NCBI GenBank assembly: GCA_030065755.1
Contig: JASJDA010000003.1
Span: 5,454-69,453, forward strand
Direction: 5' to 3'
Source of the DNA: Prochloraceae cyanobacterium
Lineage (GTDB): Bacteria > Cyanobacteriota > Cyanobacteriia > Cyanobacteriales > JASJDA01
DNA: 64,000 nucleotides
This document shows positions 1-64,000 of the stretch, one piece after another. Each line of letters starts with the position of its first letter. Position 1 is the first letter of the stretch. Made by a program: the position numbers and the translations under genes. The notes beneath the pieces were generated by a model, which saw only the letters and a program-made list of their open reading frames with translations, was not told where the DNA came from and did not search any database.

Positions 1-72
1 CTAGCGGCTAATCCTTCAAAATGCTGCCCTGTGTAGGTTTCAGCCGATTTCTAGCCAACGAATCGCACAACA

Positions 73-2556
73 TCAAATCAAATAAGCCACAGTCGCACCC
101 GAACCGCCTTCATTTTGAGGTGCTAATTCAAAACGATCGACTTGAGGATGTCTCTCTAAGAACTCGTGTACTCCTTCGCGCAAGCGTCCCGTACCTTTAC
201 CGTGTATAATCCACAATACTCGCGAACCAGCACCACTAGCTACGGCGATCGCTCTTTCTAAATCTGATTCTGCATTAACTACCCGACTTCCTCGCAGATC
301 CACTGTATTTTGAGAAGTCCTTACCGTGGGAATAGTTTTAGGTGTAGCAGGAGGTTTAGAAGTTTTAGTAGGTGTAGTTTTTTGTTTGGGAGGTGCTTCT
401 ACTTTCTTCCCGTCCAAAGACACCACATCTGTTATTTCTACGGTCATTTTCATCAAACCGAAGCGGACGGTTACTTGTGTTTCTTCTTCGTTAATACTCA
501 ATACTTCTCCTGTTTGACCGAGACTGGGAATCTTTACTTTTTCTCCTACTTGCGGTTTATAACCTGGTTTAGTAGTTTTAGATTTTTGCTGCTTGGGTAG
601 TTGACGATCGGCTATTTTATTTAAAGCTTCTGTAGCCTTTTGCGCATTTTGCGCTGTTTGTCCTGCTTGTTGTAATTGGCGTATAACTTGAGCAATTTCT
701 TCTTTAGCAAGACCGATCGCTTTTTGTATTTCTCTTTCTTGATTTAGCTTTAATTCTCTTTCTCTCTCTTTTAAACTCGATGCTTTATCAGATACTTCTG
801 TATAGAAACTTTCTGCTTCTCGTAACAATTTAGCTGCTTCTTTGGCTTTACTTTCTTGTTCTCTTCGCTGCGCTTCTAATTCAGAAATTACTAGGTTAAT
901 ATCTTCTGAAAGTTCTCCGATACCCTCTTGTGCGACTTCAATAATTTCTGGTTTTAAACCCAAACGTCCCGCAATAGCTAAAGCATTGGATCGACCTGGA
1001 ATTCCCCACAAAAGTCTATAGGTAGGTGAAAGAGTGCGATCGTCAAATTCAACTGAAGCATTTTCAAAACGCTGGTCTTGATATTTGAGTGCTTTTAATT
1101 CCCCGTAATGGGTAGTAGCAATAGTAAGTCGGTTCTGGTCTGCTAAATATTTGAGAAGAGCGATCGCTAAAGCACTACCTTCGGCTGGATCTGTTCCTGC
1201 TCCCACTTCGTCTAATACAACTAGAGATGAGGATAGGCTAGGACTAGGAATGTTTGCTGGATCTTCACTCAATTGGTTTTCTTCTTCTGTTGTTTCCCTT
1301 TCTTCTTCAGTTTTAGCTCCTAAAGCTTCAATAATCCGAGTAATACGACGTATGTGACCTGAAAAAGTAGACAAACTCTGCTCTAATGATTGCTCGTCGC
1401 CAATATCAGCTAATACTCTTTCAAACCAAGGTAATTCTACTGGTTCTTTAGCAGTGACAAATAAACCGACTTTTGCCATTAATGCGGCTATGGCGATCGT
1501 CTTTAAGGTAACAGTTTTACCCCCCGTGTTGGGACCAGTAATTGCTACTACTCTAATCTGGGGTTTAATTTGAACGTTAATGGGGACAACTTCTGTTCCT
1601 TGTTCGTGTTGTTGCTGCCAAACTAATAGAGGATGTCGCAACTGACGCAGGGTAATAGTTTCATCCCCATCTGTGTCAATAAATCTAGGAGGATTTGCTT
1701 CTAACCACAAGCTATAACGCGCTTTAGCGGTAGCCAAATCTACGATCGTAGCCACTGCTAATAAGTGTTCTATGTCGCTTTGAACTTCTGTTACTTGTTC
1801 GGTTAAACCTTGTAGAACAGCTTCTATTTCTCGTTTTTCTTGTCGGCTATATTGACGCAGTCTATTTCCTGGTTCGATAACTGCTTTGGGTTCTATATAT
1901 AAAGTTGCTCCGGTGCTAGAGGTGTCGTGAACTATTCCTGGAATTGCGTCTTTTTGGGGTGCTTTAACTGGAATAACAAAGCGATCGCCTCTTTGAGTAA
2001 CTACTTGTTCTTGAACTGCTCCGCTTTGCTTTTGTATAATTCTCTGGAGTATTTGATAGATTCGATCGCGCACTACTTTCATTTGGCGGCGAATTTCCCC
2101 TAGTTTGGGACTTGCTCGATCGGTTACTTTCCCCTGTTCGTCTATACAACGGTAAATTTCTTGCTCTAATTCTGGATAAGTTCGCACTTCTGCGAATAAT
2201 TCGGTTAAAACGGGTATTTCTTCTTGGCTTTCAATTACTCTTCGCAAGCGCCTGACCCCTGCTAGAGTTGTAGATATATCTAGCAGTTCCGACCCCGATA
2301 GCATTCCCCCCAATTTTGCTCTTTCGAGGGAGTCTCCTATATCTTTTATCCCCTCAAAAGATAAACCATTGTCTAGGCTTGCTTCTAGCTGGTAAATTTC
2401 TTTGGTTTGTGCTAATAAATTCAAACTTTCAGCTTTGGTTGCTGGAATTTTGAGATGACGAGCAGCCACAGCACCCAGTTTAGTGGCTGCGAAGGTTGAT
2501 AAGTGTTGGCACAGACGGTGCCATTCCAGTAATTCTAGTGTTTCTGATTCAATCAA
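73..2556 (-). CDS. mutS2: Endonuclease MutS2 (MutS ATPase + coiled coil + KOW + Smr)
   Basis: Walker A GPNTGGKT, DIGDEQSLEQSLSTFSGH, DEVGAGTDP; C-terminal Smr domain (VDLRG, IIHGKGTG, EGGSGAT). TTG start. Confidence 0.96.
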   Translation of the reverse strand: MIESETLELLEWHRLCQHLSTFAATKLGAVAARHLKIPATKAESLNLLAQTKEIYQLEASLDNGLSFEGIKDIGDSLERAKLGGMLSGSELLDISTTLAGVRRLRRVIESQEEIPVLTELFAEVRTYPELEQEIYRCIDEQGKVTDRASPKLGEIRRQMKVVRDRIYQILQRIIQKQSGAVQEQVVTQRGDRFVIPVKAPQKDAIPGIVHDTSSTGATLYIEPKAVIEPGNRLRQYSRQEKREIEAVLQGLTEQVTEVQSDIEHLLAVATIVDLATAKARYSLWLEANPPRFIDTDGDETITLRQLRHPLLVWQQQHEQGTEVVPINVQIKPQIRVVAITGPNTGGKTVTLKTIAIAALMAKVGLFVTAKEPVELPWFERVLADIGDEQSLEQSLSTFSGHIRRITRIIEALGAKTEEERETTEEENQLSEDPANIPSPSLSSSLVVLDEVGAGTDPAEGSALAIALLKYLADQNRLTIATTHYGELKALKYQDQRFENASVEFDDRTLSPTYRLLWGIPGRSNALAIAGRLGLKPEIIEVAQEGIGELSEDINLVISELEAQRREQESKAKEAAKLLREAESFYTEVSDKASSLKERERELKLNQEREIQKAIGLAKEEIAQVIRQLQQAGQTAQNAQKATEALNKIADRQLPKQQKSKTTKPGYKPQVGEKVKIPSLGQTGEVLSINEEETQVTVRFGLMKMTVEITDVVSLDGKKVEAPPKQKTTPTKTSKPPATPKTIPTVRTSQNTVDLRGSRVVNAESDLERAIAVASGAGSRVLWIIHGKGTGRLREGVHEFLERHPQVDRFELAPQNEGGSGATVAYLI

Positions 2557-2672
2557 GGCGCGAATTTCTATGCTGCTCTATCTATCATTATTGAGCAATT
2601 TTTTGTTGTTTGTCGTACTTCGGACTTCTTTTTTCTCACATCTACTTTATTTCTAGCTTACATTTCCTGCAA

Positions 2673-2725
2673 ATTGTAAACTAATGTTGCTAAATCTTTT
2701 TTTTTACGTTACATTTAATAACAAG
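2673..2725. promoter_or_regulatory. Possible HLR1 (RpaB) sites upstream of hli
   Basis: GTTACATT-TA-ATAACAAG at 2708-2725 (+) and GCAACATT-AG-TTTACAAT (minus strand, about 2673-2690) are imperfect matches to the (G/T)TTACA(T/A)(T/A)-N2 direct repeat known at hli promoters. Confidence 0.4.
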
Positions 2726-2772
2726 AGCTTGACTTGTGTGTAGTTTTAAAATATTTAGAACAGGTTATTACC

Positions 2773-2916
2773 ATGGAAAACAAAGGAACCAAATTCGGAT
2801 TCACTAACTTCGCTGAAACTTGGAATGGTCGTCTAGCAATGCTTGGTTTTCTCATCGGTCTGTTGACTGAACTTCTGACTGGTCAAGGTATCCTGAGCCA
2901 GTTAGGTCTTGTCTAA
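2773..2916 (+). CDS. hli: High-light-inducible protein (HLIP/SCP, one-helix CAB-like), 47 aa
   Basis: FGFTNFAETWNGRLAMLGF carries the ExxNGRxAM chlorophyll-binding motif. ATG at 2773 preferred over the upstream TTG. Confidence 0.95.
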   Translation: MENKGTKFGFTNFAETWNGRLAMLGFLIGLLTELLTGQGILSQLGLV

Positions 2917-2923
2917 TGTTTTT

Positions 2924-2953
2924 CCCGCCCTAGATATTTAGGGCGGGGATTTT
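2924..2953 (+). terminator. Rho-independent terminator of hli
   Basis: CCCGCCCTA-GATATT-TAGGGCGGG hairpin followed by T residues, just after the stop codon. Confidence 0.75.
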
Positions 2954-3076
2954 CAATTATTTAAATTTCTTAACTTACCGAAACTATTCGGTAATGTCTT
3001 TATATTTATATACTTGAATTAATTATCAATAAAATAAAAGTGCAATACTACTGGAGGAGAAAGATAAAAAATAACA

Positions 3077-4207
3077 ATGGCGATCGAACGAGTTGGGATA
3101 ATCGGTGGCGGACAGCTAGCAAAGATGACGGGAGAATCTGCTAAAAAGTTGGGAATAGAATTAGTAGTGCAAACCCCTAAATCGAACGACCCTGCGGTTA
3201 GCGTAGCAAAGGAAGTAATTTTAGCCCCCGTAGACGACAGTGTTGCCACCGATCGCCTAGCCACTCATTGCGATGTAATTACCTTTGAAAACGAATTTAT
3301 TAATCTAGAAAAACTTCAACCCTTAGCAGAAAAAGGAGTTTGTTTTCGTCCCCGTTTAGAAGCATTAGCGCCTATATTAGACAAGTATCAGCAGCGTTGT
3401 TACTTAAAAGAGATAGGTTTACCCGTACCCAAATTTATAGCTGTAGAGTCGCAAAAGGCGATCGAGTCTCCCTTTGGCTATCCTGTAGTTCTCAAAGCGC
3501 GTCGTCACGGATACGACGGAAGAGGTACTTTTATAATTAAAGACCGACAAGAGCTAAAAGACACCTGGGAGCGTCTAGAACGACCTTCTATGATGTTAGA
3601 AGAGTTCGTACCTTTCGATCGAGAATTAGCGGTTATTGCTGCTCGCAGCCTTGCTGGAGATATAGTAGTATATCCGGTAGTAGAAACTAAGCAAAAAGAA
3701 CAAGTTTGCCGTTGGGTAATTGCTCCGGCTGTTGTTTCTTCGACAGTCATCTCGCAAGTAGAATCAATAAGTCGCACTCTGTTAGAAAAATTAGACGTAG
3801 TCGGACTATTTGGGATTGAACTATTTCTTACCTCTGACGACAAAGTATTAGTCAATGAAATAGCACCACGCACTCACAATTCGGGTCATTATAGTTTAGA
3901 TGCTTGTCAAACTTCCCAATTTGAGATGCATTTGCGCGCAGTGGCTGGTTTGTCTTTAGCTTCCCCTCAATTAAACTGCGATCGAGCCCTAATGGTCAAT
4001 TTATTGGGATACGAACACTCTCAAGACGACTATCAACAAAAACGCAGCCAGCTAGCCCAAATTCCTCAAGCTAGCGTCCACTGGTATGGTAAAACCGAAT
4101 CTCGTCCTGGACGGAAATTAGGTCACGTTACGGTTTTATTTGACCGCGAAAACCTAAAACTATGGGAAAAAACAGCTCGACAAATAGAATCGATTTGGTA
4201 CGGTTAA
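3077..4207 (+). CDS. purK: N5-carboxyaminoimidazole ribonucleotide synthase
   Basis: GIIGGGQLA, DVITFENE, GYDGRG, NEIAPRTHNSGH, GRKLGHVT. Confidence 0.97.
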   Translation: MAIERVGIIGGGQLAKMTGESAKKLGIELVVQTPKSNDPAVSVAKEVILAPVDDSVATDRLATHCDVITFENEFINLEKLQPLAEKGVCFRPRLEALAPILDKYQQRCYLKEIGLPVPKFIAVESQKAIESPFGYPVVLKARRHGYDGRGTFIIKDRQELKDTWERLERPSMMLEEFVPFDRELAVIAARSLAGDIVVYPVVETKQKEQVCRWVIAPAVVSSTVISQVESISRTLLEKLDVVGLFGIELFLTSDDKVLVNEIAPRTHNSGHYSLDACQTSQFEMHLRAVAGLSLASPQLNCDRALMVNLLGYEHSQDDYQQKRSQLAQIPQASVHWYGKTESRPGRKLGHVTVLFDRENLKLWEKTARQIESIWYG

Positions 4208-4216
4208 ACACCCTTG

Positions 4217-4244
4217 TTGCCGATCGTGTAAAAAATAGTAGTAT
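4217..4244 (+). promoter_or_regulatory. Putative sigma70-type promoter of 6S RNA
   Basis: TTGCCG (4217-4222), 16-nt spacer, TAGTAT (4239-4244), about 8 nt before the RNA stem. Confidence 0.45.
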
Positions 4245-4252
4245 AGATATAG

Positions 4253-4433
4253 TTTGACTGCGACGTTGGTGACTGCCAATATAGTTTGTTGATCTATGCT
4301 TGATTTATAAGGGAATCGACTACTTTCGCAGCCGTAGACCGAGCTTAGTACTCGGAAACGATAAGCGAACAGCGTGGGTGCCCACCTGGAGTATCCAGGT
4401 CATAAGCTGAGGTAAAACGGCGCTGCGGTCAAA
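4253..4433 (+). ncRNA. ssrS: 6S RNA
   Basis: About 180 nt with closing stem TTTGACTGCG/TGCGGTCAAA, internal CCTGGA-GTA-TCCAGG hairpin and the GGTAAAACGGC segment. Lies directly downstream of purK, the usual cyanobacterial position. Confidence 0.88.
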
Positions 4434-4471
4434 TTATTAATTTGAGAGAGATTGTTTTTTTAGTTGTCAAT

Positions 4472-5548
4472 CTATTGGGTTAAAAAAGGGCTAACTTTGA
4501 CCAATATTTTTCGGAAATTTCGGTAAGGCACTAAACCTTTATATTGAAGACGACCGATAATTATAGCTGGATGTCTTTTTTGAGTTTGAGCGAAAGAGTT
4601 AATCTTTTGTCCCGAAAACTTAGGTTGGGTTTGAGCAATAAAAGATTCTAGTTCCCTTGAAGGAATTAGCCATTCACAAGCTAGTTTATTAGCTTCTTCT
4701 TCTCGAGCGTTTTGGTCTAGTTTATCGAGATTGTCTAAATACAAATCTTGATGCCCCGCAAATATGTGACCCAGTTCGTGCATTAAAGTAAACCAAAACC
4801 AATCAATGCGATCGTATCTTAATGTAAGAGCAATAACAGGACGATCGTTAAAATAAAACATACCACCGTCAATGTAAGTTTTGTCCAGGTTAGGAACTAT
4901 AATGAAATGAATCCCTAAGCGATGAAGCAAAGAAGGGATTTGAGCAACATCATCTTCCTTTTGAGAATAGGTAAGAATCTCAGGGATAGCTTGTTTCAAT
5001 TTTTCTAGTTGAAAAACTGGTAAGCTTTGTTGTTTAACTAAAAATTCTACTCGTTTGAGCCAAGCAATTTCTGATTTAATTTCTGTTTGTTTTGCTTGAC
5101 TTTGACGATAATTAACGTGAAGTTGTGGTGTTTCTTTTGGAGAACTAATTCCTAAAAAATCACAGACGAGTTTTTCTAATTCCTCAATAGGTGTAGAATC
5201 TGTTGCTGTAATCCAGTTACGCTTCCTTATTTCAGAAATTGGTGCTAATTCATACAAGCGACTGCGACGAGTTATTTCTTCTTCTTTGCTCTTTTTTTTT
5301 GCTAAGTGAAGGCGATAATTGTCTTCTAAGTCAAGCCAAAATTTTTCGGAAATACCTAAAGCTGCTGATAGTTCTCTTGCTGTTTCTGGAGTAATTTTCT
5401 TGTGACCTTGTATTATTTCGCTAATAACTTGGGGCGGACGTTTTATTATTTCTGCTAATTCTTTTTGTGTCAGATCTCGCGCATCCAATTCTCTTTTTAA
5501 TATAGTTCCAGGTTTAATTATTCTCGCAGGTGTTAAATTACTGGTCAT
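4472..5548 (-). CDS. higA: HigA-family antitoxin (XRE HTH) fused to an ImmA/IrrE-type Zn metallopeptidase
   Basis: N-terminal PGxILKRELDARDLTQKELA...FWLDLEDNY HTH; C-terminal FWFTLMHELGH (HExxH) and EEEAN. Confidence 0.88.
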   Translation of the reverse strand: MTSNLTPARIIKPGTILKRELDARDLTQKELAEIIKRPPQVISEIIQGHKKITPETARELSAALGISEKFWLDLEDNYRLHLAKKKSKEEEITRRSRLYELAPISEIRKRNWITATDSTPIEELEKLVCDFLGISSPKETPQLHVNYRQSQAKQTEIKSEIAWLKRVEFLVKQQSLPVFQLEKLKQAIPEILTYSQKEDDVAQIPSLLHRLGIHFIIVPNLDKTYIDGGMFYFNDRPVIALTLRYDRIDWFWFTLMHELGHIFAGHQDLYLDNLDKLDQNAREEEANKLACEWLIPSRELESFIAQTQPKFSGQKINSFAQTQKRHPAIIIGRLQYKGLVPYRNFRKILVKVSPFLTQ

Positions 5549-5560
5549 GTTACCATCCCC

Positions 5561-5863
5561 CTAATGATAATCTTCGATATCTACAATTAGTAAATATTTT
5601 CCTTCTTCATCTATTTCTAAAATAATAATCAAACGATATTGGTCGTTCAAACGTAAAGATCTTTCTCCACGATTACCTCGTTTTCCTGAAAGTTTTTCAA
5701 ATCTTAATCCTTTAAAAGTATACAAATCTTGTTCGCTTTCAATTGATTCAATAATCGCTATGATTTCAAAGAAATTATCTACAACATTTTTTGGATATTT
5801 GTGTGCATCTTTTTCCTCTGTGTACAGCTTCTCTATTTTCTTTTTTTTAAAAGAAAATCTCAC
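5561..5863 (-). CDS. higB: HigB/RelE-family toxin (plasmid-maintenance-killer type)
   Basis: FEKLSG, SLRLNDQYRLI, C-terminal IEDYH; toxin upstream of antitoxin; GTG start with GAGG upstream. Confidence 0.9.
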   Translation of the reverse strand: MRFSFKKKKIEKLYTEEKDAHKYPKNVVDNFFEIIAIIESIESEQDLYTFKGLRFEKLSGKRGNRGERSLRLNDQYRLIIILEIDEEGKYLLIVDIEDYH

Positions 5864-5913
5864 GGTTCACCTCCTCAGTTGTATTTATCATCTATTAATT
5901 ATAGTTTGATAGA

Positions 5914-5950
5914 ATTCAACCATTGGGTGAATCGCTAATTCTAGATTAGC
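5914..5950. promoter_or_regulatory. Inverted repeats, candidate HigA operator
   Basis: ATTCAACC-ATT-GGGTGAAT (5914-5932, one mismatched pair) and GCTAAT-TCTAG-ATTAGC (5934-5950), upstream of a minus-strand TATAAT at about 5898-5903. Confidence 0.45.
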
Positions 5951-6277
5951 ATTTTTTTGCTAAATTTGCTTGTTATTTTATTCTTTGATATTATTAAAGT
6001 TTATGCAAATAAAACTATACGCTATAGGTAGCGTATTAAAGACTTTTTTAATTGTATACATATGTACTATAACACTAAATCTGGATGGTTTAAATTTTTA
6101 TTAAGCTGAGATCGTAGTGTTCCGAGGTTCTGTTGCCAAAACTATTCGATGGAGAATGTTGACAAAATACAATAATTATGTGTCGGTGTTTTACCGACTA
6201 CTCAATAGTGGGAACGTAGTTACAATAGGCAAAGTCTATTAAAAACTAAACCACTAATAACTGAAGACTAGCAAAAT

Positions 6278-7543
6278 ATGCAAACCAAAACAGACAAACA
6301 AGAGCATCAGAATATCGATCGCCTTGTTTTGGATAATGGAATTACTTTAATCTCGGTAGAAAATCAAACCGCAGATATTATTGCTAGTCAAATTTTTCTC
6401 AAAAATGCGGGTGCGAGATGGGACTTAACCCAAACTGAAGCTGGACTTTCTCATTTAGTAGCTGCTGTAATTACTAAAGGCACTCAAAATCTATCTTCTG
6501 TTGAGATTGCCGAACGGGTAGAATCTATTGGAGCTAGTTTTGGTGCAAGCGCTGCAGCAGATTATTTTTTAATGAGCATTAAGACTATTTCTGCCGATTT
6601 TGCCGAGCTCTTGAAATTAGGTGCAGAAATATTGCGATCGCCTAGTTTCCCAGAAGCTGAGGTAGAACTAGAAAAACAATTAGCCCTACAAAATATTCGC
6701 TCTCAGCTAGAAATCCCCTTTAATATTGCTTTTAAGCAATTAAGACAAGCAATATATCAAGACCATCCTTATGGAGTATCTATTCTGGGTACTCCAGAAA
6801 CCGTTCCTTCTTTAAATCGCGATCGCCTGACTCAATATCATCAAACTTACTTTCGTCCAGATAATCTGGTAATTAGTATCTGTGGTCGCATAACTCATCA
6901 AGATGCCGCTAGTCTAGTAAACGAAGTATTTGGGGATTGGCAAGTTCCCGAAACTCCTATTCCTACTCTGAAATTGCCTCAATTGAACTCTCAGCCGCGA
7001 GATGTGAGAACTCATCAAGAAACCGAACAGTCAATAGTCATGCTTGGTTATCTCGCGCCAGAGGTGACGAGTAGGGATTATTTGGTGCTAAAGTTATTGA
7101 GTACCTATCTCGGTAACGGTCTCTCTAGTCGTTTATTTGTCGAACTGCGAGAGAAACGGGGATTGGCATATGAAATTTCTGCTTTTTATCCTACTCGCTT
7201 AGATTCTTCTTGCTTTGTCACTTATATGGGGACAGCACCAGAAAATACGGCGATCGCTCTTGAAGGACTTCGCACTGAGGTAGAACGTCTTTGTCTCGTC
7301 GAGTTAACACCAGAAGAACTGCTTACTGCTAAAAATAAATTATTGGGGCAATATGCTTTAGGTAAGCAAACTAATGCGGATTTGGCTCAGGTTTTTGGTT
7401 GGTATGAGAGTTTGGGACTGGGAATAAAATTTGATTCTCAATTTCAGGAAAGTATCGCCGAGATTACTTTAGATATGGTACAAACAGTTGCTAGTAAATA
7501 TTTCCTCGAACCTTATATATCTATAGTTGGAACTAGAGTTTAG
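6278..7543 (+). CDS. M16B (pitrilysin/insulinase family) peptidase, probably the non-catalytic subunit
   Basis: AGLSHL...TKGT, SSRLFVELREKRGLAY. The HxxEH site is degenerate (HLVAA). Confidence 0.88.
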   Translation: MQTKTDKQEHQNIDRLVLDNGITLISVENQTADIIASQIFLKNAGARWDLTQTEAGLSHLVAAVITKGTQNLSSVEIAERVESIGASFGASAAADYFLMSIKTISADFAELLKLGAEILRSPSFPEAEVELEKQLALQNIRSQLEIPFNIAFKQLRQAIYQDHPYGVSILGTPETVPSLNRDRLTQYHQTYFRPDNLVISICGRITHQDAASLVNEVFGDWQVPETPIPTLKLPQLNSQPRDVRTHQETEQSIVMLGYLAPEVTSRDYLVLKLLSTYLGNGLSSRLFVELREKRGLAYEISAFYPTRLDSSCFVTYMGTAPENTAIALEGLRTEVERLCLVELTPEELLTAKNKLLGQYALGKQTNADLAQVFGWYESLGLGIKFDSQFQESIAEITLDMVQTVASKYFLEPYISIVGTRV

Positions 7544-7560
7544 AGGGGCGATCTTTTAAA

Positions 7561-7600
7561 GGGAACAGGGAACAGGGAATAGGGAACAGGTAATAGGGAC
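7561..7600 (+). repeat. STRR heptamer tract (GGGAACA)
   Basis: GGGAACA GGGAACA GGGAATA GGGAACA GGTAATA GGG. Confidence 0.85.
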
Positions 7601-7677
7601 GATAACCTTGAGGATATAGTGCGCTTACAGGCAATAGTTTTGTTATTCTATTGTCTGTATGCCTGTAAATTCCGCTA

Positions 7678-8628
7678 ATGAGTCAGATTTCGTCTGCTAA
7701 TCCCAAAAATCCTTTTACTGAACCTATTTCCTGGCTTTATAGCTTTTGGAAGTTTGCTCGTCCCCACACGATCGTCGGTACTAGTCTAAGTGTCATTGCA
7801 TTGTACGCGATCGCTATTGCAACTACTAGTAACAGCATCACTACTGAAAATTTCGTGCAATTTTTAGGGGTTTGGATTGCTTGTTTGTGCGGTAACGTCT
7901 ATATTGTCGGCTTAAACCAGGTTGAAGACGTAGAAATTGACAAGATTAATAAACCTCATTTACCGATCGCTGCTGGGGAGTTTTCTATCCAGACAGGAAG
8001 GTGGATTGTAGCAATTACAGGCATACTAGCCCTAATTTTATCAGGATGGCTGGGAATCTGGTTACTAGCAGTAGTAGGGTTGAGTTTAGCAATTGGAAGT
8101 GCTTATTCTTTTCCACCAATTAGATTGAAAAGATTTCCTTTTTTAGCGGCTTCGTGTATTTTTATAGTGCGAGGCGTAGTGGTTAATCTGGGAATATTTT
8201 TGCACTTCGGACAAAAGTTACAAGGAAGGGAATTTTTACCTCTTGTCGTTTGGGTGCTAACAGCTTTTATCGTAGTTTTTACTGTGGCGATCGCTATCTT
8301 TAAAGACGTACCAGATCTCGAAGGAGATAAAAAATTCAATATCTCTACTTTTAGCATCATTATAGGCAAGCAAGCGGTATTTAATTTGGCTCGCTGGCTA
8401 ATTACTATTTGTTATTTAGGCACAGTTTTAGTTGGTATTTTCGGACTTGATGGGGTTAATTCTTTATTTTTAGTTGTTTCTCATTTAAGTTTATTGGGAT
8501 TGTTTTGGTGGCGATCGTTCAGGGTGAATCTAGAAGAGAAAAAGTCGATCGCTCAATTTTATCAATTTATCTGGAAACTCTTTTTCTTAGAATATTTAAT
8601 GTTTCCTATTGCTTGTTTGTTAGTTTAA
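7678..8628 (+). CDS. hpt: Homogentisate phytyltransferase (UbiA family, tocopherol synthesis)
   Basis: FARPHTIVGT, NQVEDVEIDKINKPHLP, KDVPDLEGD, FYQFIWKLFFLEY. Confidence 0.93.
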   Translation: MSQISSANPKNPFTEPISWLYSFWKFARPHTIVGTSLSVIALYAIAIATTSNSITTENFVQFLGVWIACLCGNVYIVGLNQVEDVEIDKINKPHLPIAAGEFSIQTGRWIVAITGILALILSGWLGIWLLAVVGLSLAIGSAYSFPPIRLKRFPFLAASCIFIVRGVVVNLGIFLHFGQKLQGREFLPLVVWVLTAFIVVFTVAIAIFKDVPDLEGDKKFNISTFSIIIGKQAVFNLARWLITICYLGTVLVGIFGLDGVNSLFLVVSHLSLLGLFWWRSFRVNLEEKKSIAQFYQFIWKLFFLEYLMFPIACLLV

Positions 8629-8762
8629 TTTGGTTAGTTATTAATGAGTGAAATTCAATAAACTTCTTGCAGAAGTTTAGAGTAACGAGTATAGATATTA
8701 CGTTTTTTTACAAGACCCATTTCCAGAGCTAATCTCTTGCCGATTCTTTCTTCCTTATCATC

Positions 8763-11700
8763 TTAGTAGACTTCTAGCATAGCAATTGTTTCTCGTGCTC
8801 GATCGTGAATTTCTTGTCCCACCTGTTCATTTTGCAACAAACCATTTAATTGCTGTCTTATTTGTATTGTAATCTCGTCTTTGTTATTTTTAGAAACCCA
8901 GCTTCTATCTAATACACATTTAGCAGCCAAGAAAAGACTAGAATAATTATTTTTTTCATTTTTTTCTTCGATCAGATAATCCATGAGTTTAACAAAAAAA
9001 CGTCTGTCGAGCATACTAGCAGTAAAACTAAGTGTTTCGTACCAAGAATCATCGTCCAATCGCTGGCTAAAAAGATTAGTTTTTAGATATTCAAATTCTA
9101 TTTCTCGTTTTTTCTCAAATTTATCAATCCAAGACCAAGCACAGAAAAATTCTAAAAAACTACGATGAACAAAACCATACTTATCATCACCATAAAAACA
9201 AAGTATAAAGCTGCGAGTAGTTAGTCTTTCTCGCAACCTTCTGGCAAGCAATATTGTATTTTCTAAATATAAGTATTTGAGATATTCAATGATAATATTG
9301 TCTAAATGTTGTTGGTTAATATATAAATTTTTCTGGTGATTGTTCGGAATGCTATCGGCTTTATTTTGAATTTCGTACGCTACTTGACGCAATATTTCTT
9401 GTTTATCTTTGTCGTCCAGTTGGTCTATAGTTGAATCTGAACCTCGATAGTCTTGGGGTAAATTTTTGTCATTTTCCCAACGATGTAACAGTACCTTAGA
9501 TGCTTCTTGATAAAATCTTACTTTATCTATAGCAAGTACGTCGGATCGACTTAAAATTGCCATCATTGTTAATAGCAAAGGATTTCCAGCAAGTTCTCTT
9601 AAAGCAGGAGAATTGTCAATATAATTTTGTAGGCGATCGCGTTTTAATTCTGCTTCAGTTTTATCTTCAAAAGAAGAATCATGCCATTTTTCAAGAAACT
9701 CTTCAATTTGTTCTTTGTTTAAATCTTGTAACTTAAAATGGCGAAAATTAGCATTTTGTAATCGCTGTCGCTGTTTTTGATAACCAATTATTCGCGATGT
9801 AATTATACTTCTTGCTTTGGGATATTCAACAGTAAAATTAATAATATCAATAACGACATTTTCTCTTTCTCGCTCGCTCAACACTTCATCTAAACCGTCA
9901 AAAATCACTAAAGACTGGCGATTTTTAAGCCATTGATGTAGTCCTTTTTGATTTAAATTACCCCCAATTACTCCTGTTCCTTTCTCTAAATATTCTAGAA
10001 AATTTTGGGATAATTTTTTTTGTTTATTTTGGATATATTTGCGCAATTGAATTAACAAAGGCAATTCTGATTTTGGCAAAGTACTTAGTGATTGTCGCGC
10101 CCATTCCAAAATTTTATACTGAATCAAAGTAGACTTGCCAGAACCAGTATCCCCTAAAATTACTACATATTTATAATTATTATCTGGATTAAATAAATCC
10201 AAAATTGAACAAATATTATTCGATCGTTGGCTATTTTCCTCACGGACATTTTGAGGAATAAAAATTTTCCATAACTTTAAATTATAGTTGGAGCCATCAG
10301 TAGCCAAACTATCTAGCCGAAGTCTACTATAAGCTTTTTGGATACCTTGCTGATAACGAAGTAGATCGAAATCAGGTGAAATAGGAGTAAGTCGATCGGG
10401 AATTTTGGTAATTGTCTTAAAGAGTTCTCTTAATTCATCAGACTCTTGCAGAATAGGTTTTACTTTTCTAACATAGCGCTTTGCTAACCTTTCCCAGTTA
10501 AAATCAGTTGGTAAAGACTTTAAATTAAGGTCATTCCAAGTTGTTTTTAGTAAGACAGTATCGAGAGGTATAGTTTCATCTGAAGAATTCCCCAGAGCTT
10601 GACTTATAGGTTTACCTAAAGCTTGTAATATTGATTTATCACGTATGAATTTATTTAGTGAATCGCTATAATATTTGACTTCATCATCATTGAGATCTGC
10701 ATCTTCTAATTCTTGCTGCACTAATTCTAAGAAAAGCTTTTGCGCTTGACCAAAAGCCTTTTGCAGAGGTTTTTCTTGAGCTAGAGAACCCAGACCTTCA
10801 ATGCTGTCCTTAAAAAAATCTTTAACAAGATCTTTCAAAGCATCCTTTGTTATTTTGCCAAGAACCTCTTTAAAAGCAAACCCAGCAGGAAATTGAATTC
10901 CCCACGCGACCAACAACCAATTTAAATTAGCTATAGTCTCGTTGCTAGTGTCTTTCAACTTTTCAGCCAACTTAGCGTAATCTCCCCCCAATCCCTCTAA
11001 TACTTCTAGAGATATTCGAGCATAGGCTTGTTGAACTACCTCCTTTTTTCCCTCTTCTTCATCTTCTGATGAGGTTTTTAATAAACAGACGCACTCTTTC
11101 AAAGATTTTCTTAAATGGCTTTCAATATATTTTGATATTGTATTAAAAATAAAGACAGAATCACTCAAAGGAGCATCATTTAATAAAATCCTCCTGATGT
11201 CTTTGTGCATTACATCAAATAGAACTAGATCGGGATTAGTATCTGTACTAATCTCCGTTAATGGTTTCAACAATCCTCCTAAAAATACTTCTGCTACATG
11301 AACTGATTGAGACTGAGGTAACAAAGTTTTTTGAATTAAGCGAACCACAGGTAAAGTTATAACAGGTGCAGCCATTAATAACCCTGCTAATTTCCTTCCT
11401 AAAGGAGAAGATATTCTCCGAAAACGCTCTATTAGTTGTTCTGCGCTTAATTGACTAACTCGATTTTGAGGTAACTGGGATGGTGGAGTAAAATCGGATG
11501 CTGAAGGAAAAACAAAACCAGCCATTATTTTGTCGTGTTTTCCTACTAAGAACTCACTCCAACGACTGGCAAATTCTTGTTCTAAGGTTAAAACAGGAAT
11601 TTTTGACCCTTGTTTTAAGTCAAAATCTTTCCATAGAAGCAGTTCGTGAATATGTAAATTTCGATTGGCAACTCCGCGATCGGCAACTACTGGTATTAAA

Positions 11701-12674
11701 TTAGCTAATTGCACTGCAGCACCTATTCGTAATCCGCTTCTCAACCACACGGTATTGGGTAAGATTTGCACAATAGCAACAGGCTGATGTTTTGTCCAAT
11801 TTGTAAAAGTTGACAGAAGCTTTCCATCAAACCACATTTGAGCCACACAATCACTAACAATTAAAATTAAACGACGACCTGTGAGATCTATTAATTCTTG
11901 AGGATTTTTAAACTGTACTTGTTTGCTAAATTTAGTCCTAATAGTAATTTTTCCCTGATTATTAGTGGTTAATCCCCAAGTGCGAACTTGCCGAAAAATG
12001 CCGTAATGTTCTAAGAGTTCCTTTAATTCATTAATAAGATGTTTCCAAAGCACCATTGATGAATTGTCATCCACTACTAAAGCGAGATCCAACCAGGGTT
12101 CAGTTTCACTTTTGAGAATAGGAATACAGATACTTTCTTCGACCGTGCGTTTTACTGTTTCTACTTCATCAAGGATGGTTTTTCTTCCAGACTCCACTCG
12201 ACGCATCAAAGGACGTAAAGCTTTGACCAATTCTAAGGGGTCTCTCAAGGAAGGGGGATCTGTATATTTTAGGGGTAAAGTTTTTCCATCTGGAGTTGGT
12301 GTTGTATTGGCATAAAGTGGAGTTGAGGGTTCCTTATCTTGAGTTGAGCGTTTGTCTTTATCACCCTCTTTATTAGTACCTGTGGGAGGAGGAATCGTGT
12401 CCGATTTATCTGTGGGAGGAGAAATCGTGTCCGATGTACCTGTGGGAGGAGGAATCGTGTCCGATTCAAAATCTAAATCTAGGTTATCAGATATGGATTT
12501 TCGTTTGTCCCCTTCTTGTAGTTTTAAAGCTAACCAGAGAACATCCGCAATCTCTTTTCCCGTCAAATCAAAATTGACATTTAAACGACAAATTAATTCT
12601 TTTAGTTTCTTATTTGCTAATTTTTCTTGAGCCATTTTTATTGTTTCAGTCGCTCTGATTTTAATGAGGTACAA
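8763..12674 (-). CDS. vWA-like (SAV_2336 N-terminal type) protein fused to a helical domain and a NACHT NTPase; effector of a vWA-MoxR-VMAP system
   Basis: EIADVLWLA, ALRPLMRRV, LALVVDDNSSM, LIVSDCVAQMW, HVAEVFLGGLL; then Walker A GDTGSGKST, Walker B IFDGLDEV, NPLLLTM, FVHRSFLEFFCA. True start may be the ATG at 12635. Confidence 0.85.
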   Translation of the reverse strand: MYLIKIRATETIKMAQEKLANKKLKELICRLNVNFDLTGKEIADVLWLALKLQEGDKRKSISDNLDLDFESDTIPPPTGTSDTISPPTDKSDTIPPPTGTNKEGDKDKRSTQDKEPSTPLYANTTPTPDGKTLPLKYTDPPSLRDPLELVKALRPLMRRVESGRKTILDEVETVKRTVEESICIPILKSETEPWLDLALVVDDNSSMVLWKHLINELKELLEHYGIFRQVRTWGLTTNNQGKITIRTKFSKQVQFKNPQELIDLTGRRLILIVSDCVAQMWFDGKLLSTFTNWTKHQPVAIVQILPNTVWLRSGLRIGAAVQLANLIPVVADRGVANRNLHIHELLLWKDFDLKQGSKIPVLTLEQEFASRWSEFLVGKHDKIMAGFVFPSASDFTPPSQLPQNRVSQLSAEQLIERFRRISSPLGRKLAGLLMAAPVITLPVVRLIQKTLLPQSQSVHVAEVFLGGLLKPLTEISTDTNPDLVLFDVMHKDIRRILLNDAPLSDSVFIFNTISKYIESHLRKSLKECVCLLKTSSEDEEEGKKEVVQQAYARISLEVLEGLGGDYAKLAEKLKDTSNETIANLNWLLVAWGIQFPAGFAFKEVLGKITKDALKDLVKDFFKDSIEGLGSLAQEKPLQKAFGQAQKLFLELVQQELEDADLNDDEVKYYSDSLNKFIRDKSILQALGKPISQALGNSSDETIPLDTVLLKTTWNDLNLKSLPTDFNWERLAKRYVRKVKPILQESDELRELFKTITKIPDRLTPISPDFDLLRYQQGIQKAYSRLRLDSLATDGSNYNLKLWKIFIPQNVREENSQRSNNICSILDLFNPDNNYKYVVILGDTGSGKSTLIQYKILEWARQSLSTLPKSELPLLIQLRKYIQNKQKKLSQNFLEYLEKGTGVIGGNLNQKGLHQWLKNRQSLVIFDGLDEVLSERERENVVIDIINFTVEYPKARSIITSRIIGYQKQRQRLQNANFRHFKLQDLNKEQIEEFLEKWHDSSFEDKTEAELKRDRLQNYIDNSPALRELAGNPLLLTMMAILSRSDVLAIDKVRFYQEASKVLLHRWENDKNLPQDYRGSDSTIDQLDDKDKQEILRQVAYEIQNKADSIPNNHQKNLYINQQHLDNIIIEYLKYLYLENTILLARRLRERLTTRSFILCFYGDDKYGFVHRSFLEFFCAWSWIDKFEKKREIEFEYLKTNLFSQRLDDDSWYETLSFTASMLDRRFFVKLMDYLIEEKNEKNNYSSLFLAAKCVLDRSWVSKNNKDEITIQIRQQLNGLLQNEQVGQEIHDRARETIAMLEVY
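12376..12465. repeat. 3 x 30-bp coding tandem repeat (SDTIPPPTGT-like) in the vWA linker
   Basis: TGTGGGAGGAG(G/A)AATCGTGTCCGAT recurs at 12381, 12411 and 12441. Confidence 0.9.
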
Positions 12675-12919
12675 ATTTCAACTTTTTAAATAACTTCTTG
12701 AATCAACAAAATAATTTTTTTATGTGCTAGATAAATATGACAATTATTATAGAGACCTTTGGGTTTTAACACCTTCACTTCCGTCAGTGCAAACTTTATG
12801 AATTTTAACTTCTGCTCTCGCAGTAAGCTGCTATTTATTTAAATTGCACTTTACTTTTTTAGTGCTGTACCCCTTACGGTCAAACAATAAAACTAGAAAA
12901 TTAAATGCATAACAGCGTA

Positions 12920-14122
12920 TTACCAATCACTTTCAGTAAGTGGTTTCATTAACAAATCTCGAAGTCTATCTTTTTGGTCTCGATCTTGAGGACTATTTTC
13001 ATGGGTAATTATATAAATCGCATTTAATAGTTGATCCGTTGCTTTATCCATTGTCTCTCCTTGCTCCGGAACAAAGTGCTCAATTAATTGATTGATTTCG
13101 TCAGTTTTTTCGTTAAATAAATCTTCTGTAAAATGAGCTTTGACAATATTTTCTAGTTCCGGAACTGTAGGATCTGGCATTTTCACTCGTAAACATCGCC
13201 TTTTAAAGGCTTTTGGAAAATCTCTCTCTCCATTACTGGTCATAACAATAATAGGAAAAGCATAACATTTTACTCGTCCTCCTTTAATCGTGACATCAAT
13301 ATCTTCATCGCTCGTTTGCACTGTAAATAAATTATCTTTTTGTTTATTTTTAGATCGTCTAACTAATTCAGCAATTTCAAATTGTCCTTCTTCAAATAAA
13401 TTTAATAAATCGTTGGGTAAATTAATATCGCTTTTATCAATTTCGTCAATTAAGAGTACCCTAGGTAAAAAAGACGGTAAAAATGCTGTTCCTAATGCTC
13501 CTAATTTAATATATTGTCCAATGGGTTGTTCTTCACTATGAGAACCATCAGGATTAGGAGAATTATTAGGAATATGATTATTATTAGCATCTTGGAGTCG
13601 AGCTATTGCATCATAGCGATATAATCCTTCTTGTAAAGTAGAACGAGCAGTAATTGACCAAGACAATACTGAACCTAAATTTAATTCATAAGCGATCGCA
13701 TAAGCTAAAGATGTTTTTCCAGAACCAGGTCTTCCTGTTACCAATAAAGGTCTTCTCAAATAAATAGCTGCATTAACAGCATCTCTAACTTCGGTTGCAT
13801 CCTTAGAATCAGAAAGTCTAAAATTTTTACCTTTTTTTATCTCTCTTTCTTTCTTATTTGCTCTTTCAATTAATTGCTCGAAGCGGTTTCTGTCTATATC
13901 TTCAGGAGTTTGTTTTTTTTCTTTTTCCTTGTCTGTCTCAGACTCACTAATAACAAAATCTTCTGTTTTTCCAAACTGTCTCCAGGGCGGAGATTCTATC
14001 TTTTTAATATTGTCTCGTAGTTTGTGAATGTCCTCTTCAGTTAATTCTTTTTCTCTTCCTTTTCCTTGGAATAGATACCATTCAGCCATAATGAAATCTC
14101 CTTGTCTGTATTTATCTATCAA
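12920..14122 (-). CDS. MoxR-family AAA+ ATPase (VMAP-system type)
   Basis: PPWRQF, VNAAIYLRRPLLVTGRPGSGKTS, GLYRYDAIARL, LLIDEIDKSDINLPNDLL, TSNGERDFPKAFKRRC. Confidence 0.92.
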   Translation of the reverse strand: MIDKYRQGDFIMAEWYLFQGKGREKELTEEDIHKLRDNIKKIESPPWRQFGKTEDFVISESETDKEKEKKQTPEDIDRNRFEQLIERANKKEREIKKGKNFRLSDSKDATEVRDAVNAAIYLRRPLLVTGRPGSGKTSLAYAIAYELNLGSVLSWSITARSTLQEGLYRYDAIARLQDANNNHIPNNSPNPDGSHSEEQPIGQYIKLGALGTAFLPSFLPRVLLIDEIDKSDINLPNDLLNLFEEGQFEIAELVRRSKNKQKDNLFTVQTSDEDIDVTIKGGRVKCYAFPIIVMTSNGERDFPKAFKRRCLRVKMPDPTVPELENIVKAHFTEDLFNEKTDEINQLIEHFVPEQGETMDKATDQLLNAIYIITHENSPQDRDQKDRLRDLLMKPLTESDW

Positions 14123-16299
14123 AATCCAGTAAATATATCATCTCCTGGATTAGTAAATTTATCATCTCCTAAATTTTTATCAAATTTAGAATGTAATCGA
14201 TGAGGATCGTCAAATAAAAAACCAAGATGATATCCTAAATATTCATTTTGTTTTTCTTCTGGTTCTACATAAGCATTTTCCCTAATAATCCTAATTGATT
14301 CAAATAGGTTTTCAGGCTTTTTAATATTATCAACGGTTAAAACATCTTCAAATTCATAATTGTCTATCTTTTCTTCCTCTCTAAGCTTTAAATTTTCCAA
14401 GAAATTTCCTCTTAGCCAAAATGCAAAAGGAATACCATGACGAAAAATACTAGTTAAAAATTCTTCAATATGACAAGTATAACTTTCTTCTAGTAAAGGA
14501 CAATTAATATTAATGTTAATGAATTTAGTTAGTTGTTTTCCTAATTTTTTCCAGTTGTAGTTTTTTTCTAGTTTCTTCAGACAGATTACTCTCTTTTTAA
14601 TAGTTTCTGGGGTCAATGAGTCTTGTAAATCACTCAATTTCTTCCATTTACTTAATAAACTATGATGATAACTATAACTACCACTATAGCGATCGTAAGA
14701 ACGGAGAACGAATTTGTATCTAGAACCAAACCACTCAGGATCGGATTCATTAATAGGAATTTTTTGAATTTCAGGGGCAAAAACAACCAAATATTTTTTA
14801 GGCAAAAATAATTCTATTGTCAATTCATTTACATTTTCATAAAAAACTAACTTTTTATTACTTTCTTCAATAAATTGATAAACCTTTGAGCAAATATATT
14901 CAATATCTTCTGAGTTTACATCAATAGATTTATCTTCTATTAAAGTAACTGTTTTTCTTTTGACTTCTTGGGAGTCAGACATTTCTTCAAAAATCAATTC
15001 GGCTTTAAATTCCAATTTAGACTGGTGATGAATATTTGGCTCAACTAAAATAAGTAAGTAAGGTAACCCAATCTTACAAATAGTTTCTTCTTGCCTGTCA
15101 TGTTTAACCTTTGATAACTGATTTAAAGTATTGCTATCTATTCCCAGTTCTTGACTTGTTTGATTAATCCATTGATTTAGCTCATTTTTAATGGCTAATA
15201 GATCGGATTGCTGAGATTCAAAAAGAAATTGAGCAAATTCTACGACTAACGGTAGATTAGATTCATGATTCCGATCTAGTTTAATTTCTAATAAAATCTC
15301 TTTGAGATAATCGAAATTGTTTTCTTCGGATAAATGAAGATAGTTTCCTTCAGGATCCTTACTATATCTATATAAAAATTGATAACAATAACGAGATATA
15401 TTGTGCCATTTAAGAACATTTATGATTTTAACAAATTCTTGCCATTGCGAATCTAAAATATCAAATTGTTTTGCAGATTTAGTCAAAGCAATTCTTGACG
15501 GTCTATTACCATATTGATCTTCGTAAGATAAATAAATAGGACCTGGATCATTTTCATGATCTGTTTTAAAAATATCTTGTACATTTTCTATGATTTTATT
15601 TATAGATTCAGTAGATAATAAGTTATCTTGTTTATTTAGCTCTTTTAGTAATATTTTTGAAAATAATCCTGTTTTTTCCTTATCAAGATTTATACTCGGA
15701 TATCCTTTTTCGGTTGCTAGTAAAACAACTTGTTTACGTTTTTTATCTTGTTCTCCGGAAGGAAAATCATAATTTGGTAATGATACCAATTCCTCAGAAG
15801 AATAATTAGCATAAGAATAATATTTAGCACAAGCATCAAAGATCAATATTTGCTGATATAAAATACCAAATAACTCTGAGTTTAAATATTCTAATAAAGA
15901 GTTTAAATTGAGATTTTCATTTCCATCATCATAGTAAAATCTACGGTCATTACGGCCAATCATAACACCGTGTCCACCCCAAAATATATATAGTAAATCT
16001 CCTTTATCTTTATTCTTTGGAATAACTTTAGTAATTGCTGTGCGAATATTGTCAAAGGTAGCTTTTTGTTTTTTATCCCATAGTGATTGTAAAGATTTTT
16101 TATCCTTTACTATGTCTGGTTTAGATAATTCAGAAATATACAGTTCAATATTGTTAATAGGAACTTTTCTTGTCAACAGCCAATCTGCAAATTTCAAGGC
16201 ATCTGATGCGGGTCCATCTAAGTCCCAGTCCTGACCCCGATCGTATTTTTCTATACCAACAATCAGTGCGTAAGTTTTTTGAGGCTCGGGTACATTCAT
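14119..16299 (-). CDS. Caspase-like (C14) peptidase fused to VMAP middle/C-terminal domains
   Basis: YALIVGIEKY, LDGPASDA, catalytic His (WGGHG) and Cys (FDAC); C-terminus IELFLP, FVLRSYDR, GIPFAFWLR, LFDDPHR matches the VMAP-C pattern. Overlaps both neighbours by 4 bp. Confidence 0.82.
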   Translation of the reverse strand: MNVPEPQKTYALIVGIEKYDRGQDWDLDGPASDALKFADWLLTRKVPINNIELYISELSKPDIVKDKKSLQSLWDKKQKATFDNIRTAITKVIPKNKDKGDLLYIFWGGHGVMIGRNDRRFYYDDGNENLNLNSLLEYLNSELFGILYQQILIFDACAKYYSYANYSSEELVSLPNYDFPSGEQDKKRKQVVLLATEKGYPSINLDKEKTGLFSKILLKELNKQDNLLSTESINKIIENVQDIFKTDHENDPGPIYLSYEDQYGNRPSRIALTKSAKQFDILDSQWQEFVKIINVLKWHNISRYCYQFLYRYSKDPEGNYLHLSEENNFDYLKEILLEIKLDRNHESNLPLVVEFAQFLFESQQSDLLAIKNELNQWINQTSQELGIDSNTLNQLSKVKHDRQEETICKIGLPYLLILVEPNIHHQSKLEFKAELIFEEMSDSQEVKRKTVTLIEDKSIDVNSEDIEYICSKVYQFIEESNKKLVFYENVNELTIELFLPKKYLVVFAPEIQKIPINESDPEWFGSRYKFVLRSYDRYSGSYSYHHSLLSKWKKLSDLQDSLTPETIKKRVICLKKLEKNYNWKKLGKQLTKFINININCPLLEESYTCHIEEFLTSIFRHGIPFAFWLRGNFLENLKLREEEKIDNYEFEDVLTVDNIKKPENLFESIRIIRENAYVEPEEKQNEYLGYHLGFLFDDPHRLHSKFDKNLGDDKFTNPGDDIFTGF

Positions 16300-17507
16300 A
16301 ATTTTCTAATCCTATTTGCAATTGCTTCCCATGTAGCATCATTTTCCCAATAACCACCATGAGAGTGGGGAAAAGGAAGCTTATTATCAACAGGAATATC
16401 TTGCACTCTGTTCGGAAAAACATTTCCGCCAATAAAACTAAGAAAGTCATAGCGATCGTAGATATTTAACCATTCAGGAAAAGCATTAGAATCAGGTAAT
16501 GGGGTACCAAATTTTAAACTTTGCAGTGCATTAATTTCATAAAAATAAGGAACTTGAGAGCCAACTGTTACTAAGAGCTTAACTTTAGGAATTTTATTTT
16601 TAATTAATAAATCAACACTAGCAATTCCTCCTAAACTATGCGCAAGTAAAACTACCGGAGGTTGAGCATCTTTAATATAGTTCTCAAGCAAATCCCTAAT
16701 TGTTTGACCATGCCCTTGATAGAGTAAAATATCTCCAATCATTGGGGTCGTAATATCTGAAATTAGCCCTCTTTTTCCTGCTAATCCATAGGTGGGTAAT
16801 TTTAAGATTTGTTTTATAAACCAATTTCCAGGACCACGTTCTGAAGGCATAATTTCACTACTAATACTTTTAATAATTTTCTCTCTCTCAGTTGGGTTTT
16901 CCTCAATACTAGGGGGAGATTTTTTTTGTATTTTGTAAATAGAAATTGACTCAGCAATAATAGCTCTCGATATTATATCTCGATATTCAATTAAAGTATC
17001 ATCTGAAACTTGTTTGAGTGCTTCTCTATAAGAATTAGAGCTAACAACATTTTGATGAGCTTGACCAAAGACATCTGCAATTTCACTTTCTTTTAATTGA
17101 TTTTCAAATGATGTATTATTTGAAGGATTTAATTGTCTTACCTTCTCATCTATTATGTCACTGGGTTCTTTCTCACCTGGCCTAGATCTCTGTTGCTTCT
17201 TTGCTATTATCGAGAATAAACGTAATTCATAAAAAGAATCTAGAGATAGCTCCATCCAACGAACAGTATCTTCATTTACTGTAAAATCATTTCTAGTTGA
17301 ATCATAGAAAGGGATAGAAGCCCCATTAGCATTCAATTTAGCCCCTAGATAATTTCCCCACGAACAAGGAACCACTTCAATCTCTGGTAGTCTTTTTTGA
17401 AGTTCTAACTTAACTTTTGGAAATATTGTTTTTGATAATGATGTTTTTGTTTTTGATAATGATGTTTCTCTTACCGATATTCCATGTACAAATATTACTG
17501 TTGCCAT
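16296..17507 (-). CDS. Alpha/beta hydrolase (lipase/esterase-like)
   Basis: VIFVHGI oxyanion region, GDILLY, nucleophile AHSLGG, WLNIYDRYD, HGGYW (Ser-Asp-His triad). Confidence 0.85.
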   Translation of the reverse strand: MATVIFVHGISVRETSLSKTKTSLSKTIFPKVKLELQKRLPEIEVVPCSWGNYLGAKLNANGASIPFYDSTRNDFTVNEDTVRWMELSLDSFYELRLFSIIAKKQQRSRPGEKEPSDIIDEKVRQLNPSNNTSFENQLKESEIADVFGQAHQNVVSSNSYREALKQVSDDTLIEYRDIISRAIIAESISIYKIQKKSPPSIEENPTEREKIIKSISSEIMPSERGPGNWFIKQILKLPTYGLAGKRGLISDITTPMIGDILLYQGHGQTIRDLLENYIKDAQPPVVLLAHSLGGIASVDLLIKNKIPKVKLLVTVGSQVPYFYEINALQSLKFGTPLPDSNAFPEWLNIYDRYDFLSFIGGNVFPNRVQDIPVDNKLPFPHSHGGYWENDATWEAIANRIRKL

Positions 17508-17850
17508 AATTATTCTTTACTATATGCAAGGTAGACAAAACTGTTATCAGTATACATAATACTTGTGCAAGAACAAAAGTCTCGATCGAGATATATTTCA
17601 ACTCGATCTCTCTTTCATTGACCAGAACGCCAAAGCCTTGCCGAAAGGTCAATTAGTTCCAAAAAGAGCGATCGGTGTGGAGTAAATCTATATCAACAAA
17701 ATTTAACAATATCTTTTATATTTTTTTAATGGCAATTTTTTTCTTAACACCTTTTTCCTAACTAAGAGTATTAACTTTTCTAAAGGGAAAATAACAAAAG
17801 AGAGAATTTTACAGGTGTTATATAGACTTAGGGATACAGATAAAAAAATA

Positions 17851-17870
17851 AGCACCAAGATCTTGGTGCT
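17851..17870. promoter_or_regulatory. Perfect 20-bp palindrome upstream of the hisD paralogue
   Basis: AGCACCAAGATCTTGGTGCT, about 16 nt before the GGAGG RBS. Function unknown. Confidence 0.4.
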
Positions 17871-17896
17871 ATTTCTAGTGTTCCCAGGAGGAAGGC

Positions 17897-19216
17897 ATGA
17901 CAAGAATTCTGCGACTGGCAGAAATGACACCAGAAGACCTGGCTTCGTTAAAAAGACGAGCAGAATTGGACATCGAAAATGCTCTTTCAATTGCTAAAGA
18001 GGCGATCGATAAAATTAAACTACAGGGCGACTCAGCAGTTATAGAATATGTCAGGAAATTTGACTATCCTGGGGCAGAAGTAGGTAACATCAAAGTTACA
18101 GAAGAAGAATTCGATCGCGCGCAACAAGAGATCGAACCAGAAATAAGAGAAGCGATCGCCCATGCTTACTCTAATATTAAGGAAGTTCACCAACGCCAAA
18201 TGCCTGAAGAAATGAGCATGGCGGAAATAGACAAGGGTGTCTTTGCAGGAGAAAAAGTAACTCCAGTCCCCAACGCAGGGTTATACGTCCCCAGAGGTAA
18301 AGGCGCTTTTCCTTCAGTAATGCTAATGCTTAGCGTCCCTGCTGTGGTTGCTGGGGTTCCTAGAGTCATGGTATGTACTCCCCCCGATAAAAATGGGAAT
18401 GTGGAACCAGCATCTTTAGTTGCAGCAGCGATGGCTGGTGTCAAAGAAGTATATAAACTGGGAGGAATTCAGGCGATCGCTGCAATGGCTTTGGGAACCC
18501 AAACTATTCCTAAAGTTGATAAAATTACTGGACCTTGCAATGTTTACGGTTCTGCCGCCAAACGCTTACTATACGGTACAGTAGACGTAGGATTACCTGC
18601 AGGACCTAGCGAATCTATTATACTCACCGACGAGACTACTGACCCCCAATTAGCCGCTCTAGATCTATTAATTGAAGCAGAACACGGACCGGACTCAGCA
18701 GCACTTTTAGTGACTCACAGCGAATCTTTGGCTACAAAAGCGATCGAATACCTCTCCGAGTATCTCAAACGACTTCCAGAATGGCGCAGGAAATTTTGCG
18801 AGAAAGGACTCTCCTCCTACGGTGGTATCTTGCTAACTTCCAGTTTGGAAGAGTCGATCGCTTTTCTCAACGACTACGCACCCGAACACTTAGAAGTTTT
18901 GGTTAAAGATCCTTTTAGCATTTTAGGAGAAATCAAAAACGCAGGAGAAATCTTACTAGGAAATTACACTCCTATTCCTACTGCTAATTACTGTTTGGGG
19001 GTAAATGCTATTCTTCCCACAGGAAGTTTTGCTCGTTCCTATTCTGCTGTGTCGGTCTTTGATTTTCTCAAGCGATCGGGTATTGGCTATCTAACCCAAG
19101 AAGGATTTGAGAAATTGAAAAAAACAGCCTCTACTTTAGCAGAGTACGAAGGTTTTCCCGCTCACGCAATGGCAATTCGGGAACGAGATGTTTTGTTAAA
19201 ACCCGATCGTTCCTGA
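17897..19216 (+). CDS. hisD: Histidinol dehydrogenase-family protein (divergent paralogue)
   Basis: GLYVPRGKG, LGGIQAIAA, PAGPSE, DLLIEAEHG, APEHL, LPTG. Confidence 0.9.
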   Translation: MTRILRLAEMTPEDLASLKRRAELDIENALSIAKEAIDKIKLQGDSAVIEYVRKFDYPGAEVGNIKVTEEEFDRAQQEIEPEIREAIAHAYSNIKEVHQRQMPEEMSMAEIDKGVFAGEKVTPVPNAGLYVPRGKGAFPSVMLMLSVPAVVAGVPRVMVCTPPDKNGNVEPASLVAAAMAGVKEVYKLGGIQAIAAMALGTQTIPKVDKITGPCNVYGSAAKRLLYGTVDVGLPAGPSESIILTDETTDPQLAALDLLIEAEHGPDSAALLVTHSESLATKAIEYLSEYLKRLPEWRRKFCEKGLSSYGGILLTSSLEESIAFLNDYAPEHLEVLVKDPFSILGEIKNAGEILLGNYTPIPTANYCLGVNAILPTGSFARSYSAVSVFDFLKRSGIGYLTQEGFEKLKKTASTLAEYEGFPAHAMAIRERDVLLKPDRS

Positions 19217-19220
19217 GAGA

Positions 19221-19373
19221 TGGGGAGAGTGGGGGAGTGGGGGAGTGGGAGAGTGGGGGAGGTCAGAGGTCAGAGGTCAGCCAACAGCAAATAGCAAATA
19301 GCAAATAGCAAATAGCCAACAGCTAACAGCAAATAGCCAACAGCCAACAGCAAATAGCAAACAGCAAAGAACA
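19221..19373 (+). repeat. Compound STRR tract (GGGGAGT / GGTCAGA / AATAGCA-CAGCCAA heptamers)
   Basis: Three different heptamer families directly in tandem between hisD and the kinase gene. Confidence 0.9.
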
Positions 19374-19387
19374 AAAAGGAGCAAAAT

Positions 19388-20614
19388 TTGTCAGATATAG
19401 AGTTACAGCAAATCCAGGCTATTCAATTTAGCGATCGAGCCACTGCAAATCGATTGCTTAAAGATTTTTTCAATGCTAATTTACCTTTTGGGGTGAAAGA
19501 AGTTACCGTGCGTCCTTTAGCTGTTTCTCTGAATTCTATTAATGGATTTATCTTTACAGAAGAGGGAGAAAAGCTATTTTTTAAAACCCACGTGGAACCT
19601 CAAAGTATTATTGACGAATACTATAATTCTGGCATTTTAGCGGAAGCGGGTTATCCAGTAATTCAACCAATTTTTAGTTCTACGGAATGGGGAAAGCAAC
19701 TACTAATTTATAAGTTTTTTGACTCCCCTTCTTTGTTTAATGTCATCCGCGATTTGGAAACTAATAAGAGAACAGATGCAGAAAAAATAGTTGACATTCA
19801 ACAGGAAGCAGACGAACAATTGTGGGATATATATCTCAAAACACTGCAATCTTTAACAGCAGCAGAACACGCTAAAGTTCCCGTTCACCAGTTATTTTAT
19901 CATCGCTTAACTGGAGGACGTTTTACTAGCTTTTATCAAAATAAAGAGATCATTTTACCAGGAGAGAAGATCGACTTCGATCGCTTGGCCCAATTGAAAT
20001 GGGTTATTAATGGAATTGAATTTAAACACACTTTGGACGAATTAGTAGAATTAGCAATTCAATATTTAAATCCATCTAGTCAAGATACGTCGTCAGTAGT
20101 CGGTCACGGAGATGCTCACAACGGTAACGTATTTATTGACGAACAAAATAAAAGTTTAGTGTATTTCGATCCCGCTTTTGCAGGTCGTCACTCGCCTTTT
20201 TTGGATTTGACAAAACCTCTATTTCACAACGTTTTTGCTATCTGGATGTATTTTCCTCAAGAAGTTGCTAGCGAATTATCTATTCAAAGCAAAATACAAG
20301 AAAATACTATTGTTGTAGAGCATAATTTTGTGCCAGCAAAAGTGAGGATTGATATATTGCGATCGAAACTGGAAAGAGTCCTCAAACCTCTCTTGAAAGA
20401 ACTCAAAGCGAGGAATTTACTCGACGATCGCTGGAGAGAATATTTAAAATTAGCACTGTTTTGCTGTCCTTTTTTGACTATGAACCTGAGTGACTCGAAT
20501 AAATTTCCTCCTGAAATTTCTCTGTTAGGTTTTGCCATGTCAGTAGAAATGGGAAGTACAAACACGGGAGAAAAAAGAAGTTTACTCGATTCTGAATTGG
20601 ATAAAGTTATATAG
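19388..20614 (+). CDS. APH/choline-kinase-like small-molecule phosphotransferase of unknown substrate
   Basis: FFKTH (VAIK-like Lys), catalytic loop HGDAHNGN, metal-binding YFDP. TTG start preceded by AAGGAG. Confidence 0.7.
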   Translation: MSDIELQQIQAIQFSDRATANRLLKDFFNANLPFGVKEVTVRPLAVSLNSINGFIFTEEGEKLFFKTHVEPQSIIDEYYNSGILAEAGYPVIQPIFSSTEWGKQLLIYKFFDSPSLFNVIRDLETNKRTDAEKIVDIQQEADEQLWDIYLKTLQSLTAAEHAKVPVHQLFYHRLTGGRFTSFYQNKEIILPGEKIDFDRLAQLKWVINGIEFKHTLDELVELAIQYLNPSSQDTSSVVGHGDAHNGNVFIDEQNKSLVYFDPAFAGRHSPFLDLTKPLFHNVFAIWMYFPQEVASELSIQSKIQENTIVVEHNFVPAKVRIDILRSKLERVLKPLLKELKARNLLDDRWREYLKLALFCCPFLTMNLSDSNKFPPEISLLGFAMSVEMGSTNTGEKRSLLDSELDKVI

Positions 20615-20619
20615 AGAAA

Positions 20620-21180
20620 ATGACTAATGGTTTCGCTCCATCTGTAACACTAGAAGAGTTTTTGAGACTACTAGAAACTAAACCTGCATCTGAATTTGTT
20701 CGCGGAGAAATTATTAAAAAACCAATGCCTCAAGGGGAACATAGTAGATTACAATCTAAATTGTGTGCTGCTATTAACGAAGTTGCTGAATCGCAGAAAA
20801 TAGCTTATGCTTTCCCAGAGTTACGCTGTAGTTTTGGCGGATATTCGATCGTTCCCGATATTTCTGTGTTTCTTTGGGAGAGGATTCCTTTGAGTTTTTT
20901 GGGTAGAATTGCTAATCGTTTTGAGATTCATCCAGATTGGGTAATTGAAATTCTTTCTCCCGATCGAAAACAGACAAAAGTGTTAGAAAATTTGCTTCAT
21001 TGTTCTCAGCATGGGACAAAATTAGGTTGGTTAATTGACCTAGAAGAAGAAAGCATTCTAGTTGTGTTTCCCGAACAAAGGGTAAAATTATTTAGAAAAA
21101 AAACTCGATTACCAATTCTCCGACCGATCGAATTGGTGTTGACAGTAGAAAATGTTTTTAATTGGTTGAAAATGAAATAA
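20620..21180 (+). CDS. Uma2/DUF820 family endonuclease-fold protein
   Basis: ETKPASEF, KPMPQGEHSRLQ, FPELRC, VPDI, PDWVIEILSP, LGWLID. Confidence 0.92.
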   Translation: MTNGFAPSVTLEEFLRLLETKPASEFVRGEIIKKPMPQGEHSRLQSKLCAAINEVAESQKIAYAFPELRCSFGGYSIVPDISVFLWERIPLSFLGRIANRFEIHPDWVIEILSPDRKQTKVLENLLHCSQHGTKLGWLIDLEEESILVVFPEQRVKLFRKKTRLPILRPIELVLTVENVFNWLKMK

Positions 21181-21205
21181 TAAAAAGTCAAAAATAGCGA
21201 TCGCA

Positions 21206-22381
21206 ATGGAAAAACTTAATTTAGAACGACTCAATACACTGATTTTTGACTTAGATGGGGTCATTACTAGCGAAAAAAAATATTGGAATACTGCCAAACT
21301 CACTGTTTGGGAGTTAATTTGTAGCGAAAATTACTTGGGAATTAGTCAATATTTTGGCAACAGTCCCGACGTTTCGACGAGATTGGTTGACGTGGGAGAC
21401 AGAGTTATACCCAATAGCTTTATTTACCAACTCAAAAGTCGCGCAATTAACTCTAACTGGGATTTAACTTTTTTTGTTATTTGCTTACATTTAGTAGCTA
21501 TTCTCGGCGAATTTAAACGAGTAAAAGGAAATAGTTGGAATAATATTCTCGATAGCAACCATCTCTCGATCGCCGATAAATTAAAACAGTTAGGACGACA
21601 CCTACAAGATATCGAATATAGCGCACCGCGTAGCGGATCTCTTCGAAATCGTATTAGTAATAGTGTCATAGAAGAGTTTTGGCAAGAAACAATCGAGCTA
21701 ACTGGTACTGCAGTACTGGATTATGTGAATTATTTCAGTAACAAAAAATTAGGTGAGACTCTCCCCTCTTTAGATCCGAAAGGAGAATTGTGGCGATTGT
21801 GCTATGAAAATTTCCAAGCATGGTATGAAGGTAAAAAGGGATACGATCTACCAGATGACGAAACAGTATTAGATTTAGAGAAGATAAAAGCTACATTACA
21901 CACCTTAGGGAACGAGGGTCATTATACCTTAGCGATCGCCACGGGAAGACCGAGGAATGAAGTTATTGAACCTCTGAGTGTTTTAGGACTGCTGCAATAT
22001 TTTGACCCCAAACGAATTGTTACTTATGACGAAGTTTTAGAGGCTGAGTCGAGTTTATCCCACTCGCAGACCCAAATAAAACTAGGTAAACCCCATCCCT
22101 TTGTTTTGTATAAAGCAATTTATCCCGATAAAAGCGCAGACCAATTATCTAGCGATCGATTTCAACTCGCAAATGGTCAGCAAATAGCTTATATAGGAGA
22201 TGCTGGTAGCGATGTCGTCGCTGCTAAAAAAGCAGGATGTATGTCGATCGGAGTTTTGACGGGTTTTGCAGAAGGGAAAGCTAGGGAAAACAAAAAAAAG
22301 ATGTTAGCAGATCTCGGTTGTGATGTTATTTTAGACAGCGTAGTTGAGTTACCGCAATTACTGGGAGTAAAAATCAATTGA
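21206..22381 (+). CDS. HAD-superfamily hydrolase with a large cap (phosphatase)
   Basis: Motif I DLDGVIT, motif II ATGRP, motif III KPHPF, motif IV IGDAGSD. Confidence 0.88.
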   Translation: MEKLNLERLNTLIFDLDGVITSEKKYWNTAKLTVWELICSENYLGISQYFGNSPDVSTRLVDVGDRVIPNSFIYQLKSRAINSNWDLTFFVICLHLVAILGEFKRVKGNSWNNILDSNHLSIADKLKQLGRHLQDIEYSAPRSGSLRNRISNSVIEEFWQETIELTGTAVLDYVNYFSNKKLGETLPSLDPKGELWRLCYENFQAWYEGKKGYDLPDDETVLDLEKIKATLHTLGNEGHYTLAIATGRPRNEVIEPLSVLGLLQYFDPKRIVTYDEVLEAESSLSHSQTQIKLGKPHPFVLYKAIYPDKSADQLSSDRFQLANGQQIAYIGDAGSDVVAAKKAGCMSIGVLTGFAEGKARENKKKMLADLGCDVILDSVVELPQLLGVKIN

Positions 22382-23451
22382 AAGAGAAAATAGATAGTTT
22401 AATTAACGAAAATATCAAAGCTTTAAACCCCAAGCAAGCATTACCTAAAGCAGAAAATGCTATTTACTTGAATAAAGGGGAATTACCCTATCCTCCCTCT
22501 CCTGAAGTAGTAAAGGCGATCGTCGATGCTGCTACCACTGTCAACAGATATCCAGATGTATTAGGAGGTAATTTAAGAAAAGCATTAGCTGAATATACTG
22601 GCAAAAAAGTCGAACAAATTATTATCGGTAATGGTTCGGACGATTTGATTGAATTAATCATTAAAGTGTTTGTCAAACCAGGAGAAGAAGTATTACTTCC
22701 AATTCCCACTTTTTTCGTGTACGGTTTGGCAACTCAAATTATTGGAGGGGTACCAGTTTTTGTCAACAGAAACGAAAATTTCGATCTAGATATTGAAGCA
22801 ATTATAGAGAAAGTTACACCTAAAACTAAGATTTTATTTATTGCCAATCCTAACAATCCTACTGCTAAAATTACTGCTAAAGATACTATTGTAGAAATAC
22901 TCGATCGAGTCAATTGTTTGGTAGTTGTCGATGAATGTTACTATGAATTTTCTCGAAAAACTGTAGCAGATTTACTAGAAAAATATCCAAATTTGATTAT
23001 TTTAAGAAGCTTGTCTAAGAATTTTGGATTAGCAGGACTTAGAGTCGGCTATGGAATAGCAAGTGAAACTATTATTGACTATTGTTATCGAGCAGCTCAA
23101 CTATTTCCAGTTAATAAATTAGCATTAATTGCTGGAGAAATAGCTTTACAAAATCTAGAATATGTTCGAGAAAAAATTGCAGAAATCGATCGGGAAAAAA
23201 GCAATTTAACTAAAGAACTAGAAAAACTCGGCTTTATTGTCTGTCCGTCTGCTGCTAACTTTCTATTTGTCAGAACCAAACCTTTAGGAATAACTTCTAA
23301 AGATTTAGTAGAAGTATTGGCAAATAAAAATATCTTTGTAGCTGATTTTGGCTTAAAACAAGGATTAGATGCCTATTATTTTAGAACAAGCGTAGGCACC
23401 CCACAAGAAAATCAAGCCTTACTGAAAGCTTTGAACCGGAGTTTAGACTAG
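22378..23451 (+). CDS. hisC: Histidinol-phosphate aminotransferase-family PLP enzyme
   Basis: NRYPD, GNGSDDLI, NPNNPT, DECYYEF, RSLSKNFGLAGLRVGY (PLP Lys). TTG start overlaps the HAD stop. Confidence 0.88.
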   Translation: MKEKIDSLINENIKALNPKQALPKAENAIYLNKGELPYPPSPEVVKAIVDAATTVNRYPDVLGGNLRKALAEYTGKKVEQIIIGNGSDDLIELIIKVFVKPGEEVLLPIPTFFVYGLATQIIGGVPVFVNRNENFDLDIEAIIEKVTPKTKILFIANPNNPTAKITAKDTIVEILDRVNCLVVVDECYYEFSRKTVADLLEKYPNLIILRSLSKNFGLAGLRVGYGIASETIIDYCYRAAQLFPVNKLALIAGEIALQNLEYVREKIAEIDREKSNLTKELEKLGFIVCPSAANFLFVRTKPLGITSKDLVEVLANKNIFVADFGLKQGLDAYYFRTSVGTPQENQALLKALNRSLD

Positions 23452-23507
23452 TACTCGGTGCAAAACTCAAACCTTTCCCACATAAGCTTTAGGTTGCACT
23501 AGTCCAA

Positions 23508-24509
23508 TCATAGCAGCATCATGGAAATAAAATTTTCTTGAAAAAATTTATTGTTATCCTCAAACCATTTCCTAGCAGCAGTAGACTTTTTATTTTTTTC
23601 TTGTTGAGTATCTTCAATAACTTGAAAAACCTTTTTCTTTAGATCTAAAGGATCGAAATAAAACGTATCATGCAAATTTCGCTCTTTTCGCTGAATTTTA
23701 GAACACTCTACTAAATATCCTCTATCCGATTGAACTAGCTCATTCATAGGTTTACCGTTAGTTGTTACGATCGATGCACCGCAACTTAAACCTTCTACAA
23801 TAAAGTGACCAAAACCTTCAGCTTCGGATAAACAAAGATGTACTCCACATCTATTCTGTAAATCTAGAACCACTTCATCGGTTACGTATTCATCTAGTAT
23901 CTCAATATTGTGACAATTTTTATAATCGCTCTTATTGACTTGACGTGCTATTACAGTAAGTTTTGGAAATTCAAAATTATTTTTCCATAAATCTAATATC
24001 TGATTAGTTCCTCTTCGATAAGAACTCTTTCCAGCAAGATGAAGAAAATGATTATAATTTTTTCTTATTTTAGTATTTAAATTATCTTTTGATGAAAAAC
24101 TTATAAACTTAGAATTACAGCCAAGATTACTAAATATTTTCTGAGCGTATTTGGTCTTGCATAAAACACAATCAATAAACTCAAGTAAATGAACATTGTT
24201 AGTTGAAAACATCTCATGATTTGGAATTAAAATATTTTTTTCTGCATACCCTAAAAATTCGGGTCTAATTTTTTCTAGAAATATATTGATTCCAAATTTA
24301 CTGCCTCTAGTTTTTAGATATGTTTTGATTTTAGATGTTAGGCTTTGAGGTATACCTAATTTCTTAAAAATACGGCGTTCCGTTATTTTATAATGATTGA
24401 CTTTATAAGCAGATGATTGTAACAATTGCTGTATAATTTCAGCATCTTGTTCTAAACCAGTGGTTCTATTCAGAGCAGCTTTGTAAATCAGATTAACTGT
24501 TTTTTTCAT
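23508..24509 (-). CDS. GT4-like glycosyltransferase
   Basis: HLAGKSSYRRGT, SEAEGFGHFIVEGLSCG (E-x7-E), PMNELV. ATG at 24509 preferred; the longer ORF runs into a repeat. Confidence 0.8.
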   Translation of the reverse strand: MKKTVNLIYKAALNRTTGLEQDAEIIQQLLQSSAYKVNHYKITERRIFKKLGIPQSLTSKIKTYLKTRGSKFGINIFLEKIRPEFLGYAEKNILIPNHEMFSTNNVHLLEFIDCVLCKTKYAQKIFSNLGCNSKFISFSSKDNLNTKIRKNYNHFLHLAGKSSYRRGTNQILDLWKNNFEFPKLTVIARQVNKSDYKNCHNIEILDEYVTDEVVLDLQNRCGVHLCLSEAEGFGHFIVEGLSCGASIVTTNGKPMNELVQSDRGYLVECSKIQRKERNLHDTFYFDPLDLKKKVFQVIEDTQQEKNKKSTAARKWFEDNNKFFQENFISMMLL

Positions 24510-24636
24510 ATTAGGTTGAACAATTTGTTTATTTTCTTTATTATATAGATTAAACGATCGAGCAAAAACAGCAAAAAAAAGTTGGATAATACTTTGGTTT
24601 AGATTAGTACTCGGTGCGAAATCCAAAACCTTTACA

Positions 24637-24742
24637 GTCAGCACCCCGCACTAAAGTGACGGGGTTTCATGCCTCAAAACTTTAATTAGGTGAGACACCT
24701 TACTGCAAATGATTTGAAGAGGTTATGGGGTGTTGTGACCTC
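24637..24742. mobile_element. Orphan IS200/IS605-type end (hairpin remnant, no transposase)
   Basis: GTCAGCA-CCCCGCACTAAAGTGACGGGG-TTTC is the bulged CCCC..GGGG subterminal hairpin typical of IS200/IS605 ends. No tnpA, tnpB or iscB adjacent. Confidence 0.55.
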
Positions 24743-25797
24743 TAACGATCCCAATTTTCGAGATAGTTCATAGCTAATTCAGCAGGTGTATCATTTTTGA
24801 GTGTAATCTTTTTATTAAAAGTCGCATAAAGATTATTTAATATCGATACATCTTCAAAAATGAACCGATCGCGGAATTTGTTTGCCTTTTCGGGAATGTT
24901 GAGAAGTTTTTGCCACCAGGCAAATTCAAAATCCAAATAACTATTTAGAGAAACATTAGTTTTTTCTGGCGATTCTGGATACATAGAAACAACTCCTACA
25001 ACAAGTTGTCCTTTGAAATCTAAAGTAGCAACTGTCAAACTTGGTAAAAATGAATTTAAACATTGAACCATTACGTCTTCAAGTAATAGATTATTTTGAT
25101 TTCTTTTGGCATCTCGATCGTTCCTTTTATACTGAGTAAGTTGCCAAGAAATTTTATTCTCATTCTGAACTAGATTATCAATTTTGATTTCTTTTGTAAG
25201 AAAGGTATCTCGATGAGTCCCAGCAAAATGTTCCCCATCGTGTAGATTCCATATAGGTTGGAGAATATTACAGTTAACTGATTCAGAATGAAAATAAATA
25301 TGGTTGAGTTTGTTCAGATGCAATTGGGAATGAGATTGAGTTAAAAAAGGAACATTACTATAATCTGGAATAGGTAGTAATGGTTCAATTGGTTCGGAAA
25401 CTAATTTTCCTTCACTTTCTTTCCAATGAAGGCCATAAGTCCAAACTAAACCGTCAATAACTTGTAAAGGTAAAACTTGTTGTATTGCTTGACTGGAAAG
25501 ATTTCCTTCTACAATTACTTTCCCATCGCCTAAAAATTGGACTTTATTACCGTGATAAGGACAAGCCAAACAACTTTTTCCTTTAAACTCTAAAATGTAA
25601 CCGCCTTCAGCTAGATTGGCTCCAGCATGAGGACAGATATTATCTAAAGCATTTAAATTACCTTCTTCATCTTTCCAAATTACATAATCGTGACCCAGAA
25701 GAGTAATTAATTTGGGTTTATTAATTTCAAAACTGTCATATCTACCCAAACACCAAGGCGCGCCTTCATACATTTGTGTTTTAGTTTCAACTTTCAT
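24742..25797 (-). CDS. Rieske [2Fe-2S] non-heme iron oxygenase, alpha subunit
   Basis: CPH...CPYH Rieske ligands; NLHDGEHFAGTH mononuclear-Fe motif; distal ED. Confidence 0.85.
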   Translation of the reverse strand: MKVETKTQMYEGAPWCLGRYDSFEINKPKLITLLGHDYVIWKDEEGNLNALDNICPHAGANLAEGGYILEFKGKSCLACPYHGNKVQFLGDGKVIVEGNLSSQAIQQVLPLQVIDGLVWTYGLHWKESEGKLVSEPIEPLLPIPDYSNVPFLTQSHSQLHLNKLNHIYFHSESVNCNILQPIWNLHDGEHFAGTHRDTFLTKEIKIDNLVQNENKISWQLTQYKRNDRDAKRNQNNLLLEDVMVQCLNSFLPSLTVATLDFKGQLVVGVVSMYPESPEKTNVSLNSYLDFEFAWWQKLLNIPEKANKFRDRFIFEDVSILNNLYATFNKKITLKNDTPAELAMNYLENWDR

Positions 25798-25860
25798 TGT
25801 GGCTGTTACTCTCTTTGTATTTTTCTAATGACCAGTATGAAAAGTTTGCCGAGTAACTAG

Positions 25861-25897
25861 CTTGTACATTTTTGCTATTTTTGGATATTCTTGCTAT
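25861..25897 (-). promoter_or_regulatory. Candidate AraC-type direct-repeat site upstream of the Rieske gene
   Basis: Minus strand TAGCAAGAATATCCAAAAA / TAGCAAAAATGTACAAG; TAGCAA repeated at 19-nt spacing, starting at the araC stop. Confidence 0.4.
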
Positions 25898-26826
25898 TTA
25901 TTAAACTGTTTTGAAAAAGTTTTAGGCGTAATACCCACTAGACGCTTGAAATAACGATGAAGATGACTTCGATCTACAAAACCCACTTCCATTGCTATAT
26001 CATCTATGGATAATTTTCCCTGTTTTAATAAATCCTTAGCTCGATCGATACGACAGCGAATCACATATTGATGGGGGGTAATACCTGTAGTTTCCTTAAA
26101 AAGCCGAGAAAAATAATGGGGGCTCATTTGCACGACATTAGCTAATTCCTTTAAGCTTAAGTCGCGATCGAGATGAACGTAAATATAATCTATTACATGT
26201 CGTAATTTATATTGAGGCAGTTTTCCTGCTACACATTCAGAGGAATTGCCAGGAACAGAATAATGTTCTATTAAATGGACGATGAGTGTATTAACTAAAG
26301 TCTCTGCATAAAGACGACTGGTAGAACCACCTTTCGATAAAGCAGATTTAAGTGCGACTCCGATTTGGTAAACGAGTGGATCGGGAGTCGCAAACTGCGG
26401 TAAAAGTTCAATGCGATCGGGATCGACTACTTCGTGAATAGTTTGAGCAAAAGATGTAGGTTCGATCGCGATCGTGACTGCGCTACCTTCGCGATCCCAT
26501 ACTGCTTGATGAGTTGTGTTAGCAGGGACAATAATAATATCTCCTCGAACATTTTGTTCTTGCACCAAACGTCCGTCGATTTTTCTTTCTGTTTGCGCGA
26601 GTGATGAAGGTATATCGGTCAAAATTGCTATGCAATGTTGTTTTGCCGAAGTCTTAGGCATTTCAAATGGAGGCTGTCGATCGTAAGCAATACCGAGATC
26701 TTCCCAGCCAACAGATATGCTAGAAACAAGAGGAGATCGCCTATAAATACGTTTATAACCTTCTTCTTTCTCTTTAGTAAAATCTATTTGTTTTAAAGTT
26801 TTTAATTCTTCCATTACTGTTTTCAC
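25894..26826 (-). CDS. AraC-family transcriptional regulator
   Basis: C-terminal LSLKELA...SPHYFSRLFK...IAMEVGF...HLHRYFKRLVGITP double HTH. Confidence 0.93.
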   Translation of the reverse strand: MKTVMEELKTLKQIDFTKEKEEGYKRIYRRSPLVSSISVGWEDLGIAYDRQPPFEMPKTSAKQHCIAILTDIPSSLAQTERKIDGRLVQEQNVRGDIIIVPANTTHQAVWDREGSAVTIAIEPTSFAQTIHEVVDPDRIELLPQFATPDPLVYQIGVALKSALSKGGSTSRLYAETLVNTLIVHLIEHYSVPGNSSECVAGKLPQYKLRHVIDYIYVHLDRDLSLKELANVVQMSPHYFSRLFKETTGITPHQYVIRCRIDRAKDLLKQGKLSIDDIAMEVGFVDRSHLHRYFKRLVGITPKTFSKQFNK

Positions 26827-26834
26827 AAATAATA

Positions 26835-26941
26835 AAGGATGACAAATGAAGGATGAATTTTTTGGGTTTAAGCTCCTTGCTAATGTTTTAGATATTAACG
26901 AGGTCTAAATCCTTATCCGTCATCCTTTTACTTTCATCCTT
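26835..26941. repeat. MITE-like element with inverted AAGGATG(A)/CATCCTT STRR arms
   Basis: Left arm AAGGATGACAAATGAAGGATGAA, right arm CCTTATCCGTCATCCTTTTACTTTCATCCTT; related copy at about 43725-43850. Confidence 0.55.
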
Positions 26942-26975
26942 ACCTTTTTTTAAAGCTAGCTAACTTTCTCCAGTT

Positions 26976-28046
26976 CTATTGTGGTTTGGCGATATCTCCC
27001 ACTTGGAATGTAGAATTTGAAGATACGATCGTGCCTTCGCTAGATTTGCTGTCTACGTCGGTCAACTTAATCTCGCCAATTTTTTCAGTTACTTCCCTAA
27101 TTACTTCACCTGTCTCGGGATCTTTTACTTGGCGAACAACTCTCTCAATTGATACTTTCATTCCGACTCGGAAACCATCTGAGGAGCCTTTATTGATAAT
27201 AACTTGAGTGCCAGCAATGTCTGCAACTAATGCTTTGACGTTACTCGATATTGTGCGAGGACTATTTCTTAAACCTCTAGGGGAAGCAGCAGTATTTTGA
27301 TAGCGAGAGTTTAGCTGAGTCACGACCTGGTCGATCGCTTTTTCGGTTGCTGTAGCAAGTAATTTATCCGCATCGATACTGTCAGAACTTCCACTAAATC
27401 CGTAAACGCTTATGCTACCTCGATCCGAGTCTTTAGCTTCTCCTTTTCCTTCAGCCACCATCAGAATCTCTCCAGTGGTTGTATCAACTACCCTGACGTT
27501 TAATCTAACGTTAGCTTGCGTGCTGTTAGACGAACCTCCATATCCCCAAACGCTAAATCCTTCTCGTTTGGTATCGGCATCAAATTCAGTAACAGAGCCG
27601 ATTATTATCATTTTTACACCCAACAGCTTGCCAATCTGAGCTGCTGTACTCGCATCGACTCTTCCAGAAGCGCCTAAATTTTGCTCAGTGAGAACGGCTT
27701 CAATTTTACTGCGTTCAATTACTCTATACAGACCGCTTTGCACTAACTTGTTGGTGAGGATATCGCTGACTCCCCTCGATCCTCGCCTAATTGAGCCAGG
27801 ACTGCTAATACTGCTAAAGTCAAAGTCTAATACAGCAATTCTCGGTCTTCCTTGTTTGCTTTGAATTTTGCTATTGTCTGGCGAATTCTTGTGCAAAGCA
27901 CCAGCTAAATTAAGATCGGAATCTAGCTCTTTGGCTTTGACTGGTTCGTTATAGGCGATCGGTAAGGTAAATAGTACAGCTGTAGCGCTAAAACAAATTC
28001 TATATAGCAGTGACGAGTTTTTATTTCGATCGCTTCTATAGTTCAT
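26976..28046 (-). CDS. CsgG/HfaB-family protein with FlgT-like C-terminal domain
   Basis: RIAVLDFDF, VIERSKIEAVLTEQNL, AAQIGKLLG, VRVVDTTTGEI, IINKGSSDG, KDPETGEVI; N-terminal signal-like segment. Confidence 0.85.
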   Translation of the reverse strand: MNYRSDRNKNSSLLYRICFSATAVLFTLPIAYNEPVKAKELDSDLNLAGALHKNSPDNSKIQSKQGRPRIAVLDFDFSSISSPGSIRRGSRGVSDILTNKLVQSGLYRVIERSKIEAVLTEQNLGASGRVDASTAAQIGKLLGVKMIIIGSVTEFDADTKREGFSVWGYGGSSNSTQANVRLNVRVVDTTTGEILMVAEGKGEAKDSDRGSISVYGFSGSSDSIDADKLLATATEKAIDQVVTQLNSRYQNTAASPRGLRNSPRTISSNVKALVADIAGTQVIINKGSSDGFRVGMKVSIERVVRQVKDPETGEVIREVTEKIGEIKLTDVDSKSSEGTIVSSNSTFQVGDIAKPQ

Positions 28047-28173
28047 TATTTCTAGTATCTCCTCTGCGAATCTTCGATTTATAATTACAAAAGTACTACT
28101 AAGATTTTACTTTTTTTTAACATATCTAATAATTTTACTAATTTTTTTCAGGGAAAAGTCAAGTTTTATTTTA

Positions 28174-29673
28174 TTATTTTGATTTTAAAGTTAAATAATT
28201 ATTAGAAACCGAAGAAGAGGTCAGGGGAAAAGTCACGGTGAAAGTGCTTCCAACTCCCTGCTGAGAACGTAGAGAAATACTGCCCCCCATTCCTTCAACT
28301 AGGGTTTTAACAATTGAAAGACCCAAACCAGTACCCCCAGTAGCGCGAGAGCGATCGTCGTCAACGCGATAAAAACGCTCGAAAATACGAGCTTGTTGTG
28401 CTAAGGGAATGCCAATACCGCGATCGCTAACTTGAATGGCAACTTTTGCTCCTTGCCGAGCTAATTTGACCGTAACTGGCTCTCGATCGTCGGAGTATTT
28501 AACAGCATTGTCAATTAAATTGAGCAGTACTTGTTTGAGGCGATTTATATCTGCTTTGACAATCATCGTCTTAGAACTAGATTTCACGTTGACAGTACGA
28601 TTGCAATATTCTCTCGCCATCCCTACTATTTCTTCGATGAAATCGTTGAGTACGATAGCCTCTATCTGAAAGTGCATCCTACCACTATCTACTCTTGCTA
28701 AATCTAATAAATCTTGCATTAATTGGATAGTGCGATTGGCTTCTGAAGATGCTATTTCCAGTGCTTCCCGTTGAGGTTGTGTCAAGTTATGACCTCGGCG
28801 CAAAGTACTTTGTAAATAGCCAGAAACAATAGTTAGGGGAGTGCGTAATTCGTGGGAAACATTGCTGAGTAATTGCTGTTGGTGTTCCCAAGCATCCGAG
28901 AGACGAACTAACATTTTCTCGAAGGTTTGTGCCAATTCCTTAACCTCGCTAGGAGGATTTTCTAAGTCTATGTGCGCTTCTTTGAGATCTTCAGCGGAAA
29001 TTTTTTCTGTTAGTTTAGAAATCCTCTGCAAAGGTTGAAGAGATCTCCCCACGTAAATGGCGAGCGCCACTGTTATTCCTGCAATTGACAGCAAGCTGGC
29101 TATACTCAAATTGCGTATCAGGCGCAAAAACATGGTTTGATCGCCAGTGATATCCTGAGCGATATAAAATTTCCCCAGCCTATTTCCTTTGACCTCTAGA
29201 GGAGTAGCGCAGAGCAACCAGTAGCGTCCTTCAACTTGCTTTATTTCGGGAATTGGGGGGACTTGTGTCAGGCTTAATAGATCCCTACCTTTAATCCCCA
29301 TTTCAATGGGATCCGATTGAGCGAGAACAATACCATCTTGATTTTTTATCCACAGTAAAATGTTAGCGGTAGTCCGGCGATCGATGGCTTTTTGCATCGC
29401 ATTTGGAAGCAAAACCATATCGCTGTAGATTTCTACATCGTGGGGGAAGCGATCGGCAATGTATTGAATATTTTGCTTGTGAGTAACAACTAGAATATTT
29501 TGCATCCTCAAACTCGTCCAGATGGCAACACCTCCTAGTCCGAGTGCTGAAAGGGTAACAACACCAACCGTTAACCTCATTCGTAAAGAAGACGGATCGA
29601 TCTGCTTTTTAAATTCACTTATTTTTTTACGCAGATGCGTGAAGAATTTCATAATATTTTTGTTAGATGCCAT
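28174..29673 (-). CDS. Membrane sensor histidine kinase (2 TM + HAMP), ManS/Hik27-like
   Basis: H-box NVSHELRTPLT, NLIDNAVKYS, DRGIGI, GGTGLGL. The ManS-like call is recalled similarity of the N-terminal region and is unverified. Confidence 0.9.
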   Translation of the reverse strand: MASNKNIMKFFTHLRKKISEFKKQIDPSSLRMRLTVGVVTLSALGLGGVAIWTSLRMQNILVVTHKQNIQYIADRFPHDVEIYSDMVLLPNAMQKAIDRRTTANILLWIKNQDGIVLAQSDPIEMGIKGRDLLSLTQVPPIPEIKQVEGRYWLLCATPLEVKGNRLGKFYIAQDITGDQTMFLRLIRNLSIASLLSIAGITVALAIYVGRSLQPLQRISKLTEKISAEDLKEAHIDLENPPSEVKELAQTFEKMLVRLSDAWEHQQQLLSNVSHELRTPLTIVSGYLQSTLRRGHNLTQPQREALEIASSEANRTIQLMQDLLDLARVDSGRMHFQIEAIVLNDFIEEIVGMAREYCNRTVNVKSSSKTMIVKADINRLKQVLLNLIDNAVKYSDDREPVTVKLARQGAKVAIQVSDRGIGIPLAQQARIFERFYRVDDDRSRATGGTGLGLSIVKTLVEGMGGSISLRSQQGVGSTFTVTFPLTSSSVSNNYLTLKSK

Positions 29674-30285
29674 TTAAAAATTTTTGGCGCTATGATTTTG
29701 TATATCGAATTCAAATCGTTGTTGGTAATTTGTTTCGCCGTAAAGATTAAAACTAATAGTCGGTTCTTCTGATATTGCTTCTACACTGTGAATAGCATCG
29801 GCAGTAAAGCTAATAATATCTCCTGGCAGGAGAATTTTTTCTCCAACTTTTTCAATGCGATCTCGATTTTCACGATCGCCACTGCGCTGCCAAAAAGTAT
29901 TTTTTTCTTCGCCACTAATTAATGCTACTACTCCCCAGGTAGCGTGATTGTGTATGGGAGAGACTTTTTTTGGTTCCCAGACTACAGTTTGTACGGTTAA
30001 AGGAAAATCGATCTCGTCATATAGCATTAAAACCGACCAACCTGTTTCGGGATTGGGTTCTCGATATTCACCTTGCAGCCAGTAGGAACTGGTAAGTAAG
30101 CGACGCACTAGGGGACGAATTGCTTCGAGACGCTGGCGATCGTCTTCAACTGTCTCGATAATATCTTCTAAGTCAGTGAGGAAGCGATAGAGTCGATATG
30201 GTTTTTCTGACCATTCCCAGTTATTTGGTATCTCACAAGCAATACAGCTACCGTCATCTTGCACTAACCAATCCGTATTCTCCAT
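29674..30285 (-). CDS. Cysteine dioxygenase-like cupin
   Basis: SPIHNHATWG and DAIHSVE give a 3-His metal site; TISFNLYG. Stop codon directly abuts the kinase start. Confidence 0.82.
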   Translation of the reverse strand: MENTDWLVQDDGSCIACEIPNNWEWSEKPYRLYRFLTDLEDIIETVEDDRQRLEAIRPLVRRLLTSSYWLQGEYREPNPETGWSVLMLYDEIDFPLTVQTVVWEPKKVSPIHNHATWGVVALISGEEKNTFWQRSGDRENRDRIEKVGEKILLPGDIISFTADAIHSVEAISEEPTISFNLYGETNYQQRFEFDIQNHSAKNF

Positions 30286-30446
30286 TATCGATCGCCCCTA
30301 GCTCAATTTTTGTTGCCTCAATCTTAATTTAGTAGAAAAACATCTGTTTGAGATGATTTTTACCCTAGCTGCACCTAAATTTTTCCTGAGAAAATAAAGT
30401 TTTTAGCCGCGATCGCCTTTTTTAGTCTTAAATATTTTTTAGTCGG

Positions 30447-30479
30447 TTCTCAGTGAAAACTCAGTTTAATCTCGTTAAA
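30447..30479. promoter_or_regulatory. Three 11-bp-phased direct repeats, candidate OmpR-family (ManR-like) site
   Basis: TTCTCAG (30447), AACTCAG (30458), ATCTCGT (30469) in the divergent promoter region. Confidence 0.5.
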
Positions 30480-30517
30480 TTAAATATTAGATATCAATTT
30501 CTATTTGAGAGATAAAT

Positions 30518-30739
30518 ATGAAAATCAAATCTGTTACTATGCTCGCGATCGCTCCTATTTTATCTTTGGCACTTGTAACTGCGTGTACTAACCCCTGTGC
30601 TGCTAAAGAAAAACCTGCTGGCGATCGGACAGAAAACCCCTGCGCTGCTAAAGAAAACCCCTGCGCTGCTAAAGAAAATCCTTGCGCTGCTAAAGAAAAC
30701 CCTTGCGCTGCTAAAGAAAACCCCTGCGCTGCTAAGTAG
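30518..30739 (+). CDS. Small lipoprotein composed of NPCAAK(E) repeats
   Basis: Signal peptide with lipobox LVTA-C, then six NPCAAK motifs. Synonymous variation (CCC/CCT, AAC/AAT) among the 21-bp units supports this reading frame. Confidence 0.85.
   Translation: MKIKSVTMLAIAPILSLALVTACTNPCAAKEKPAGDRTENPCAAKENPCAAKENPCAAKENPCAAKENPCAAK
30632..30736 (+). repeat. 5 x 21-bp coding tandem repeat
   Basis: GAAAA(C/T)CC(C/T)TGCGCTGCTAA(A/G) x5, plus an upstream copy at about 30590. Confidence 0.95.
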
Positions 30740-30983
30740 TGGTTTAGGTATTGGTAAAAATCTGATTTCTTCTAGTTTGAACTTTGTCTGGGTGCGCGAT
30801 CGAAGTCTTGTCACAACAGACAAAGTTTACTGTTTTAATATCTTAAGTTTACTGTGTTATTTGTGAATTGACTGCGATCGCCTCAACTTTGCTTGCATAA
30901 TCTATTTCTTTATATCTACTCCATATATACTTTGAGAGAAAGTAATAAAATATTAATTACTCAGTAAGACAAAAGTAGAAAAT

Positions 30984-31328
30984 ATGAACTTTGAGGAGCT
31001 GAAATTAGAACAATGCAACTTTATTCCTAAAACTAAAACTAATGTAATGGAATTACTTGTTGCACAAGAAATAAAAAAGCAAATAGAGCACTATCCCGCA
31101 CAAATTAAAGAGTATATCAACGAAGTAGAAGTAGCAGCTTATGCTTTGAATCGTTTACCTCCTCTGTACGCTTCTAGTGAAGAAGGTGTTTACAGACAAA
31201 AACAAATCGCACTAAGAGAGTACAGACATCAAATTAGTAATGTCGTACGTCAATCTTTGGAAACTGTACAAGCACAACCCCTTAGATTTTCCACGCCTTT
31301 AGAAGAAACACGCGAATCAATTGAATAA
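30984..31328 (+). CDS. ComFB-family protein
   Basis: NVMELLVAQEI, EVAAYALNRLPPLYASS, PLRFSTPL. Confidence 0.85.
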   Translation: MNFEELKLEQCNFIPKTKTNVMELLVAQEIKKQIEHYPAQIKEYINEVEVAAYALNRLPPLYASSEEGVYRQKQIALREYRHQISNVVRQSLETVQAQPLRFSTPLEETRESIE

Positions 31329-31413
31329 CCCTGGATTAGATGAAGATTTTTGGATTTTCCTAGTAGTTTTTGCGATTAATTATCAATTAACTTAATTTGT
31401 TGCAGATAAACAG

Positions 31414-31437
31414 TAATGAGAATTATGATTGTCAATA
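31414..31437. promoter_or_regulatory. Fur-box-like sequence upstream of furA
   Basis: TAATGAGAATTATGATTGTCAATA resembles the GATAATGATAATCATTATC family of sites; consistent with autoregulation. Confidence 0.4.
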
Positions 31438-31464
31438 GATTTAGTTTACTGACAGTAGGATAAT

Positions 31465-31998
31465 ATGTCGCCCTTGTCTTCTTATACAGCCGCTTCACTC
31501 AAAGCAGAGTTGAACGCACGGGGCTGGCGCATGACACCCCAAAGAGAAAAAATTCTGCACGTTTTTCAAAATCTTCCTAAAGGTAATCACCTGAGTGCAG
31601 AGGAACTCCACAATCTCCTAGAACGCCGAGGAGAATCGATTAGCTTGTCTACTATTTACCGAAGCGTTAAATTAATGGCGCGCATGGGTATTTTGCGAGA
31701 ATTGGAGTTAGCCGAAGGACACAAGCATTATGAAGTCAATCAACCCTATCCCCACCATCACCATCATTTAGTCTGCATTCAGTGCAACAAGACCCTCGAA
31801 TTCAACAACGACTCTATATTGAAACACAGTCTCAAACAGTGCGAAAAAGAAGGATTTCAGCTTATTGACTGCCAACTTACCGTTATGGCTATTTGTCCGG
31901 AAGCTTTGCGCATGGGATGGCCTTCTGGTCTCCCCAGTAATTGGTCTTGCAGTCGTTCTATTTCACAAAGCGAACCTTTAGAACAAGAAGAAGAATAA
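31465..31998 (+). CDS. furA: Ferric uptake regulator
   Basis: YTAASLKAELNARGWRMTPQR, HLSAEEL, STIYR, HHHHHLVCIQC. Confidence 0.93.
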   Translation: MSPLSSYTAASLKAELNARGWRMTPQREKILHVFQNLPKGNHLSAEELHNLLERRGESISLSTIYRSVKLMARMGILRELELAEGHKHYEVNQPYPHHHHHLVCIQCNKTLEFNNDSILKHSLKQCEKEGFQLIDCQLTVMAICPEALRMGWPSGLPSNWSCSRSISQSEPLEQEEE

Positions 31999-32101
31999 AT
32001 TTTATTTGCAATCTGCTTGTCTTACGGTCTGTCAAAATTCTTCAAAATTCTAAAGATTTCTCTTTAATTTACAAAAGTCAATAACAAAGAAATAAAGGAT
32101 T

Positions 32102-32542
32102 TCAAGAAGAAGTAGCAATTTTAAAACCTAGTGCTTTTTTCTTCATAGTTTGAAAAATATTGTAAAATCCATTAGCACGGGAAGGTGTGAGACTTACCTT
32201 AAGACCAGTTTCTTCAATAAAATCGGGGGTTACTTGCAAGATTTCTTCTGGGGTTAAACCATTAAGTCCTTCTATTAATAAAGCGACTAAACCTTTAACC
32301 AACTGAGCGTCGGAGTCTCCTTTGTACAATATTTTTCCATCTTCGAGATCGGCAGTAATATAAACCTGAGAAACGCAGCCATTAACTTTATTTTCTGGTG
32401 TTTTGAATTCTTGCGGCATTTCTTGAAGTTTTTTGGCATACCACAGTAGTTGTTCGTAACGTTGCTTGGGATTTGAGCGACGTTTGAAACGTTGGACAAT
32501 GCGATCGAGGTTTGGAGGTAGAGGTGTTGCAGCAGATGACAT
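32102..32542 (-). CDS. sufE: Fe-S cluster sulfur acceptor SufE
   Basis: KVNGCVSQV, GDSDAQLVKGL, LTPSRANGF. Confidence 0.95.
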   Translation of the reverse strand: MSSAATPLPPNLDRIVQRFKRRSNPKQRYEQLLWYAKKLQEMPQEFKTPENKVNGCVSQVYITADLEDGKILYKGDSDAQLVKGLVALLIEGLNGLTPEEILQVTPDFIEETGLKVSLTPSRANGFYNIFQTMKKKALGFKIATSS

Positions 32543-32762
32543 AATCTAGGTTTAATCTGGAAAATGTTTGTCAGTAATTGCTTTTCTTAATAGTGAAAAA
32601 CCTGGGAACAATGTTCTGGTATTTTCAACGGCGAGGGTTGTTCGCAAACTAAAATTCTGACATACATATATTACCATAAAAAACTGCTATTTTAGTAGTC
32701 CAGTGGCTTATTTTTCTTGTCTTATAAATTTCGAGCATAAAGCAAATAGAAAAATTTAAAAA

Positions 32763-33224
32763 TCAAATTAGTTTAAATTCTTTAAGGGCTGGTAAAAAAT
32801 TAAGATTTTCATGTTTAGAGCGACTGAGTTTAATTAAAGCAAAACGCTGAAGGTCATTCAACTTAAACCATTGTTCTGATGTAATTTGACAATTAAATTC
32901 AAGAGCTTTTTCTCGTACTTCGTTAGGAATAATTAGATGGTTTTTCCAAGGTGGTAAAGGGTTGATTTCAATATTTTTAGCTATTTCTCCGGTATATTTT
33001 TGGACTAAGTTTTGCAGTAATTCGCGATAATTATTTATTTCTAAATTACTTTGACAAGGTTGTTTGACAAGAATAAGGCGTTCTTGTTGGCTAAATTTAT
33101 TCCAGTGCGTTAATTTTAATTTAATCCCACAAGTATCTAATTTTAAACGAACAATCATAGGAATACAATGTAGAGAATCGACAAAATCAGACTCGAATTT
33201 AAAAAAATCGCTATTTTGATTCAT
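32763..33224 (-). CDS. narM: Nitrate reductase-associated protein
   Basis: FFKFESDFVDSLHCIPMIVRLKLDTCGIKLKL, LQRFALIKLSR..HEN.NF.PAL.EF. Confidence 0.9.
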   Translation of the reverse strand: MNQNSDFFKFESDFVDSLHCIPMIVRLKLDTCGIKLKLTHWNKFSQQERLILVKQPCQSNLEINNYRELLQNLVQKYTGEIAKNIEINPLPPWKNHLIIPNEVREKALEFNCQITSEQWFKLNDLQRFALIKLSRSKHENLNFLPALKEFKLI

Positions 33225-33249
33225 AATCTTAAAATTGACAACTTAAAAT

Positions 33250-33858
33250 TTAATCTATTGTTTCTTGCTTTAAGTCAGAAGAAGTATTACAATTCCACAG
33301 CATTAAATTTTCTTCAGAAGACATAAATATTGGTTTGACGGATACAGATGACAACCAAACTTGAAAAGAATTACCCCCTCGATCGATAAATTTTTCTAAG
33401 TCGGATAAAATTTTTGGGCGGTAAAAAGCGCATAAAGGTTCCCATTGACGATCTTTATTTTGAGGTACTAAAGCCACGATATTAGCTGGAAGCCCGTCTA
33501 AGTATTGTATCCAACTTTGCAGAATTTCTACTTGCAATTTAGGTAAATCGCAAGCAAGAAGTAAAATCCAATCGAAATAGGAAACGCGATTTATTTGAGA
33601 TAGTCCCTCAGCAAAAGCGATTATTGGTCCTCGACCCTGGCTAGACTCTTCGAGAAAAAAATAATCCTGTTTTAAGATAGTTTGATATTGAGTAACTCTA
33701 GGAGTAATAATATAAACGCGATCGCAACAAATATTCGCGGTAGAACAAACGCGATCGAGCATGGGAATACCTTTCCAGGGAATTAAGGCTTTATCTCGAC
33801 CCATGCGCGAACTTTTCCCTCCGGCTAAAACCAGTGCTGCTATTTTTGTTTCCATCAT
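33250..33858 (-). CDS. mobA: Molybdenum cofactor guanylyltransferase
   Basis: LAGGKSSRMGRDKA, LACDLP, EPLCAFY, NCNT. Confidence 0.93.
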   Translation of the reverse strand: MMETKIAALVLAGGKSSRMGRDKALIPWKGIPMLDRVCSTANICCDRVYIITPRVTQYQTILKQDYFFLEESSQGRGPIIAFAEGLSQINRVSYFDWILLLACDLPKLQVEILQSWIQYLDGLPANIVALVPQNKDRQWEPLCAFYRPKILSDLEKFIDRGGNSFQVWLSSVSVKPIFMSSEENLMLWNCNTSSDLKQETID

Positions 33859-33940
33859 TGCTTTTTATGGAACAAAGAAGAAGCCGAGCGGATTGACTGA
33901 GAAAAGTCCACTGTGCTGGAATTAAAAAAGATCGCCAAAG

Positions 33941-34261
33941 TCACCAAATATCGCCAAAGTCAGCGAATGGTAACGAATCACCAAAATCGCCAAATCCAGG
34001 ACCGATTAGATCGCCAAAGTCACTAAATGGTAACGAATCGCCAAAATCTCCCCAAAATGCTAGTAAATATTCTTCTAACTCTGCTTGAGAATTAAGTGAT
34101 GCTTGTTGGTGTTTTTCGCGAAGTTTTTCATGAATGGTTACCAGACGCTCTGAAATAGTTTTCTTCGGCGATGAAATTTTAGCCTCAGCAACAGCAGGAT
34201 TAACTGTTGCTAGAGCCATTAATATTCCTAAATAGCCAAGCTTGGTGTTGACTTTTATCAT
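33941..34261 (-). CDS. grrA: GrrA/OscA-type triceptide (cyclophane) RiPP precursor
   Basis: Signal-like N-terminus MIKVNTKLGYLGILMALA, leader ISERLVTIHEKLRE, core with eight aromatic-x-Asp motifs; lies downstream of the rSAM gene. Confidence 0.85.
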   Translation of the reverse strand: MIKVNTKLGYLGILMALATVNPAVAEAKISSPKKTISERLVTIHEKLREKHQQASLNSQAELEEYLLAFWGDFGDSLPFSDFGDLIGPGFGDFGDSLPFADFGDIW

Positions 34262-34292
34262 TAAATATCCTCAACTAAGACAAATTGGTTAA

Positions 34293-34324
34293 AACAGTTA
34301 TCAGTTATCAGTTATCAGTTATCA
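34293..34324. repeat. STRR (CAGTTAT)x4, with an inverted partner at 34441-34471
   Basis: AACAGTTATCAGTTATCAG... versus ...CTGATAACTGTT overlapping the rSAM 3' end. Confidence 0.8.
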
Positions 34325-34449
34325 GGTCTCCGTAACCCATTGTTTGGGAGAGAAAACGGAACAGCCTTACTTACTTGTTATTTTCCCCAAAAAACCTACT
34401 CTTGCCTGTTCCCTGTTGCCTTTTCCCTCTCCCTTCGGGAGATAACTGT

Positions 34450-35646
34450 TCAATGTTCGCTGATAACTGTTAATCCTAAGCGGCTTTCTAAGTTTTGTAA
34501 AATTATATCAGCAATTATCTGTTTGTTATATTGACAAGCCATTGTTTGCGAACAGCTAAAAGTGTTATTTTCCCAATATTTATTACTGGGCGCACCTCCA
34601 CCACAGAGACAGAAATACTCGCAGGTTTCCTGACATTCCCTTACTCCCTTATTAATATCATGATAGAGTCTTTGAAATTTATGACTTTGACAAACTGACT
34701 CTAAAGAATCTACTCTAAGGTTGCCCAGCACAAAATCACCATATTGTTCGCTTTTCATTGCCAGTAATTCTGGGGAAAATGTCGAAAAATTACCTTGGCT
34801 GTCGATACTAACAATAGAGAAAGGATGACACAACTCATTTTTTATTCTTTGTTTACCCGAGAGAATCAAAGAACTGATTTGCTCGAACTCTCGAACTTGA
34901 AATTCACCTTTAGTTGCTACTGTTAACTCCCAAAACCTCTGAAAAAATGCTCTAATCCGCTCTGCTTGATGAGATGAATTTAAGGAAGAATTACGATGAA
35001 TTCCTTCAATTTCTTCGATATTAAATGCTACTTTATTAATGCCATTATCTCGGAAAAAATTAAAAATTTCATCGGGATAATCGAGAGAATTTGCCGTCAA
35101 GACAGCAATGATTTGAAAATCTACTTCATTTTTTTTCAGTAACTCAATTCCTCTCATCGTTCCGGCATGAGTTCCTAACCCCGTTCGAGTCTTGCGATGG
35201 GCATCATGAATAAAATCAGGTCCATCTAAGCTAACCCCAACTTTAAAAGGATATTGTTGGAAAAAATCACACCACGCTTGGTTAATTAATAGTCCATTAG
35301 TTTGCACAGAATAAACTATTTTAGTATTGTCAGAACAGATTTGAAGCTGTAAGTTATCAATAATCTGTAAAGCTTTTTGGTAAAAGCTCAGAGGAACAGT
35401 AAGAGGCTCGCCAGCGTGCCAACAAACGGTAAATTTTTTCCTCATCCAAGAACTAGTTAGTATTCTTTGGAAAATTGGACTAATTAGCTCCAAAGATAGT
35501 TGGTGTTTTGATTGGCGGTCTGGTAAATAACAGTAATCGCAATCTAAGTTACAGTAAGATGATGCCTGAATAATGACCAAGCGAATCGAGCCAAATGACG
35601 AGATTTCTTTCTCATTTAATAACTCTTCAGTAGACTGTACGCTCAT
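34450..35646 (-). CDS. grrM: Cyclophane-forming radical SAM/SPASM peptide maturase (GrrM/OscB family)
   Basis: CNLDCDYC (CxxxCxxC), WHAGEPL, FNIEEIEG, FSTFSPELL, CQETCEYFCLCGGGAPSNKYWEN. Confidence 0.92.
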   Translation of the reverse strand: MSVQSTEELLNEKEISSFGSIRLVIIQASSYCNLDCDYCYLPDRQSKHQLSLELISPIFQRILTSSWMRKKFTVCWHAGEPLTVPLSFYQKALQIIDNLQLQICSDNTKIVYSVQTNGLLINQAWCDFFQQYPFKVGVSLDGPDFIHDAHRKTRTGLGTHAGTMRGIELLKKNEVDFQIIAVLTANSLDYPDEIFNFFRDNGINKVAFNIEEIEGIHRNSSLNSSHQAERIRAFFQRFWELTVATKGEFQVREFEQISSLILSGKQRIKNELCHPFSIVSIDSQGNFSTFSPELLAMKSEQYGDFVLGNLRVDSLESVCQSHKFQRLYHDINKGVRECQETCEYFCLCGGGAPSNKYWENNTFSCSQTMACQYNKQIIADIILQNLESRLGLTVISEH

Positions 35647-35648
35647 TA

Positions 35649-36719
35649 TTAAAATGCTGTCTTAGGTATTCTTTCCACTGAATCAACAATGCCTTGGAAA
35701 TGATTGGTAAGGACTTCTTGAGAATAAGGAACAACGCCAGATTCTCCAAACCATCCATCAAACATTTGCTTAAATTCAGGGTCTTCAATAAGATATCCTT
35801 GAATCGCCCTTAAAATACTATAATTAACAAAATCTCGCCAGTTAGAATCATTTTCTCGTAGCAAGCAGGCGTAGGATTCGCGACTAATTAGATCGTCTGG
35901 CGGGACAATTTCCCAAGTATCTGGTTTAGTGGCTCTTTGTTTGAGTGCCTCCAGAAGAATTCCATCACCAGCATAGACATCAATTTTTCCCTGTTGTAGT
36001 TGAGAGAAACCATCCTTACCATTTGCCACAGTAACCAAATTTAGTCGAGTGTCAAGAACTTTGAGAACATTTTCAGTGGTTGTATTTCGCTCAACCCCAA
36101 TGCGCAGAGAACGCAAATCTTTTAGAGAATCCAACTTGGTTCCTTTTTTTACCAATAATTGAGTTCCAGTGACAAAATAACTGAGGGAAAAATCCACATA
36201 TTTTTCTCGATTCCAAGTAAAGGTAGTCGGACCGCAGGAAATATCAACTTTGCCATCCATAACCAAATCAAAACGATTTTGCGTATTGACTTCTATTAAT
36301 TCCAGCTTGAGGGGCTTTTTTAAGGCTTTTTCTAGTTGGCTTTTTACAACTGTCATCATGTCAATTCCGTAGCCTACCCATTTCCCCTTTTCATTGACAT
36401 AACCAAAGGGTTCGGCATCCTTCCAAGCACCTGCTCTTATAACTCCCGTGCGCTTAATACGCTCTATAGTAGTTTCTGCGAGACTGGAGGATTGTAGAAA
36501 AATACTGAAGACAAATGCTAAAAAGCCAATATAGAAAAATTTGTGGTTAAAGATTCTGTTCAATATTTTAACTCCTGAAACACTATTATTTTTCGTTTTT
36601 GACAGAGTATCTATTTCTCTAGAAATCCTTCTAGCTGTAAGATAACGATTGCGAAACAGAAGGGCATTAATTGTTTTTGAAGCTAGTAAAAAATTTCCTT
36701 TGCTTGACATAAAATGCAA
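35649..36719 (-). CDS. grrP: Periplasmic substrate-binding-like orphan protein of the Grr system
   Basis: SBP family 3 motifs (DAEPFGY, GYGID, TFTWNREKYVDFS, DGILLE) immediately upstream of grrM. True start is probably downstream, nearer the signal peptide FFYIGFLAFVFSIFL. Confidence 0.8.
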   Translation of the reverse strand: MHFMSSKGNFLLASKTINALLFRNRYLTARRISREIDTLSKTKNNSVSGVKILNRIFNHKFFYIGFLAFVFSIFLQSSSLAETTIERIKRTGVIRAGAWKDAEPFGYVNEKGKWVGYGIDMMTVVKSQLEKALKKPLKLELIEVNTQNRFDLVMDGKVDISCGPTTFTWNREKYVDFSLSYFVTGTQLLVKKGTKLDSLKDLRSLRIGVERNTTTENVLKVLDTRLNLVTVANGKDGFSQLQQGKIDVYAGDGILLEALKQRATKPDTWEIVPPDDLISRESYACLLRENDSNWRDFVNYSILRAIQGYLIEDPEFKQMFDGWFGESGVVPYSQEVLTNHFQGIVDSVERIPKTAF

Positions 36720-36872
36720 TTAACAACCCTTACTCCATCCGCGCTCCAAACTATTATCAGAAGGGAAATGAATATTCATCTTCATTACTATACCATCCGT
36801 CTTCATCTTTCTCCCTCTAATTATGTTGTTATGCCAATTCTCGAAAATAATGAGAGACTTAGGAGAAGGTTA

Positions 36873-37131
36873 GGGAACAGGGAACAGGGAAGACAGGAAT
36901 TTGAGCAGACAAGATGCGATCGAGTGTAATTTAAGTTTATAGTTTTATAATTCAATTTATGGATCGAGCGATAAAAATAGAACAAGAAATTAAAGAATTT
37001 CGATTATGAATTTATTTCGTATCTGTTATTTTACATCCTATTCTCAAAAGTAACTGGAAAAATAAGAAATACTTTTTATTAATAAAAAAAGCTCAAATCC
37101 CTCTGTTCCCTATTCCCTGTTCCCTGTTCCC
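36873..37131. repeat. MITE-like element with GGGAACA-based terminal inverted repeats
   Basis: Left GGGAACAGGGAACAGGGAA...ATTTGAGC (36873-36906) pairs with right GCTCAAAT...TTCCCTGTTCCCTGTTCCC (37091-37131) around an AT-rich core. Confidence 0.6.
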
Positions 37132-37182
37132 TTTCTGAAAAACCACTTTTAACTCACTTTACTCAGACTATATGTTTTAGTT

Positions 37183-39975
37183 CTATTGTTTCTTCTGTGT
37201 TTGTTGATTCAATTGTTTTAATATGTTTTCTAGTTGGAGCTGATATTGACCGTAGCTGACCCAGTCTCCTCTACGCAGCGCCTCAATTCCTTTTTGGTAG
37301 GTCAAGAGCGCTTCTTTGCCGAGCCGGAGTACTTCAGACGGTACGGCTGTGTCTCCTAGCTGTACTTCAGGCATTTGCTGTTGTTGGCTGCCAAAAATGG
37401 CCGCAATAGCCTCATCGAGAGATTTTTCCATCACTATCTGATTCTGATAAGCGACGATAACTCGTTTCAACTCAGGCAACTCGCTTTGTTCGGCTCGCAG
37501 GTAAACTGGCTCGACATAGAGCAAAGAATTGAGTATGGGAATCACTAACAAATCGCCGCGAATCACCCTAGAACCTTGCTGACTCCACAAAGTCAACTGT
37601 TGGGAAATTTTGGGATTTTGATCGATGCGAGCTTCAATTTGCCTCGGACCATAAACTAATTCTTGTTTGGGAAACTGGTAGAGCAGCAACTTACCATAAT
37701 TCTCACCATCCGATCGCGCCGTCATCCAGGCGATCGTGTTGTCTTTATTAGCGGGAGTGAAGGGCAAAATCAGCAGAAATTCTGCTGTTTTTTCTCGCGG
37801 CAAGCGCATAATCGCATAGTAGGGCTGCATCAGTTGGGAGTTCCCTTCATAAATCTGTTTGGGGAAGCGCCACAAGTCCTCTCGATTGTAAAATACTTCG
37901 GGATTGCTCATGTGGTAAGTTAGATACATTTGACCCTGGATTTTAAATAAATCGCGAGGGTAGCGAAAATGAACTTTCACTGCCGTGGGAATTGACTGGC
38001 TCGATTCAAATAGGTTCGGGAAGATTTTGCGATAAGTAGCTAGAACAGGATCCTTTTCGTCAACGACAAAAAACTTCATGCTGCCGTCATAGGCATCCAG
38101 CACAACTTTAACCGAGTTGCGAATGTAGTTAACTCCACCCTCGATAATTTGCTGAGCATTTGACTCTCGTAAAATAGATTGAGCATCATTAGTGCGCCCA
38201 ACTGGCTCGGAATAGGGATAGCGATCGCTCACCGTATAAGCATCAATCAACCACTGCAGTCGCCCGTCAATCAGAGCCACATAAGGATCGTTGTCAAATC
38301 GTAGAAACGGCGCTACTTTTTGCACTCTTTCTTCAATCTGCCGGTAATAATGGATGCGGGACTGGTTAGTAAAGTAGTTGGAAATTAAAATCTTGATACT
38401 GCCAAAATCGAGAGCATAAGCCAGGCGATGCCACACAGAGGACAGGGGAACTCCACCAGTACCGTCGTATTGGGTGAATACGTTTTCACTTCCTTGAGGA
38501 TAGTCGAATTCGTCAGTTGTAGTGCCAGTAAAGATATAGGATTTTGTTTTTTCCCCGTAGTAAATTGCTGATGACTTAATTGTCAGGTTGACATTGGATA
38601 CGGGCGGTATATCTTTAATATAGAGTTTGGGTAAACCATCAGGAGTGACTGTGTTGACAGGACTCATGACTAATCCATAGCCGTGAGTATACTTAAGTCG
38701 CTGATTGACCCACGTTCGCGCCTTTTGTGGTAATTGTTCGTAGTCCAGTTCCCGCGCCGCCAGCATCACTTGTCGGTAATTATCGCCGTTTAAGTTGTAG
38801 CGATCTACATCTACGTCTTTAAATCGGTAGTAGAGACGAATTTCCTGAAGCTGGCGATAGGTATTCAGTAAAGGTCTGTAGTCCCACAACCGAATATTAT
38901 CAATTGTTGGCTGGTTTTCTAATAATACCTGGCGATTTAATTGGTCTTTAACCTGATAGTTAAACTGTGCTACCTCAGAGAGCCCGTAGGCTTTCTGGGT
39001 CAATTCAATATTATGAGCTATGTATGGCAATTCTTTTTCTAATTGGTTGGGAGCAACGATAAATTGTTCGACAAACCAGGGGTAAATGCCCCAAAGCAGC
39101 ACCCACGCACAAGCGCTCAAACCAATTCCGATTGCTGGGGTGGTTAAATTGCCGCCAAGGGCCGAGAAGACAAATAGCGCTGCTACTACTAGGGCTGCTA
39201 TGCTCAAAACGTAATAAGCTAAAATCCTAGCTTTAACGTCAGTGTAGCCTGCTCCGAAAACGACTCCTTGAGGAGAATAAAGTAACTGGTAGCGTTGTAA
39301 CCAGAAGCCACAGGCGGCTAAGAAAGCGATCGCTGAGCTAAGCCAGTTCAGATGAGCCCTCGCTTTCTGACCGTAGATAATCCTACTCCAGCCATTGACA
39401 AAAGAAATTTTTCCTTTCAATCCGTAAACCGATACCGACAGCAGCAATCCCCAAACCACCAACACTAAGAGCCAATTGAGAATTCCTTCGTAAAAGGGTA
39501 ATTGAAAAAGGTAAAAGCCAATATCGCGAGCGTAGATGGGATCGCGATCGTTAAAATAACTGGAATTGAGATACTTTAAGACTATTTCCCAGGCTGAGCT
39601 GCTCACTGTTGCTGTGCTGCTAGCGATCAGAAAAATCAGACCCAAAGCGATATAGTTAATGGTTTTTTTGACTACATTTTCTAAACCGTTCTCGGAGAGA
39701 AACTTCAGGGTGCGATTTGGTTTGAGTAAACGCACTGGCTCACTCGAGCTTATTATCAGAGCCAGTTGATAGTTTCCCCAAAGAAAAAGAAAGTAGAAAA
39801 TGAAGCTAACCAGCCAAAGTCCAATTTGCCAGCCCACTCTGAGCCAGAAAACTTCAGAAAAACCGACTCCTTCAAACCACCAGGCTTCGGTAAGCAGGTG
39901 TATGAGAGTTTTAGATATAAAGATACCTACAAATAGGAGGAGAACGATCGGAATGCTCGCGGTGCGCCAGTTCAT
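37183..39975 (-). CDS. UPF0182-family integral membrane protein
   Basis: DIGFYLFQLPF, GAGYTDV, NIRLWD, YTHGYG, NYIRNSVK, GPRQIEARIDQ, LLYVEPVYL. Confidence 0.93.
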   Translation of the reverse strand: MNWRTASIPIVLLLFVGIFISKTLIHLLTEAWWFEGVGFSEVFWLRVGWQIGLWLVSFIFYFLFLWGNYQLALIISSSEPVRLLKPNRTLKFLSENGLENVVKKTINYIALGLIFLIASSTATVSSSAWEIVLKYLNSSYFNDRDPIYARDIGFYLFQLPFYEGILNWLLVLVVWGLLLSVSVYGLKGKISFVNGWSRIIYGQKARAHLNWLSSAIAFLAACGFWLQRYQLLYSPQGVVFGAGYTDVKARILAYYVLSIAALVVAALFVFSALGGNLTTPAIGIGLSACAWVLLWGIYPWFVEQFIVAPNQLEKELPYIAHNIELTQKAYGLSEVAQFNYQVKDQLNRQVLLENQPTIDNIRLWDYRPLLNTYRQLQEIRLYYRFKDVDVDRYNLNGDNYRQVMLAARELDYEQLPQKARTWVNQRLKYTHGYGLVMSPVNTVTPDGLPKLYIKDIPPVSNVNLTIKSSAIYYGEKTKSYIFTGTTTDEFDYPQGSENVFTQYDGTGGVPLSSVWHRLAYALDFGSIKILISNYFTNQSRIHYYRQIEERVQKVAPFLRFDNDPYVALIDGRLQWLIDAYTVSDRYPYSEPVGRTNDAQSILRESNAQQIIEGGVNYIRNSVKVVLDAYDGSMKFFVVDEKDPVLATYRKIFPNLFESSQSIPTAVKVHFRYPRDLFKIQGQMYLTYHMSNPEVFYNREDLWRFPKQIYEGNSQLMQPYYAIMRLPREKTAEFLLILPFTPANKDNTIAWMTARSDGENYGKLLLYQFPKQELVYGPRQIEARIDQNPKISQQLTLWSQQGSRVIRGDLLVIPILNSLLYVEPVYLRAEQSELPELKRVIVAYQNQIVMEKSLDEAIAAIFGSQQQQMPEVQLGDTAVPSEVLRLGKEALLTYQKGIEALRRGDWVSYGQYQLQLENILKQLNQQTQKKQ

Positions 39976-40039
39976 GTTTAGGGATCGATAGCTGTCATTC
40001 TTTTAATTTACTAGTAAATTCGATCTCATTAACATCAAG

Positions 40040-40402
40040 TTATTTTTCTTGTAAAAGGGCTTGACAATAACCGATAAGTTTCTGCGTGCGATCGCTCACT
40101 GTTTTCAATCTGGCTTCGGTAGTTGCAGCTTGACGGGAGGAGCGCAAAAACAAAATATCAGTACCCAGAAGCCTTATAGCTCGGTAAATCTCGGTTTGAA
40201 TAGATTGCCATCGAGATGCGATCGCGGGATCTACCTCATCACTCGTCAAAATTGCAACTTGCTTTTGGAAAATTTGCTGTACATTTTGAAAATTTTGTTG
40301 TAACGAAGCTGCATCGGTGTTGGAAGCAGTAGAAAGATTTTGTAAATCTAGGAGCGTTCTTAAAAATTCCTGATAAGCTTGACGGTGTGATTTAGGTAAC
40401 AT
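40040..40402 (-). CDS. patD: PatD-family protein
   Basis: WQSIQTEIYRAIRLLGTDILFLRSSRQAAT...LIGYC; divergent from rsh as in other cyanobacteria. Confidence 0.82.
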   Translation of the reverse strand: MLPKSHRQAYQEFLRTLLDLQNLSTASNTDAASLQQNFQNVQQIFQKQVAILTSDEVDPAIASRWQSIQTEIYRAIRLLGTDILFLRSSRQAATTEARLKTVSDRTQKLIGYCQALLQEK

Positions 40403-40683
40403 CTATAACCAGAATAAGTTAGAATTTTGGTAAATAATACTATCTTTAATGCACAAATTGAGCTAGGGAAGATCCTCTCCCAAGTCTAGACGTTTAAAAA
40501 TAATTATCTTAAAACAAATAATAAGACCCTGCCCTAGTACTTAACTCTGCTGGTAGAGAACGACATAGATCCCGAAACACCAGAGTAAGTTACTACTTTC
40601 AGTATTATCCAAGCAATTTTTAAAAACCCAGATTTACAAGCTATTTTCCTCACTCCTACTTCTATTTCCTCAAACATCTTAGT

Positions 40684-42930
40684 ATGAACTCAACCACATT
40701 GACCGCTCCTGAGCAATTTCAATTTCAGGTTCCCCACTGGCTTCAAGAATGCTTGCTAGCTGAGGAAAAAGGCAATAATGAAGACAATCATCTAGTTTGT
40801 AGTGCTTTTCAATTTGCCTATCAATTGCACGAAGGACAGTATCGTAAATCTGGGGAACCCTATATAGGTCACCCAGTGGCTGTTGCTGGTTTACTTCGGG
40901 ATCTCGGCGGTGACAGTGCTATGATAGCTGCTGGTTTCCTACACGACGTAGTCGAAGATACCGAAACGACGATCGAAGAAATTGAAGAACGCTTTGGTGC
41001 TGAGGTAAGACAGTTAGTAGAGGGTGTCACTAAACTATCTAAATTTAACTTCTCCAGTAAAACCGAACGTCAAGCAGAGAACTTTCGCCGCATGTTCCTG
41101 GCGATGGCGAAAGACATTAGAGTGATTGTAGTTAAATTAGCCGATCGCCTCCATAATATGCGCACGCTCCAACCTCTGAGACCGGAGAAACAGAAGCGCA
41201 TTGCACTAGAAACGCGAGAAATCTTTGCTCCTTTAGCTAATCGCTTGGGGATTGGATGTTTTAAGTGGGAATTAGAAGATTTATCTTTTAAATACTTAGA
41301 ACCAGAAGCTTATCGGAAAATACAAGGATTGGTAGCCGAAAAGCGGGTCGATCGCGAAGCCAGACTGGAAAAAGTTATTGAACTTCTACGGGAACGTTTG
41401 AGGAAAATCGGCATCAATGTCTTTGAAGTCAAAGGTCGTCCCAAGCACCTTTACGGCATTTACCATAAAATGTATAGGCTGCAAAAAGAATTTACGGAAA
41501 TTTACGATCTCGCTGGGGTGCGTATCATCGTCAATACAAATGAAGAATGTTATCGTACCTTAGCGGTGGCTCACGACGCTTTTAAACCAATTCCAGGTCG
41601 TTTTAAAGATTATATCGGCTTGCCTAAACCTAACCGCTACCAATCCCTTCACACTACAGTAGTGGGTTTACACGGTCGTCCTTTGGAAATACAGATCCGC
41701 ACCCTGGAAATGCATCAAGTTGCTGAATACGGGATCGCTGCTCACTGGAAATATAAAGAAACTGGCGGATCTAACTTCACCAAGTCAACCTCAGAAGACG
41801 AAAAATTTACTTGGTTGCGACAACTGCTAGAGTGGCAAAAGGAATTAAAAGACTCTCAGGAGTATATAGATAGTCTCAAAGATAATTTATTTGAGGACGA
41901 CGTATACGTATTTACTCCTAAGGGGGACGTAATCGCGCTGGCTCAAGGAGCCACAGCAGTAGATTTTGCCTATCGAATTCACACAGAAGTAGGCAATCAC
42001 ATGAAAGGAGCTAGAATTAACGGACGGTGGTCGGTTTTGGATACTCCACTGAAAAATGGGGATATTGTGGAAATTGTTACCAGTAAAAACAGCCATCCCA
42101 GTTTAGATTGGCTTAACTTTGCTGTTACACCCAGTGCGAGGAATCGCATCAGACAGTGGTATAAGCGATCGCACCGAGACGAAAATGTGGCTCGCGCTCA
42201 AAAATTGCTAGAAAAAGAATTGGGTAAAAGTAGTTTAGAAGCACTGCTCAAATCCGATCCCATGCAAACTGTAGCTGGTAGGTGCAATTATCAAAATGTT
42301 GAAGACTTACTAGCTGCTCTCGGTTACGGAGAAATAACTTTAAACCAAGTAGTTAACAAACTGCGAGAAGAGATTAAAGCGCAACAACCCCCAGAAGAAG
42401 AAACAGAATTTCAACCAGAATTACCTCCTCAAACCCAAGCAAAGGATATCAAAAGCGATCGAGGAGATCGATCTCCTATTATTGGTATAGAAGGAATGGT
42501 CTATTATGTTGCTGGCTGTTGCAACCCCGTTCCTGGGGAACCGATTATCGGTATTGTTACTCGCTCTGCTAAAGGAATTTCCATTCATCGCCAAGGATGT
42601 CCTAATGTAGAAGGGGTCCCAGGGGAGCGCCTAATTCCAGTGAGTTGGAACCGAAGCAATGCTAACGGAAGACCTCAGACTTATCCAGTTGACATTCAAA
42701 TTGAAGCGATCGATCGCGTTGGGGTACTCAGGGATATTTTGGCGCGCTTGAGTGATGAAAATATTAACGTGCGTAATGCTGGTGTGAAAACTAGTTTTGG
42801 CAAACCTGCTTTGATTTTCTTGAGCGTTGACGTGACCGATCGTCAACAATTAGAGTGCAGCATCAAAAAAATCAGAAATATGTGCGATATCCTCAATATT
42901 CGTCGGATAACTGAGGCTGATAACCTGTAG
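40684..42930 (+). CDS. spoT: Bifunctional (p)ppGpp synthetase/hydrolase (long RSH)
   Basis: HD domain (RKSGEPY, LHDVVEDT, KLADRLHNMRT), synthetase (YQSLHT, EIQIRT), TGS, ZFD (CCNP...HRQGC) and ACT domains. Confidence 0.96.
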   Translation: MNSTTLTAPEQFQFQVPHWLQECLLAEEKGNNEDNHLVCSAFQFAYQLHEGQYRKSGEPYIGHPVAVAGLLRDLGGDSAMIAAGFLHDVVEDTETTIEEIEERFGAEVRQLVEGVTKLSKFNFSSKTERQAENFRRMFLAMAKDIRVIVVKLADRLHNMRTLQPLRPEKQKRIALETREIFAPLANRLGIGCFKWELEDLSFKYLEPEAYRKIQGLVAEKRVDREARLEKVIELLRERLRKIGINVFEVKGRPKHLYGIYHKMYRLQKEFTEIYDLAGVRIIVNTNEECYRTLAVAHDAFKPIPGRFKDYIGLPKPNRYQSLHTTVVGLHGRPLEIQIRTLEMHQVAEYGIAAHWKYKETGGSNFTKSTSEDEKFTWLRQLLEWQKELKDSQEYIDSLKDNLFEDDVYVFTPKGDVIALAQGATAVDFAYRIHTEVGNHMKGARINGRWSVLDTPLKNGDIVEIVTSKNSHPSLDWLNFAVTPSARNRIRQWYKRSHRDENVARAQKLLEKELGKSSLEALLKSDPMQTVAGRCNYQNVEDLLAALGYGEITLNQVVNKLREEIKAQQPPEEETEFQPELPPQTQAKDIKSDRGDRSPIIGIEGMVYYVAGCCNPVPGEPIIGIVTRSAKGISIHRQGCPNVEGVPGERLIPVSWNRSNANGRPQTYPVDIQIEAIDRVGVLRDILARLSDENINVRNAGVKTSFGKPALIFLSVDVTDRQQLECSIKKIRNMCDILNIRRITEADNL

Positions 42931-42954
42931 AGACGTTTCATGAAACGTCTCTAC
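42927..42954. repeat. Perfect 28-bp GTAG-type REP-like palindrome; probable bidirectional terminator
   Basis: GTAGAGACGTTTCATGAAACGTCTCTAC between convergent rsh and rpmA; includes the rsh stop. Confidence 0.8.
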
Positions 42955-42972
42955 TACAGAATGGCGATCGCT

Positions 42973-43245
42973 CTAAACCGCTGTTTCTACTGGTACGGGA
43001 TAAACGCTTACTTTCTTGCGTTTTCTATCTCTATGTTCGAAGGTAACAACTCCATCAATTAGAGCAAACAAAGTATCGTCATTTCCACGACCTACGTTAT
43101 TTCCAGGATAGACTTTAGTGCCGCGCTGACGAACTAAAATATTCCCAGCTCTAACTACTTGACCTCCATAGCGCTTAACTCCTAAGCGCTTGGAATTAGA
43201 GTCACGACCGTTACGAGTACTACCAGTTCCTTTCTTATGTGCCAT
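42973..43245 (-). CDS. rpmA: 50S ribosomal protein L27
   Basis: [24 protein letters not shown]. Confidence 0.99.
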
Positions 43246-43272
43246 AATTTTCTCCTATATCGCTCTTTTATT

Positions 43273-43680
43273 CTATTCTGAAGCAGTTTCAGCAGGTGTT
43301 TCAGTTTCAGCAGGTGCTTCAGTAGTTTTTTCCATCTCTACGGTTGCAGAAGCTAGTACCGAACCATTCATACTGATAGAATTAATCATCAGTCGGGTTA
43401 TCTCTTGACGGTGACCCCGTTTTTTACGGGTTTTCTTTTTCGGTTGCATCTTGTAGACGATTATTTTACGTCCCCGTCGATGTTCCATTACCGTCCCTTC
43501 TACGGTCGCACCTTCTACGTAAGGTTGACCGACACTGATTTCGTTTTCTTGACGTACCAACAAGACTTTATCAATGGTGTAGTTCTCGTTTGCTTCTACG
43601 TGAAGTAATTCTATATCGTAAAATCTACCAGGTTCGACGCGCAGTTGTTTGCCGCCAGTTTCAATTATTGCGTAAGTCAC
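43273..43680 (-). CDS. rplU: 50S ribosomal protein L21
   Basis: [21 protein letters not shown]; GTG start with AAGGAG. Confidence 0.98.
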
Positions 43681-43890
43681 GATCGACTCTCCTTAAATTG
43701 CCGTACAGGTAGCCGTGAATTAATAAGGATGAATTATGAAGGATGAATTATGAATTGTTGGATTTAAGTCCCCTACTAAAAATTTAGTAGTCTTCATATA
43801 GGTTAGGGTAAGAAGCCTTATCCTTTATCTTTCATCCTTTATCCTTTCCTTAACTTCGGCTTTTGCTATGTCTCAACCCGATCCGAGCAT
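43681..43890 (-). promoter_or_regulatory. Structured rplU 5' leader (L21-leader-like) with an inserted repeat hairpin
   Basis: Minus strand GCTCGGATCGGGTTGAGAC...AGCCG [insert] CGGCTACCTGTACGGCAA before the RBS; AGCCG/CGGCT close a stem around an STRR-armed insert. Confidence 0.5.
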
Positions 43891-44007
43891 TAATTAGACA
43901 CACAATCTATAATTATACCTCGATTATTTAAAGTAAGGTTGACAGATATTTGTTTGGTGCTAAAAATCTATCGTCTATACTATTCAAGAGCAATATGCCA
44001 ATAACCC

Positions 44008-44754
44008 ATGAGTGAAAATCAATCATTGAACTCAAACGATCGAGCCTTTGAAAAACTTAACAATGTTAGTGTTTCTGATGGGGAAGCAACTTTTAAAGTA
44101 ATTGAAGAAGCAGTACTCAGACTTTGGGAAGTAGTCAACGGTTTAACAACCATCAGACCGCCAAAACGAGAAAATTATCGCGTTACCATATTTGGTTCGG
44201 CAAGAATTGGTAAAGACACTCCCATTTATAACGACGTCAAACTGTTAGCGACCGAACTTACTGCGATGGGATGCGATATAGTTACTGGAGGCGGGCCAGG
44301 ATTAATGGAAGCTGCAAATGAAGGTAGCGTCATAGCTGACCCTGAAGATAAACTTAAATCCATTGGCATCCGCGTGGCCCTAGAATTTGAACAAAATCCC
44401 AATCCTTTCGTAGAGCAAATATATCAGCATCGAACATTCTTTTCTCGCTTACATCACTTCATTCTCGTCTCCGATGCCTTTGTCGTAGTACCAGGAGGAA
44501 TTGGGACTACTTTAGAAGCATTAATGATTTGGCAATTGCTACAAGTTCGTCAACTCAATCATACACCTTTAATCATGTTGGGCGAGATGTGGTCCGATTT
44601 GCGGAATTGGGCTACTAAGTACATGGTTAATAGCGAACCGAAATTAGCCAAAGAAAATGACATGAATATTCCTCAATGCGTGGATACGGTTGAAGAAGCG
44701 ATCGCAATTTTGCGTCAATCTCAGGGACAATGGAAGAGTAAAACTGACGTATAA
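44008..44754 (+). CDS. LOG-family protein (nucleotide phosphoribohydrolase-like)
   Basis: VTIFGSAR, TGGGPGLMEAAN, PGGIGTTLE. Confidence 0.9.
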   Translation: MSENQSLNSNDRAFEKLNNVSVSDGEATFKVIEEAVLRLWEVVNGLTTIRPPKRENYRVTIFGSARIGKDTPIYNDVKLLATELTAMGCDIVTGGGPGLMEAANEGSVIADPEDKLKSIGIRVALEFEQNPNPFVEQIYQHRTFFSRLHHFILVSDAFVVVPGGIGTTLEALMIWQLLQVRQLNHTPLIMLGEMWSDLRNWATKYMVNSEPKLAKENDMNIPQCVDTVEEAIAILRQSQGQWKSKTDV

Positions 44755-44810
44755 TTTAGAGAGTTATACTACATATTTAAAACTCGACATAAATAAATTC
44801 CTATAAATTT

Positions 44811-45170
44811 ATGCCAAAGTTAGTCAGAAGCTTGCCATTTATTGCTCTAGGAAAAAATAAAATTCAAGGACTCATAAGGGTTGATGAATTAGATTTTATA
44901 TTTGAGTTTGAGGTTGGTTTTTTCAAAAAAAAGGTAAAAGAAATTAGAGTTTTAATAGATGATATTGAGTGCGTAGAGTTTAAGAAAAATATCTTTAAAA
45001 AACTCTTAATTATTACAACTCATAGTTTAAAAATATTGAGAGATATTCCAGGTAATAATTGTGGAAAAATAGAAGTTTATATACTCAAAGAAAATGTCAA
45101 AATTGCTGAAGATTTAGTTAGATTTTGGCAATTAAAATCCTCAGAAAATAGCCTAGACGAAATCCTATAA
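44811..45170 (+). CDS. Hypothetical protein (AT-rich, possibly PH-like fold)
   Basis: 119-aa ORF filling the gap between LOG and recF; no family recognised with confidence. Confidence 0.6.
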   Translation: MPKLVRSLPFIALGKNKIQGLIRVDELDFIFEFEVGFFKKKVKEIRVLIDDIECVEFKKNIFKKLLIITTHSLKILRDIPGNNCGKIEVYILKENVKIAEDLVRFWQLKSSENSLDEIL

Positions 45171-45211
45171 TTTGATGTCTATAAGAAAGCTAGAAATAGA
45201 TTGCGAGCGGG

Positions 45212-46405
45212 CTAAAAACTACTAATATTTCCTGCTTCCACAGAGAGAATTTGAGAATTTTGCAGCCATTGAGCGTCGAAAGAACCTATATGTGTAGTAG
45301 TAATTAAGGTCTGAAAGTGGTCTTGAATGGCATCGAGAAGCTGATTTTGACGATTGAGATCTAATTCGGCTAAAACATCGTCTAGAAGTAACAGTGGTGG
45401 TTCTCCTATAACTTCTTCAATTAGTTTTAACTCTGCTAATTTTAGTGCTAAAACAAGAGTGCGTTGCTGTCCTTGAGAACCATAAGACTTGGCCGGTGTA
45501 TTGTTAATAGATAACTCTATTTCGTCTCGATGGGGGCCGACAACAGTAGTACCTAAATTTTTTTCGGCTATACGGCGCTGTTCTATTTTCTCTAAAAAGG
45601 CTTGCTGTACTTTTTCTGGCTCGTCTTCTAACCAATTTACATTGGGAGCATATTTTACTTCTAATACCTCAGTTTTACTGCTAATACTGGCGTGCCACGA
45701 TCGAGCTATTGGTGCAAGTCTTTCTATGACTCTAGCTCTTCTGCGGGTTACTCTAGAACCTGTTTCGGCTAATTTTTCGTCCCAGAGTTTGAGTTGTAAT
45801 ATCTGAGGAGAAATTGTTTCTATCTTTGAGGAATAAGAATGTTCAGAAGTTAAATTATAATTGCGATTGCCCTCTGCACAGCGTTTTTCTAAACCGTCGC
45901 GCATTGTTTTTAACAAAGCATTACGCTGTCGCAAAACTTGGTAATACTGATGCAAAATATGAGCATAAATCGGCTCTAACTGAACCAAAAGAGCATCTAC
46001 CCAACTGCGACGACACTCAGGGGCACCTCTAACTAATTCTAAATCTAAGCTAGAAAATTGTACTGAATTGAGAATACCTAAAAAATCCAGATGACGGCGG
46101 AGATTTTCTTTATTGAGGCTGACAGTGCGTCTTCCTTGGCTGCGTAAAGTGACGGCTAATTCTGCTTCGCCATAAATACGTTTTATGTTAGCTTCTATTT
46201 GAGCCGCAGTTTGTCCTTCTTTAACCAAATCGCGATCGCGTCTGGCACGGTGAGTTTTGAGTGTAGACAGCAATTCTACTGCTTCGAGTAGATTGGACTT
46301 ACCTTGAGCGTTGTTTCCTACTAATATGGTCTTTTGAGCGTCAAACTCCACCTGCTGATTCATGTAGTTACGGAACGATCGCAGGTGAAGAGTTTTTAAG
46401 TACAT
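45212..46405 (-). CDS. recF: DNA replication/repair protein RecF
   Basis: FRNY, GNNAQGKSNLLEA, GPHRDE, GSQGQQR, LLLLDDVLAELD. Confidence 0.97.
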   Translation of the reverse strand: MYLKTLHLRSFRNYMNQQVEFDAQKTILVGNNAQGKSNLLEAVELLSTLKTHRARRDRDLVKEGQTAAQIEANIKRIYGEAELAVTLRSQGRRTVSLNKENLRRHLDFLGILNSVQFSSLDLELVRGAPECRRSWVDALLVQLEPIYAHILHQYYQVLRQRNALLKTMRDGLEKRCAEGNRNYNLTSEHSYSSKIETISPQILQLKLWDEKLAETGSRVTRRRARVIERLAPIARSWHASISSKTEVLEVKYAPNVNWLEDEPEKVQQAFLEKIEQRRIAEKNLGTTVVGPHRDEIELSINNTPAKSYGSQGQQRTLVLALKLAELKLIEEVIGEPPLLLLDDVLAELDLNRQNQLLDAIQDHFQTLITTTHIGSFDAQWLQNSQILSVEAGNISSF

Positions 46406-46450
46406 ATATTATCCGGTTTCTATTCCATTGGTAATTTTATCTCTCGCAGA

Positions 46451-46525
46451 GGGGGAGAGGGGGAGAGGGGGGAGAGGGGGAAGCAAGGGGAGAAATTAAT
46501 AACTAACAGCCAACAGCTAACAGCT
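46451..46525 (+). repeat. Compound STRR tract (GGGGAGA then AACAGC(C/T) heptamers)
   Basis: GGGGGAGAGGGGGAGAG... followed by AACAGCCAACAGCTAACAGCT. Confidence 0.8.
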
Positions 46526-47614
46526 TTAACTTAGGCGCTGGCGCAACCATAAGGCCAATAGGGGTAAAGCAATTTTGTAACCTAGTTCTGCACCGTAAAT
46601 TAAGCCTTTGTTTTGCAACCCCGCGATCGCTCCTTGGAGGCTTCCTCCTCTGGAAAGATGGTGTCTGTTGATATATTCTTTACTTTGAGGTTTTTCTGTG
46701 GGATCTATTGCCAAGCATTCTAATAAATGGGCTTGATTGGCAGGAAGTAGGGTCAATAAAGATTCAAAGGTGGTCGAAAGGCTGGATAATATTTCTTGTC
46801 TGGTTTGCTCTACGTCTTCAGAGTTAATTAAGCCTTTTTCTACCCGCAAAGTGGTTAATCGCTTTAATAAACTGGAAGCGTCTCCTATATGCCCCTGTAC
46901 CGCATCTAAGAAGAGTTTTAAAGAGTTCGATCGTGGGTTAAAGGTTAATCCTTCTTTTCTCAAAATGTCCTGCGCCCAAGCTGCAACTACTTCATCTGCT
47001 AAGGGGGTTAATTGCACTGTTTCTAAGTAAAAGTCTTCCTGGTTGCTAATTTCCCCTATAGTTGCCACTAGCACGTAACTCACTGCTGTATGATGCTTTA
47101 TCTCTTTGCGTAAGAATCCCTCCCAAGTTCCCTGGCGATCCCAGTTACGGATGTGAGGAAAGCCGTGCAGAATAATTACCATCTGTCTGCCAATAGTCTT
47201 TGCTACGAGTTGGGGCAGTTGGAGCAATAGCTTGTATGTCAGCCATCGTTGTTCCTGAAGGGCTGCGAGTTTTGGTTTGAATTTACCTTTTTCTATCCTC
47301 TCAAATAACTCTGCCCCCTCTTCAGATAGCCATTGCTCTACTACTTCGTGGGAGGCTGCACTTTTAAAGGTTTTGTTCATTCCCTCGCACAAAAGTTGCA
47401 AAAAGCGCTGGTTATTGGTTGCTCGGACGCAGTCTATATCTAGGGTTTTTGCCCCGACTTCTTTGGCTGCACGGCGTACTAATGTTCGCCGTCCGCTTCC
47501 AGGTACCCCAGCAATAAGTAAGTCTCCATCGCGAGCAAGTGCTTGGGTAATTTGCTGAAATTGAGCTTGTCGCCCAAAGATTTCCAAGGAACTAGAAGTT
47601 TCTAAAACATTCAT
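46526..47614 (-). CDS. P-loop ATP-binding protein with C-terminal wHTH (degenerate Walker motifs)
   Basis: IAGVPGSGRRTL, IILHGF in place of Walker B; C-terminal LSRGGSLQGAIAGLQNKGLI. Confidence 0.75.
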   Translation of the reverse strand: MNVLETSSSLEIFGRQAQFQQITQALARDGDLLIAGVPGSGRRTLVRRAAKEVGAKTLDIDCVRATNNQRFLQLLCEGMNKTFKSAASHEVVEQWLSEEGAELFERIEKGKFKPKLAALQEQRWLTYKLLLQLPQLVAKTIGRQMVIILHGFPHIRNWDRQGTWEGFLRKEIKHHTAVSYVLVATIGEISNQEDFYLETVQLTPLADEVVAAWAQDILRKEGLTFNPRSNSLKLFLDAVQGHIGDASSLLKRLTTLRVEKGLINSEDVEQTRQEILSSLSTTFESLLTLLPANQAHLLECLAIDPTEKPQSKEYINRHHLSRGGSLQGAIAGLQNKGLIYGAELGYKIALPLLALWLRQRLS

Positions 47615-47737
47615 GCAATATCTCTAGAGTTATTTATTACCCTTGGATATAACTTACACCTATAGTTCTCCCATATTGAGTATATTTCTTTACAGATTTA
47701 TTAGTATTTTCTTTTTTAAAAAACTATTTTTCTTCAA

Positions 47738-47992
47738 TTAAGGATGAAGCTCGATCGTGCAATAGATCTTTGTTGGCTTTGATATATTTCCAAGATAAGG
47801 GGAAAATCTTCTGCCAGCGATTATTTTTTTGCCAGTTGATAAAAGTAAAATTAATCTCTGTAAGTAGGTTATCTGAGGATTGCTTTTAGGAGAAACAGGA
47901 GTTTTTATTTCTTTATTGTTACTATTTGAAATGCTGAAAATAATAGCTGTTGACAAAGCGGCTGATACCAACATTTTATAAAAAACTTTCAC
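47738..47992 (-). CDS. Putative small secreted protein
   Basis: GTG start 8 nt after AAGGAG; signal-peptide-like N-terminus; no family recognised. Confidence 0.4.
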   Translation of the reverse strand: MKVFYKMLVSAALSTAIIFSISNSNNKEIKTPVSPKSNPQITYLQRLILLLSTGKKIIAGRRFSPYLGNISKPTKIYCTIELHP

Positions 47993-48078
47993 AAAAAAAA
48001 CTCCTTTGGAACTAAACTTTAATGGATCGATTCGTCACTAAAGTCATGTTCACTTCTAGGAACATTGTCAAAGGAATC

Positions 48079-48116
48079 GACTACCGCGAGTTCTACCTCG
48101 GTAACTCGCGGTAGTT
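48079..48116. other. Strong hairpin (14-bp stem)
   Basis: GACTACCGCGAGTT-CTACCTCGGT-AACTCGCGGTAGTT, downstream of the DUF1611 gene. Confidence 0.6.
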
Positions 48117-48175
48117 CGTGAGGTTTTTAGTTGATTTTTTGCTTGTTAGATTAGCATCTCGTAGGAGAATTAGGA

Positions 48176-48206
48176 GCGATCTCGAAGAGTCCGCGCAGCG
48201 GTGCGC
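48176..48206. repeat. SDR5-like short repeat inserted in a HIP1 site
   Basis: GCGATC|TCGAAGAGTCCGCGCAGCGGT|GC; related inverted copy at 21621-21652. Confidence 0.55.
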
Positions 48207-48219
48207 GGGGCTAAATTTT

Positions 48220-49260
48220 CTAGACGATCGCTATGGCTTCAGAGAGCAACTCTTCAGCGCCAAAACGCACTACGTCAGTGCAAGGTAAACCTGTCTCTTG
48301 CTTGACTTTATCAATTTCTTTTTGGGCGTTTTCTGCATTCAAATGGGCAGTATTAAGGGCGATCGCCTTAACTTTCACGTCTCCAAAAATCCCTCCACCA
48401 GATGCTAGATTTTCGTATAATTTTATTACCTCTGTTAGCGGTGGAATAGCTATCTGTGGTAAATCTAAAAGGTGTTTTTGTCCGGCGCGATGCACCAAGA
48501 CTAGATCGGTTGGTTGAGAGCCGCGAATAAGTGGGAGAGTAGCCGAGGAACCTGGATGAAGTATAGATCCTTGTCCTTCAATTATTAGTAAAAAGTATTC
48601 GTCAGCAAAATCGAGTACCATCTTTTCTACCGCACCAGCAGCAAAATCTACTCGCACCGCATCAAGAGGTACCCCATCACCAGCGATCGCCAATCCCCCT
48701 TGTCCAGTTGCTAGAAACTTAGATTCTATTCCTTTCTTTTGCGCTGCTCTATATAACTCTACAGCTGTGGACATCTTACCTATTCCCATATCCGTACCCA
48801 CAGTAACGAGACGTTTTCCTGGGAGCGATCGCGCCTTACCCGTTCCAATGCTTAAATTTTTCGGTTCTTGGCGAATATCCCAAATCCACTGTCCTGGTTG
48901 CAAATTCCCAAATATTAATGCCATGGGGACGTGCAACCCATTCACTACCGACAACCCCATTTCTACTGCTTGTTTTATTTCTAGCCACCAACTTTCGGGT
49001 AATGACCCCCCTGAAGGAGCAATACCTATTAGGAGAACGTTTGGATTGTGTTGCAACGCTTCTGATACGCTAGCTACGATCGGTACTTTTTTCTCTATCC
49101 CTGTTAATCTTGACAAAGATTCCCCAGCACATTGTTCGTCAATTAAGGCAACTACTGAGGCTTGGCCATAGCGCAGATATGATAGCCCTGTTTTTCCTTG
49201 GTGGCTGCGAATTCCTTCGTGTAGTAAAATAGCAACCCGATGTTCAGCTAAAAGACGCAC
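48220..49260 (-). CDS. DUF1611 protein (D-glutamate N-acetyltransferase DgcN-like)
   Basis: GKTG, NGLH, VGTDMGIGKMST, ATGQGG, DFAAGAVE, IEGQGSILHP; coupled to the epimerase. Confidence 0.85.
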   Translation of the reverse strand: MRLLAEHRVAILLHEGIRSHQGKTGLSYLRYGQASVVALIDEQCAGESLSRLTGIEKKVPIVASVSEALQHNPNVLLIGIAPSGGSLPESWWLEIKQAVEMGLSVVNGLHVPMALIFGNLQPGQWIWDIRQEPKNLSIGTGKARSLPGKRLVTVGTDMGIGKMSTAVELYRAAQKKGIESKFLATGQGGLAIAGDGVPLDAVRVDFAAGAVEKMVLDFADEYFLLIIEGQGSILHPGSSATLPLIRGSQPTDLVLVHRAGQKHLLDLPQIAIPPLTEVIKLYENLASGGGIFGDVKVKAIALNTAHLNAENAQKEIDKVKQETGLPCTDVVRFGAEELLSEAIAIV

Positions 49261-50299
49261 GGTATTCTACCCCTATTCCTGGTAAGTTATTTGGCAGCAA
49301 ACGTCCTTGTTGTAAGATTGCTCCCGTAAATGGATCGTCCCTCAAATTTAGATGGCTGTCTAGATCCAAATAATCAGCCAGAGGTGCGAGGTGAGACATA
49401 GCCGTGTTTGCTAAAGTACTGTCAGAATAGCAACCAAACATTACTTTCAAACCGCAAGCTTTGGCAATTTGGATCGATCTCATCACCTCGGTTAACCCTC
49501 CAGCTTTCATTATTTTGATATTAACGCCACAGACGCAGTTAGCTAACTTAGGAATATCTCTGCTGCTAAAACAACTCTCGTCTGCAAAAATTGGCAGTGG
49601 GGATTTTTGATGCAACGCGAACAAGTTTTTCTCCTCTCCCACTGCTAGGGGTTGTTCGACAAATTCTACATTTCCCAATTCTGCCAGCCAATTACACATC
49701 GAGTAAGCTTCATCTAAATTCCATCCTCCATTGGCATCTATGCTTAAGGTAGCATTTGGCGCTTCTTCTTTAACTGCTAACAACATTTGGCGATCGGCTT
49801 CAATTCCTTGAGGATTGCCCAATTTCACTTTTAATATTTTGACATCCATCAATTGCTGCCAGTCGCGCACTCTTTGTTTTACCGCCTCTTGGGAGTTTAT
49901 CCCTACTGTTACTGAGGTTGGTACGATGCGATCGCGATCTAACCCCCACAAACGCCACAGAGGTAAACCTACTCGTTTTCCCAGCCAATCGTGTAATGCC
50001 ATGTCGATGGCGCTTCGCACTGATGATGACACTTGTAATTCTTTCAATATCTCTTCAATTGACTGTCTTTGGTAGGGGCTGAATTTTTCTAGTTTAGGGA
50101 TAATTTGTTGCAATTCGGTGACAAGTCGATCGCTACTGTATTTTTCACCAACTATAGAAAATGCCGAAGCCTCTCCCCAGCCTTCAATTCCTTCCTCTTT
50201 TACCCGCACCCAGATATTCGTTGTTTGGGAGGTGGTGCCGCGACTAATAGTTAAAGGAAATCGCTTGGAAATAGTGAAAGTCTCAACTGCAAAATCCAT
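49244..50299 (-). CDS. Enolase-superfamily dipeptide epimerase (L-Ala-D/L-Glu epimerase / DgcA-like)
   Basis: GWGEA, KVKLG, DANGGW, EQP, ADESC, NIKIMKAGG, DLD. Confidence 0.9.
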   Translation of the reverse strand: MDFAVETFTISKRFPLTISRGTTSQTTNIWVRVKEEGIEGWGEASAFSIVGEKYSSDRLVTELQQIIPKLEKFSPYQRQSIEEILKELQVSSSVRSAIDMALHDWLGKRVGLPLWRLWGLDRDRIVPTSVTVGINSQEAVKQRVRDWQQLMDVKILKVKLGNPQGIEADRQMLLAVKEEAPNATLSIDANGGWNLDEAYSMCNWLAELGNVEFVEQPLAVGEEKNLFALHQKSPLPIFADESCFSSRDIPKLANCVCGVNIKIMKAGGLTEVMRSIQIAKACGLKVMFGCYSDSTLANTAMSHLAPLADYLDLDSHLNLRDDPFTGAILQQGRLLPNNLPGIGVEYRASFS

Positions 50300-50385
50300 T
50301 TTTTCAACTTAATTTTAAACTATAGTTTTTGTTAAATTAGGTAATGGTGCTTTACGAGCAAGTCATCTACAAAGTTCTTAATTTT

Positions 50386-50955
50386 ATGACTACTTTAAAC
50401 AAATGGAAAACCCTTAATTCTCAATTGGTTTTGAACAATAAATGGTGTCGAGTCAAGCAAGATACTGTCAAATTATCTAATGGGACAATAATTGACGATT
50501 ATTTTATTAATATTAGACCTGACATTGCTTTAGTTTTCCCAGTAACTAAAAACAAAGAAGTTATTTTTGTGCGTCAATATCGTCACGGGGTAGAAGAGAT
50601 ATTATTAGAACTTCCTGCTGGCAGTTTTGATGCCGATCGAGAGGATAGCCTGAGCGCAGCACGTCGAGAATTAGAGGAGGAAACGGGATATATTAGTGAA
50701 AAATTGATTCAATTACCGGCATTATACGACAATCCTGTTAAAGACACCAACAAAATTTATCTTTTCCTTGCCCTAGATGCCACTCCGATTGGAAAACAAA
50801 ATTTTGATATAACCGAAGATATTGAAATAGAATTAATTCCGCTAATAGAAATAAAAGAAAGGATATTTACCGGAGAAATTTGCGTTTCTGGTAGTGTTTC
50901 TGCCCTTTTTTTGGGACTAGATTATCTTTCTCAATTAGATTATAACCAAAAGTAA
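50386..50955 (+). CDS. NUDIX hydrolase (ADP-ribose pyrophosphatase-like)
   Basis: RQYRHG, ELPAG, Nudix box AARRELEEETGY. ATG at 50386 preferred. Confidence 0.92.
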   Translation: MTTLNKWKTLNSQLVLNNKWCRVKQDTVKLSNGTIIDDYFINIRPDIALVFPVTKNKEVIFVRQYRHGVEEILLELPAGSFDADREDSLSAARRELEEETGYISEKLIQLPALYDNPVKDTNKIYLFLALDATPIGKQNFDITEDIEIELIPLIEIKERIFTGEICVSGSVSALFLGLDYLSQLDYNQK

Positions 50956-50984
50956 TAAGCTTTAAGAAATAACCCAAAAATCAC

Positions 50985-51299
50985 CTAATGTTTTGATTCG
51001 TAATGAGGACAATCATCACAAGGGCCAGAGGGATTAACAGCACAGCGAATATAAGGAGAGCGAGCATTATAGCGACAACTCAGGTTGCCAATAAAATAAC
51101 TGTGGACTTCTTCTACTTGCTCCCATTCATCATCATCAGGCGGGCACGTGCTTCCCCTTCTTCGTCTCTCAAAAGTCATAGGGCGAATATATCTGGGTCT
51201 TCTCGGCCATCGCCGCTTAAATTTGGGCAGTAACACCAAATAAAGTAGTGAAGGAATGAGACTAATGAGCAAAATAATGAGGATAATCTCGATCGCCAT
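50985..51299 (-). CDS. DUF6464-family protein (TM + Cys-rich C-terminus)
   Basis: IGNLSCRYNARSPYIRCAVNPSGPCDDCPHYE. Confidence 0.8.
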   Translation of the reverse strand: MAIEIILIILLISLIPSLLYLVLLPKFKRRWPRRPRYIRPMTFERRRRGSTCPPDDDEWEQVEEVHSYFIGNLSCRYNARSPYIRCAVNPSGPCDDCPHYESKH

Positions 51300-51546
51300 A
51301 CTTTCCGATTTAGGTATTTTAAGTTAGTTACTACAGCCTGGACTTAATAAATAGTGGGCTAAGGGTTTTGTATTTTATACGCTGTAGCCTTTTTGATATG
51401 CTGCTAGCGCGACATTTATAATCTCATTATCTCAAAAGCTCAAAGACCTAAATCTAAAGAGTTTTCAAATTTTTTACCCCGTATCTGAAGATACGGGGCT
51501 ATCAATTGCAATTGTTTAGTTTATACTATTATTTTCTTGTTGCTCG

Positions 51547-51933
51547 TTAATAAACGTAAGTTTTCATCTTTTCTGGGTGATTTGCTTGTAAGGAAAATCC
51601 CCGATCGATTTCTTTGACAGTAATTTTTTTAGCTTGAAGTGCTGTTGTAAGAAAGTCTACTGCTTCTTCCGGCTTCCCTTGACCGCAAAAAAATAGATCG
51701 GCTGCAAAATAGCCGTATTCTGGCCAAGTGTGAATGGCAATGTGAGATTCTGCTAAAGTTGCTGTTGCGGTTACTCCATGGGGACTAAACTGGTGTACGC
51801 ATAAATCAATCAGAGTTGCTTCTCCGGCACAAACAGCGTCTGTAATAGCGCTGCGAATGCGATCGGGGTCGTTTAGCAGGTCTGTTGGTGCTTCCCATGC
51901 ATCTACTACCAAGTGAGTTCCCACTTTTACCAT
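51547..51933 (-). CDS. speD: S-adenosylmethionine decarboxylase-family proenzyme
   Basis: GTHLVVD, HQFSPHGVT, LAE-SHIAIHTWPE pyruvoyl cleavage site, DLFFCG. ATG at 51933. Confidence 0.9.
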   Translation of the reverse strand: MVKVGTHLVVDAWEAPTDLLNDPDRIRSAITDAVCAGEATLIDLCVHQFSPHGVTATATLAESHIAIHTWPEYGYFAADLFFCGQGKPEEAVDFLTTALQAKKITVKEIDRGFSLQANHPEKMKTYVY

Positions 51934-52041
51934 TCTTTTCAATCTACTCCATCGTAAAAATCCCAAGCTATTTAGGTATAACACATGATTATCTATTCCT
52001 CAATAGAACTACCTTAGAGGTTTGGGAGGTCTGAGAGAATA

Positions 52042-53037
52042 TTATATTGCTATTTGCGTACCATTAGGCATAATTGTTTTTTCTAAAGATGCAGCTAGAA
52101 AATTAGTTTTGCTGAGGTTGGCTCCAATAAGATTAGCTTCATTGAGGTTAGTTCCACTCAAATTAGCACCCTTTAAATCGCTCAGTAATAAACCAGCTTG
52201 GAATAAGTTGGCTCCAGAGAGATTAGCATTACATAGTTTAGCATTAAGCAAGCTACTTCCTGTTAGGTTAGCTTGAGTTAATTGAGTTTGTTTGAGGTTG
52301 GCTGACTTGAGTTTTGCTTCTTGTAGATTCGCTTTATTTAAGTTAGCACCAGTTAAATTAGCTCCTTCTAGATTAGTTCCTTCTAGATTAGCTCCTTCTA
52401 GATTAGCTCCTTTTAAATTAGCTCCCCGCAGATCGGCTAAACTTAGATCGGCTTGCTTTAAATTTGCTTTTTGCAGATTGGCTCGATTTAATGAAGCTCT
52501 AATTAATATTGTTTGGGTGAGATTGGCTCTACTTAAATTAGCTTCTGAGAGTATCGCTTTTGTGAAAATGGCACGCTCTAAATTAGCATCACAAAGAATT
52601 GCTCTGGTTAGAGTAGCTGCGGTGAGATTGGCCGATCTTAGTTGAGTTTCGCTCAGTTGGGCTTGAATTAAACTACTGCTAACTAAACAGGCATTGCTGA
52701 GATCCGCTTTGTAGATATTAGCATGACAAAGAATTGCACCACTTAAGTCTGCTTCTACTAAAATCGCTTCCGTTAGTATTGCATTAGATAAGGTAGTCTC
52801 AACTAGTTTGGCTTTAGATAAGTTTCCTTGACTCAAATCTATACTATTTAAGTTAGAAGCAATTAATTTAACTTCACTTAAATTTGCTCCTCTCAGCTTT
52901 GCTTGGCGAAGATTGATACGATTGAGATTAGCTTTAACTAACTTTGCTTTAATCAATTTGATTCCAGTAAAATTACGCTCTCCTTTTCTATATCTTGTCA
53001 AAATTACATTGCCACTGTCTAGATTGCTGGTATTCAT
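52042..53037 (-). CDS. Pentapeptide repeat protein
   Basis: YRKGERNFTG then a long run of A(N/D)LxX repeats ending IMPNG. ATG at 53037 preferred. Confidence 0.93.
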   Translation of the reverse strand: MNTSNLDSGNVILTRYRKGERNFTGIKLIKAKLVKANLNRINLRQAKLRGANLSEVKLIASNLNSIDLSQGNLSKAKLVETTLSNAILTEAILVEADLSGAILCHANIYKADLSNACLVSSSLIQAQLSETQLRSANLTAATLTRAILCDANLERAIFTKAILSEANLSRANLTQTILIRASLNRANLQKANLKQADLSLADLRGANLKGANLEGANLEGTNLEGANLTGANLNKANLQEAKLKSANLKQTQLTQANLTGSSLLNAKLCNANLSGANLFQAGLLLSDLKGANLSGTNLNEANLIGANLSKTNFLAASLEKTIMPNGTQIAI

Positions 53038-53914
53038 AAAAAAGGTAAAAACAGTATGTTTTTTACTGATAAAGTTCTGTATTTTTCTCTGATATCTCAA
53101 AAATAGAGCCAATATCTTCTACTATTTGGATAGAAACTAATAGATCGATAGCTCAGTTTTTTAGTAGTAATAAAAAGTAGATTTTGAAACTATTTAGATA
53201 TTAGATTTCGTTCCCTCTATTGGAATTTTCTACCTCATTACCTAAAAATTTTATTCGTAGAGTTATTTATGATGAGGGCTGGTTGCGAATAGTTTTAATG
53301 TTATTTTTTAGTAGAACACTCTACTCCCTTTGAAGACATCGAACCAAAAGTACTATCGCTATAGATAGTCTGTCCCCAGACCTATACATTCTCTCCAACC
53401 AGGTCTGGGCATTAAACTAGAAAAGTCTTTTGACTTAGTTATTCTACTCGAATCTGTTTTTTCTTCTAAATCTCTGCTCAGTATCATAAAGTTATGAGCA
53501 TGTCTATTTTAAGCTTATACTAGCTAAGTTTTAGTTTTTGTAATTGCACACTTTAGACTTGACACCTAGATCTTTATAGGCATAAATATCTATCGATGCC
53601 AACATTTACTCCAAGGCTAAATTTCCTAGAATTGGTGCATTATAAATTACACCTCAAGGATAGTAGATTAAATGAGTATTTTACAAGATAACTCTAACAA
53701 ATATTCATTATAGCCCAACAACAAAAATGGTAAGATTGTTTTTTACGCGCACGGTCTGGGATAAAACCCTAGCAGGCGCCATCTTGAGGGGATTGCGATC
53801 GCAATCTCGAAGAGGTTCGATCCAAAAACAAACAACAAATAACGAATAGCCAATAACCAATAACAATCCAGATATTATAGTTAAGCTCTTTTTACAAACA
53901 ACAACTAACTAACC

Positions 53915-55003
53915 ATGACCGGACAATACCGCATTACCCTTCTACCTGGCGATGGCATTGGCCCTGAAATTATGTCGGTAACGGTAGAATTACTGAAAGT
54001 TATTGGCGAGAAATTTAATATCCAGTTTGATTTTACTGAAGCAGTTATTGGGGGTGCGGCGATCGACGCTACAGGAGAACCCCTACCCGCCAAAACTCTA
54101 GAAATTTGTCGCAATAGCGATGCGGTGTTACTAGCGGCTATTGGCGGTTATAAATGGGATAATTTACCTCGTCACCAACGCCCAGAAACGGGATTGTTAG
54201 GATTGAGGGCAGGATTGGGTTTATTTGCTAATTTGCGACCAGCTACTATTTTCCCTCAATTGGTCGATGCTTCTACCCTCAAACGGGAAGTCGTTGAAGG
54301 GGTAGATGTTATGGTGGTGCGAGAACTAACTGGCGGTATTTATTTCGGTCAACCTAAAGGTATTTTTGCCACGGAGACGGGGCAAAAACGGGGGGTAAAT
54401 ACCATGGGTTATACCGAAGCTGAAATCGATCGCATTGCTAAAGTGGGGTTTGAAACGGCACAAAAACGCTCTGGCAAACTTTGCTCGGTGGATAAGGCAA
54501 ATGTCTTGGACGTGTCTCAATTGTGGCGCGATCGCGTTACTAACATGGCTCAGGAATATCCGGATGTGGAACTATCTCACCTCTACGTAGATAATGCTGC
54601 CATGCAGCTAGTTCGCGCCCCCAAACAATTCGATACTATTGTTACGGGCAATCTCTTTGGGGATATCCTCTCCGATATTTCTGCTATGCTTACTGGCAGT
54701 ATAGGGATGTTACCCTCTGCTAGTTTAGGTGCTGACGGCCCTGGCCTGTTTGAACCCGTCCACGGTTCTGCTCCCGATATAGCAGGTCAAAATAAAGCTA
54801 ATCCTTTGGCTATGGTTTTGAGTGCGGCTATGATGCTGCGCTACGAACTAAATCAACCTCAGGCAGCTAACAGCATAGAAAAGGCAGTAAGTCAAGTCTT
54901 AGAAAGAGGCGATCGAACGGGAGATATTATGTCAGAAGGAATGAATCTCTTGGGCTGTACTGCTATGGGAGAAGCTTTAATAGAAGTTATAAAAATACAA
55001 TAA
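53915..55003 (+). CDS. leuB: 3-isopropylmalate dehydrogenase
   Basis: [48 protein letters not shown]. Confidence 0.98.
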
Positions 55004-55068
55004 AATTTATCTTTACCTCTTGCCAACAAAAACAAGGTATTATATTTGGCTAGATCCTACTGGGATCG

Positions 55069-55347
55069 ATGAGACAGAGACAGGTGACTAAAATAATGTC
55101 GAGAACCTCAGAGATGGAAATGGATCGAGCTAAAATTCCCATATCCCTAGATCCAATATTACTAAGAGCAGCGCGAAAAACCTATCAAACTTACTCTCAG
55201 TTACACTCTAAATTACCTAAAATTCCTCTAGGCGTAGTCATAAATCGGTATAATTACCGAGGTCATTTGATTTTTCGCAAAAAACCCATTCTATTGCCAG
55301 GGGAATCTTTCATACCCTTAAATCAGCTAGAAGAGCAATTTTATTAA
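55069..55347 (+). CDS. Conserved cyanobacterial-type hypothetical protein
   Basis: DPILLRAARKTY...PLGV...GHLIF..KPILLPGE. Start uncertain (55069, 55096 or 55120). Confidence 0.7.
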   Translation: MRQRQVTKIMSRTSEMEMDRAKIPISLDPILLRAARKTYQTYSQLHSKLPKIPLGVVINRYNYRGHLIFRKKPILLPGESFIPLNQLEEQFY

Positions 55348-55462
55348 TCCCGATCGACAGTCCGATAGATTGGGGTATAATCACTAGATTAACTTTAAAA
55401 CCGATAGAGATACCACTGTAAATTTACTGAACTTGTAAGAGATTCTCAATCTCGACAATGAA

Positions 55463-56943
55463 TTGACTGCTCCCCTGCTTAAAAGAGAGGGGATTCTAAT
55501 AAGGAGGTTTGAGAACGGGTTAAAACCGCATTCTCAAACGCTGTTTTCTTATTAGCTGACCAAAGTTTAATTCTCTGGGGACGAGTCAAAGCGCCCCTAG
55601 ACACTCGCTCAAGGCTTACATTGCTAAGAATGCTTGAGGTTGTGCTTACTTGTGTTAGTTTGCAAATGATATTTGCTGCTCCATTACAGTCAGCATTGAT
55701 ATACCAGTTGTTAGCGGTTCGATACAAACCGCGCTTAGTTCTTGTACCTGATGGTTTCCAATCTTTGGGTTTTTCACCTATGGTTGGCAGATAGTCACCA
55801 TCTAAAAAACTAGCAATACTTGTATAAGATTCTTCAGTTTCAACGAACTGAATTCCGTATTGAGAACATAGTTGTTCAATTCTTTCTTTGAGTCTGGCTG
55901 TAGGAATAGGGACAAACTCAGAGTTATTCTTTTTGCCGATATTGATACTGTCTTTGTTTCGTTTGTTCCAACCAAAAATAACAGTACCTATATTGTTTTT
56001 TAGGCAATGATTAATTACTATTCTTGCTGCTTTATTGATTCCATCTTTGACTTGTCTATTGCGTTTTTCGGTTATGGCAGCTAACTTATTATTCCAAAAA
56101 TCTTGAGACTTATTCTCTTTAATAGTTGAGACTTTCTTGTTATACCAGCGATTCATTGATTTCAGATGCTTACCATCAACAATAAAGCTGGTGTCAACGT
56201 TAGACACACAGGTTAACCAGTTATCAACTCCTGGGTCTATTCCTAGTACATTATCTGGGTTAACCTGAAATGTTTCTATTTGTTTTTCATAGACAAACTC
56301 AAAGTAGAAACATTTATTTCTAGGAAGTATTCTCAACTCTTTAATGTCAGCAAAGTTAAGGTTAGCAGGTATTGAAATCAAAAAACTATCTATTGCAAAC
56401 CATCTTTTACAGGTCGTGCCTAGTGGTACTCTAATCTGACCCTCTTTTAGCTTTAATGCCTGCTTGGGGTAACTTACTGTGGCTAATCCACCTTTTTTTC
56501 TATAATTAGGGATTTGTGGTCTTTCAGTTATTTTGCCCTTTTTATATGCCTTGATTAGTCCATAATAAGACTTGAAAGATTCCGCGACAGTTCTCAATAT
56601 TTGTTGTGCCGCTTGAGAGTATAAAACCTTGTAGTGGTTGTTGCTTTTGTAGACTTTCTCTAAGTCATATTTACCTATACCTTTTTGAGCTTTAAAGTAT
56701 AGTTGTCTGGCATAATAAATCCCCATGTTAGTGAGTTTATGAGACTCTTCACATAAGAATGTTAGTATGTTGAGTAGGTCTGGGTTTTGACTTACTAAAA
56801 CTTGCTGACAACCGTACATATTTTGGGATTTACACTAATAAAATTGTACCATGTTTCGAGACACTTAAAAGTGTCTGACCTAAACGGTTCGCTCGTTTTC
56901 ATCCCCTACTTGAAAGACAGGGGCTTTCAACATCGCTATTCCG
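55463..56943 (-). mobile_element. IS200/IS605-family element carrying only tnpB (no tnpA)
   Basis: Left end on minus strand TTAC|CGGAATAGCGATGTTG-AAAG-CCCCTGTCTTTCAAGTAGGGG; right end GAAT-CCCCTCTCTTTTAAGCAGGGG-AGCAG-TCAA|. Same guide/cleavage tetramers as IS608. Confidence 0.85.
55479..56819 (-). CDS. tnpB: RNA-guided endonuclease TnpB
   Basis: RuvC-I LGIDPG, EESYTS, RuvC-III INADCNGAANI; N-terminal MYGCQQVL, SQAAQQ. Confidence 0.92.
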   Translation of the reverse strand: MYGCQQVLVSQNPDLLNILTFLCEESHKLTNMGIYYARQLYFKAQKGIGKYDLEKVYKSNNHYKVLYSQAAQQILRTVAESFKSYYGLIKAYKKGKITERPQIPNYRKKGGLATVSYPKQALKLKEGQIRVPLGTTCKRWFAIDSFLISIPANLNFADIKELRILPRNKCFYFEFVYEKQIETFQVNPDNVLGIDPGVDNWLTCVSNVDTSFIVDGKHLKSMNRWYNKKVSTIKENKSQDFWNNKLAAITEKRNRQVKDGINKAARIVINHCLKNNIGTVIFGWNKRNKDSINIGKKNNSEFVPIPTARLKERIEQLCSQYGIQFVETEESYTSIASFLDGDYLPTIGEKPKDWKPSGTRTKRGLYRTANNWYINADCNGAANIICKLTQVSTTSSILSNVSLERVSRGALTRPQRIKLWSANKKTAFENAVLTRSQTSLLESPLF

Positions 56944-56956
56944 GTAAAAACACTCC

Positions 56957-59900
56957 TTACCATATATGGCGCCCCGTAGCCGGTTCCTGCGGGACAGATG
57001 CTTTTGCAAGAGGTCTGTGACAAAGTTGGCGATCGTCTTGCGATCGACCCTTAGTAACGCTCTTTTCCGTCGAAAGATTGTTCTGCAAGTAATCTCGTAC
57101 CCAATTGCAAGCTTTTTGTGTCAGCGCCTCCAAACTCCGATCGATATCTAAATTCCAAATAATTACCTTTCCTAAAGAATCTGAAGAGGCAAGTATTTTA
57201 CCGTCAGGAGAAAAACTAACACTTCTAACAGCCCCATTATGACCCTGCAAAATTTGAATTTGCTTTCCTTTGGGGTTCCACAGGTTAATAGTGCCCTTAT
57301 AGGAACCAGAGGCGATCGTCTTTCCGTCAGGAGAGAAACTAGCACTCCCAATAGAGTCTTGAGGGCTTTTGAGGGTAAGATACTCTTTTCCCTCTAGAGT
57401 CCATATTTTAATGGTTCCATCTCTTCCTGCCGAAGCGATCGTCTTTCCGTCAGGACTAAAACTAACCTCGATCGCCCAATCTTTATGACCTTTGAAGGTA
57501 CGAATTAATGTACCGTCTAGGTGCCACAATTTTATTGTTTTGTCCTCACTCCCAGAAACGATCGTTTTTCCGTCGGGACTAAAATCGATACTAAAAACAG
57601 CACCTTCATGACCGATCGAAGTTCCGATCTCTGTTCCCTCTGCGTCCCACAATTTTATTGTTTTGTCCTCGCTAGCAGAAGCAACAATTTGGCTGTCTGG
57701 GCTAAATTTTACACTCCAAACGGCTCCAGTATGACCCTTGAGAATTTTATTGAGTTGAAATTTACCTTCTGGGTTTTGGTGCCAAAGGGCGATGGTTTGT
57801 CCCCAACTGGCGATCGCCATACTACTACTGTCGGGACTAAATGCAACATCCCTAACTGCGGAGTGAAAACCTTCTAATGTTTGCAATAGTTGTCCTGACA
57901 GACTCCATAGTTTGACATTAAAATCCAGCCCCGCAGTAGCAAGAATATTACCGTCAGGACTAAAAGTAACGTCTCTAACTGCTGCGTTATCTGCTTGAAT
58001 AATTTTGAGGGTATTGTTGTTGAGCTGCCATAGTTTAATGGTTCTGTCTTCGCTAGCGCTAGCAATGGTTTGACCGTCGGGAGAAAAACTAACACCCCAA
58101 ACAGAATCTTGATGTCTTTTAAGGGTTTCTAATTCTTTTCCGTGTAAACTCCAGAGTTTAACTGTAGTATCCCAACTAGCACTAGCAAGGGTTTGACCGT
58201 CAGGAGAGAAATTGATGCGAAATACGGCTGCATTGTGAGCGGGAAAAGATACCCTTTCCTTCCCGTCTTTGCTCCACAGTTTAATTGTTCCGTCTCGACT
58301 GCTGCTAGCAAGGGTTTGACCGTAGGGACTAAATTTGACACTAAAGACCCAGTCAGTATGTCCCTCAATAGTTTTTAATTTTTTGCCCTTTTTACTCCAC
58401 AGTTCGATCGAACCGTCTGCAGCTGCAGAGGCAAACATTTGTTCGTCAGGACTCACGTCGAGATCGAATATTCCACCTCGATCGCTCTGAAAACTGTGGA
58501 TCTCTTTTCCTTGTAAATTCCAAACTTTAATTTTCCCATCCCAACTAGCGCTTACAATGACGCGATTTTTGGGACAAAAAATCGCACTTACTACCCAACT
58601 TTTATGACCTCGCAAAGTTTGCTGAAGTTGAAATTTTCCACTTCGATCTCGCTGCCAAATTTTAATTGTTTTATCTTCGCTACCAGTCACTAAAGTTTTG
58701 CTATCGGGACTGAAATTAAGGCTCCAAACGGCATCTTCATGAGCTTGCCAACTTTGCAATTCTTTTCCTTGAGGATTCCAGATTTTTATTTTTCCCTCTC
58801 GATCGCTACTGACTATTAACTGACCGTCAGGACTAAAAGTTACATTCATCACTGAATCTCTATGTCCTTGAAGTCTGTTGCGCTCTTTAATCCAGTACAT
58901 AACTTCTTGCAGAGAGCTTTCTAGTTTATTTTGTACTTCTGGATCTTTTTTCATTACAGACTGTAGCTTTTTAGCGGCTCTGAGACTTTCTAACAGTGCG
59001 TCAAATTCTTCTTTATTTGCCAATAAAGCTTTTGAAGAAGTTATTAGAGCTTGAATTTCACTGAGGGTAGCTTGTTGTTTTTGTTTAGCAGCTTGCATCG
59101 ATAGGTTTGCTGCTAATCCTAACAAGAAAATAGCCAAAACAGAAATACTAGACAGTCCAATTAATCCCAAGCGAATAGTTCGCTTAGCTTTTTGTTGAGC
59201 TTCTGATAAGATTCGATTGGCTATTTCAGCGGCTTCTAAGGCAGTTTGTACTTCTTTTTTATCTAATTCTTGACTGGCAGCCAGAAAATGATAATCCCAA
59301 TCGCTCAAACTTTTATCTACCGACCAAGCTTGTGCATCTTCTAATGCTTTCCCCCGCAAAAGTCGAGATTCGTCGGTACATTCAGAAATAATCCACGCTC
59401 GTAAATTTTCCGAATAAGGTCGCCTTTTTGACAGTTCTTTTTCTACCCATTCTCGATTGAAAACTGCTTCGTAAATGCGGTTATAAACTTTTAATTCCCC
59501 TTGTTTCTTGACGACTAATCCCGATAAAAGTAGATCTATTTGTTCTGCACTATTGTCGGTAATAATGTGTCCTTGCTGCAGAATTTTTTGATATATTCCT
59601 AGTAAACGTCCAGTACGCTGTTCGTTTTTGAGCAGGCGATCGCGTATAGTTCTTAAATGTTCTGGTTCGTCTTGAAATTCCCAGTTATTAATAATCTGGG
59701 ATTCTACTATATAGGCTATCTTAGCTTGCCTCATAATCTGGGCAATTGACTTATTATTATCTTCAGAATCTAAATTAGGAAAAGAGGGAGTATATTTGGG
59801 CTGAGTTACTTTTTTTAGATCGCCAACTTGGAGATTATCCCACTGTCGATCGCTTCCATATTCCCACACTAACTGACACAATTTTTGGGTGAGAAATGGC

Positions 59901-60628
59901 TGTCCTCCTGTCCAAAATAAAATTTCTTTAAGTACTGCTTGCGGATTGCCAACTTTTCCTGCTAATCCTTTGGCTAGAGGTTTAACTTCTTCTAATTGAA
60001 ATCCTTGTAATTGAATTGCTTTACCAATATTAAAAGGAGTGCGATCGCGATCTTGTATTAAATCTGAGGGGGTCGCTACTCCAAAAATAGCAAAAGTCAG
60101 GCGATTATATTCTGAATTTTCTGCTCTTTTGTTGTAGCAAAAACGAATAAAAGCAAAAAAATCGTCGCTGGAAAAATTCAAACTGAGAATACTATCTATT
60201 TCATCAATAAAAATAAAAATTTTTTCGCTGCTTATTTCAGTTAATAAAACATCTTCAATAAATCTCTGTAAAATTTTAACCGGAGACAATCCTTCTTGTT
60301 CTTTCCACCAAGATTTTAAATTAATTTTCCCAGAGTAATTTAACCCCCGCCACAACTCATATATTAATCCTTTATACCACTGTTGTGGAGTAATATTTTG
60401 ACTGCCAATACTAGTAAGATCTACTGAAACACAGCTATATCCTTCTTGTTTCAATCGATGTTTAATGCGTACTCGCAAACTAGATTTACCCATTTGTCGG
60501 GAATTAAGTATGTAACAAAATTCCCCTTTTCTCAAAGCTTCATATAATTCTCTATCTGCTTGTCGATCGACATAACTGGGTGAATTGAATTTCAGACTTC
60601 CACCAACTTGATATTGATAATTTGTCAT
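56957..60628 (-). CDS. AAA_35 NTPase + TM + WD40 repeat protein
   Basis: YQVGGSL, YVDRQAD, SRQMGKSSL, FIDEID, TPFNIG, WTGGQPFLTQ; hydrophobic segment; about 14 GH...FSPDG...W repeats. Confidence 0.92.
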   Translation of the reverse strand: MTNYQYQVGGSLKFNSPSYVDRQADRELYEALRKGEFCYILNSRQMGKSSLRVRIKHRLKQEGYSCVSVDLTSIGSQNITPQQWYKGLIYELWRGLNYSGKINLKSWWKEQEGLSPVKILQRFIEDVLLTEISSEKIFIFIDEIDSILSLNFSSDDFFAFIRFCYNKRAENSEYNRLTFAIFGVATPSDLIQDRDRTPFNIGKAIQLQGFQLEEVKPLAKGLAGKVGNPQAVLKEILFWTGGQPFLTQKLCQLVWEYGSDRQWDNLQVGDLKKVTQPKYTPSFPNLDSEDNNKSIAQIMRQAKIAYIVESQIINNWEFQDEPEHLRTIRDRLLKNEQRTGRLLGIYQKILQQGHIITDNSAEQIDLLLSGLVVKKQGELKVYNRIYEAVFNREWVEKELSKRRPYSENLRAWIISECTDESRLLRGKALEDAQAWSVDKSLSDWDYHFLAASQELDKKEVQTALEAAEIANRILSEAQQKAKRTIRLGLIGLSSISVLAIFLLGLAANLSMQAAKQKQQATLSEIQALITSSKALLANKEEFDALLESLRAAKKLQSVMKKDPEVQNKLESSLQEVMYWIKERNRLQGHRDSVMNVTFSPDGQLIVSSDREGKIKIWNPQGKELQSWQAHEDAVWSLNFSPDSKTLVTGSEDKTIKIWQRDRSGKFQLQQTLRGHKSWVVSAIFCPKNRVIVSASWDGKIKVWNLQGKEIHSFQSDRGGIFDLDVSPDEQMFASAAADGSIELWSKKGKKLKTIEGHTDWVFSVKFSPYGQTLASSSRDGTIKLWSKDGKERVSFPAHNAAVFRINFSPDGQTLASASWDTTVKLWSLHGKELETLKRHQDSVWGVSFSPDGQTIASASEDRTIKLWQLNNNTLKIIQADNAAVRDVTFSPDGNILATAGLDFNVKLWSLSGQLLQTLEGFHSAVRDVAFSPDSSSMAIASWGQTIALWHQNPEGKFQLNKILKGHTGAVWSVKFSPDSQIVASASEDKTIKLWDAEGTEIGTSIGHEGAVFSIDFSPDGKTIVSGSEDKTIKLWHLDGTLIRTFKGHKDWAIEVSFSPDGKTIASAGRDGTIKIWTLEGKEYLTLKSPQDSIGSASFSPDGKTIASGSYKGTINLWNPKGKQIQILQGHNGAVRSVSFSPDGKILASSDSLGKVIIWNLDIDRSLEALTQKACNWVRDYLQNNLSTEKSVTKGRSQDDRQLCHRPLAKASVPQEPATGRHIW

Positions 60629-60712
60629 TTGCTATTTGCTGTTAGCTGTTGGTTGTTTGTATATAATTTTCTCCCCCATCTCCCCCTCTCCCCCTCTCCC
60701 CCTCTCCCTCTC
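60626..60712 (-). repeat. Compound STRR tract (reverse-complement arrangement of the 19221 and 46451 tracts)
   Basis: TTTGCTATTTGCTGTTAGCTGTTGG then CTCCCCC runs. Confidence 0.75.
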
Positions 60713-60719
60713 TTTTTCT

Positions 60720-62081
60720 TTAAACTAATTCAGAGCGAAAATAAAGAGCATATAACTGACAGCTTGGAGTTACTTTATTTTGATGTAATTTAACTAATCC
60801 CATACTATCTAACTTATAGGCTATTATTGATTCTAATTCGACGATCGTGTCTGCCATTACTACTTTTTTCATCCCTGCTGCTAATTCTGGATTAGTTTCA
60901 ATATTGGCTAAATGTCTCCTTAAATGGTGATTATAAATACCCGAACGAGTAGGTGCTTCTTGCAGGAGTTTTTCTAAAGTAATATTTTGAGATGCTAAAT
61001 GATAGAAAGCTAATTGCAAAAGATAAGGATGTCCGCCGATAGAAGCCAATAAAGAATTAGCTTTTTTTATTCCTACTTCATCTGTCCAATCCGAGTCATA
61101 AAGTTTTGCTAATTGCTGTACTTGTTTAATAGTTAATTCAGGTAATTTAATCGGCAAACCAACATTAAAAGGGGATTGATTTATATTAAGAGGAATATAA
61201 ACTTCCGTAGAGTGAACGACAATTAACCTCAGTTTTTGCCAAACTTCTATATTGTTAGCTTCTTCGTGCCAAAAACGCAATAGAGGGAGAAATTCAGCCG
61301 CAGTTTCTGGAAACTCAAAAATGCGATCGAGTTCGTCTAATGCTAAAACTAAGGGACAATTTAAATGTTGTAGCAAATAACCTTGTACGTAAGCAGTACA
61401 GCTAACTTTACTACCTAGATCTTCATCCCAATAGTCGTTTATTTTTGATTCGAGCATTAATTGGCGACTGACATTGGCACAAAACCAACGCAAAAACTTA
61501 TCTAGATTCCCTAAAATTGGTAGCTCTGCTTGGCTGAGATTGAGACGCGCTGTGTGATAGCCTAAAGAGGCAGCACGAGCCATAATTCTGAGAGTCAGGG
61601 AGGTTTTTCCCATCTGTTTGGGTGCTTTGATTCTGATTAATGCGCCAGTAGATGCGATCGCAGCGTAACACTGTTCTTCAATAGGAGGGCGATCGATATA
61701 CAAAGGAGAGTCTATACTAACTGGACCTTCAGGAAAAGAAGGATTTATCTTTTTTGCAAGAGGTTGAGATATTAGGAGATCGTCTCCCTCTCCTGTAGAA
61801 TTCAAGTGTTGTAAATATTGGCTGAGGATTGAATGGATATTACTTTTAGTAACTTTTTCTCCTAAAACTTTTGACAGTAATTTCCATAATTTGTAACCAA
61901 CATCGCGAATATGTTGGATGCTGTAACCAGAAGATTCAGCTATTTCTTCATAGGTTTGTCCTAAGTATGAGTGACGCAAAACTAAATCTTGTACGTCGTT
62001 TAGACGCTTGGGTTGAATTAGCTTATTGATTATTTGTACTGCTTGTTCGACGGAAATTGTTGTTACTAGTTGTCTCGACAT
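60720..62081 (-). CDS. N-terminal HTH + AAA_35 NTPase protein
   Basis: LNDVQDLVL..SYLGQTYEEIA...GYKLWKLLS..LGEKVTKSN HTH; YIDRPPIE, APKQMGKTSL, LALDELD, QSPFNVG, GGHPYL. Confidence 0.9.
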   Translation of the reverse strand: MSRQLVTTISVEQAVQIINKLIQPKRLNDVQDLVLRHSYLGQTYEEIAESSGYSIQHIRDVGYKLWKLLSKVLGEKVTKSNIHSILSQYLQHLNSTGEGDDLLISQPLAKKINPSFPEGPVSIDSPLYIDRPPIEEQCYAAIASTGALIRIKAPKQMGKTSLTLRIMARAASLGYHTARLNLSQAELPILGNLDKFLRWFCANVSRQLMLESKINDYWDEDLGSKVSCTAYVQGYLLQHLNCPLVLALDELDRIFEFPETAAEFLPLLRFWHEEANNIEVWQKLRLIVVHSTEVYIPLNINQSPFNVGLPIKLPELTIKQVQQLAKLYDSDWTDEVGIKKANSLLASIGGHPYLLQLAFYHLASQNITLEKLLQEAPTRSGIYNHHLRRHLANIETNPELAAGMKKVVMADTIVELESIIAYKLDSMGLVKLHQNKVTPSCQLYALYFRSELV

Positions 62082-62298
62082 TCATTTATAGTTGCCACTA
62101 GATAATAGATAATCCTACCAATACATAGATTATCTAGATTTGTCAGCTATTTTGCATCTGACAGGTCCCTCGATGCTGCAAATTTTTTTTATGACTATTG
62201 TCTTGCAAAAGGAATGTATCCTACTAAAATAGAAAGCTCTGTGTCTCCTCCCCCTTGTCACTGGGAACAAAAATGATTATAATTATAGGTAGACACAT

Positions 62299-62684
62299 GG
62301 GGCCGCAACGGTTTCGACAGGTTGGCGAAAACTATCCCGTGATGCAGGTCGAGAGTGAGTCTCCTCTCGTAAATCAAAGACTCAAACAATCTGTAAATGC
62401 GAACAACATTGTAAGATTCGAGCGTAAGGCAGTAGCTATTGCCTAGGTCATAACTCTTAAGACTTGCTCACTTTTAGCTTGACTCCGTTAAGGGCTAAAA
62501 GTTAACCCCCAACGGATGCTCTAGTTAGGTTCCTCTGGTGAGCTAACTAGTTAAGAATTTACCAGAGCATCCCACCGTCAGGGATAATCGACGGTTCCCG
62601 CCTGAGGATTAGAAAGGCTAAGCCTGTGAAAGATCGGAAAGTCAATACCCAATTTGGACAGCAGTTCGACTCTGCTCGGCTCCA
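62299..62684 (+). ncRNA. ssrA: tmRNA; tag peptide ANNIVRFERKAVAIA
   Basis: 5' GGGGCCGCAACGGTTTCGACAGG; 3' T-arm GCAGTTCGACTCTGC and CGGCTCCA acceptor; resume codon GCG at 62399, stop at 62444-62446. Confidence 0.97.
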
Positions 62685-62786
62685 TTTTTCACTTCTTCCA
62701 ACTGCCTAAACCTCTAGGGATATTTTGACTTGGGGAATTCCTCCTTCTTCACAGGTTTCCCCAATTTGTTTAAAATTCCAAAGCAA

Positions 62787-62817
62787 AATAGTTCGCGGGG
62801 ACTGGTCGCGAACTATT
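62787..62817. terminator. Hairpin between convergent ssrA and the COP23 gene
   Basis: AATAGTTCGCG-N9-CGCGAACTATT, with a T-run following on the minus strand. Confidence 0.65.
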
Positions 62818-62873
62818 AAAAAGACTATTCTATACTAAGCAACTATTGTTTCAGGTGCGGAAAGTTGAAAAAC

Positions 62874-63590
62874 CTACTCTTGGATAGGTAATTCTACGCT
62901 AGGATCTGCTTCGCCACCAGCAGCTACTGATACGCCAGCTTTGAAACTAGAGAGAACTTCATCCCACTGTCTCGCATTTGCAGGAGAAAGAGTAAAGATA
63001 ACGGTTTGATCCGCATCAGTAGGTTCTTCCACTACAGTGTGCATAGTGCGTAGAGGAATGTAAGCACCAGTGATATTTTGGTCAGAAGCGAGAATTACTC
63101 TTTCACTGATGTATTCGCCAAAAAGGTTTCTGCCGTAAACACCTGTAGCTCGGCTGATGTCGGATACTTCTTCCAGAGCGCTGATGAAGCTTTCTCCCAT
63201 TCTCATCGAAGGATTCATGTTGCGTTTAGCAGCTGCAACACCACTAACTAAATCGGTCAAACGCTCGCTAACAGTATAGCAACGTGACTCAGGAACAAAA
63301 CGACCATTATCTAAAGATTTTGTCCAGCTAATTAATGGTTCGTCGGATTGAAAGCGGATATCTTCAGTTACTACTGTGTTGGGATATCTTACATATGTTA
63401 CTTGCTCTACATATTGAGGTACTGTAACCCAATTACCAGAAACATCTTGTGAACACTTAAAAACTATTTTTTCTTCGCTAATTGTTTCCATCGTGCTCAA
63501 CATAATCTGTGCGTTAGCTTTTGGAGCTAATCCGAATAGACTTGTAGCCAGTAAAGTAGCAGTTCCTAGTACACCAAAGTATTTTTGCAT
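62874..63590 (-). CDS. Secreted COP23-domain-like protein
   Basis: Signal peptide ending ANA; FKC..., LISW, PESRCYTVSERL, VIFTL pattern of COP23. Confidence 0.72.
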   Translation of the reverse strand: MQKYFGVLGTATLLATSLFGLAPKANAQIMLSTMETISEEKIVFKCSQDVSGNWVTVPQYVEQVTYVRYPNTVVTEDIRFQSDEPLISWTKSLDNGRFVPESRCYTVSERLTDLVSGVAAAKRNMNPSMRMGESFISALEEVSDISRATGVYGRNLFGEYISERVILASDQNITGAYIPLRTMHTVVEEPTDADQTVIFTLSPANARQWDEVLSSFKAGVSVAAGGEADPSVELPIQE

Positions 63591-64000
63591 TTTGGCAATC
63601 CTTCTTTATAAATTTTCGATGAACTTAATGTTCTTACATCTCCAAGTTAGCTCCTTGTTTCGCAGAGTGTAAATCAGAAATAATAACTAACAAAATTTAA
63701 AATTAATGTAAAGATTGCTTGCTTATAAGTAAAAACACTGAAGTGTTTTTACTTATGGTAACTTAAAGTAAACAAAGCTAGAGAAAATCACTGCCGCGAC
63801 AGGAGATTATACTCAAGGGGATCGGAGCTTGTGAAGTCAAGCAAACAAGTAAATACTCGGAGAAAAATTAAGTCAATTTAAAAACACGTGAATACCCTGA
63901 GAAATAATTTAAGTGAAAACACGGATTTATCCTGAAAGATAAATAACTACAAATCGAGTTATTTTGTAAAAGCAAATAATAATGTTTTAAGAAATGCAAA

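Follow-up and report, generated by a model that had tools for sequence, protein, structure and literature searches.

What would a bacterial ternary conflict system do with an NLR-like NACHT module, and which of its parts would then sense and which would kill? This question is raised by a cluster of four genes, here A to D, at positions 8763–17507 of the window (the whole 64,000-nt stretch of DNA analyzed). Within a family predicted to be ATP-gated, protease-linked, and involved in immunity or cell death, this locus has an NLR-like NACHT module at the position that a ligand-binding domain occupies in its relatives.

Gene order and family assignment

7678–8628, plus strand: flank, homogentisate phytyltransferase (hpt; NCBIfam PRK12887, E = 5.8e-146)
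8763–12674, minus strand: gene D open reading frame (ORF), vWA subunit with NNH2-NACHT
8763–12635, minus strand: gene D from ATG 12635, vWA subunit with NLR-like module, 1290 aa
12636–12919, minus strand: AT-rich C–D intergenic spacer, 284 nt
12920–14122, minus strand: gene C ORF, MoxR-clade AAA+ ATPase, extending to a TTG at 14122
12920–14089, minus strand: gene C from ATG 14089, 389 aa
14119–16299, minus strand: gene B, VMAP subunit, caspase plus VMAP-C (Pfam), 726 aa
16296–17507, minus strand: gene A, alpha/beta-hydrolase (model and Foldseek), 403 aa
17897–19216, plus strand: flank, hisD (Pfam, E = 3.4e-147)

ORFs, flank matches, and GC content agree with an earlier sequence-only reading that placed four co-oriented, AT-rich genes between hpt and hisD; they run A-B-C-D, with all frames open over 8.7 kb. 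The same reading joined three of the genes by 4-bp overlaps, which is firm for A/B, where the ATG of B overlaps the stop codon of A as ATGA. At B/C, such an overlap requires a TTG start, whereas C homologues start with M-x-E-W-Y-L-F, one of them after an upstream stop codon, and the ATG at 14089 is preceded at 8 nt by AAGGAGA, so that a 29-nt spacer is likely. For D, the ATG at 12635 is the most likely start, and the resulting C–D gap measures 284 nt (range in relatives, 40 to about 235 nt). This spacer may contain a promoter of its own serving D; a promoter scan returned a number of sites not above that in shuffled sequences, and an Rfam search gave no match anywhere in the locus.

For gene A, modeling confirmed the predicted alpha/beta-hydrolase fold, and a Ser-Asp-His triad is present, but the label “lipase” exceeds this evidence. 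In the AF2 model (pLDDT 79), the hydrolase core is minimal, with ~200 aa of inserted helical sequence (roughly aa 79–280). Among PDB structures, Foldseek places it closest to lipase A of B. subtilis (1i6w, E = 4.8e-4, probability 1.00), with acyl-protein thioesterase 2 also matched, and Pfam Abhydrolase_6 remains below cut-off (21.5 vs. 26.3 bits, E = 4e-4). The triad comprises Ser291 (in AHSLGG), Asp351 or Asp354, and His383, with an oxyanion motif HG at aa 8–9; across the alignment (n = 23), A3, H8, G9, H290, S291, L292, G293, G294, D351, and D354 are invariant, with ≥90% conservation of H383.

Gene B comprises three regions:

15565–16275, minus strand: caspase (C14) domain, aa 9–245 (Pfam Peptidase_C14, 3e-12; His110, Cys157)
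14839–15537, minus strand: variable middle region, aa ~255–487
14203–14838, minus strand: VMAP-C, aa 488–699 (Pfam PF20028, 3.8e-16)

The VMAP-C match at the C-terminus of this caspase protein scores 60.1 bits (cut-off, 27). The catalytic dyad H110 and C157 is invariant in 18/18 aligned sequences, and the alignment profile matches T. brucei metacaspase MCA2 (3.6e-4). The middle region is the most divergent part of B, with 53, 33, and 25% identity to the related loci L001, L003, and L034, in which MoxR and vWA retain 75–78% and 66–74% identity, respectively; its similarity to actinobacterial VMAPs bearing VMAP-M0 (TM about 0.5) is no more than a lead. Gene C matches Pfam AAA_5 (4.7e-8) and carries Walker A (GRPGSGKT) and Walker B (LLIDEID) motifs, with G130, P132, G133, G135, K136, D226, and E227 (ORF numbering) invariant across 19 sequences. 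The best PDB sequence match of its profile is Midasin (1.7e-5), and plasmid homologues are annotated as “MoxR family ATPase”. Overall, the catalytic and NTP-binding residues are kept in the alignments of all four genes, as the sequence-only reading had noted for the catalytic motifs.

VMAP-type MoxR-vWA ternary conflict systems were defined computationally, with a reported enrichment in multicellular bacteria (PMC7159879, eLife 2020). Judged from sequence, the locus appears to share their testable defining features, and the earlier assignment to this family is supported by a VMAP-C match above cut-off, intact motifs, and a hydrolase, caspase-VMAP, MoxR, vWA order recurring in 8 of 37 related loci, from cyanobacteria and actinobacteria. 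The nearest relatives are filamentous cyanobacteria. A caspase on a VMAP is described as always paired with a neighboring alpha/beta-hydrolase (PMC7159879); across the 37 loci, a hydrolase lies directly upstream in 23/25 with a caspase match vs. 0/12 without, and the latter VMAPs carry N-terminal EAD1 (8/12) or CHAT (2/12). As the sequence-only reading had stated for this combination, the literature searched contained no experimental work on any VMAP system.

The vWA subunit and its fused module

12483–12611, minus strand: N-terminal helical hairpin, aa 9–51 (alignment and model)
12240–12482, minus strand: disordered Pro-rich linker, aa 52–132 (pLDDT 25–35)
11508–12188, minus strand: vWA-like Rossmannoid domain, aa ~150–376 (model and alignment)
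10950–11468, minus strand: helical linker domain vWA-L, aa ~390–562 (helices in model)
10299–10922, minus strand: NNH2 (NACHT N-terminal helical domain 2), aa 572–779 (Pfam, 4.6e-51)
9678–10169, minus strand: NACHT NTPase, aa 823–986 (Pfam, 4.4e-14)
8766–9677, minus strand: remaining NACHT module (helical, winged-helix, and C-terminal region), aa 987–1290

The N-terminal half of D matches NCBIfam SAV_2336_NTERM (3e-121, ORF aa 39–522). Its hairpin has invariant A30, D31, and W34 in the alignment and modeled helices at 9–22 and 26–51 (pLDDT about 70). The linker that follows, which varies in length among relatives and cannot be aligned, contains a 30-bp tandem repeat in three copies at 12377–12466 (Tandem Repeats Finder score 159) encoding SDTIPPPTGT-type decapeptides; together with a 24-bp duplication in two copies at the 3′ end of B, this repeat is a lineage-specific duplication.

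Gene D had been described as a vWA-NACHT protein. NACHT is matched by Pfam, whereas Pfam VWA models match 0/18 sequences (D and 17 aligned relatives), and a vWA-type identity for aa ~150–376 is suggested by the model topology and two invariant aspartates. In PMC7159879, the defining feature of such domains is a pair of aspartates, one ending strand 1 and the other strand 4; in the model of D (strands 183–189, 217–224, 230–234, and 255–261; pLDDT about 80), Asp189 closes core strand 1 and Asp262 comes after core strand 4, both being invariant in the same 18 sequences. The MIDAS-like motif is DDNSS in D and DESKS in several relatives, so that D has Asn in place of the first MIDAS Ser. A PDB sequence search with D returned nothing better than E = 2, with four chance-level matches to the low-complexity linker. 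Foldseek ranked phosphoribosyltransferases first and gave a marginal match to chain G of the NorQD complex, presumably NorD (E = 2.8e-3, probability 0.97–0.99).

The vWA-L domain (described in PMC8195603) ends in a conserved segment, ISLEVLEGLGGDYAKLAEKLKD, beyond which the subunit is no longer constant: 10 of 12 sequences inspected share the motif [FY]A.I.L.VL.-.LGG.YA.FAE, with divergence downstream. The fusion joint lies 9 residues past this end, exactly at residue 2–3 of stand-alone NNH2-NACHT proteins (17 aligned), such that cleavage at this point would restore a native-like protein. NNH2 opens with a hydrophobic segment, NWLLVAWGIQFPAGFAF, aligned to residues 2–20 of these relatives, and aa 572–1290 as a whole are 50–53% identical, over the full length, to cyanobacterial NNH2-NACHT proteins of ~720 aa, of which they cover 93–100%. 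Walker A (GDTGSGKS, Lys834) and Walker B (FDGLDE, Asp913, Asp916, Glu917) are intact and their columns invariant (18/18), so the module is no inactive decoy. Pfam detected no HEAT, WD40, TPR, or LRR repeats on D, i.e. no repeat-type sensor on the NACHT module.

Comparison with related vWA subunits shows that the fused module is replaced in a cassette-like manner, here by a whole stand-alone-type NNH2-NACHT protein. The C-terminal module is an FGE-sulfatase domain in 11/16 related subunits and NACHT in 0/16. Similarly, FGE-sulfatase is listed for 78 of the best 120 vWA-region homologues, among which NNH2 plus NACHT is found only in the window’s own protein, and of the best 150 of 1.84 billion representatives, D alone matches in both halves. 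The NNH2-NACHT effector is rare, but the combination is less new than implied by the sequence-only reading, which knew of no experimental study of it: PMC7159879 gives the caspase/hydrolase pairing as a rule and lists NACHT among sporadic vWA-fused STAND modules, and a vWA target also holding a NACHT domain is described in PMC10907252.

Accessory status and related systems

The locus has a GC content of 0.327, compared with 0.389 in the remaining window, a GC3 of 0.18–0.25 in its genes vs. 0.27–0.47 in housekeeping genes, and 2 HIP1 sites where the average density of the window predicts 5.2. The hisD/hpt flanks recur in none of the 37 related loci, and a conjugative Nostoc plasmid carries a related system. 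AT-richness, unshared flanks, and the plasmid-borne relative therefore make the locus look unlike conserved core genome, and it is probably a horizontally acquired accessory module. None of the genes directly adjoining it is a known defense gene; further out, at ~3 kb on its two sides, are a HigB-type toxin pair and a Uma2 endonuclease-like gene. PADLOC matched its caspase model and, weakly, AAA, but has no model for the system as a whole.

Relative to VMAP-type systems as described in PMC7159879, the locus has the same MoxR-clade ATPase, vWA protein with variable C-terminal modules, VMAP-C with N-terminal peptidase, obligate hydrolase beside the caspase, gene order, and cyanobacterial/actinobacterial distribution, and differs in no kind, only in its rare whole NNH2-NACHT effector. 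Nearest by sequence are cyanobacterial systems with FGE-sulfatase (FGS/CLec) on the vWA subunit, often targets of diversity-generating retroelements (DGRs; PMC7159879; PMC10907252). The one from Floridaenema evergladense (L001) shares 58% identity in the hydrolase, 58% in the caspase, 76% in MoxR, and 74% in vWA, and the vWA-L end motif is identical to that of D; the FGE-sulfatase is replaced by NNH2-NACHT in the window, which has no reverse transcriptase among its ORFs of at least 90 aa.

Other systems share some of the parts. The NACHT module of D, with its Walker motifs intact, resembles stand-alone proteins of the NNH2-NACHT kind, putative counterparts of the bacterial NACHT (NLR-related) antiphage proteins (10.1101/2022.07.19.500537, in the accessible part of which NNH domains appear only in figure legends), but is fused to vWA-L within an operon-like cluster with MoxR, caspase, and hydrolase. 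Two-gene hydrolase plus caspase-STAND modules have a homologous hydrolase (35–47% identity) directly upstream of a homologous caspase, yet this caspase lacks VMAP-C and no MoxR/vWA follows downstream (13/37 loci: L004, L006, L008, L010, L012–L016, L019, L022, L024, and L036). NorQ-NorD, RavA-ViaA, and CoxD-CoxE pair the same type of MoxR-clade AAA+ ATPase with an adjoining vWA protein with a MIDAS-type site, but mature metalloenzymes and have no VMAP, caspase, or NACHT partner. By analogy only, the animal inflammasome and apoptosome likewise place a caspase-fold protease and a STAND/NACHT NTPase in the same circuit for death or immunity; the locus has no CARD or Pyrin adaptors, coupling would instead use MoxR-vWA-VMAP, and we claim no homology of the circuits.

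Candidate functions and direction of signaling

With an anti-phage or cell-death function predicted from its genes, we tentatively read the locus, at slightly less than even chances, as a probably acquired VMAP-type MoxR-vWA ternary conflict system that would most likely trigger abortive infection or programmed cell death upon sensing an invader. In a working order modeled on PMC7159879, D would be inactive at rest, with NNH2-NACHT tethered to vWA via vWA-L, a peptide segment bound at the MIDAS-type site (Asp189, Asp262), and the MoxR hexamer (C) as partner ATPase. B would dock via VMAP-C and detect the invader through its fast-evolving middle region, and ATP hydrolysis by MoxR would then remodel the complex and activate the caspase, alongside its obligate partner hydrolase A. 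The caspase would cut D at a putative site between aa ~562, where the conserved part of vWA-L ends, and aa 572, freeing a fragment, co-linear with bacterial NACHT proteins of the stand-alone type, whose hydrophobic N-terminus is exposed; this module would bind NTP and oligomerize, and NNH2 would perform the toxic step. Hydrolase A may be a second effector acting on lipids or proteins. Points that weigh against this reading are the missing PADLOC model for the whole system, the vWA domain that sequence profiles fail to match, the Asn in its MIDAS-like motif, and a gap before D wide enough for a promoter of its own.

The signal could also run in the opposite, inflammasome-like direction, which we consider somewhat unlikely: NNH2-NACHT would be both sensor and oligomerization switch, MoxR-vWA would relay or license, and the caspase and hydrolase would kill by cutting proteins and perhaps lipids. 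For DGR-linked systems, PMC10907252 proposes just such sensing by the vWA-fused variable domain and execution by the N-terminal peptidase of VMAP. As the slot beyond vWA-L is usually occupied by a ligand-binding domain of the FGE-sulfatase type (the 11/16 and 78 of the best 120 above), positional analogy also favors a sensor over a released toxin. Three of nine proteins checked from the representative search (P0317, P0301, and P0390) belong to D’s NACHT clade and have a caspase or CHAT at the N-terminal effector position, which fits NACHT controlling the caspase and not the reverse. In addition, the hydrolase-caspase pair of the 13 loci lacking VMAP, MoxR, and vWA, and the C-terminal NB-ARC, NACHT, or TPR modules on some caspase homologues (P0020–P0026), suggest a portable effector module under STAND control. 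However, the NACHT module of D has no repeat-type sensor domain, whereas the fast-diverging VMAP middle region is itself sensor-like. The fusion also buries an N-terminus that is free in 17/17 aligned stand-alone relatives, so that an N-terminal effector domain would be blocked unless released.

Two further readings dispense with defense or with activity. Regulated self-proteolysis in a filamentous cyanobacterium, for example in cell death linked to stress or development, with MoxR-vWA chaperoning the maturation or licensing of the caspase and hydrolase and NACHT as a nucleotide or metabolite switch, would suit the known role of MoxR-vWA pairs, mainly as maturation chaperones (RavA-ViaA, CoxD-CoxE, midasin; PMC7159879), the enrichment of the family in multicellular bacteria (PMC7159879), the filamentous nearest relatives, and the absence of known defense genes directly beside the locus. 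We regard it as improbable, since module swapping between close relatives, patchy distribution, low GC, and plasmid carriage are marks of conflict systems rather than developmental machinery, and the HigB-type toxin pair and Uma2-like gene lie nearby. Least probable is a decaying or silent remnant, in which a chance fusion of NACHT to the vWA subunit disabled an acquired cassette. The singleton status of the fusion in both homologue sets, the Asn at the first MIDAS Ser, the C–D gap, and the small duplications in D and B would fit such decay, but four frames remain open, each catalytic or NTP-binding residue invariant in relatives is retained, and a metagenome protein (P0001) is 89% identical to B, hence the lineage persists. 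DDNSS is moreover common to relatives of ordinary architecture (L002, L003, and L034), and L001 has DENSS, with the same Ser-to-Asn change.

Composition of the locus and its relatives

Four long ORFs lie on the minus strand between hpt, the homogentisate phytyltransferase gene, and hisD, and encode an alpha/beta-hydrolase (gene A), a caspase-VMAP protein (B), a MoxR protein (C) and a vWA-NNH2-NACHT protein (D).

ORFs of the locus and its flanking genes
7678-8628, plus strand, homogentisate phytyltransferase gene (flank; NCBIfam PRK12887, E 5.8e-146)
8763-12674, minus strand, ORF D
12920-14122, minus strand, ORF C
14119-16299, minus strand, ORF B
16296-17507, minus strand, ORF A
17897-19216, plus strand, hisD (flank; Pfam E 3.4e-147)

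As the sequence-only reading had stated, the locus is AT-rich, with a GC content of 0.327 vs 0.389 in the rest of the window and a GC3 of 0.18-0.25, below the 0.27-0.47 of the housekeeping genes mutS2, purK, hisD, relA/spoT, recF, and leuB. Of the window's 38 HIP1 octamers, 2 fall within the locus, against 5.2 expected from the window average. The proposed coupling of genes by 4-bp overlaps holds for A and B, where ATGA is common to the A stop and the B start, but probably not for B and C, whose overlap requires a TTG start for C. Homologues of C open with a conserved M-x-E-W-Y-L-F, the upstream extension is interrupted by a stop codon in the related locus L001, and AAGGAGA is found 8 nt 5' of an ATG for C at 14089, so that B and C are likely separated by 29 nt that include a ribosome-binding site. 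For gene D, the ATG at 12635 is the most likely start, matching that of its relatives (MAQEKL...); the resulting 284-nt C/D spacer is AT-rich, and the corresponding gap in relatives ranges from 40 to ~235 nt based on locus coordinates. In a scan of the locus, promoter-like sites were about as frequent as in shuffled sequence and no informative terminators were detected, and no Rfam family matched within the locus. The 389-bp divergent region between A and hisD contains a perfect palindrome with an 8-bp stem (17851-17870, AGCACCAAGATCTTGGTGCT) and T-runs on both strands, which could be a bidirectional terminator or operator.

The 726-aa product of B combines a C14 caspase domain (Pfam E 3e-12), with His110 and Cys157 invariant in all 18 sequences of an alignment of B and 17 homologues, with the VMAP-C domain that had been proposed for its C-terminus: PF20028 matches aa 488-699 with 60.1 bits vs a cut-off of 27 (E 3.8e-16), and a C-terminal LGYHLGFLxDxPxRL motif is kept in 18/18 sequences. 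The B profile also matches a T. brucei metacaspase. Pfam has no match for the central 230 aa, and an ESM Atlas model of this region reached a TM of only ~0.5 against VMAPs bearing the VMAP-M0 type of middle region, which we consider as a lead. At the 3' end of B, a 24-bp tandem duplication (14128-14175) doubles a GDDxFT peptide, and a metagenomic homologue 89% identical to B (P0001) has a single copy of this unit.

The product of C is a predicted MoxR-clade AAA+ ATPase. Its Pfam match to AAA_5 is above cut-off (4.7e-8), Walker A and B are invariant in its alignment, the best PDB sequence match of its profile is midasin (1.7e-5), and plasmid homologues with 41-54% identity are annotated as "MoxR family ATPase". 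A single-sequence PDB search with C found nothing.

For the 403-aa product of A, Pfam Abhydrolase_6 matched below cut-off only. Across an alignment of 23 sequences, HG at aa 8-9, H-S-L-G-G at 290-294, D351, and D354 are invariant and H383 is nearly so, and an AF2 model built on this shallow 23-row alignment (pLDDT 79) has a minimal alpha/beta-hydrolase core split by a ~200-aa helical insertion. Among solved structures, the model came closest by Foldseek to B. subtilis lipase A (E 4.8e-4, probability 1.00) and to acyl-protein thioesterase 2, with esterases and the peptidase DPP-IV next. The nucleophile elbow reads AHSLGG, presumably similar to the A-x-S-x-G type elbow of Bacillus LipA. Alignment and model together show a hydrolase with a Ser-Asp-His triad; of the lipase originally proposed, the fold and triad hold, but a lipid substrate is not established by fold matches that span a thioesterase, peptidases, and esterases. 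PADLOC-DB 2.0 gave zero matches for A. Complex prediction for A (23-row alignment) with the B caspase domain (aa 1-260, 18-row alignment) scored 0.00 twice, in runs without controls, a result that favours neither side.

We collected 37 related loci from species-representative genomes, via the alignment of B and its 17 homologues; the source genome of the window is not among these. The nearest relatives of the locus are found in filamentous cyanobacteria such as Floridaenema evergladense (order Aerosakkonematales). Together with HIP1, they indicate a cyanobacterial source for the window. By tblastn, 8/37 loci have hydrolase, caspase protein, MoxR, and vWA in this order, five of them cyanobacterial (L001, L003, L005, L023, and L034, all with a VMAP-C match) and three actinobacterial (L017, L018, and L029).

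Identity to the window's proteins at three cyanobacterial loci
MoxR: L001 76%, L003 78%, L034 75%
vWA: L001 74%, L003 67%, L034 66%
Hydrolase: L001 58%, L003 54%, L034 56%
VMAP middle region: L001 53%, L003 33%, L034 25%

A caspase match was detected in 25/37 loci, with the hydrolase directly upstream in 23 of these 25 (exceptions L007 and L035), while none of the 12 loci without a caspase match has the hydrolase, indicating that the hydrolase tracks the caspase and not the ternary core. The VMAPs of these 12 caspase-free loci all have VMAP-C, with an N-terminal EAD1 in 8/12 and CHAT in 2/12. Hydrolase and caspase were also seen as a pair without VMAP-C, MoxR, and vWA in 13/37 loci (L004, L006, L008, L010, L012-L016, L019, L022, L024, and L036). 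By this pattern, the two enzymes seem to form a portable module.

The putative vWA front and NACHT module of gene D

The first ~510 aa of the 1290-aa D product match NCBIfam SAV_2336_NTERM (E 3e-121). The vWA domain is described in the available sections of PMC7159879 as a six-stranded Rossmannoid fold with a conserved Asp ending core strands 1 and 4. Asp189 and Asp262 of D are invariant in 18/18 sequences of the D-front alignment and, in an AF2 model built on these shallow 18 rows (pLDDT ~80), end strands 183-189 and 255-261, which enclose strands 217-224 and 230-234. Because this invariant pair is located at the ends of model strands 1 and 4, we accepted the D front as a putative vWA at the level of topology and motifs. 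The first site reads DESKS, the classical MIDAS form, in several relatives, and DDNSS in the window's D. Even with E values up to 10 allowed, Pfam VWA models matched none of the 18 sequences (D and 17 relatives), and the alignment profile returned four chance-level matches among PDB sequences (E 2.1-4, FAM155A, in the low-complexity linker), none of them a vWA. With the whole 560-aa model, Foldseek placed phosphoribosyltransferases first (E ~1e-3) and chain G of the NorQD complex, a MoxR-vWA pair, at ranks 7 and 18 (E 2.8e-3, probability 0.97-0.99), all with marginal E-values and low TM. An ESM Atlas cluster with VWA_CoxE in 11% of its members (score 0.83) is a lead only.

Ahead of the vWA lies a conserved helical hairpin (aa 9-51; A30, D31, and W34 invariant), followed by a disordered Pro-rich linker, and the helical region after the vWA matches the vWA-L linker domain described in part of PMC8195603. 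Within the disordered linker, a 30-bp unit repeated three times in tandem (12377-12466, 90% matches) encodes SDTIPPPTGT-like decapeptides; the linkers of relatives are unrelated low-complexity sequences of differing lengths at this position.

The rear of D comprises NNH2 (Pfam 4.6e-51) and NACHT (4.4e-14) domains. It has the characteristic GxxxxGK[ST] and hhhhDGLDE motifs and the downstream helical and winged-helix region of a NACHT, with Walker A (Lys834) and Walker B (Asp913, Asp916, and Glu917) kept in D and both motifs invariant in 18/18 sequences. Inactive decoy domains have been described for many effectors (sections of PMC7159879), and the retained Walker motifs argue that this NACHT is not one of them. 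Pfam identified no repeat-type sensor in D, and a single-sequence PDB search with aa 591-1290 found nothing. The module is co-linear over its full length with stand-alone proteins of ~720 aa; its fusion to a 571-aa front of N-helix, vWA, and vWA-L sets it apart from the free-standing tripartite NACHT layout of N-terminal effector, NACHT, and C-terminal sensor.

The last element of the constant part of D is a helix with the motif ...[FY]A.I.L.VL..LGG.YA.FAE.L.., which recurs in 10 of 12 inspected sequences regardless of the effector. In D this vWA-L end helix stops at ~aa 562, and NACHT co-linearity begins 9 residues on, at aa 572, which aligns with residue 2-3 of stand-alone NACHT proteins, i.e., at the start of their hydrophobic M-x-D-W-L-V-L-W-G-V...G-F-x-F-K N-terminus. 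The position of this joint points to the capture of a whole NACHT gene, as an in-frame cassette, directly behind the conserved linker helix.

Behind vWA-L lies a variable effector module that is displaced among relatives. Pfam identified an FGE-sulfatase in 11 of 16 related vWA subunits, including all the closest relatives, and the remaining ones carry CHAT, lectin and AAA_35, nSTAND5 and CSD (cold-shock domain), SecA-PP and thioredoxin, or, in one case, nothing. In the 37 loci, tblastn detected no NNH2 or NACHT after any vWA region, and the sole NACHT match (L014) directly follows the caspase. A word-indexed search with D aa 1-560 returned 601 proteins at E <= 1e-3; among the best 120 of these 601, FGE-sulfatase is listed for at least 78, and NNH2 with NACHT for the window's own protein only (1/120). 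The corresponding search with aa 590-1290 returned 1620 proteins at E <= 1e-3, led by stand-alone NNH2-NACHT proteins of 714-760 aa with 50-53% identity, while longer NNH2-NACHT homologues add HEAT repeats.

When 1.84 billion representatives were searched exhaustively with D aa 130-1290, 17,852 matches reached E <= 1e-3, and among the best 150 of these only the window's own cluster (2599 bits) matched both halves of D, followed by scores of 738 bits for a match to the NACHT half and 626 bits for one to the vWA half alone. Nine of these 150 have room for the fusion and were domain-scanned, the other 141 being judged by match coordinates alone, and SAV_2336_NTERM was found together with NACHT or NNH2 in 0/9. 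Five are vWA subunits, four with other STAND-type/AAA NTPase modules and one with WD40 and GUN4; three (P0317, P0301, and P0390) are same-clade NACHT proteins with an N-terminal caspase or CHAT; and one is an NNH2-NACHT-HEAT protein. Two caspases in the set of three are of the NCBIfam "EACC1-associated type", and all three proteins show weak partial matches to NCBIfam "antiphage EruA". Literature searches found no paper on "EruA" with NACHT and nothing relevant on "NNH2".

Family placement and possible order of action

With VMAP-C, a MoxR ATPase, vWA topology, an N-terminal caspase with its neighbouring hydrolase, and a variable effector all present, the assignment to the VMAP-type ternary systems made by the sequence-only reading is upheld. 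In its available sections, PMC7159879 (2020) predicts these systems to be widespread immune/cell-death devices of multicellular bacteria and already covers all of the component classes, the rule linking hydrolase and caspase, and the sporadic fusion of NACHT; the word "NACHT" is absent from the available text of two of its supplementary files. A Thiohalocapsa vWA target holding a NACHT domain is described in part of PMC10907252, and MoxR and vWA are both absent from the accessible part of a preprint of 2026 that deals with defence STANDs (10.64898/2026.01.04.697583). PADLOC-DB 2.0 recognised no system; its matches were limited to one generic model for caspases (2.5e-16) and to weak ones for AAA proteins (mad8, IetA, and PtuA). 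A full-text literature search found no experimental study of any VMAP system, in line with the earlier statement that none was known for this combination. The kind of system is thus already known; what is new is the D architecture, for which the searches made returned no second example, the precise position of the cassette joint, and the quantified hydrolase-caspase linkage.

In the model outlined in PMC7159879, MoxR ATP hydrolysis and peptide binding by the vWA reorganise the complex, the VMAP senses the invader via its variable middle region, and the peptidase then frees vWA-fused effectors. Transferred to this locus, the complex would be reorganised, the VMAP would sense, and the peptidase would free the NACHT effector. 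We put the chance that this order applies here slightly below even, and beyond the parts and their motifs we infer all of it. Cleavage within ~10 residues of the vWA-L/NNH2 joint would release a NACHT protein that is native-like and has its N-terminus free, which makes the joint a good fit to this model. The order proposed in PMC10907252, where its own authors state that it "remains to be experimentally tested", has the vWA-fused variable domain as sensor and the VMAP peptidase as effector. We regard this order as possible but doubtful; it is favoured by a slot after vWA-L that is usually filled by a binding domain, by fusions of the same NACHT clade behind caspases elsewhere, and by the occurrence of the hydrolase-caspase pair on its own with STAND-type partners. 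An anti-invader or cell-death role is predicted family-wide and would extend to this locus by analogy; a developmental, non-immune role seems highly unlikely, and the idea of a dead remnant, for a locus with all active sites intact, scarcely credible. A share of the probability about as small as that of the developmental role falls to other mechanisms.

An unlikely extension would make the locus a counterpart of the inflammasome with other connectors: the NACHT would sense and oligomerise, MoxR-vWA would provide ATP-driven licensing, the caspase would be activated by proximity, forming a two-enzyme killing unit with its dedicated alpha/beta-hydrolase, and a reciprocal cut at the vWA-L/NNH2 joint would free the NACHT N-terminus and render the decision irreversible. 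If true, this would represent a two-NTPase, two-hydrolase checkpoint circuit mechanistically undescribed in any organism. Since the variable module is a complete NACHT protein with free-standing relatives, the two competing models predict different, readable outcomes: the effector-release order of PMC7159879 predicts a Cys157-dependent ~83 kDa fragment, and the sensor order of PMC10907252 predicts NACHT-dependent caspase activation, which, if true, would provide a prokaryotic example for the origin of NLR-caspase logic. We value the locus mainly as a clean test case, and its compactness (8.7 kb, four genes, intact active sites throughout) suits a first test of a VMAP system. The precise position of its joint also illustrates how systems of this type acquire entire genes as cassettes.

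Genomic surroundings

When hisD, hpt, the M16 gene, and the APH-like gene were compared to the 37 loci by tblastn, no shared flanks were detected, the sole match being M16 in L015. Low GC and the absence of hisD/hpt flanks from all related loci speak against conserved core genome, which would have refuted the earlier reading. Homologues of C are found on 89 plasmid records. One such locus (L038), at 174954-187931 of the conjugative Nostoc sp. UHCC 0926 plasmid pn3, encodes the series TPR, CHAT, hypothetical protein, MoxR family ATPase, SAV_2336, the last being a 1162-aa SAV_2336 N-terminal domain-related protein, with the MoxR gene between it and the hypothetical protein. L038 is a ternary-type relative of the system, carried by a mobile replicon. 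A search for repeats detected no pair of direct repeats around the window's locus that would mark an integration site. We rejected prophage or transposon cargo, as no integrase or transposase lies beside the locus and the nearest TnpB is 38 kb away, and likewise a DGR-linked system, as the window's ORFs yielded neither a reverse transcriptase nor an FGE-sulfatase domain.

Other features of the window
4252-4435, plus strand, 6S RNA gene (Rfam 85 bits), directly adjoining the HigB-like/IrrE-like pair
4472-5548, minus strand, HTH_3 + Peptidase_M78 (IrrE-like) gene, 3' of the HigB-like toxin gene
5561-5863, minus strand, HigB-like RelE-family toxin gene (Pfam 1.4e-9)
20620-21180, plus strand, Uma2-family putative restriction-endonuclease-like gene (Pfam 1.2e-30)
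55479-56819, TnpB/IS605 OrfB-like gene
56957-60628, gene for a 1223-aa AAA_35 + 12x WD40 protein
60720-62081, gene for a 453-aa AAA_35 protein
62299-62687, tmRNA gene (Rfam 137 bits)

The HigB-like and IrrE-like genes are AT-rich (GC 0.28-0.35), and 4472-5863 looks like a small toxin-antitoxin islet. At the other end of the window, 55479-62687 looks like a second conflict-type island, ending at the tmRNA gene, a classic integration hotspot. AAA_35 is also found as a vWA-fused module in the related locus L028. The Uma2 gene is located 3 kb from the locus, between the APH-like kinase-fold gene and HAD/aminotransferase genes.

What the first reader, a model, noticed from the sequence alone, without database searches (positions are those of the whole stretch)
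17897..23451. Unexplained histidine-like pathway: divergent HisD + APH-like kinase + HAD + HisC
Seen: five co-oriented genes with tight spacing (HAD and hisC overlap). The HisD has DLLIEAEH instead of canonical DLL(S/A)QAEH, and NAILPT instead of NH(V/T)LPT. Known: HisC, a phosphatase and HisD perform the last three steps of histidine synthesis; cyanobacterial his genes are usually scattered; no small-molecule kinase belongs to that pathway. Inference: either the HAD is an unrecognised histidinol-phosphate phosphatase, or the cluster makes, salvages or degrades a different amino-alcohol(-phosphate), with kinase and phosphatase acting on one intermediate. This is a strong candidate for an undescribed metabolic module.
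Basis: partly seen in the sequence, partly recalled or inferred. Interest (0 to 1): 0.7.

Follow-up and report, generated by a model that had tools for sequence, protein, structure and literature searches.

The report
Kinase-like enzyme replacing histidine-pathway dehydratase
This gene cluster appears to be the organism's working set of genes for the last steps of histidine synthesis, in which an uncharacterised kinase-like protein stands in for the otherwise universal dehydratase (IGPD, HisB) that is missing from every genome carrying it.

Summary
Window 17897-23451 holds hisD-like, APH-fold kinase-like, Uma2 (a passenger), HAD and hisC genes.

It is not a side pathway. G000 has lost its native hisB (IGPD) and hisC, and its native hisD has lost its catalytic residues, while hisG, H, A, F and I are present.

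The kinase-like family is anticorrelated with IGPD. IGPD (PF00475) was found in 0 of 64 distinct kinase-bearing genomes (Cyanobacteria, Anaerolineae, Ktedonobacteria-like). It was found in 27 of 27 kinase-free relatives and 14 of 14 control genomes.

In Ktedonobacteria-like genomes the kinase is fused behind a HAD phosphatase. That fusion sits in the hisB slot of a his operon: hisZ-hisG-[HAD-kinase]-hisH-hisA-hisF-hisI(-hisD). In Hormoscilla the HAD is fused to HisC.

Best reading: the kinase-like protein replaces IGPD, probably by ATP-dependent phosphorylation of a hydroxyl of imidazoleglycerol phosphate followed by phosphate elimination. The HAD would be the histidinol-phosphate phosphatase. 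The variant HisD would be a working histidinol dehydrogenase with two swapped zinc ligands.

All of this is comparative inference with no biochemistry behind it. My literature searches found no description of a non-homologous IGPD.

The parts
17897..19216 (+). HisD2: variant histidinol dehydrogenase. Its signature at E. coli positions Q259, H262, E326, H327, D360, H367, E414, H419 is E-H-E-H-N-A-E-H.
   Evidence: The same signature is in all 55 kinase-adjacent HisD ORFs long enough to score. TIGR00069 scores 475.5 bits.
19388..20614 (+). APH/MTR-kinase-fold protein with an intact kinase catalytic loop (HGDAHNGN) and a DFG-like Asp (FDPAF). Proposed ATP-dependent substitute for imidazoleglycerol-phosphate dehydratase.
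   Evidence: for fold and motifs. for the anticorrelation with IGPD. for the fusion and the hisB slot.
20620..21180 (+). Uma2-family (putative restriction endonuclease fold) gene. Likely a passenger insertion and not part of the pathway.
   Evidence: PF05685 106.7 bits. No ORF of the 80 related loci matched it in the BLAST.
21206..22381 (+). HAD-IA-type phosphatase with a very large cap. Motifs DLDGV, ATGR, KPHP and GDAGSD are present. Proposed histidinol-phosphate phosphatase.
   Evidence: Fused to HisC in Hormoscilla. The same HAD type is fused N-terminal to the kinase.
22378..23451 (+). HisC, histidinol-phosphate aminotransferase. It is the only copy over the family cut-off in this genome.

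Best explanation
The cluster is a horizontally acquired 'lower histidine pathway' that has taken over from the native genes.

Proposed roles (all inferred, none shown):
- The kinase-like protein converts imidazoleglycerol phosphate (IGP) to imidazole-acetol phosphate.
- HisC transaminates that product to histidinol phosphate.
- The HAD removes the phosphate.
- HisD2 oxidises histidinol to histidine.

The proposed mechanism of the first step is as follows. The enzyme uses ATP to phosphorylate a hydroxyl of IGP, most plausibly the one next to the imidazole ring. Phosphate then leaves, in the same active site or spontaneously. This gives the enol and then the ketone. The net reaction is a dehydration paid for with one ATP, in place of the Mn-dependent IGPD reaction.

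What is shown here is gene content, phyletic complementarity, operon position, domain fusions and conservation of the kinase catalytic residues. Substrate, ATP use, the site of phosphorylation and the elimination step are inferred. HisD2 keeps the catalytic Glu-His pair, two His zinc ligands and the imidazole-binding Glu. It swaps the other two ligands (Gln to Glu, Asp to Asn), so one carboxylate and one amide remain.
For: (1) IGPD is missing exactly where the kinase is present.
- PF00475 was not found in any of 8 kinase-bearing genomes, including the complete Acaryochloris marina MBIC11017 record.
- It was not found in any of 50 further kinase-bearing genomes.
- It was not found in the 3 further kinase-bearing Anaerolineae of a class sample.
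- It was not found in any of 5 genomes with the fused form.
- That is 0 of 64 distinct genomes.
- In the window's order, IGPD was found in 27 of 31 genomes. The 4 without it are exactly the 4 with the kinase.
- The control rang in 14 of 14 known genomes.
- tblastn with the same-genus IGPD finds nothing in G000.
- At the syntenic site in G000 (C99), the 1286 bases downstream of the conserved flank hold no IGPD.

(2) The upper pathway is intact.
- hisF and hisG are over cut-off in 5 of 5 kinase genomes tested.
- hisH, A, F, I and G are found in G000.

(3) Operon position.
- In 6 of 6 fused-form loci the HAD-kinase gene is followed by hisH-hisA-hisF-hisI.
- In 4 of 6 it is preceded by hisZ-hisG.
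- In L168 the operon ends with a HisD of the same E-H-E-H-N-A-E-H type.
- In 37 and 34 loci respectively, nearly all Anaerolineae (36 and 33 by my split of the loci), hisG and hisZ lie next to the kinase, convergently.

(4) Fusions.
- HAD(N)-kinase(C) fusions number at least 396 proteins.
- A second, short-cap HAD is fused in P0262 and P0283.
- HAD-HisC fusions occur in 6 Hormoscilla loci.
- HolPase-IGPD fusions are known for the classical enzymes (passage in PMC13759103).

(5) The native genes are displaced.
- The second HisD of G000 is the syntenic ortholog of the canonical hisD of same-genus genomes, but reads Q-Q-Q-K-D-S-E-L at the eight key positions.
- The native hisC of the genus has no ortholog in G000.

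(6) The kinase machinery is conserved. 73 columns are invariant in 47 sequences from three lineages. They include K66, E77, H240-G-D242-A-H244, N247 and D261.

(7) Fold. The AF2 model has pLDDT 90.6. The best matches are PsiK (Z 21.4), MTR kinase (Z about 19) and LxmK of the lexapeptide dehydratase complex (Z 18.2).

(8) Chemical precedent.
- APH-like LanK kinases phosphorylate hydroxyls so that phosphate can be eliminated. In LanM the elimination happens in the kinase site (passages in PMC9486802).
- Ketosamine 3-phosphates made by FN3K are unstable (passage in PMC11754801).
Against: - There is no biochemical or genetic test. Substrate and mechanism are inferred.
- The Pfam APH hit is below the gathering score.
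- Most genomes tested are metagenome bins of unstated completeness. For any single one of them, a missing IGPD proves little.
- In the Anaerolineae sample, 41 of 146 kinase-free genomes also lack IGPD. Lack of IGPD is therefore not unique to kinase carriers. Those 41 may be auxotrophs, incomplete bins or yet another solution.
- The strict co-occurrence of HisD2 with the kinase, even when unlinked (4 of 4 Synechococcales genomes), is not required by a simple IGPD replacement. It may mean the pathway differs in a way I have not seen, or it may only reflect joint inheritance (congruent trees).
- G000 also has an IMPase-family protein (164 bits to HisN, below cut-off) that could be the phosphatase. 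The HAD's role is therefore less secure.
- A separate lyase partner, if one is needed, was not identified.
Confidence: 0.78

Rival explanations
1. The kinase-like protein has another role tied to HisD2, for example a regulator, a binding partner, or a kinase acting on histidinol or a related metabolite. The IGPD step would then be done by some other, unidentified protein that travels with the module.
For: HisD2 and the kinase are adjacent in 57 of 80 loci, often with overlapping ORFs. They co-occur even when unlinked, and their trees are congruent. The reaction is untested.
Against: Apart from HisD2 (a HisD-family dehydrogenase), no other gene is shared by the cyanobacterial, Anaerolineae and Ktedonobacteria-like contexts. 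In the fused-form operons every step except IGPD has a recognisable gene, and the only extra protein is the HAD-kinase in the hisB slot. G010 has a HisD2-like gene, no kinase, and does have IGPD.
Confidence: 0.1
2. The module makes, salvages or degrades a different amino-alcohol or amino-alcohol phosphate. Kinase and HAD would act on one intermediate, and the carriers would obtain histidine some other way.
For: 23 positions separate HisD2 from canonical HisD. They include the NAD-loop change G133R and the metal-ligand changes. A kinase and a phosphatase in one operon look like a cycle.
Against: The imidazole-binding Glu, the catalytic Glu-His pair and two His ligands are kept in all scored HisD2 (residue roles from passages in PMC5585171). 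No other functional-looking hisD or hisC exists in G000, while hisG, H, A, F and I are kept. Relatives lie inside his operons. From my own knowledge, Acaryochloris marina is grown photoautotrophically without amino acids.
Confidence: 0.05
3. The kinase is a non-canonical homoserine kinase or the missing histidinol-phosphate phosphatase.
For: One public source names a homolog 'putative homoserine kinase type II' (P0081). An asd gene lies upstream in Anaerolineae. According to GapMind 2026, HolPase is the step most often unassigned (passage in PMC13759103).
Against: Canonical ThrB is over cut-off in 5 of 5 kinase genomes tested. Of the Anaerolineae carriers tested, one has a HisN-type HolPase over the cut-off of 275 bits (284) and two fall just below it (274.5 and 260.5). 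Neither role explains the loss of IGPD.
Confidence: 0.03

Closest known systems
Imidazoleglycerol-phosphate dehydratase (IGPD, HisB; PF00475), including the bifunctional HolPase-IGPD HisB
   Same: Proposed to catalyse the same net step. The gene occupies the hisB position in his operons. It is fused behind a HAD phosphatase just as IGPD is in bifunctional HisB (a hisN-hisB fusion is mentioned in PMC13759103; the E. coli domain order is recalled).
   Different: There is no sequence or fold relationship. It is an APH/protein-kinase-like fold with nucleotide and Mg-binding residues, so it is presumably ATP-consuming rather than Mn-dependent. The fused HAD is an IA-type with a large cap, not the capless HisB-N type. 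No HisB-N model appears among the 10 NCBIfam families matched at E up to 0.001.
APH-fold small-molecule kinases: PsiK, 5-methylthioribose kinase, choline kinase and aminoglycoside kinases
   Same: Whole-chain structural match: Z 21.4 to PsiK over 318 residues and Z about 19 to MTR kinase. It has the HxDxxxxN catalytic loop and a DFG-like Asp.
   Different: Only 9-14% identity. It is below the Pfam APH threshold. It forms a compact separate family: 167 representatives at E up to 1e-30 among 1.84 billion. About 70 invariant residues lie partly outside the kinase core. The context is amino-acid biosynthesis, not antibiotic resistance or salvage.
Kinase-driven dehydration: class V lanthipeptide LanK/LanY (LxmKY, CaoKY), LanM, and FN3K deglycation
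   Same: An APH-like kinase activates a hydroxyl as phosphate so that it can be eliminated (passages in PMC9486802). LxmK is among the best structural matches (Z 18.2). FN3K products lose phosphate spontaneously (passage in PMC11754801).
   Different: Those enzymes act on peptides or glycated proteins. LanK needs a separate lyase. Here the substrate would be a small phosphorylated metabolite, and no lyase partner is conserved next to the gene.
Canonical histidinol dehydrogenase HisD (TIGR00069) and its paralog sulfopropanediol dehydrogenase HpsN
   Same: HisD2 scores 475.5 bits on TIGR00069. It scores 255-285 bits to the seven solved HisD sequences listed. It keeps E326, H327, H262, H419 and E414.
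   Different: Q259E, D360N and H367A, plus 20 further class-specific positions. It is further from HpsN (194-210 bits) than from HisD.

Membership tests
Histidinol dehydrogenase (TIGR00069 / PF00815) | Profile score over the curated cut-off | tested here: met
   475.5 bits against a cut-off of 243.8; PF00815 491 bits.
Histidinol dehydrogenase (TIGR00069 / PF00815) | Catalytic Glu326/His327 and imidazole-binding Glu414 (E. coli numbering) | tested here: met
   APEHLE and EGFPAH are kept. All 55 scored kinase-adjacent copies keep them. Residue roles come from PMC5585171.
Histidinol dehydrogenase (TIGR00069 / PF00815) | Canonical zinc ligand set Gln259, His262, Asp360, His419 | tested here: not met
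   His262 and His419 are kept. Gln259 is Glu and Asp360 is Asn in every HisD2. One carboxylate and one amide remain, so metal binding is plausible but untested.
Aminoglycoside-phosphotransferase-like kinases (PF01636, protein-kinase-like fold) | Pfam gathering score | tested here: not met
   20.4 bits against 23.2. Some homologs do carry a precomputed PF01636 hit.
Aminoglycoside-phosphotransferase-like kinases (PF01636, protein-kinase-like fold) | Bilobal kinase fold with catalytic loop HxDxxxxN, Mg-binding Asp and beta3 Lys | tested here: met
   Model pLDDT 90.6. Z 21.4 to PsiK and about 19 to MTR kinase. H240-G-D242-A-H244-x-G-N247, D261 and K66 are invariant in 47 sequences. The assignment of K66 and E77 to beta3 and alphaC is by position only.
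Imidazoleglycerol-phosphate dehydratase (PF00475) | Homology to the IGPD fold | tested here: not met
   No window protein matches PF00475 at E up to 0.001. No PF00475 match anywhere in G000. The claim is 'works like', not 'is a member'.
Imidazoleglycerol-phosphate dehydratase (functional role) | Converts IGP to imidazole-acetol phosphate | not testable with these tools
   Supported only by phyletic complementarity, operon slot and fusions.
HAD superfamily phosphatase | Motifs I-IV (DxDG(T/V), T/S, K, GDxxxD) | tested here: met
   D15-L-D17-G-V, T246-G-R, K295-P-H and G331-D-x-x-x-D336 are conserved in at least 95% of the 21 sequences aligned, the window's HAD and 20 fused forms. PF13419 scores 50.6 bits.
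Known histidinol-phosphate phosphatases (HisB-N HAD type, PHP HisJ type, IMPase HisN type) | Profile match to one of the three known families | tested here: not met
   The NCBIfam scan of the HAD gives only weak phosphoglycolate-phosphatase-like hits. G000 has no TIGR01856 match and only sub-threshold HisN-like proteins elsewhere.
Histidinol-phosphate aminotransferase HisC (TIGR01141) | Profile score over the curated cut-off | tested here: met
   321 bits against 276.55. It is the only one of 7 matches in G000 over the cut-off.

The most novel reading that the evidence does not exclude
A single APH-fold enzyme is an ATP-dependent imidazoleglycerol-phosphate dehydratase that phosphorylates and then eliminates phosphate in one active site. 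It would be the first non-homologous replacement of IGPD, a step regarded as invariant across life and a herbicide target. It arose in Chloroflexota as part of a his operon, often as a HisB-like HAD-kinase fusion. It spread with a ligand-swapped HisD to scattered cyanobacteria. There it displaced native hisB and hisC and left the native HisD as a conserved, catalytically dead protein with some new role.
Probability: 0.55. Interest if true: 0.9.

Novelty: new variant of a known kind. Interest (0 to 1): 0.86.

Why it matters
The abstract of PMC9798254 (search listing) describes histidine biosynthesis as conserved in fold and chemistry for every step except the histidinol-phosphate phosphatase. 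A kinase-fold substitute for IGPD would be a second exception, and it would use different chemistry: ATP-driven rather than Mn-driven dehydration.

Consequences if it holds:
- It would close an annotation gap that makes carriers such as Acaryochloris, Hormoscilla, several Anaerolineae and Ktedonobacteria-like bacteria look like histidine auxotrophs.
- It would give a function to a family of at least 167 sequence clusters, currently labelled 'hypothetical' or 'phosphotransferase'.
- It would give a candidate histidinol-phosphate phosphatase of a new HAD type.
- It would be an IGPD-independent route, relevant to IGPD-targeting inhibitors.

It also gives a clean natural example of a whole sub-pathway being replaced by horizontal transfer, with a dead-enzyme relic kept under purifying selection.

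Tried and rejected
- Homoserine kinase idea: rejected. ThrB is over cut-off in 5 of 5 genomes.
- Kinase as the missing HolPase: rejected. Of three Anaerolineae carriers tested, one has a HisN-type enzyme over the cut-off and two just below it. PHP-type HisJ was over the cut-off in none of the 10 genomes searched.
- Foldseek against PDB: only distant APH-family hits, TM about 0.45. This is not decisive for a substrate.
- ESM Atlas: only generic 'phosphotransferase' clusters.
- Rfam scan of 17000-24000: no match at E up to 0.1.
- Promoter/terminator scan: consensus-level matches only, nothing used.
- Sequencing runs: no RNA holder was listed.
- Complex prediction for HisD2 with the kinase: the job was never accepted. 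The queue was full, and the tool was declared unavailable. Whether the two proteins bind is untested.
- Earlier findings of this scan: nothing returned.
- Literature: 'histidinol kinase' gave 0 papers. Searches for a missing or alternative IGPD, and the passages I read in GapMind 2026, gave no description of an IGPD substitute. That paper's supplements were not opened and could bear on this.
- A link to sulfoquinovose (sqdB upstream of hisD2 in Anaerolineae) was considered. It was dropped as lineage-specific synteny, because it is absent from cyanobacterial and Ktedonobacteria-like loci.
- The C413 hisC-like gene of G000 (211.9 bits, below cut-off) looked CobD-like to me by recall. It was not scanned.

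Full report
**What is there.**
One search shows five co-oriented genes at 17897-23451. By Pfam and NCBIfam they are:
- a histidinol dehydrogenase homolog (TIGR00069 475.5 bits, cut-off 243.8);
- a 408-aa protein with only a sub-threshold APH hit (20.4 against 23.2 bits) and no NCBIfam family;
- a Uma2-family gene;
- a 391-aa HAD hydrolase with all four HAD motifs and a very large cap;
- a HisC (TIGR01141 321 bits, cut-off 276.55).

HAD and hisC overlap by 4 bases. Aligned to solved HisD structures, the window's HisD has Glu for the zinc ligand Gln259, Asn for the zinc ligand Asp360 and Ala for His367. It keeps His262, Glu326, His327, Glu414 and His419. The roles of these residues come from passages in PMC5585171. 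No ORF of the 80 related loci matched the Uma2 gene, so I treat it as a passenger.

**These are the working copies, not spares.**
- G000 has one other HisD, on contig C190. It is the syntenic ortholog of the canonical hisD of two same-genus genomes: the same flanking genes, 73-74% identity.
- That copy reads Q-Q-Q-K-D-S-E-L where canonical enzymes read Q-H-E-H-D-H-E-H. It has lost the catalytic pair and two metal ligands. Its dN/dS against the canonical orthologs is 0.12-0.14, so it is still under purifying selection.
- The window's HisC is the only one of 7 TIGR01141 matches over cut-off. G000 lacks the NF002726-type HisC found in 20 of 31 relatives. The native hisC of the genus has no ortholog in G000; its best hit is the window's gene at 32% identity.

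**The kinase is conserved and linked.**
- A scan of species genomes found 129 stretches encoding a relative, of which the best 80 loci were kept. They come from Cyanobacteria of several orders and from Chloroflexota, at 49-83% identity.
- A HisD lies directly upstream in 57 of 80 loci. The HAD follows in a subset of cyanobacteria and in one Chloroflexaceae locus. HisC follows the HAD in a smaller subset.
- All 55 kinase-adjacent HisD ORFs long enough to score carry E-H-E-H-N-A at the first six key positions. So do copies that are unlinked from the kinase in Hormoscilla and in 4 of 4 Synechococcales genomes. I call this type HisD2.
- 23 alignment positions separate HisD2 from canonical HisD.
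- Kinase and HisD2 trees from 53 loci plus the window have the same deep structure. This is what joint inheritance would produce.
- The family is rare in Cyanobacteria. It was found in 0 of 300 other genomes of a phylum sample and in 4 of 31 genomes of the window's order.

**The decisive pattern.**
I asked whether the rest of the pathway is normal, and found that imidazoleglycerol-phosphate dehydratase (IGPD, PF00475) is missing.
- IGPD was not found in 8 of 8 kinase-bearing genomes first tested. These include the complete Acaryochloris marina MBIC11017 record and a chromosome-level Hormoscilla. It was found in two same-genus genomes without the kinase and in G010.
- In the 31 genomes of the window's order, IGPD was found in 27. 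The four without it are exactly the four with the kinase, and they belong to four different families.
- It was found in 0 of 50 further kinase-bearing genomes. Two of these duplicate G012 and G020.
- In a 151-genome sample of the class of G033, 105 genomes have IGPD and 5 have the kinase, with no overlap.
- It was found in 0 of 5 genomes with the fused form.
- In total, 0 of 64 distinct kinase-bearing genomes gave an IGPD match. The same search rang in 14 of 14 control genomes every time.
- In G000 itself, tblastn with same-genus IGPD finds only noise (E above 1). At the syntenic site (C99), the 1286 bases downstream of the conserved flank hold no IGPD.
- The genes that make IGP are present. 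hisF and hisG are over cut-off in 5 of 5 carriers tested. hisG, H, A, F and I are found in G000.

Against the pattern: 41 of the 146 kinase-free genomes in the class sample also lack IGPD. Most of the genomes tested are bins of unstated completeness.

**Operon slot and fusions.**
- A search for longer relatives gave at least 396 proteins of about 770-870 aa in which a HAD of the window's long-cap type is fused in front of the kinase. Sources name Ktedonobacteraceae.
- In a 301-genome Chloroflexota sample, 21 genomes carry the kinase. About 17 of them have this fused form, judged from match ranges and open-frame lengths.
- In 6 of 6 fused-form loci examined, the fusion gene is immediately followed by hisH, hisA, hisF and hisI. 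In 4 of 6 it is preceded by hisZ and hisG. In L168 the operon ends in a HisD2 with the full E-H-E-H-N-A-E-H signature. This is the place hisB holds in classical his operons (recalled).
- The N-terminal phosphatase and C-terminal 'dehydratase' order mirrors bifunctional HisB. The E. coli order is recalled; a hisN-hisB fusion is mentioned in PMC13759103.
- Two representatives carry a different, short-cap HAD in front of the kinase (P0262 and P0283). The fusion therefore seems to have arisen more than once.
- In six Hormoscilla loci, the HAD is instead fused to HisC, directly after the kinase.
- In 37 and 34 loci respectively, nearly all Anaerolineae (36 and 33 by my split of the loci), hisG and hisZ lie next to the kinase.

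**What the protein is.**
- The AF2 model is confident: pLDDT 90.6, pTM 0.87.
- It is a protein-kinase-like/APH fold. The best matches are PsiK (Z 21.4, 318 residues aligned), MTR kinases (Z about 19) and LxmK of the lexapeptide dehydratase complex (Z 18.2). Foldseek gives only distant hits.
- Across 47 sequences from the three lineages, 73 columns are invariant. They include K66, E77, the loop H240-G-D-A-H-x-G-N247 and D261, plus many His, Arg and Lys outside the kinase core.
- In 1.84 billion representatives, the profile finds 167 clusters at E up to 1e-30 and 537 at E up to 0.001. The family is compact and distinct.

**How it most likely works.**
Shown: complementarity with IGPD, the hisB slot, HisB-like fusions and intact nucleotide-binding and catalytic residues.

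Inferred: the enzyme phosphorylates a hydroxyl of IGP with ATP, and phosphate is then eliminated to give imidazole-acetol phosphate. Phosphorylation as a way to dehydrate is established for APH-like LanK kinases. In LanM the elimination takes place in the kinase site itself (passages in PMC9486802). FN3K products lose phosphate on their own (passage in PMC11754801).

The rest of the proposed route:
- HisC transaminates.
- The HAD dephosphorylates. This is supported by its fusions on both sides. It is weakened by the presence of an IMPase-family candidate in G000 and of HisN-type proteins at or near the cut-off in Anaerolineae carriers, which have no HAD in the module.
- HisD2 oxidises histidinol.

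That HisD2 is a true histidinol dehydrogenase follows from several observations:
- It retains the substrate-binding and catalytic residues.
- It is the only HisD found in G035.
- The canonical-lineage copy has lost key residues in 9 of the 10 cyanobacterial carriers where I scored it: G000, G020, G030, G031, G032 and G347-G350. G012 keeps an intact one.

Why HisD2 always accompanies the kinase is not explained. Joint transfer followed by loss of the native genes would account for it. G010 (HisD2-like, IGPD present, no kinase) shows that the two are separable.

**Rejected ideas.**
- Homoserine kinase.
- Kinase as HolPase.
- A different amino-alcohol pathway (see the rival explanations).
- A sulfoquinovose link through the sqdB neighbour in Anaerolineae, judged to be lineage-specific.

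**Novelty.**
- 'Histidinol kinase' returned 0 papers.
- Four searches for a missing or alternative IGPD found no such report.
- The GapMind 2026 passages I read list hisN, hisI, serB and thrB as the main remaining gaps, not hisB. I did not open its supplements.
- The abstract of PMC9798254 (listing) names HolPase as the only non-homologous exception in the pathway.

I therefore rate this a new variant of a known system, a his operon with an analogous enzyme. It needs complementation and enzymology to confirm.

Noticed in passing
G000 contig C190 (locus L002 1402-2724); also L122, L115, L124, L137, L135, L152-L155: Catalytically dead HisD relics. In carriers of HisD2 the canonical-lineage HisD keeps an intact reading frame of about 440 aa but has lost most catalytic and zinc residues, with different patterns in different lineages. 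It is under purifying selection: dN/dS is 0.07 between two Synechococcales copies and 0.12-0.14 for G000 against canonical orthologs. In Synechococcales it lies next to a HisC-like gene. This suggests a pseudoenzyme with a new role.
   Followed up: partly
window 12920-17507, minus strand: Upstream of the module lie an AAA/MoxR-like ATPase, a caspase-domain protein with a vWA-MoxR-associated C-terminal domain (VMAP-C), and an alpha/beta-hydrolase-like protein. This looks like a conflict or defence-type system in an accessory region.
   Followed up: no
window 20620-21180: A Uma2-family (putative restriction endonuclease fold) gene is inserted between the kinase and the HAD. No ORF of the 80 related loci matched it.
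   Followed up: partly
L058 5260-7965: In one Chloroflexi locus, UDP-sulfoquinovose synthase (547 bits to NF041015, just under its cut-off) and HisD2 form a single 902-aa open frame. In other Anaerolineae they are adjacent separate genes. Whether this is a real fusion or a missed stop is not resolved.
   Followed up: no
G010 (loci L117/L126) and G018 (loci L116, L123): G010 has a HisD2-like gene (E-H-E-H-T-A-E-H, 64% identity), no kinase, an IGPD and a very degenerate second HisD. G018 has no HisD2 or kinase, but it has one degenerate HisD (Q-Q-Q-H-L-H-E-H) plus a canonical one next to a hisC. HisD duplication and decay are therefore not confined to kinase carriers.
   Followed up: partly
P0343, P0355, P0361, P0376, P0360, P0372, P0385: A more distant branch of the kinase family (E 1e-36 to 1e-50) has about 300 extra N-terminal residues with no Pfam match. 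Its context and function were not examined.
   Followed up: no
window 23508-26826, minus strand: Downstream neighbours are a GT1-family glycosyltransferase, a Rieske [2Fe-2S] oxygenase-like protein and an AraC-type regulator. They matched nothing in the related loci.
   Followed up: no

Follow-up and report, generated by a model that had tools for sequence, protein, structure and literature searches.

Cyanobacteria possess a conserved gene pair that encodes a small lipoprotein with repeated cysteine motifs and a cupin related to thiol dioxygenases, and at some of the loci the pair is accompanied by a gene for a sensor histidine kinase. In the stretch of DNA analysed here (64,000 nt, referred to as the window), the lipoprotein gene is divergent from the cupin and kinase genes. 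The lipoprotein gene is genuine and conserved, and the module is predicted to function, probably, in the handling of metal or thiol stress at the cell envelope. From the genomic evidence we infer the metal or redox chemistry of the repeats, the binding of a regulator to the promoter and the substrate of the cupin. A literature search using the repeat motifs, enzyme-family terms and the locus tags of Picosynechococcus sp. PCC 7002 (titles and abstracts for the locus tags) revealed no description of the module or of the pairing of cupin and lipoprotein, and the fusions of NPCAxK repeats to redox domains are newly observed.

The repeat lipoprotein and the divergent promoter

The lipoprotein gene (30518..30739, plus strand) encodes a precursor of 73 aa with a signal peptide (residues 1-22) and a lipobox cysteine at position 23 (codon 30584-30586). 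The translation consists of MKIKSVTMLAIAPILSLALVTAC followed by TNPCAAKE, KPAGDRTE, four NPCAAKE units and a terminal NPCAAK. Five of the six NPCAAK units are contiguous, with a spacing of 7 residues between the cysteines, and the first unit is set off from the others by a spacer of 8 residues. The N-terminus, which was judged by eye, contains a hydrophobic signal and the lipobox-like sequence LVTAC, in agreement with the pattern [LVI][ASTVI][GAS]C; lipidation and a periplasmic location of the protein are thus predicted. The units are encoded by a 21-nt tandem array (30590..30735, plus strand; Tandem Repeats Finder: 6.8 copies, score 195), and wherever the six units differ, the change is synonymous and affects the third codon position of the lipoprotein frame. 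The Atlas model has a pLDDT of 0.25, i.e. the protein is modelled as disordered. Searches against Pfam and NCBIfam gave no match, and an Atlas search returned solely the protein's own 'putative lipoprotein' cluster. A hairpin that precedes a U-rich stretch 3' of the gene (30779..30828, plus strand; MFE -25.1 kcal/mol, z -1.93) is a possible, weak terminator, as 9 of 200 shuffled sequences fold equally well. Small repeat-lipoprotein genes can be missed by annotation, and in the RefSeq record of PCC 7002 it is the opposite strand that is annotated.

The lipoprotein and cupin genes are separated by a divergent intergenic region of 232 bp (30286..30517). Upstream of the lipoprotein gene, three direct repeats in 11-bp phase (TCTCAGTGAAA, ACTCAGTTTAA and TCTCGTTAAAT; 30448..30480, plus strand) end 37 nt ahead of the ATG. 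A series of direct repeats in the -35 region with a phase of 10-11 bp is typical of OmpR/PhoB-type regulons, and the three units could therefore constitute a binding site for a response regulator of this type. The pattern TCTCAG-N6-CTCA has one exact match in the whole window, which is this repeat. Moreover, an inverted TCTCAG box (30370..30391, minus strand; TCTCAG at 30391-30386, intergenic position 106) faces the cupin-kinase operon as part of an inverted repeat, and two Coleofasciculus loci (L070 and L072) carry a full phased TCTCAG dimer at the equivalent cupin-facing place. The phased motif is conserved across related loci. TCTCAG occurs 3.4 times per kb in 45 cupin-lipoprotein intergenic regions versus 0.47 times per kb in all locus DNA, and the phased dimer is about 36-fold enriched (1.11 versus 0.031 per kb). 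Fifteen of the 32 phased dimers fall within 1.3% of the locus DNA and represent about six lineages. The TTTTTTAGTC and TTTTTAGCCG repeats at 30400-30445 (17-18 bp spacing) were also considered but are not counted as part of the operator, because none of the eight related intergenic regions compared shows them. For the gap of 91-105 bp between the cupin and lipoprotein genes of the Rivularia/Calothrix loci, the consensus RNA structure contains 0 pairs. This gap resembles a conserved promoter (TATAAY), and co-transcription is therefore not established for these loci.

The cupin and the sensor kinase

The cupin gene (29674..30285, minus strand) encodes a cytoplasmic 3-His protein of 203 aa that belongs to the CDO/MDO thiol dioxygenase superfamily. 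The residues H112, H114 and H166 align with the iron ligands of solved thiol dioxygenases (HDH/H of 3MDO) and are invariant in 34 cupin sequences. Further hallmarks of the family are an invariant GWS motif at positions 82-84 and the sequence S-F-N-L-Y at positions 178-182, in which Tyr182 is invariant and Asn180 is conserved in at least 90% of the sequences. At the position of Asn180, a His is present in 3MDO, CDO and MSDO, and the family thus lacks the Ser-His-Tyr second-sphere triad (S-x-H-x-Y). Ser84 aligns with Gln62 of 3MDO and Arg60 of CDO, which we take to be the residues that bind the substrate carboxylate, and the cupin has no carboxylate-binding residue at this position. In addition, the protein possesses a conserved N-terminal hairpin containing Cys14.

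The AF2 model of the cupin has a pLDDT of 90.9. In a Foldseek search against the PDB, the top 43 ranked matches were all thiol dioxygenases (TM 0.59-0.73, normalised to the query), and comparison with the folds of thiol dioxygenases, 3-mercaptopropionate dioxygenase included, gave TM values of 0.71-0.76 with E about 1e-13; for 3-mercaptopropionate dioxygenase the range is 0.71-0.75. Likewise, all 25 matches of the family profile among PDB sequences are thiol dioxygenases, and the identity to the solved enzymes is 22-24%. The Pfam model CDO_I (PF05995) gave no match to the cupin either at E 0.01 or at E 10, and no NCBIfam model scored above its cutoff; the close homologue P0081 bears a precomputed PF05995 label. 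By sequence and modelled fold, the cupin is a thiol dioxygenase homologue, for which catalysis is predicted.

The TAA stop codon of the cupin gene immediately precedes the ATG of the sensor histidine kinase gene (28174..29673, minus strand; 499 aa). The kinase is composed of TM1 (34-55), a periplasmic domain, TM2 (189-209) and the HAMP, HisKA and HATPase_c domains. Cys155 (codon 29209-29211) in the periplasmic domain is invariant; all 18 aligned cupin-linked kinases share the conserved domain with this single invariant cysteine. The best full-length model is TIGR01386 (heavy-metal sensor kinase, cztS/silS/copS), which aligns with the protein end to end (residues 28-483 to model positions 2-457) at 223.1 bits, below the cutoff of 292.55. 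The window ORFs include the kinase with its HisKA/HATPase domains and no OmpR-type response regulator. At 15 of the related loci, OmpR-type regulators (PF00072 and PF00486) follow the kinase gene within 5.2 kb of the lipoprotein gene. Thus, the gene arrangement described in the initial annotation holds: the gene of a 73-aa lipoprotein with six NPCAAK units shares its promoter, which has phased OmpR-type repeats, with a 3-His cupin, and the cupin abuts a sensor kinase. The description of the kinase as 'ManS-like' found no support.

Related loci and possible roles of the module

The protein collection contains 68 short relatives of the lipoprotein, and 66 related genome loci were recovered by a search with a six-sequence alignment. 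The search pattern demands [GA]C at the lipobox, and the lipobox in the 66 loci is therefore a condition of retrieval and no independent finding. Relatives of the repeat without a lipobox and from outside the cyanobacteria exist as well (e.g. P0048, P0055 and P0058). Across the relatives, the motif is [N/D]-P-C-A-[A/G/S]-K with P-C-A and K invariant or nearly so, and a locus has 1 to 14 repeats. Judging by their names, many of the source organisms are benthic or form mats, and marine and mat-forming genera are prominent among them. Related species contributed many of the loci (at least eight are from Coleofasciculus), and raw locus counts therefore overstate independence.

A cupin gene lies within 2.5 kb of the repeat gene at 49 of the 66 loci (36 divergent, 12 co-directional, 1 other), and the linkage was also found on plasmids of Picosynechococcus PCC 7002 (pAQ7), NIES-970 and Leptolyngbya BL0902, of which PCC 7002 is genetically tractable. 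An orthologous kinase occurs within 3 kb at 17 of the 49 cupin-bearing loci. The conserved linkage that the initial annotation had made its first check thus applies strongly to peptide and cupin and more weakly to the kinase. An HMM search of the neighbours revealed that the cupin is by far the commonest, followed by HK, RR, CcdA (14), DUF1499 (9) and ECF sigma factors (8). ECF sigma/anti-sigma pairs and DoxX-like genes recur at a minority of loci, which lends some weight to the analogy with bufferins (HvfA type) that had been proposed. In agreement with the earlier statement that the window has no DUF692 enzyme, a Pfam scan of 51 window ORFs detected neither DUF692/MNIO nor DUF2063; both were also missing from the recurrent neighbour clusters (present in at least 4 loci) scanned in Pfam. 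The CsgG-like, ComFB, Fur and SufE neighbours in the window were considered as parts of the module but are placed outside it, because they are conserved in few loci only (2, 1, 3 and 3 of 73 sources, window included).

The fusion of the repeats to other periplasmic domains had been overlooked in the initial annotation. At 20 of the 66 loci, the repeats are fused to a TlpA-type thioredoxin domain with a WCxxC motif (PF00085, E 2.7e-13). In 12 of these 20 cases a CcdA/DsbD_TM gene follows directly, and at seven listed loci (L003, L019, L022, L029, L032, L044 and L053) CcdA is followed by a cytoplasmic thioredoxin. CcdA directly downstream of a short form was found at 0 of 46 loci. Among 24 longer relatives, 8 have a thioredoxin domain, 4 a YHS domain (NF041384, 154 bits), 3 a DM13 domain and 2-3 a SoxA/TsdA-type cytochrome c domain with CxxCH (P0210, 31.5 bits; P0212, 37.2 bits; cutoff 27), and the NPCAxK repeats are the N-terminal modules in all four kinds of fusion. 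In the window, the lipoprotein stops after the repeats without a thioredoxin domain, and no DsbD_TM protein is present among the ORFs. Because of these fusions, the repeats appear to do their work in the mature form of periplasmic redox or metal proteins. Together with CcdA, the fusions indicate periplasmic working thiols at least as much as a modified natural product.

According to the explanation to which we give a little less than an even chance, the lipoprotein is a periplasmic polythiol with a lipid anchor, which is controlled by a two-component system and buffers oxidants or thiophilic metals, and the cupin is induced together with it as a partner in the cytoplasm. In this case, the conserved envelope module of cyanobacteria would comprise two or three units. 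The small gene product would be exported via Sec, lipid-anchored and intrinsically disordered, and the evenly spaced [N/D]-P-C-A-[A/G/S]-K motifs would provide periplasmic thiols, which may act as ligands of thiophilic metals such as Cu(I) and Hg(II) and/or take up oxidising equivalents as disulfides. In about one third of the genomes, a TlpA-type thioredoxin lipoprotein carries the repeat module as an arm at its N-terminus, and CcdA and the cytoplasmic thioredoxin could supply electrons to this protein and thereby keep the polycysteine arm reduced. The kinase, where present, would sense the stress via its periplasmic domain with the one invariant cysteine, and an OmpR-type response regulator encoded outside the window would activate both divergent promoters via the 11-bp phased TCTCAG repeats. 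The cupin may be a cytoplasmic Fe(II) enzyme of the thiol dioxygenase family that is made together with the lipoprotein and, as a second effector, disposes of a thiol compound. Neither cysteine nor 3-mercaptopropionate itself would be this compound, since the enzyme lacks the residue that binds the carboxylate. Hints at metals come from the end-to-end alignment of the kinase with the heavy-metal sensor model and from genes for a mercuric reductase-like oxidoreductase, ArsR, ArsM and TVP38/DedA that adjoin the module in Pseudanabaena galeata and NIES-970. However, such metal-related neighbours are few (MerA-like genes within 5 kb at 4 of 66 loci), and the conserved neighbours include no efflux pump, metallochaperone or multicopper oxidase. 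It also counts against a polythiol buffer that it is not obvious what a cytoplasmic dioxygenase would do in a system confined to the periplasm, that the cupin is the most faithful partner, ahead of the kinase and CcdA, and that the invariant P-C-A...K flanks resemble an enzyme recognition motif more than a simple ligand.

We regard the main rival explanation as possible but doubtful. It states that the cupin oxidises the repeat cysteines, e.g. to sulfinates, in the cytoplasm before Sec export and lipidation, with the repeat peptide NPCAAKENPCAAK as candidate substrate. The product would be a lipid-anchored modified polymer with a metal-chelating or other envelope role, as in bufferins and oxazolins, except that a mononuclear 3-His cupin would replace the MNIO. 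With similar reserve, one may think of a new class of lipoprotein RiPPs, in which a 3-His cupin oxidises internal cysteines to yield an envelope metallophore or redox polymer, whose state is read by the invariant periplasmic cysteine of the kinase. Such a role is suggested by cupin and peptide being the minimal conserved unit (32 of the 49 cupin loci have no orthologous kinase within 3 kb), by a linkage that persists through rearrangement between divergent and co-directional orientation and by the cytoplasm as the sole compartment common to cupin and precursor. It would also fit the active site, which retains the three His and the Tyr, has Ser84 in place of the carboxylate-binding Arg/Gln and Asn in place of the second-sphere His, as well as the extra hairpin with Cys14 and the strict [N/D]PCAxK flanks, which recall the EGKCG recognition motif. 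Moreover, DoxX, ECF sigma/anti-sigma factors and cytochrome c fusions are described for bufferins, too (PMC12452194), and RiPP precursors with a lipobox have been reported (PMC13056109). However, the repeats also occur on thioredoxin, CcdA-linked, YHS, DM13 and cytochrome c proteins, which suggests that their cysteines are reactive and have not been oxidised beforehand. To our knowledge, enzymes of the CDO family act on small thiols or N-terminal cysteines and not on internal ones. A leader-recognition domain and a partner protein are absent, and 14 of the 63 loci intact at the contig edges have no nearby cupin, of which 4 are in assemblies with a cupin-linked locus elsewhere. Furthermore, no cupin-peptide fusion is present among the best 150 cupin representatives; the 548-aa match P0215, considered as such a fusion, is a tandem cupin duplicate. 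Complex prediction with the cupin and precursor alignments gave a score of 0.00 ('no answer') and weighs neither way.

The cytochrome fusions P0210 and P0212 would also suit an improbable alternative, in which the poly-Cys arm is a flexible carrier of sulfane sulfur or of thiosulfate adducts, comparable to the swinging cysteine arm of SoxY, and the cupin oxidises a cytoplasmic persulfide or thiol in mat cyanobacteria exposed to sulfide or thiosulfate. It agrees with the benthic or mat-forming habit of many sources, as judged from their names and general ecological knowledge, and with DoxX-like genes beside the repeat gene in Picosynechococcus, Leptolyngbya BL0902, L018, L019 and L071. However, the cytochrome fusions are few, a DoxX-like gene lies within 5 kb at just 3 of 66 loci, and genes for SQR, rhodanese, persulfide dioxygenase and Sox proteins are missing from the conserved neighbours. 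It is most improbable that the repeats are a mere flexible tether of thioredoxin lipoproteins, that the short genes are functionless, decaying remnants and that the adjacency of the cupin is historical. Repeat-less thioredoxin lipoprotein paralogues in the same operons (L003, 5418-5915; L020, 6221-6712; L053, 4537-5109) and the variable repeat number could be explained in this way. The 46 short genes are found intact, however, in many genera and retain the signal peptide and the lipobox, the units differ only synonymously and the P-C-A and K residues hardly vary, and cupin linkage is commoner for the short forms (37 of 46) than for the long forms (12 of 20).

If the peptide acts as proposed, the module would be an unnoticed and widely conserved envelope system of cyanobacteria with a lipid-anchored polymer of cysteine motifs at its core. 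Should the cupin modify the peptide, it would represent the first thiol dioxygenases acting on internal protein cysteines, and the field of signal-peptide RiPPs and bufferins would gain a new enzyme class. Otherwise, the module still defines a new accessory 'polythiol arm' on periplasmic thioredoxins, cytochromes and proteins with YHS or DM13 domains, a new two-component regulon whose putative operator can be recognised and a distinct, highly conserved thiol dioxygenase subfamily.

Comparison with known systems

The copMRS operon of Synechocystis is an effector-first two-component operon, in which the effector is coupled to the kinase, a second effector is encoded divergently or nearby and a direct-repeat promoter is self-regulated. 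The module resembles it in the effector gene translationally coupled to a sensor kinase, the divergent second effector and the direct-repeat promoter. It differs in its effector, which is a cytoplasmic cupin instead of a metal-binding protein of the periplasm, and in the absence of a response regulator gene from the window. The long forms of the repeat protein resemble the TlpA/ResA-CcdA pathways, as TlpA-type CxxC thioredoxin lipoproteins are followed by CcdA and a cytoplasmic thioredoxin, whereas the window has the short form only and lacks CcdA. We know of no NPCAxK polycysteine arm or cupin partner in the described TlpA, ResA and HCF164 systems.

Like the bufferins and oxazolins, which are MNIO-modified signal-peptide RiPP metallophores of the BufA/HvfA types whose cysteines become thiooxazole or oxazolone-thioamide groups, the module combines an exported precursor carrying a conserved cysteine motif, repeated as in the EGKCG oxazolins, with the gene of an iron-dependent oxidative enzyme. 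According to the account in PMC12452194, bufferin clusters encode a signal-peptide cysteine precursor, an iron oxidase and DoxX, with ECF sigma/anti-sigma factors in one subfamily, and some precursors have lipoprotein signal peptides or cytochrome c fusions. A role in copper stress has been proposed (PMC12452194; PMC11626156). Unlike these systems, the module has no MNIO (DUF692) and no DUF2063 partner, its enzyme is a mononuclear 3-His cupin, its motif is NPCAxK, it shows thioredoxin fusions with CcdA and is essentially cyanobacterial, and cysteine modification is hypothetical here. The DAG-RiPPs, which are matured by the lipoprotein pathway, likewise have a small lipobox precursor beside an iron-dependent modifying enzyme (PMC13056109). 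As described there, they are ChrH-type MNIO products with macrocycles, and thus differ in enzyme family and repeat architecture from the module, for which modification is hypothetical. The cupin itself shares the fold, the three His and the Tyr with 3-mercaptopropionate dioxygenase (4tlf, 6xb9), mercaptosuccinate dioxygenase (8vni) and cysteine dioxygenase. It is set apart from the bacterial thiol dioxygenases by the Asn in S-x-N-x-Y, by Ser84, by the extra N-terminal hairpin and by an exported poly-Cys protein as its genomic partner.

The peptide gene and its surroundings

The peptide ORF (73 codons, 30518-30739, + strand) encodes MKIKSVTMLAIAPILSLALVTAC-TNPCAAKE-KPAGDRTE-(NPCAAKE)x4-NPCAAK, in which a hydrophobic signal and a lipobox-like LVTAC precede six NPCAAK units. 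At the DNA level, the repeat region consists of 6.8 tandem copies of a 21-nt unit, and in the peptide frame the six units vary at synonymous third positions only. As is expected of repeat DNA, further frames are open too; the signal peptide and the lipobox, which are conserved in the relatives, are present in the peptide frame only. In the Atlas, the window peptide is modelled as disordered (pLDDT 0.25). Because the repeat leaves several frames open, an NPCAxK gene can be mis-called. On the plasmid pAQ7 of Picosynechococcus PCC 7002 (locus L001, 6001-6314; NC_010474, 183272-183585), RefSeq places a hypothetical protein on the strand opposing the NPCAxK gene. Counts of the family in protein databases may be too low.

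The cupin (203 aa, 29674-30285, - strand) is divergent from the peptide gene, with 232 bp between them, and its TAA stop codon directly abuts the ATG of the kinase (499 aa, 28174-29673, - strand), which has two membrane spans and HAMP, HisKA and HATPase_c domains. A scan of 51 window ORFs revealed no response regulator and, as the initial annotation had stated, no DUF692/MNIO enzyme. The closest relatives of the peptide, the cupin and the kinase are all cyanobacterial, and the octamer GCGATCGC, which we take to be a cyanobacterial marker, occurs 38 times in the window (0.34 expected). The window DNA is cyanobacterial in character.

Further clusters were observed on the - strand. A cyclophane RiPP cluster of known type (33941-36719) comprises a precursor that resembles GrrA/OscA and contains FGDFGD repeats (TIGR04260, 28.6 bits, narrowly below its cutoff of 31), the radical SAM maturase GrrM/OscB (TIGR04261, 592 bits) and GrrP (TIGR04262, 185 bits, cutoff 190). 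A conflict-system-like row (8763-17507) consists of a NACHT NTPase that carries an NNH2 domain, an AAA/MoxR-like ATPase, a caspase-VMAP-C protein and an unassigned 403-aa ORF. Moreover, a HigB-like toxin ORF adjoins an IrrE-like protein with HTH and M78 peptidase domains (4472-5863), and a TnpB/OrfB_IS605 gene adjoins two AAA_35 proteins, one of which is fused to a long WD40 array (55479-62081).

The NPCAxK family and the long-form operon

The protein collection contained 68 short relatives of the peptide, which share the motif M-K-[VI]-K-Y...L-S-L-G...G-C, NPCA[AGS]K, a roughly 12-residue spacer and 3-14 [N/D]PCA[AGS]K repeats. Across the family alignment the P, C and A of the repeat are invariant. 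Scanning one genome per species with the pattern [GA]CxNPC[AG][AGS]K[ETP] yielded 66 loci, a sample that excludes non-lipoprotein relatives because the pattern demands a lipobox. By name, 61 loci are cyanobacterial, four belong to an "uncultured bacterium" and one was binned as Brocadiaceae. ORF reading divided them into 46 short forms (49-124 aa), with nothing beyond the repeats, and 20 long forms (165-217 aa), in which the same N-terminus leads into a WCxxC-containing thioredoxin domain (PF00085, E 2.7e-13); the source annotation of the latter is "TlpA family protein disulfide reductase". When longer proteins were searched, 24 relatives emerged, of which eight carry thioredoxin, four a YHS (seleno)protein domain (NF041384, 154 bits), three DM13 and two a SoxA/TsdA cytochrome c domain with CxxCH, with one more below the cutoff; of the remainder, one has a low-complexity Pfam label and five to six have no domain. 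Since the repeat is found on thioredoxin, YHS, DM13 and cytochrome c proteins as well as alone, it is, judged from sequence, a portable polycysteine module of exported redox/metal proteins, which is N-terminal, sometimes also C-terminal, and can stand alone.

CcdA is encoded directly downstream of 12 of the 20 long forms versus none of the 46 short forms. The usual order is lipoprotein-thioredoxin, CcdA, cytoplasmic thioredoxin (HCPSC motif), NrtS-like small membrane protein, ECF sigma factor and anti-sigma factor. This operon is a complete predicted cytoplasm-to-periplasm electron path that ends at a protein with a polycysteine arm. A small membrane protein of the NrtS family (NF038050, 113 bits) is a recurrent member of the thioredoxin-CcdA operons (L019, 7835-8065, and seven other loci).

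The cupin, its linkage to the peptide and the promoter

No Pfam or NCBIfam family matched the cupin, even at E 10. A 34-sequence profile matched 25 PDB sequences, all of them thiol dioxygenases, among them mercaptosuccinate dioxygenase (E 2.3e-16), 3-mercaptopropionate dioxygenases (3MDO; about 1e-15) and rat or human cysteine dioxygenase (CDO; about 1e-5). The AlphaFold2 model (pLDDT 90.9, pTM 0.88) superimposes on 3MDO with a TM of 0.71-0.75. H112, H114, H166 and Y182 are invariant in the 34 sequences, and an N-terminal hairpin with Cys14 is conserved. The family differs from characterised thiol dioxygenases in having S-x-N-x-Y instead of S/H-x-H-x-Y, and in having Ser84, part of an invariant G-W-S, where the alignment places Gln62 of 3MDO and Arg60 of CDO, which we take to be the substrate-carboxylate residues. 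A tandem-duplicated relative (P0215 of the protein collection, 548 aa) retains S-x-H-x-Y, which indicates that the Asn variant is confined to the examined peptide-linked subfamily. With 1,712 clusters at 90% identity, the 120 listed being all at least 61% identical, and 28 representatives with E 1e-30 or better at 50% clustering, the family is large and tightly conserved. As no signal peptide was detected in the cupin, it is probably cytoplasmic.

For the neighbour analysis, ORFs of at least 70 aa from the 66 loci were clustered and then mapped. A cupin gene at most 2.5 kb from the peptide gene is present in 49 of the 66 loci, many of which come from related species, e.g. at least eight Coleofasciculus, and the cupin accompanies 37 of the 46 short and 12 of the 20 long forms. 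The initial annotation had suggested a check of whether peptide, cupin and kinase co-occur; the linkage is strong for the cupin and weaker for the kinase, whose orthologue is within 3 kb in only 17 of the 49 cupin-bearing loci (an OmpR-type regulator stands alongside in 15). The layout is divergent in 36 of the 49 (gaps of 108 bp to about 2.2 kb, the largest containing a second peptide gene), co-directional with the cupin first in 12 (91-172 bp; all Rivularia/Calothrix-type Nostocales) and convergent in one (L058). Of the 17 loci that lack a cupin nearby, three are truncated by a contig edge (L024, L039, L071), one has the cupin at 4.6 kb (L010), and for four (L019, L028, L032, L063) the other locus of the same assembly has a cupin beside a short form. 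Peptide and cupin matches from equal-sized contigs in the protein tables, some below 3 kb, are also consistent with linkage. A cluster-HMM search of the 66 loci detected the cupin in 50, CcdA in 14, DUF1499 in nine, ECF sigma, RskA-type anti-sigma and NrtS-like proteins in eight each, a MerA-like oxidoreductase in seven, VTT/DedA in five and a DoxX-like protein in three.

Annotated plasmids agree with the linkage. In pAQ7 and NIES-970, regulator, kinase and cupin share one strand, and peptide, DoxX-like protein and TVP38 are divergent. The PCC 7002 genes are probably SYNPCC7002_G0158-G0163. The Leptolyngbya BL0902 plasmid has peptide-DoxX-cupin, with kinase and regulator 3 kb off. In Pseudanabaena galeata, ArsR is divergent from cupin-kinase-regulator-TVP38-MerA-ArsM; no peptide gene was found in the ArsR-cupin gap, and the same plasmid bears repeats fused to thioredoxin, together with CcdA, 20 kb from the cupin cluster. 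A 45%-identical cupin paralogue lies in a nif cluster of the Pseudanabaena sp. ABRG5-3 plasmid (L006, 5977-6621), flanked by fdxB and a gene of the ArsC/Spx family and without an NPCAxK gene in its neighbourhood.

The phased promoter repeats of the initial annotation (TCTCAGTGAAA ACTCAGTTTAA TCTCGTTAAAT, 30448-30480) are real and conserved. The exact 16-mer pattern has a single place in the window, and an inverted TCTCAG lies towards the cupin in the intergenic region. For TCTCAG, the density is 3.4 per kb across 45 intergenic regions between cupin and peptide versus 0.47 in all locus DNA; for the phased dimer CTCAG-N6-C[TC]CA, it is 1.11 versus 0.031. The dimer spans some six lineages (the window together with L007 and L023; L031 and L050; Coleofasciculus; L033; L070; L072) and is found also without an adjacent kinase. 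The 12 co-directional gaps lack the dimer and have a different conserved promoter-like element instead. Nine Rivularia/Calothrix loci (L042, 5007-5096; L047, 9909-10000; seven more) share a conserved gap of 91-105 bp with GAATCCATTT...GTATAAY and no consensus RNA structure, which is probably a separate promoter or operator, unlike the TCTCAG box. Three copies of TTTTT(T)AG(T/C)C, 17-18 bp apart, also lie in the intergenic region of the window (30400-30445); none of the eight related intergenic regions compared shows them. The periplasmic domain is conserved in 18 aligned cupin-linked kinases, with a single invariant cysteine (Cys155 in the window), and the model that best matches the kinase end to end is that of a heavy-metal sensor family, with a score below the cutoff.

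Interpretation and comparison with known systems

We tentatively favour, at slightly less than even chances, a regulated envelope thiol system composed of a polythiol and a co-induced cupin. The lipid-anchored polythiol would bind thiophilic metals and/or oxidise to disulfides, and could be recycled by thioredoxin and CcdA where these exist. Kinase and regulator would turn the system on via the TCTCAG boxes, and the cupin would be a cytoplasmic effector induced together with the peptide. No other neighbour is as faithful to the peptide as the cupin, and this is the weak point of the thiol-buffer reading.

That fidelity would be accounted for if the cupin oxidised the repeat cysteines ahead of export, which is the main rival and rather unlikely. 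Pre-export oxidation would also explain why the substrate pocket is altered and why the conservation of the repeat motif is enzyme-like, and it parallels bufferin and oxazolin clusters (PMC12452194) and lipobox-bearing RiPPs (PMC13056109). It accords less well with the thioredoxin and CcdA fusions. Less likely than either of these are a sulfur-carrier role, which we regard as improbable, and a mere tether, which is a shade more improbable still.

In the literature searched, no description of the repeat motif or of the gene combination was found. The module resembles signal-peptide Cys-RiPP metallophores, TlpA-CcdA pathways and effector-first two-component operons; relative to these known kinds, the enzyme partner and the repeat module are new.
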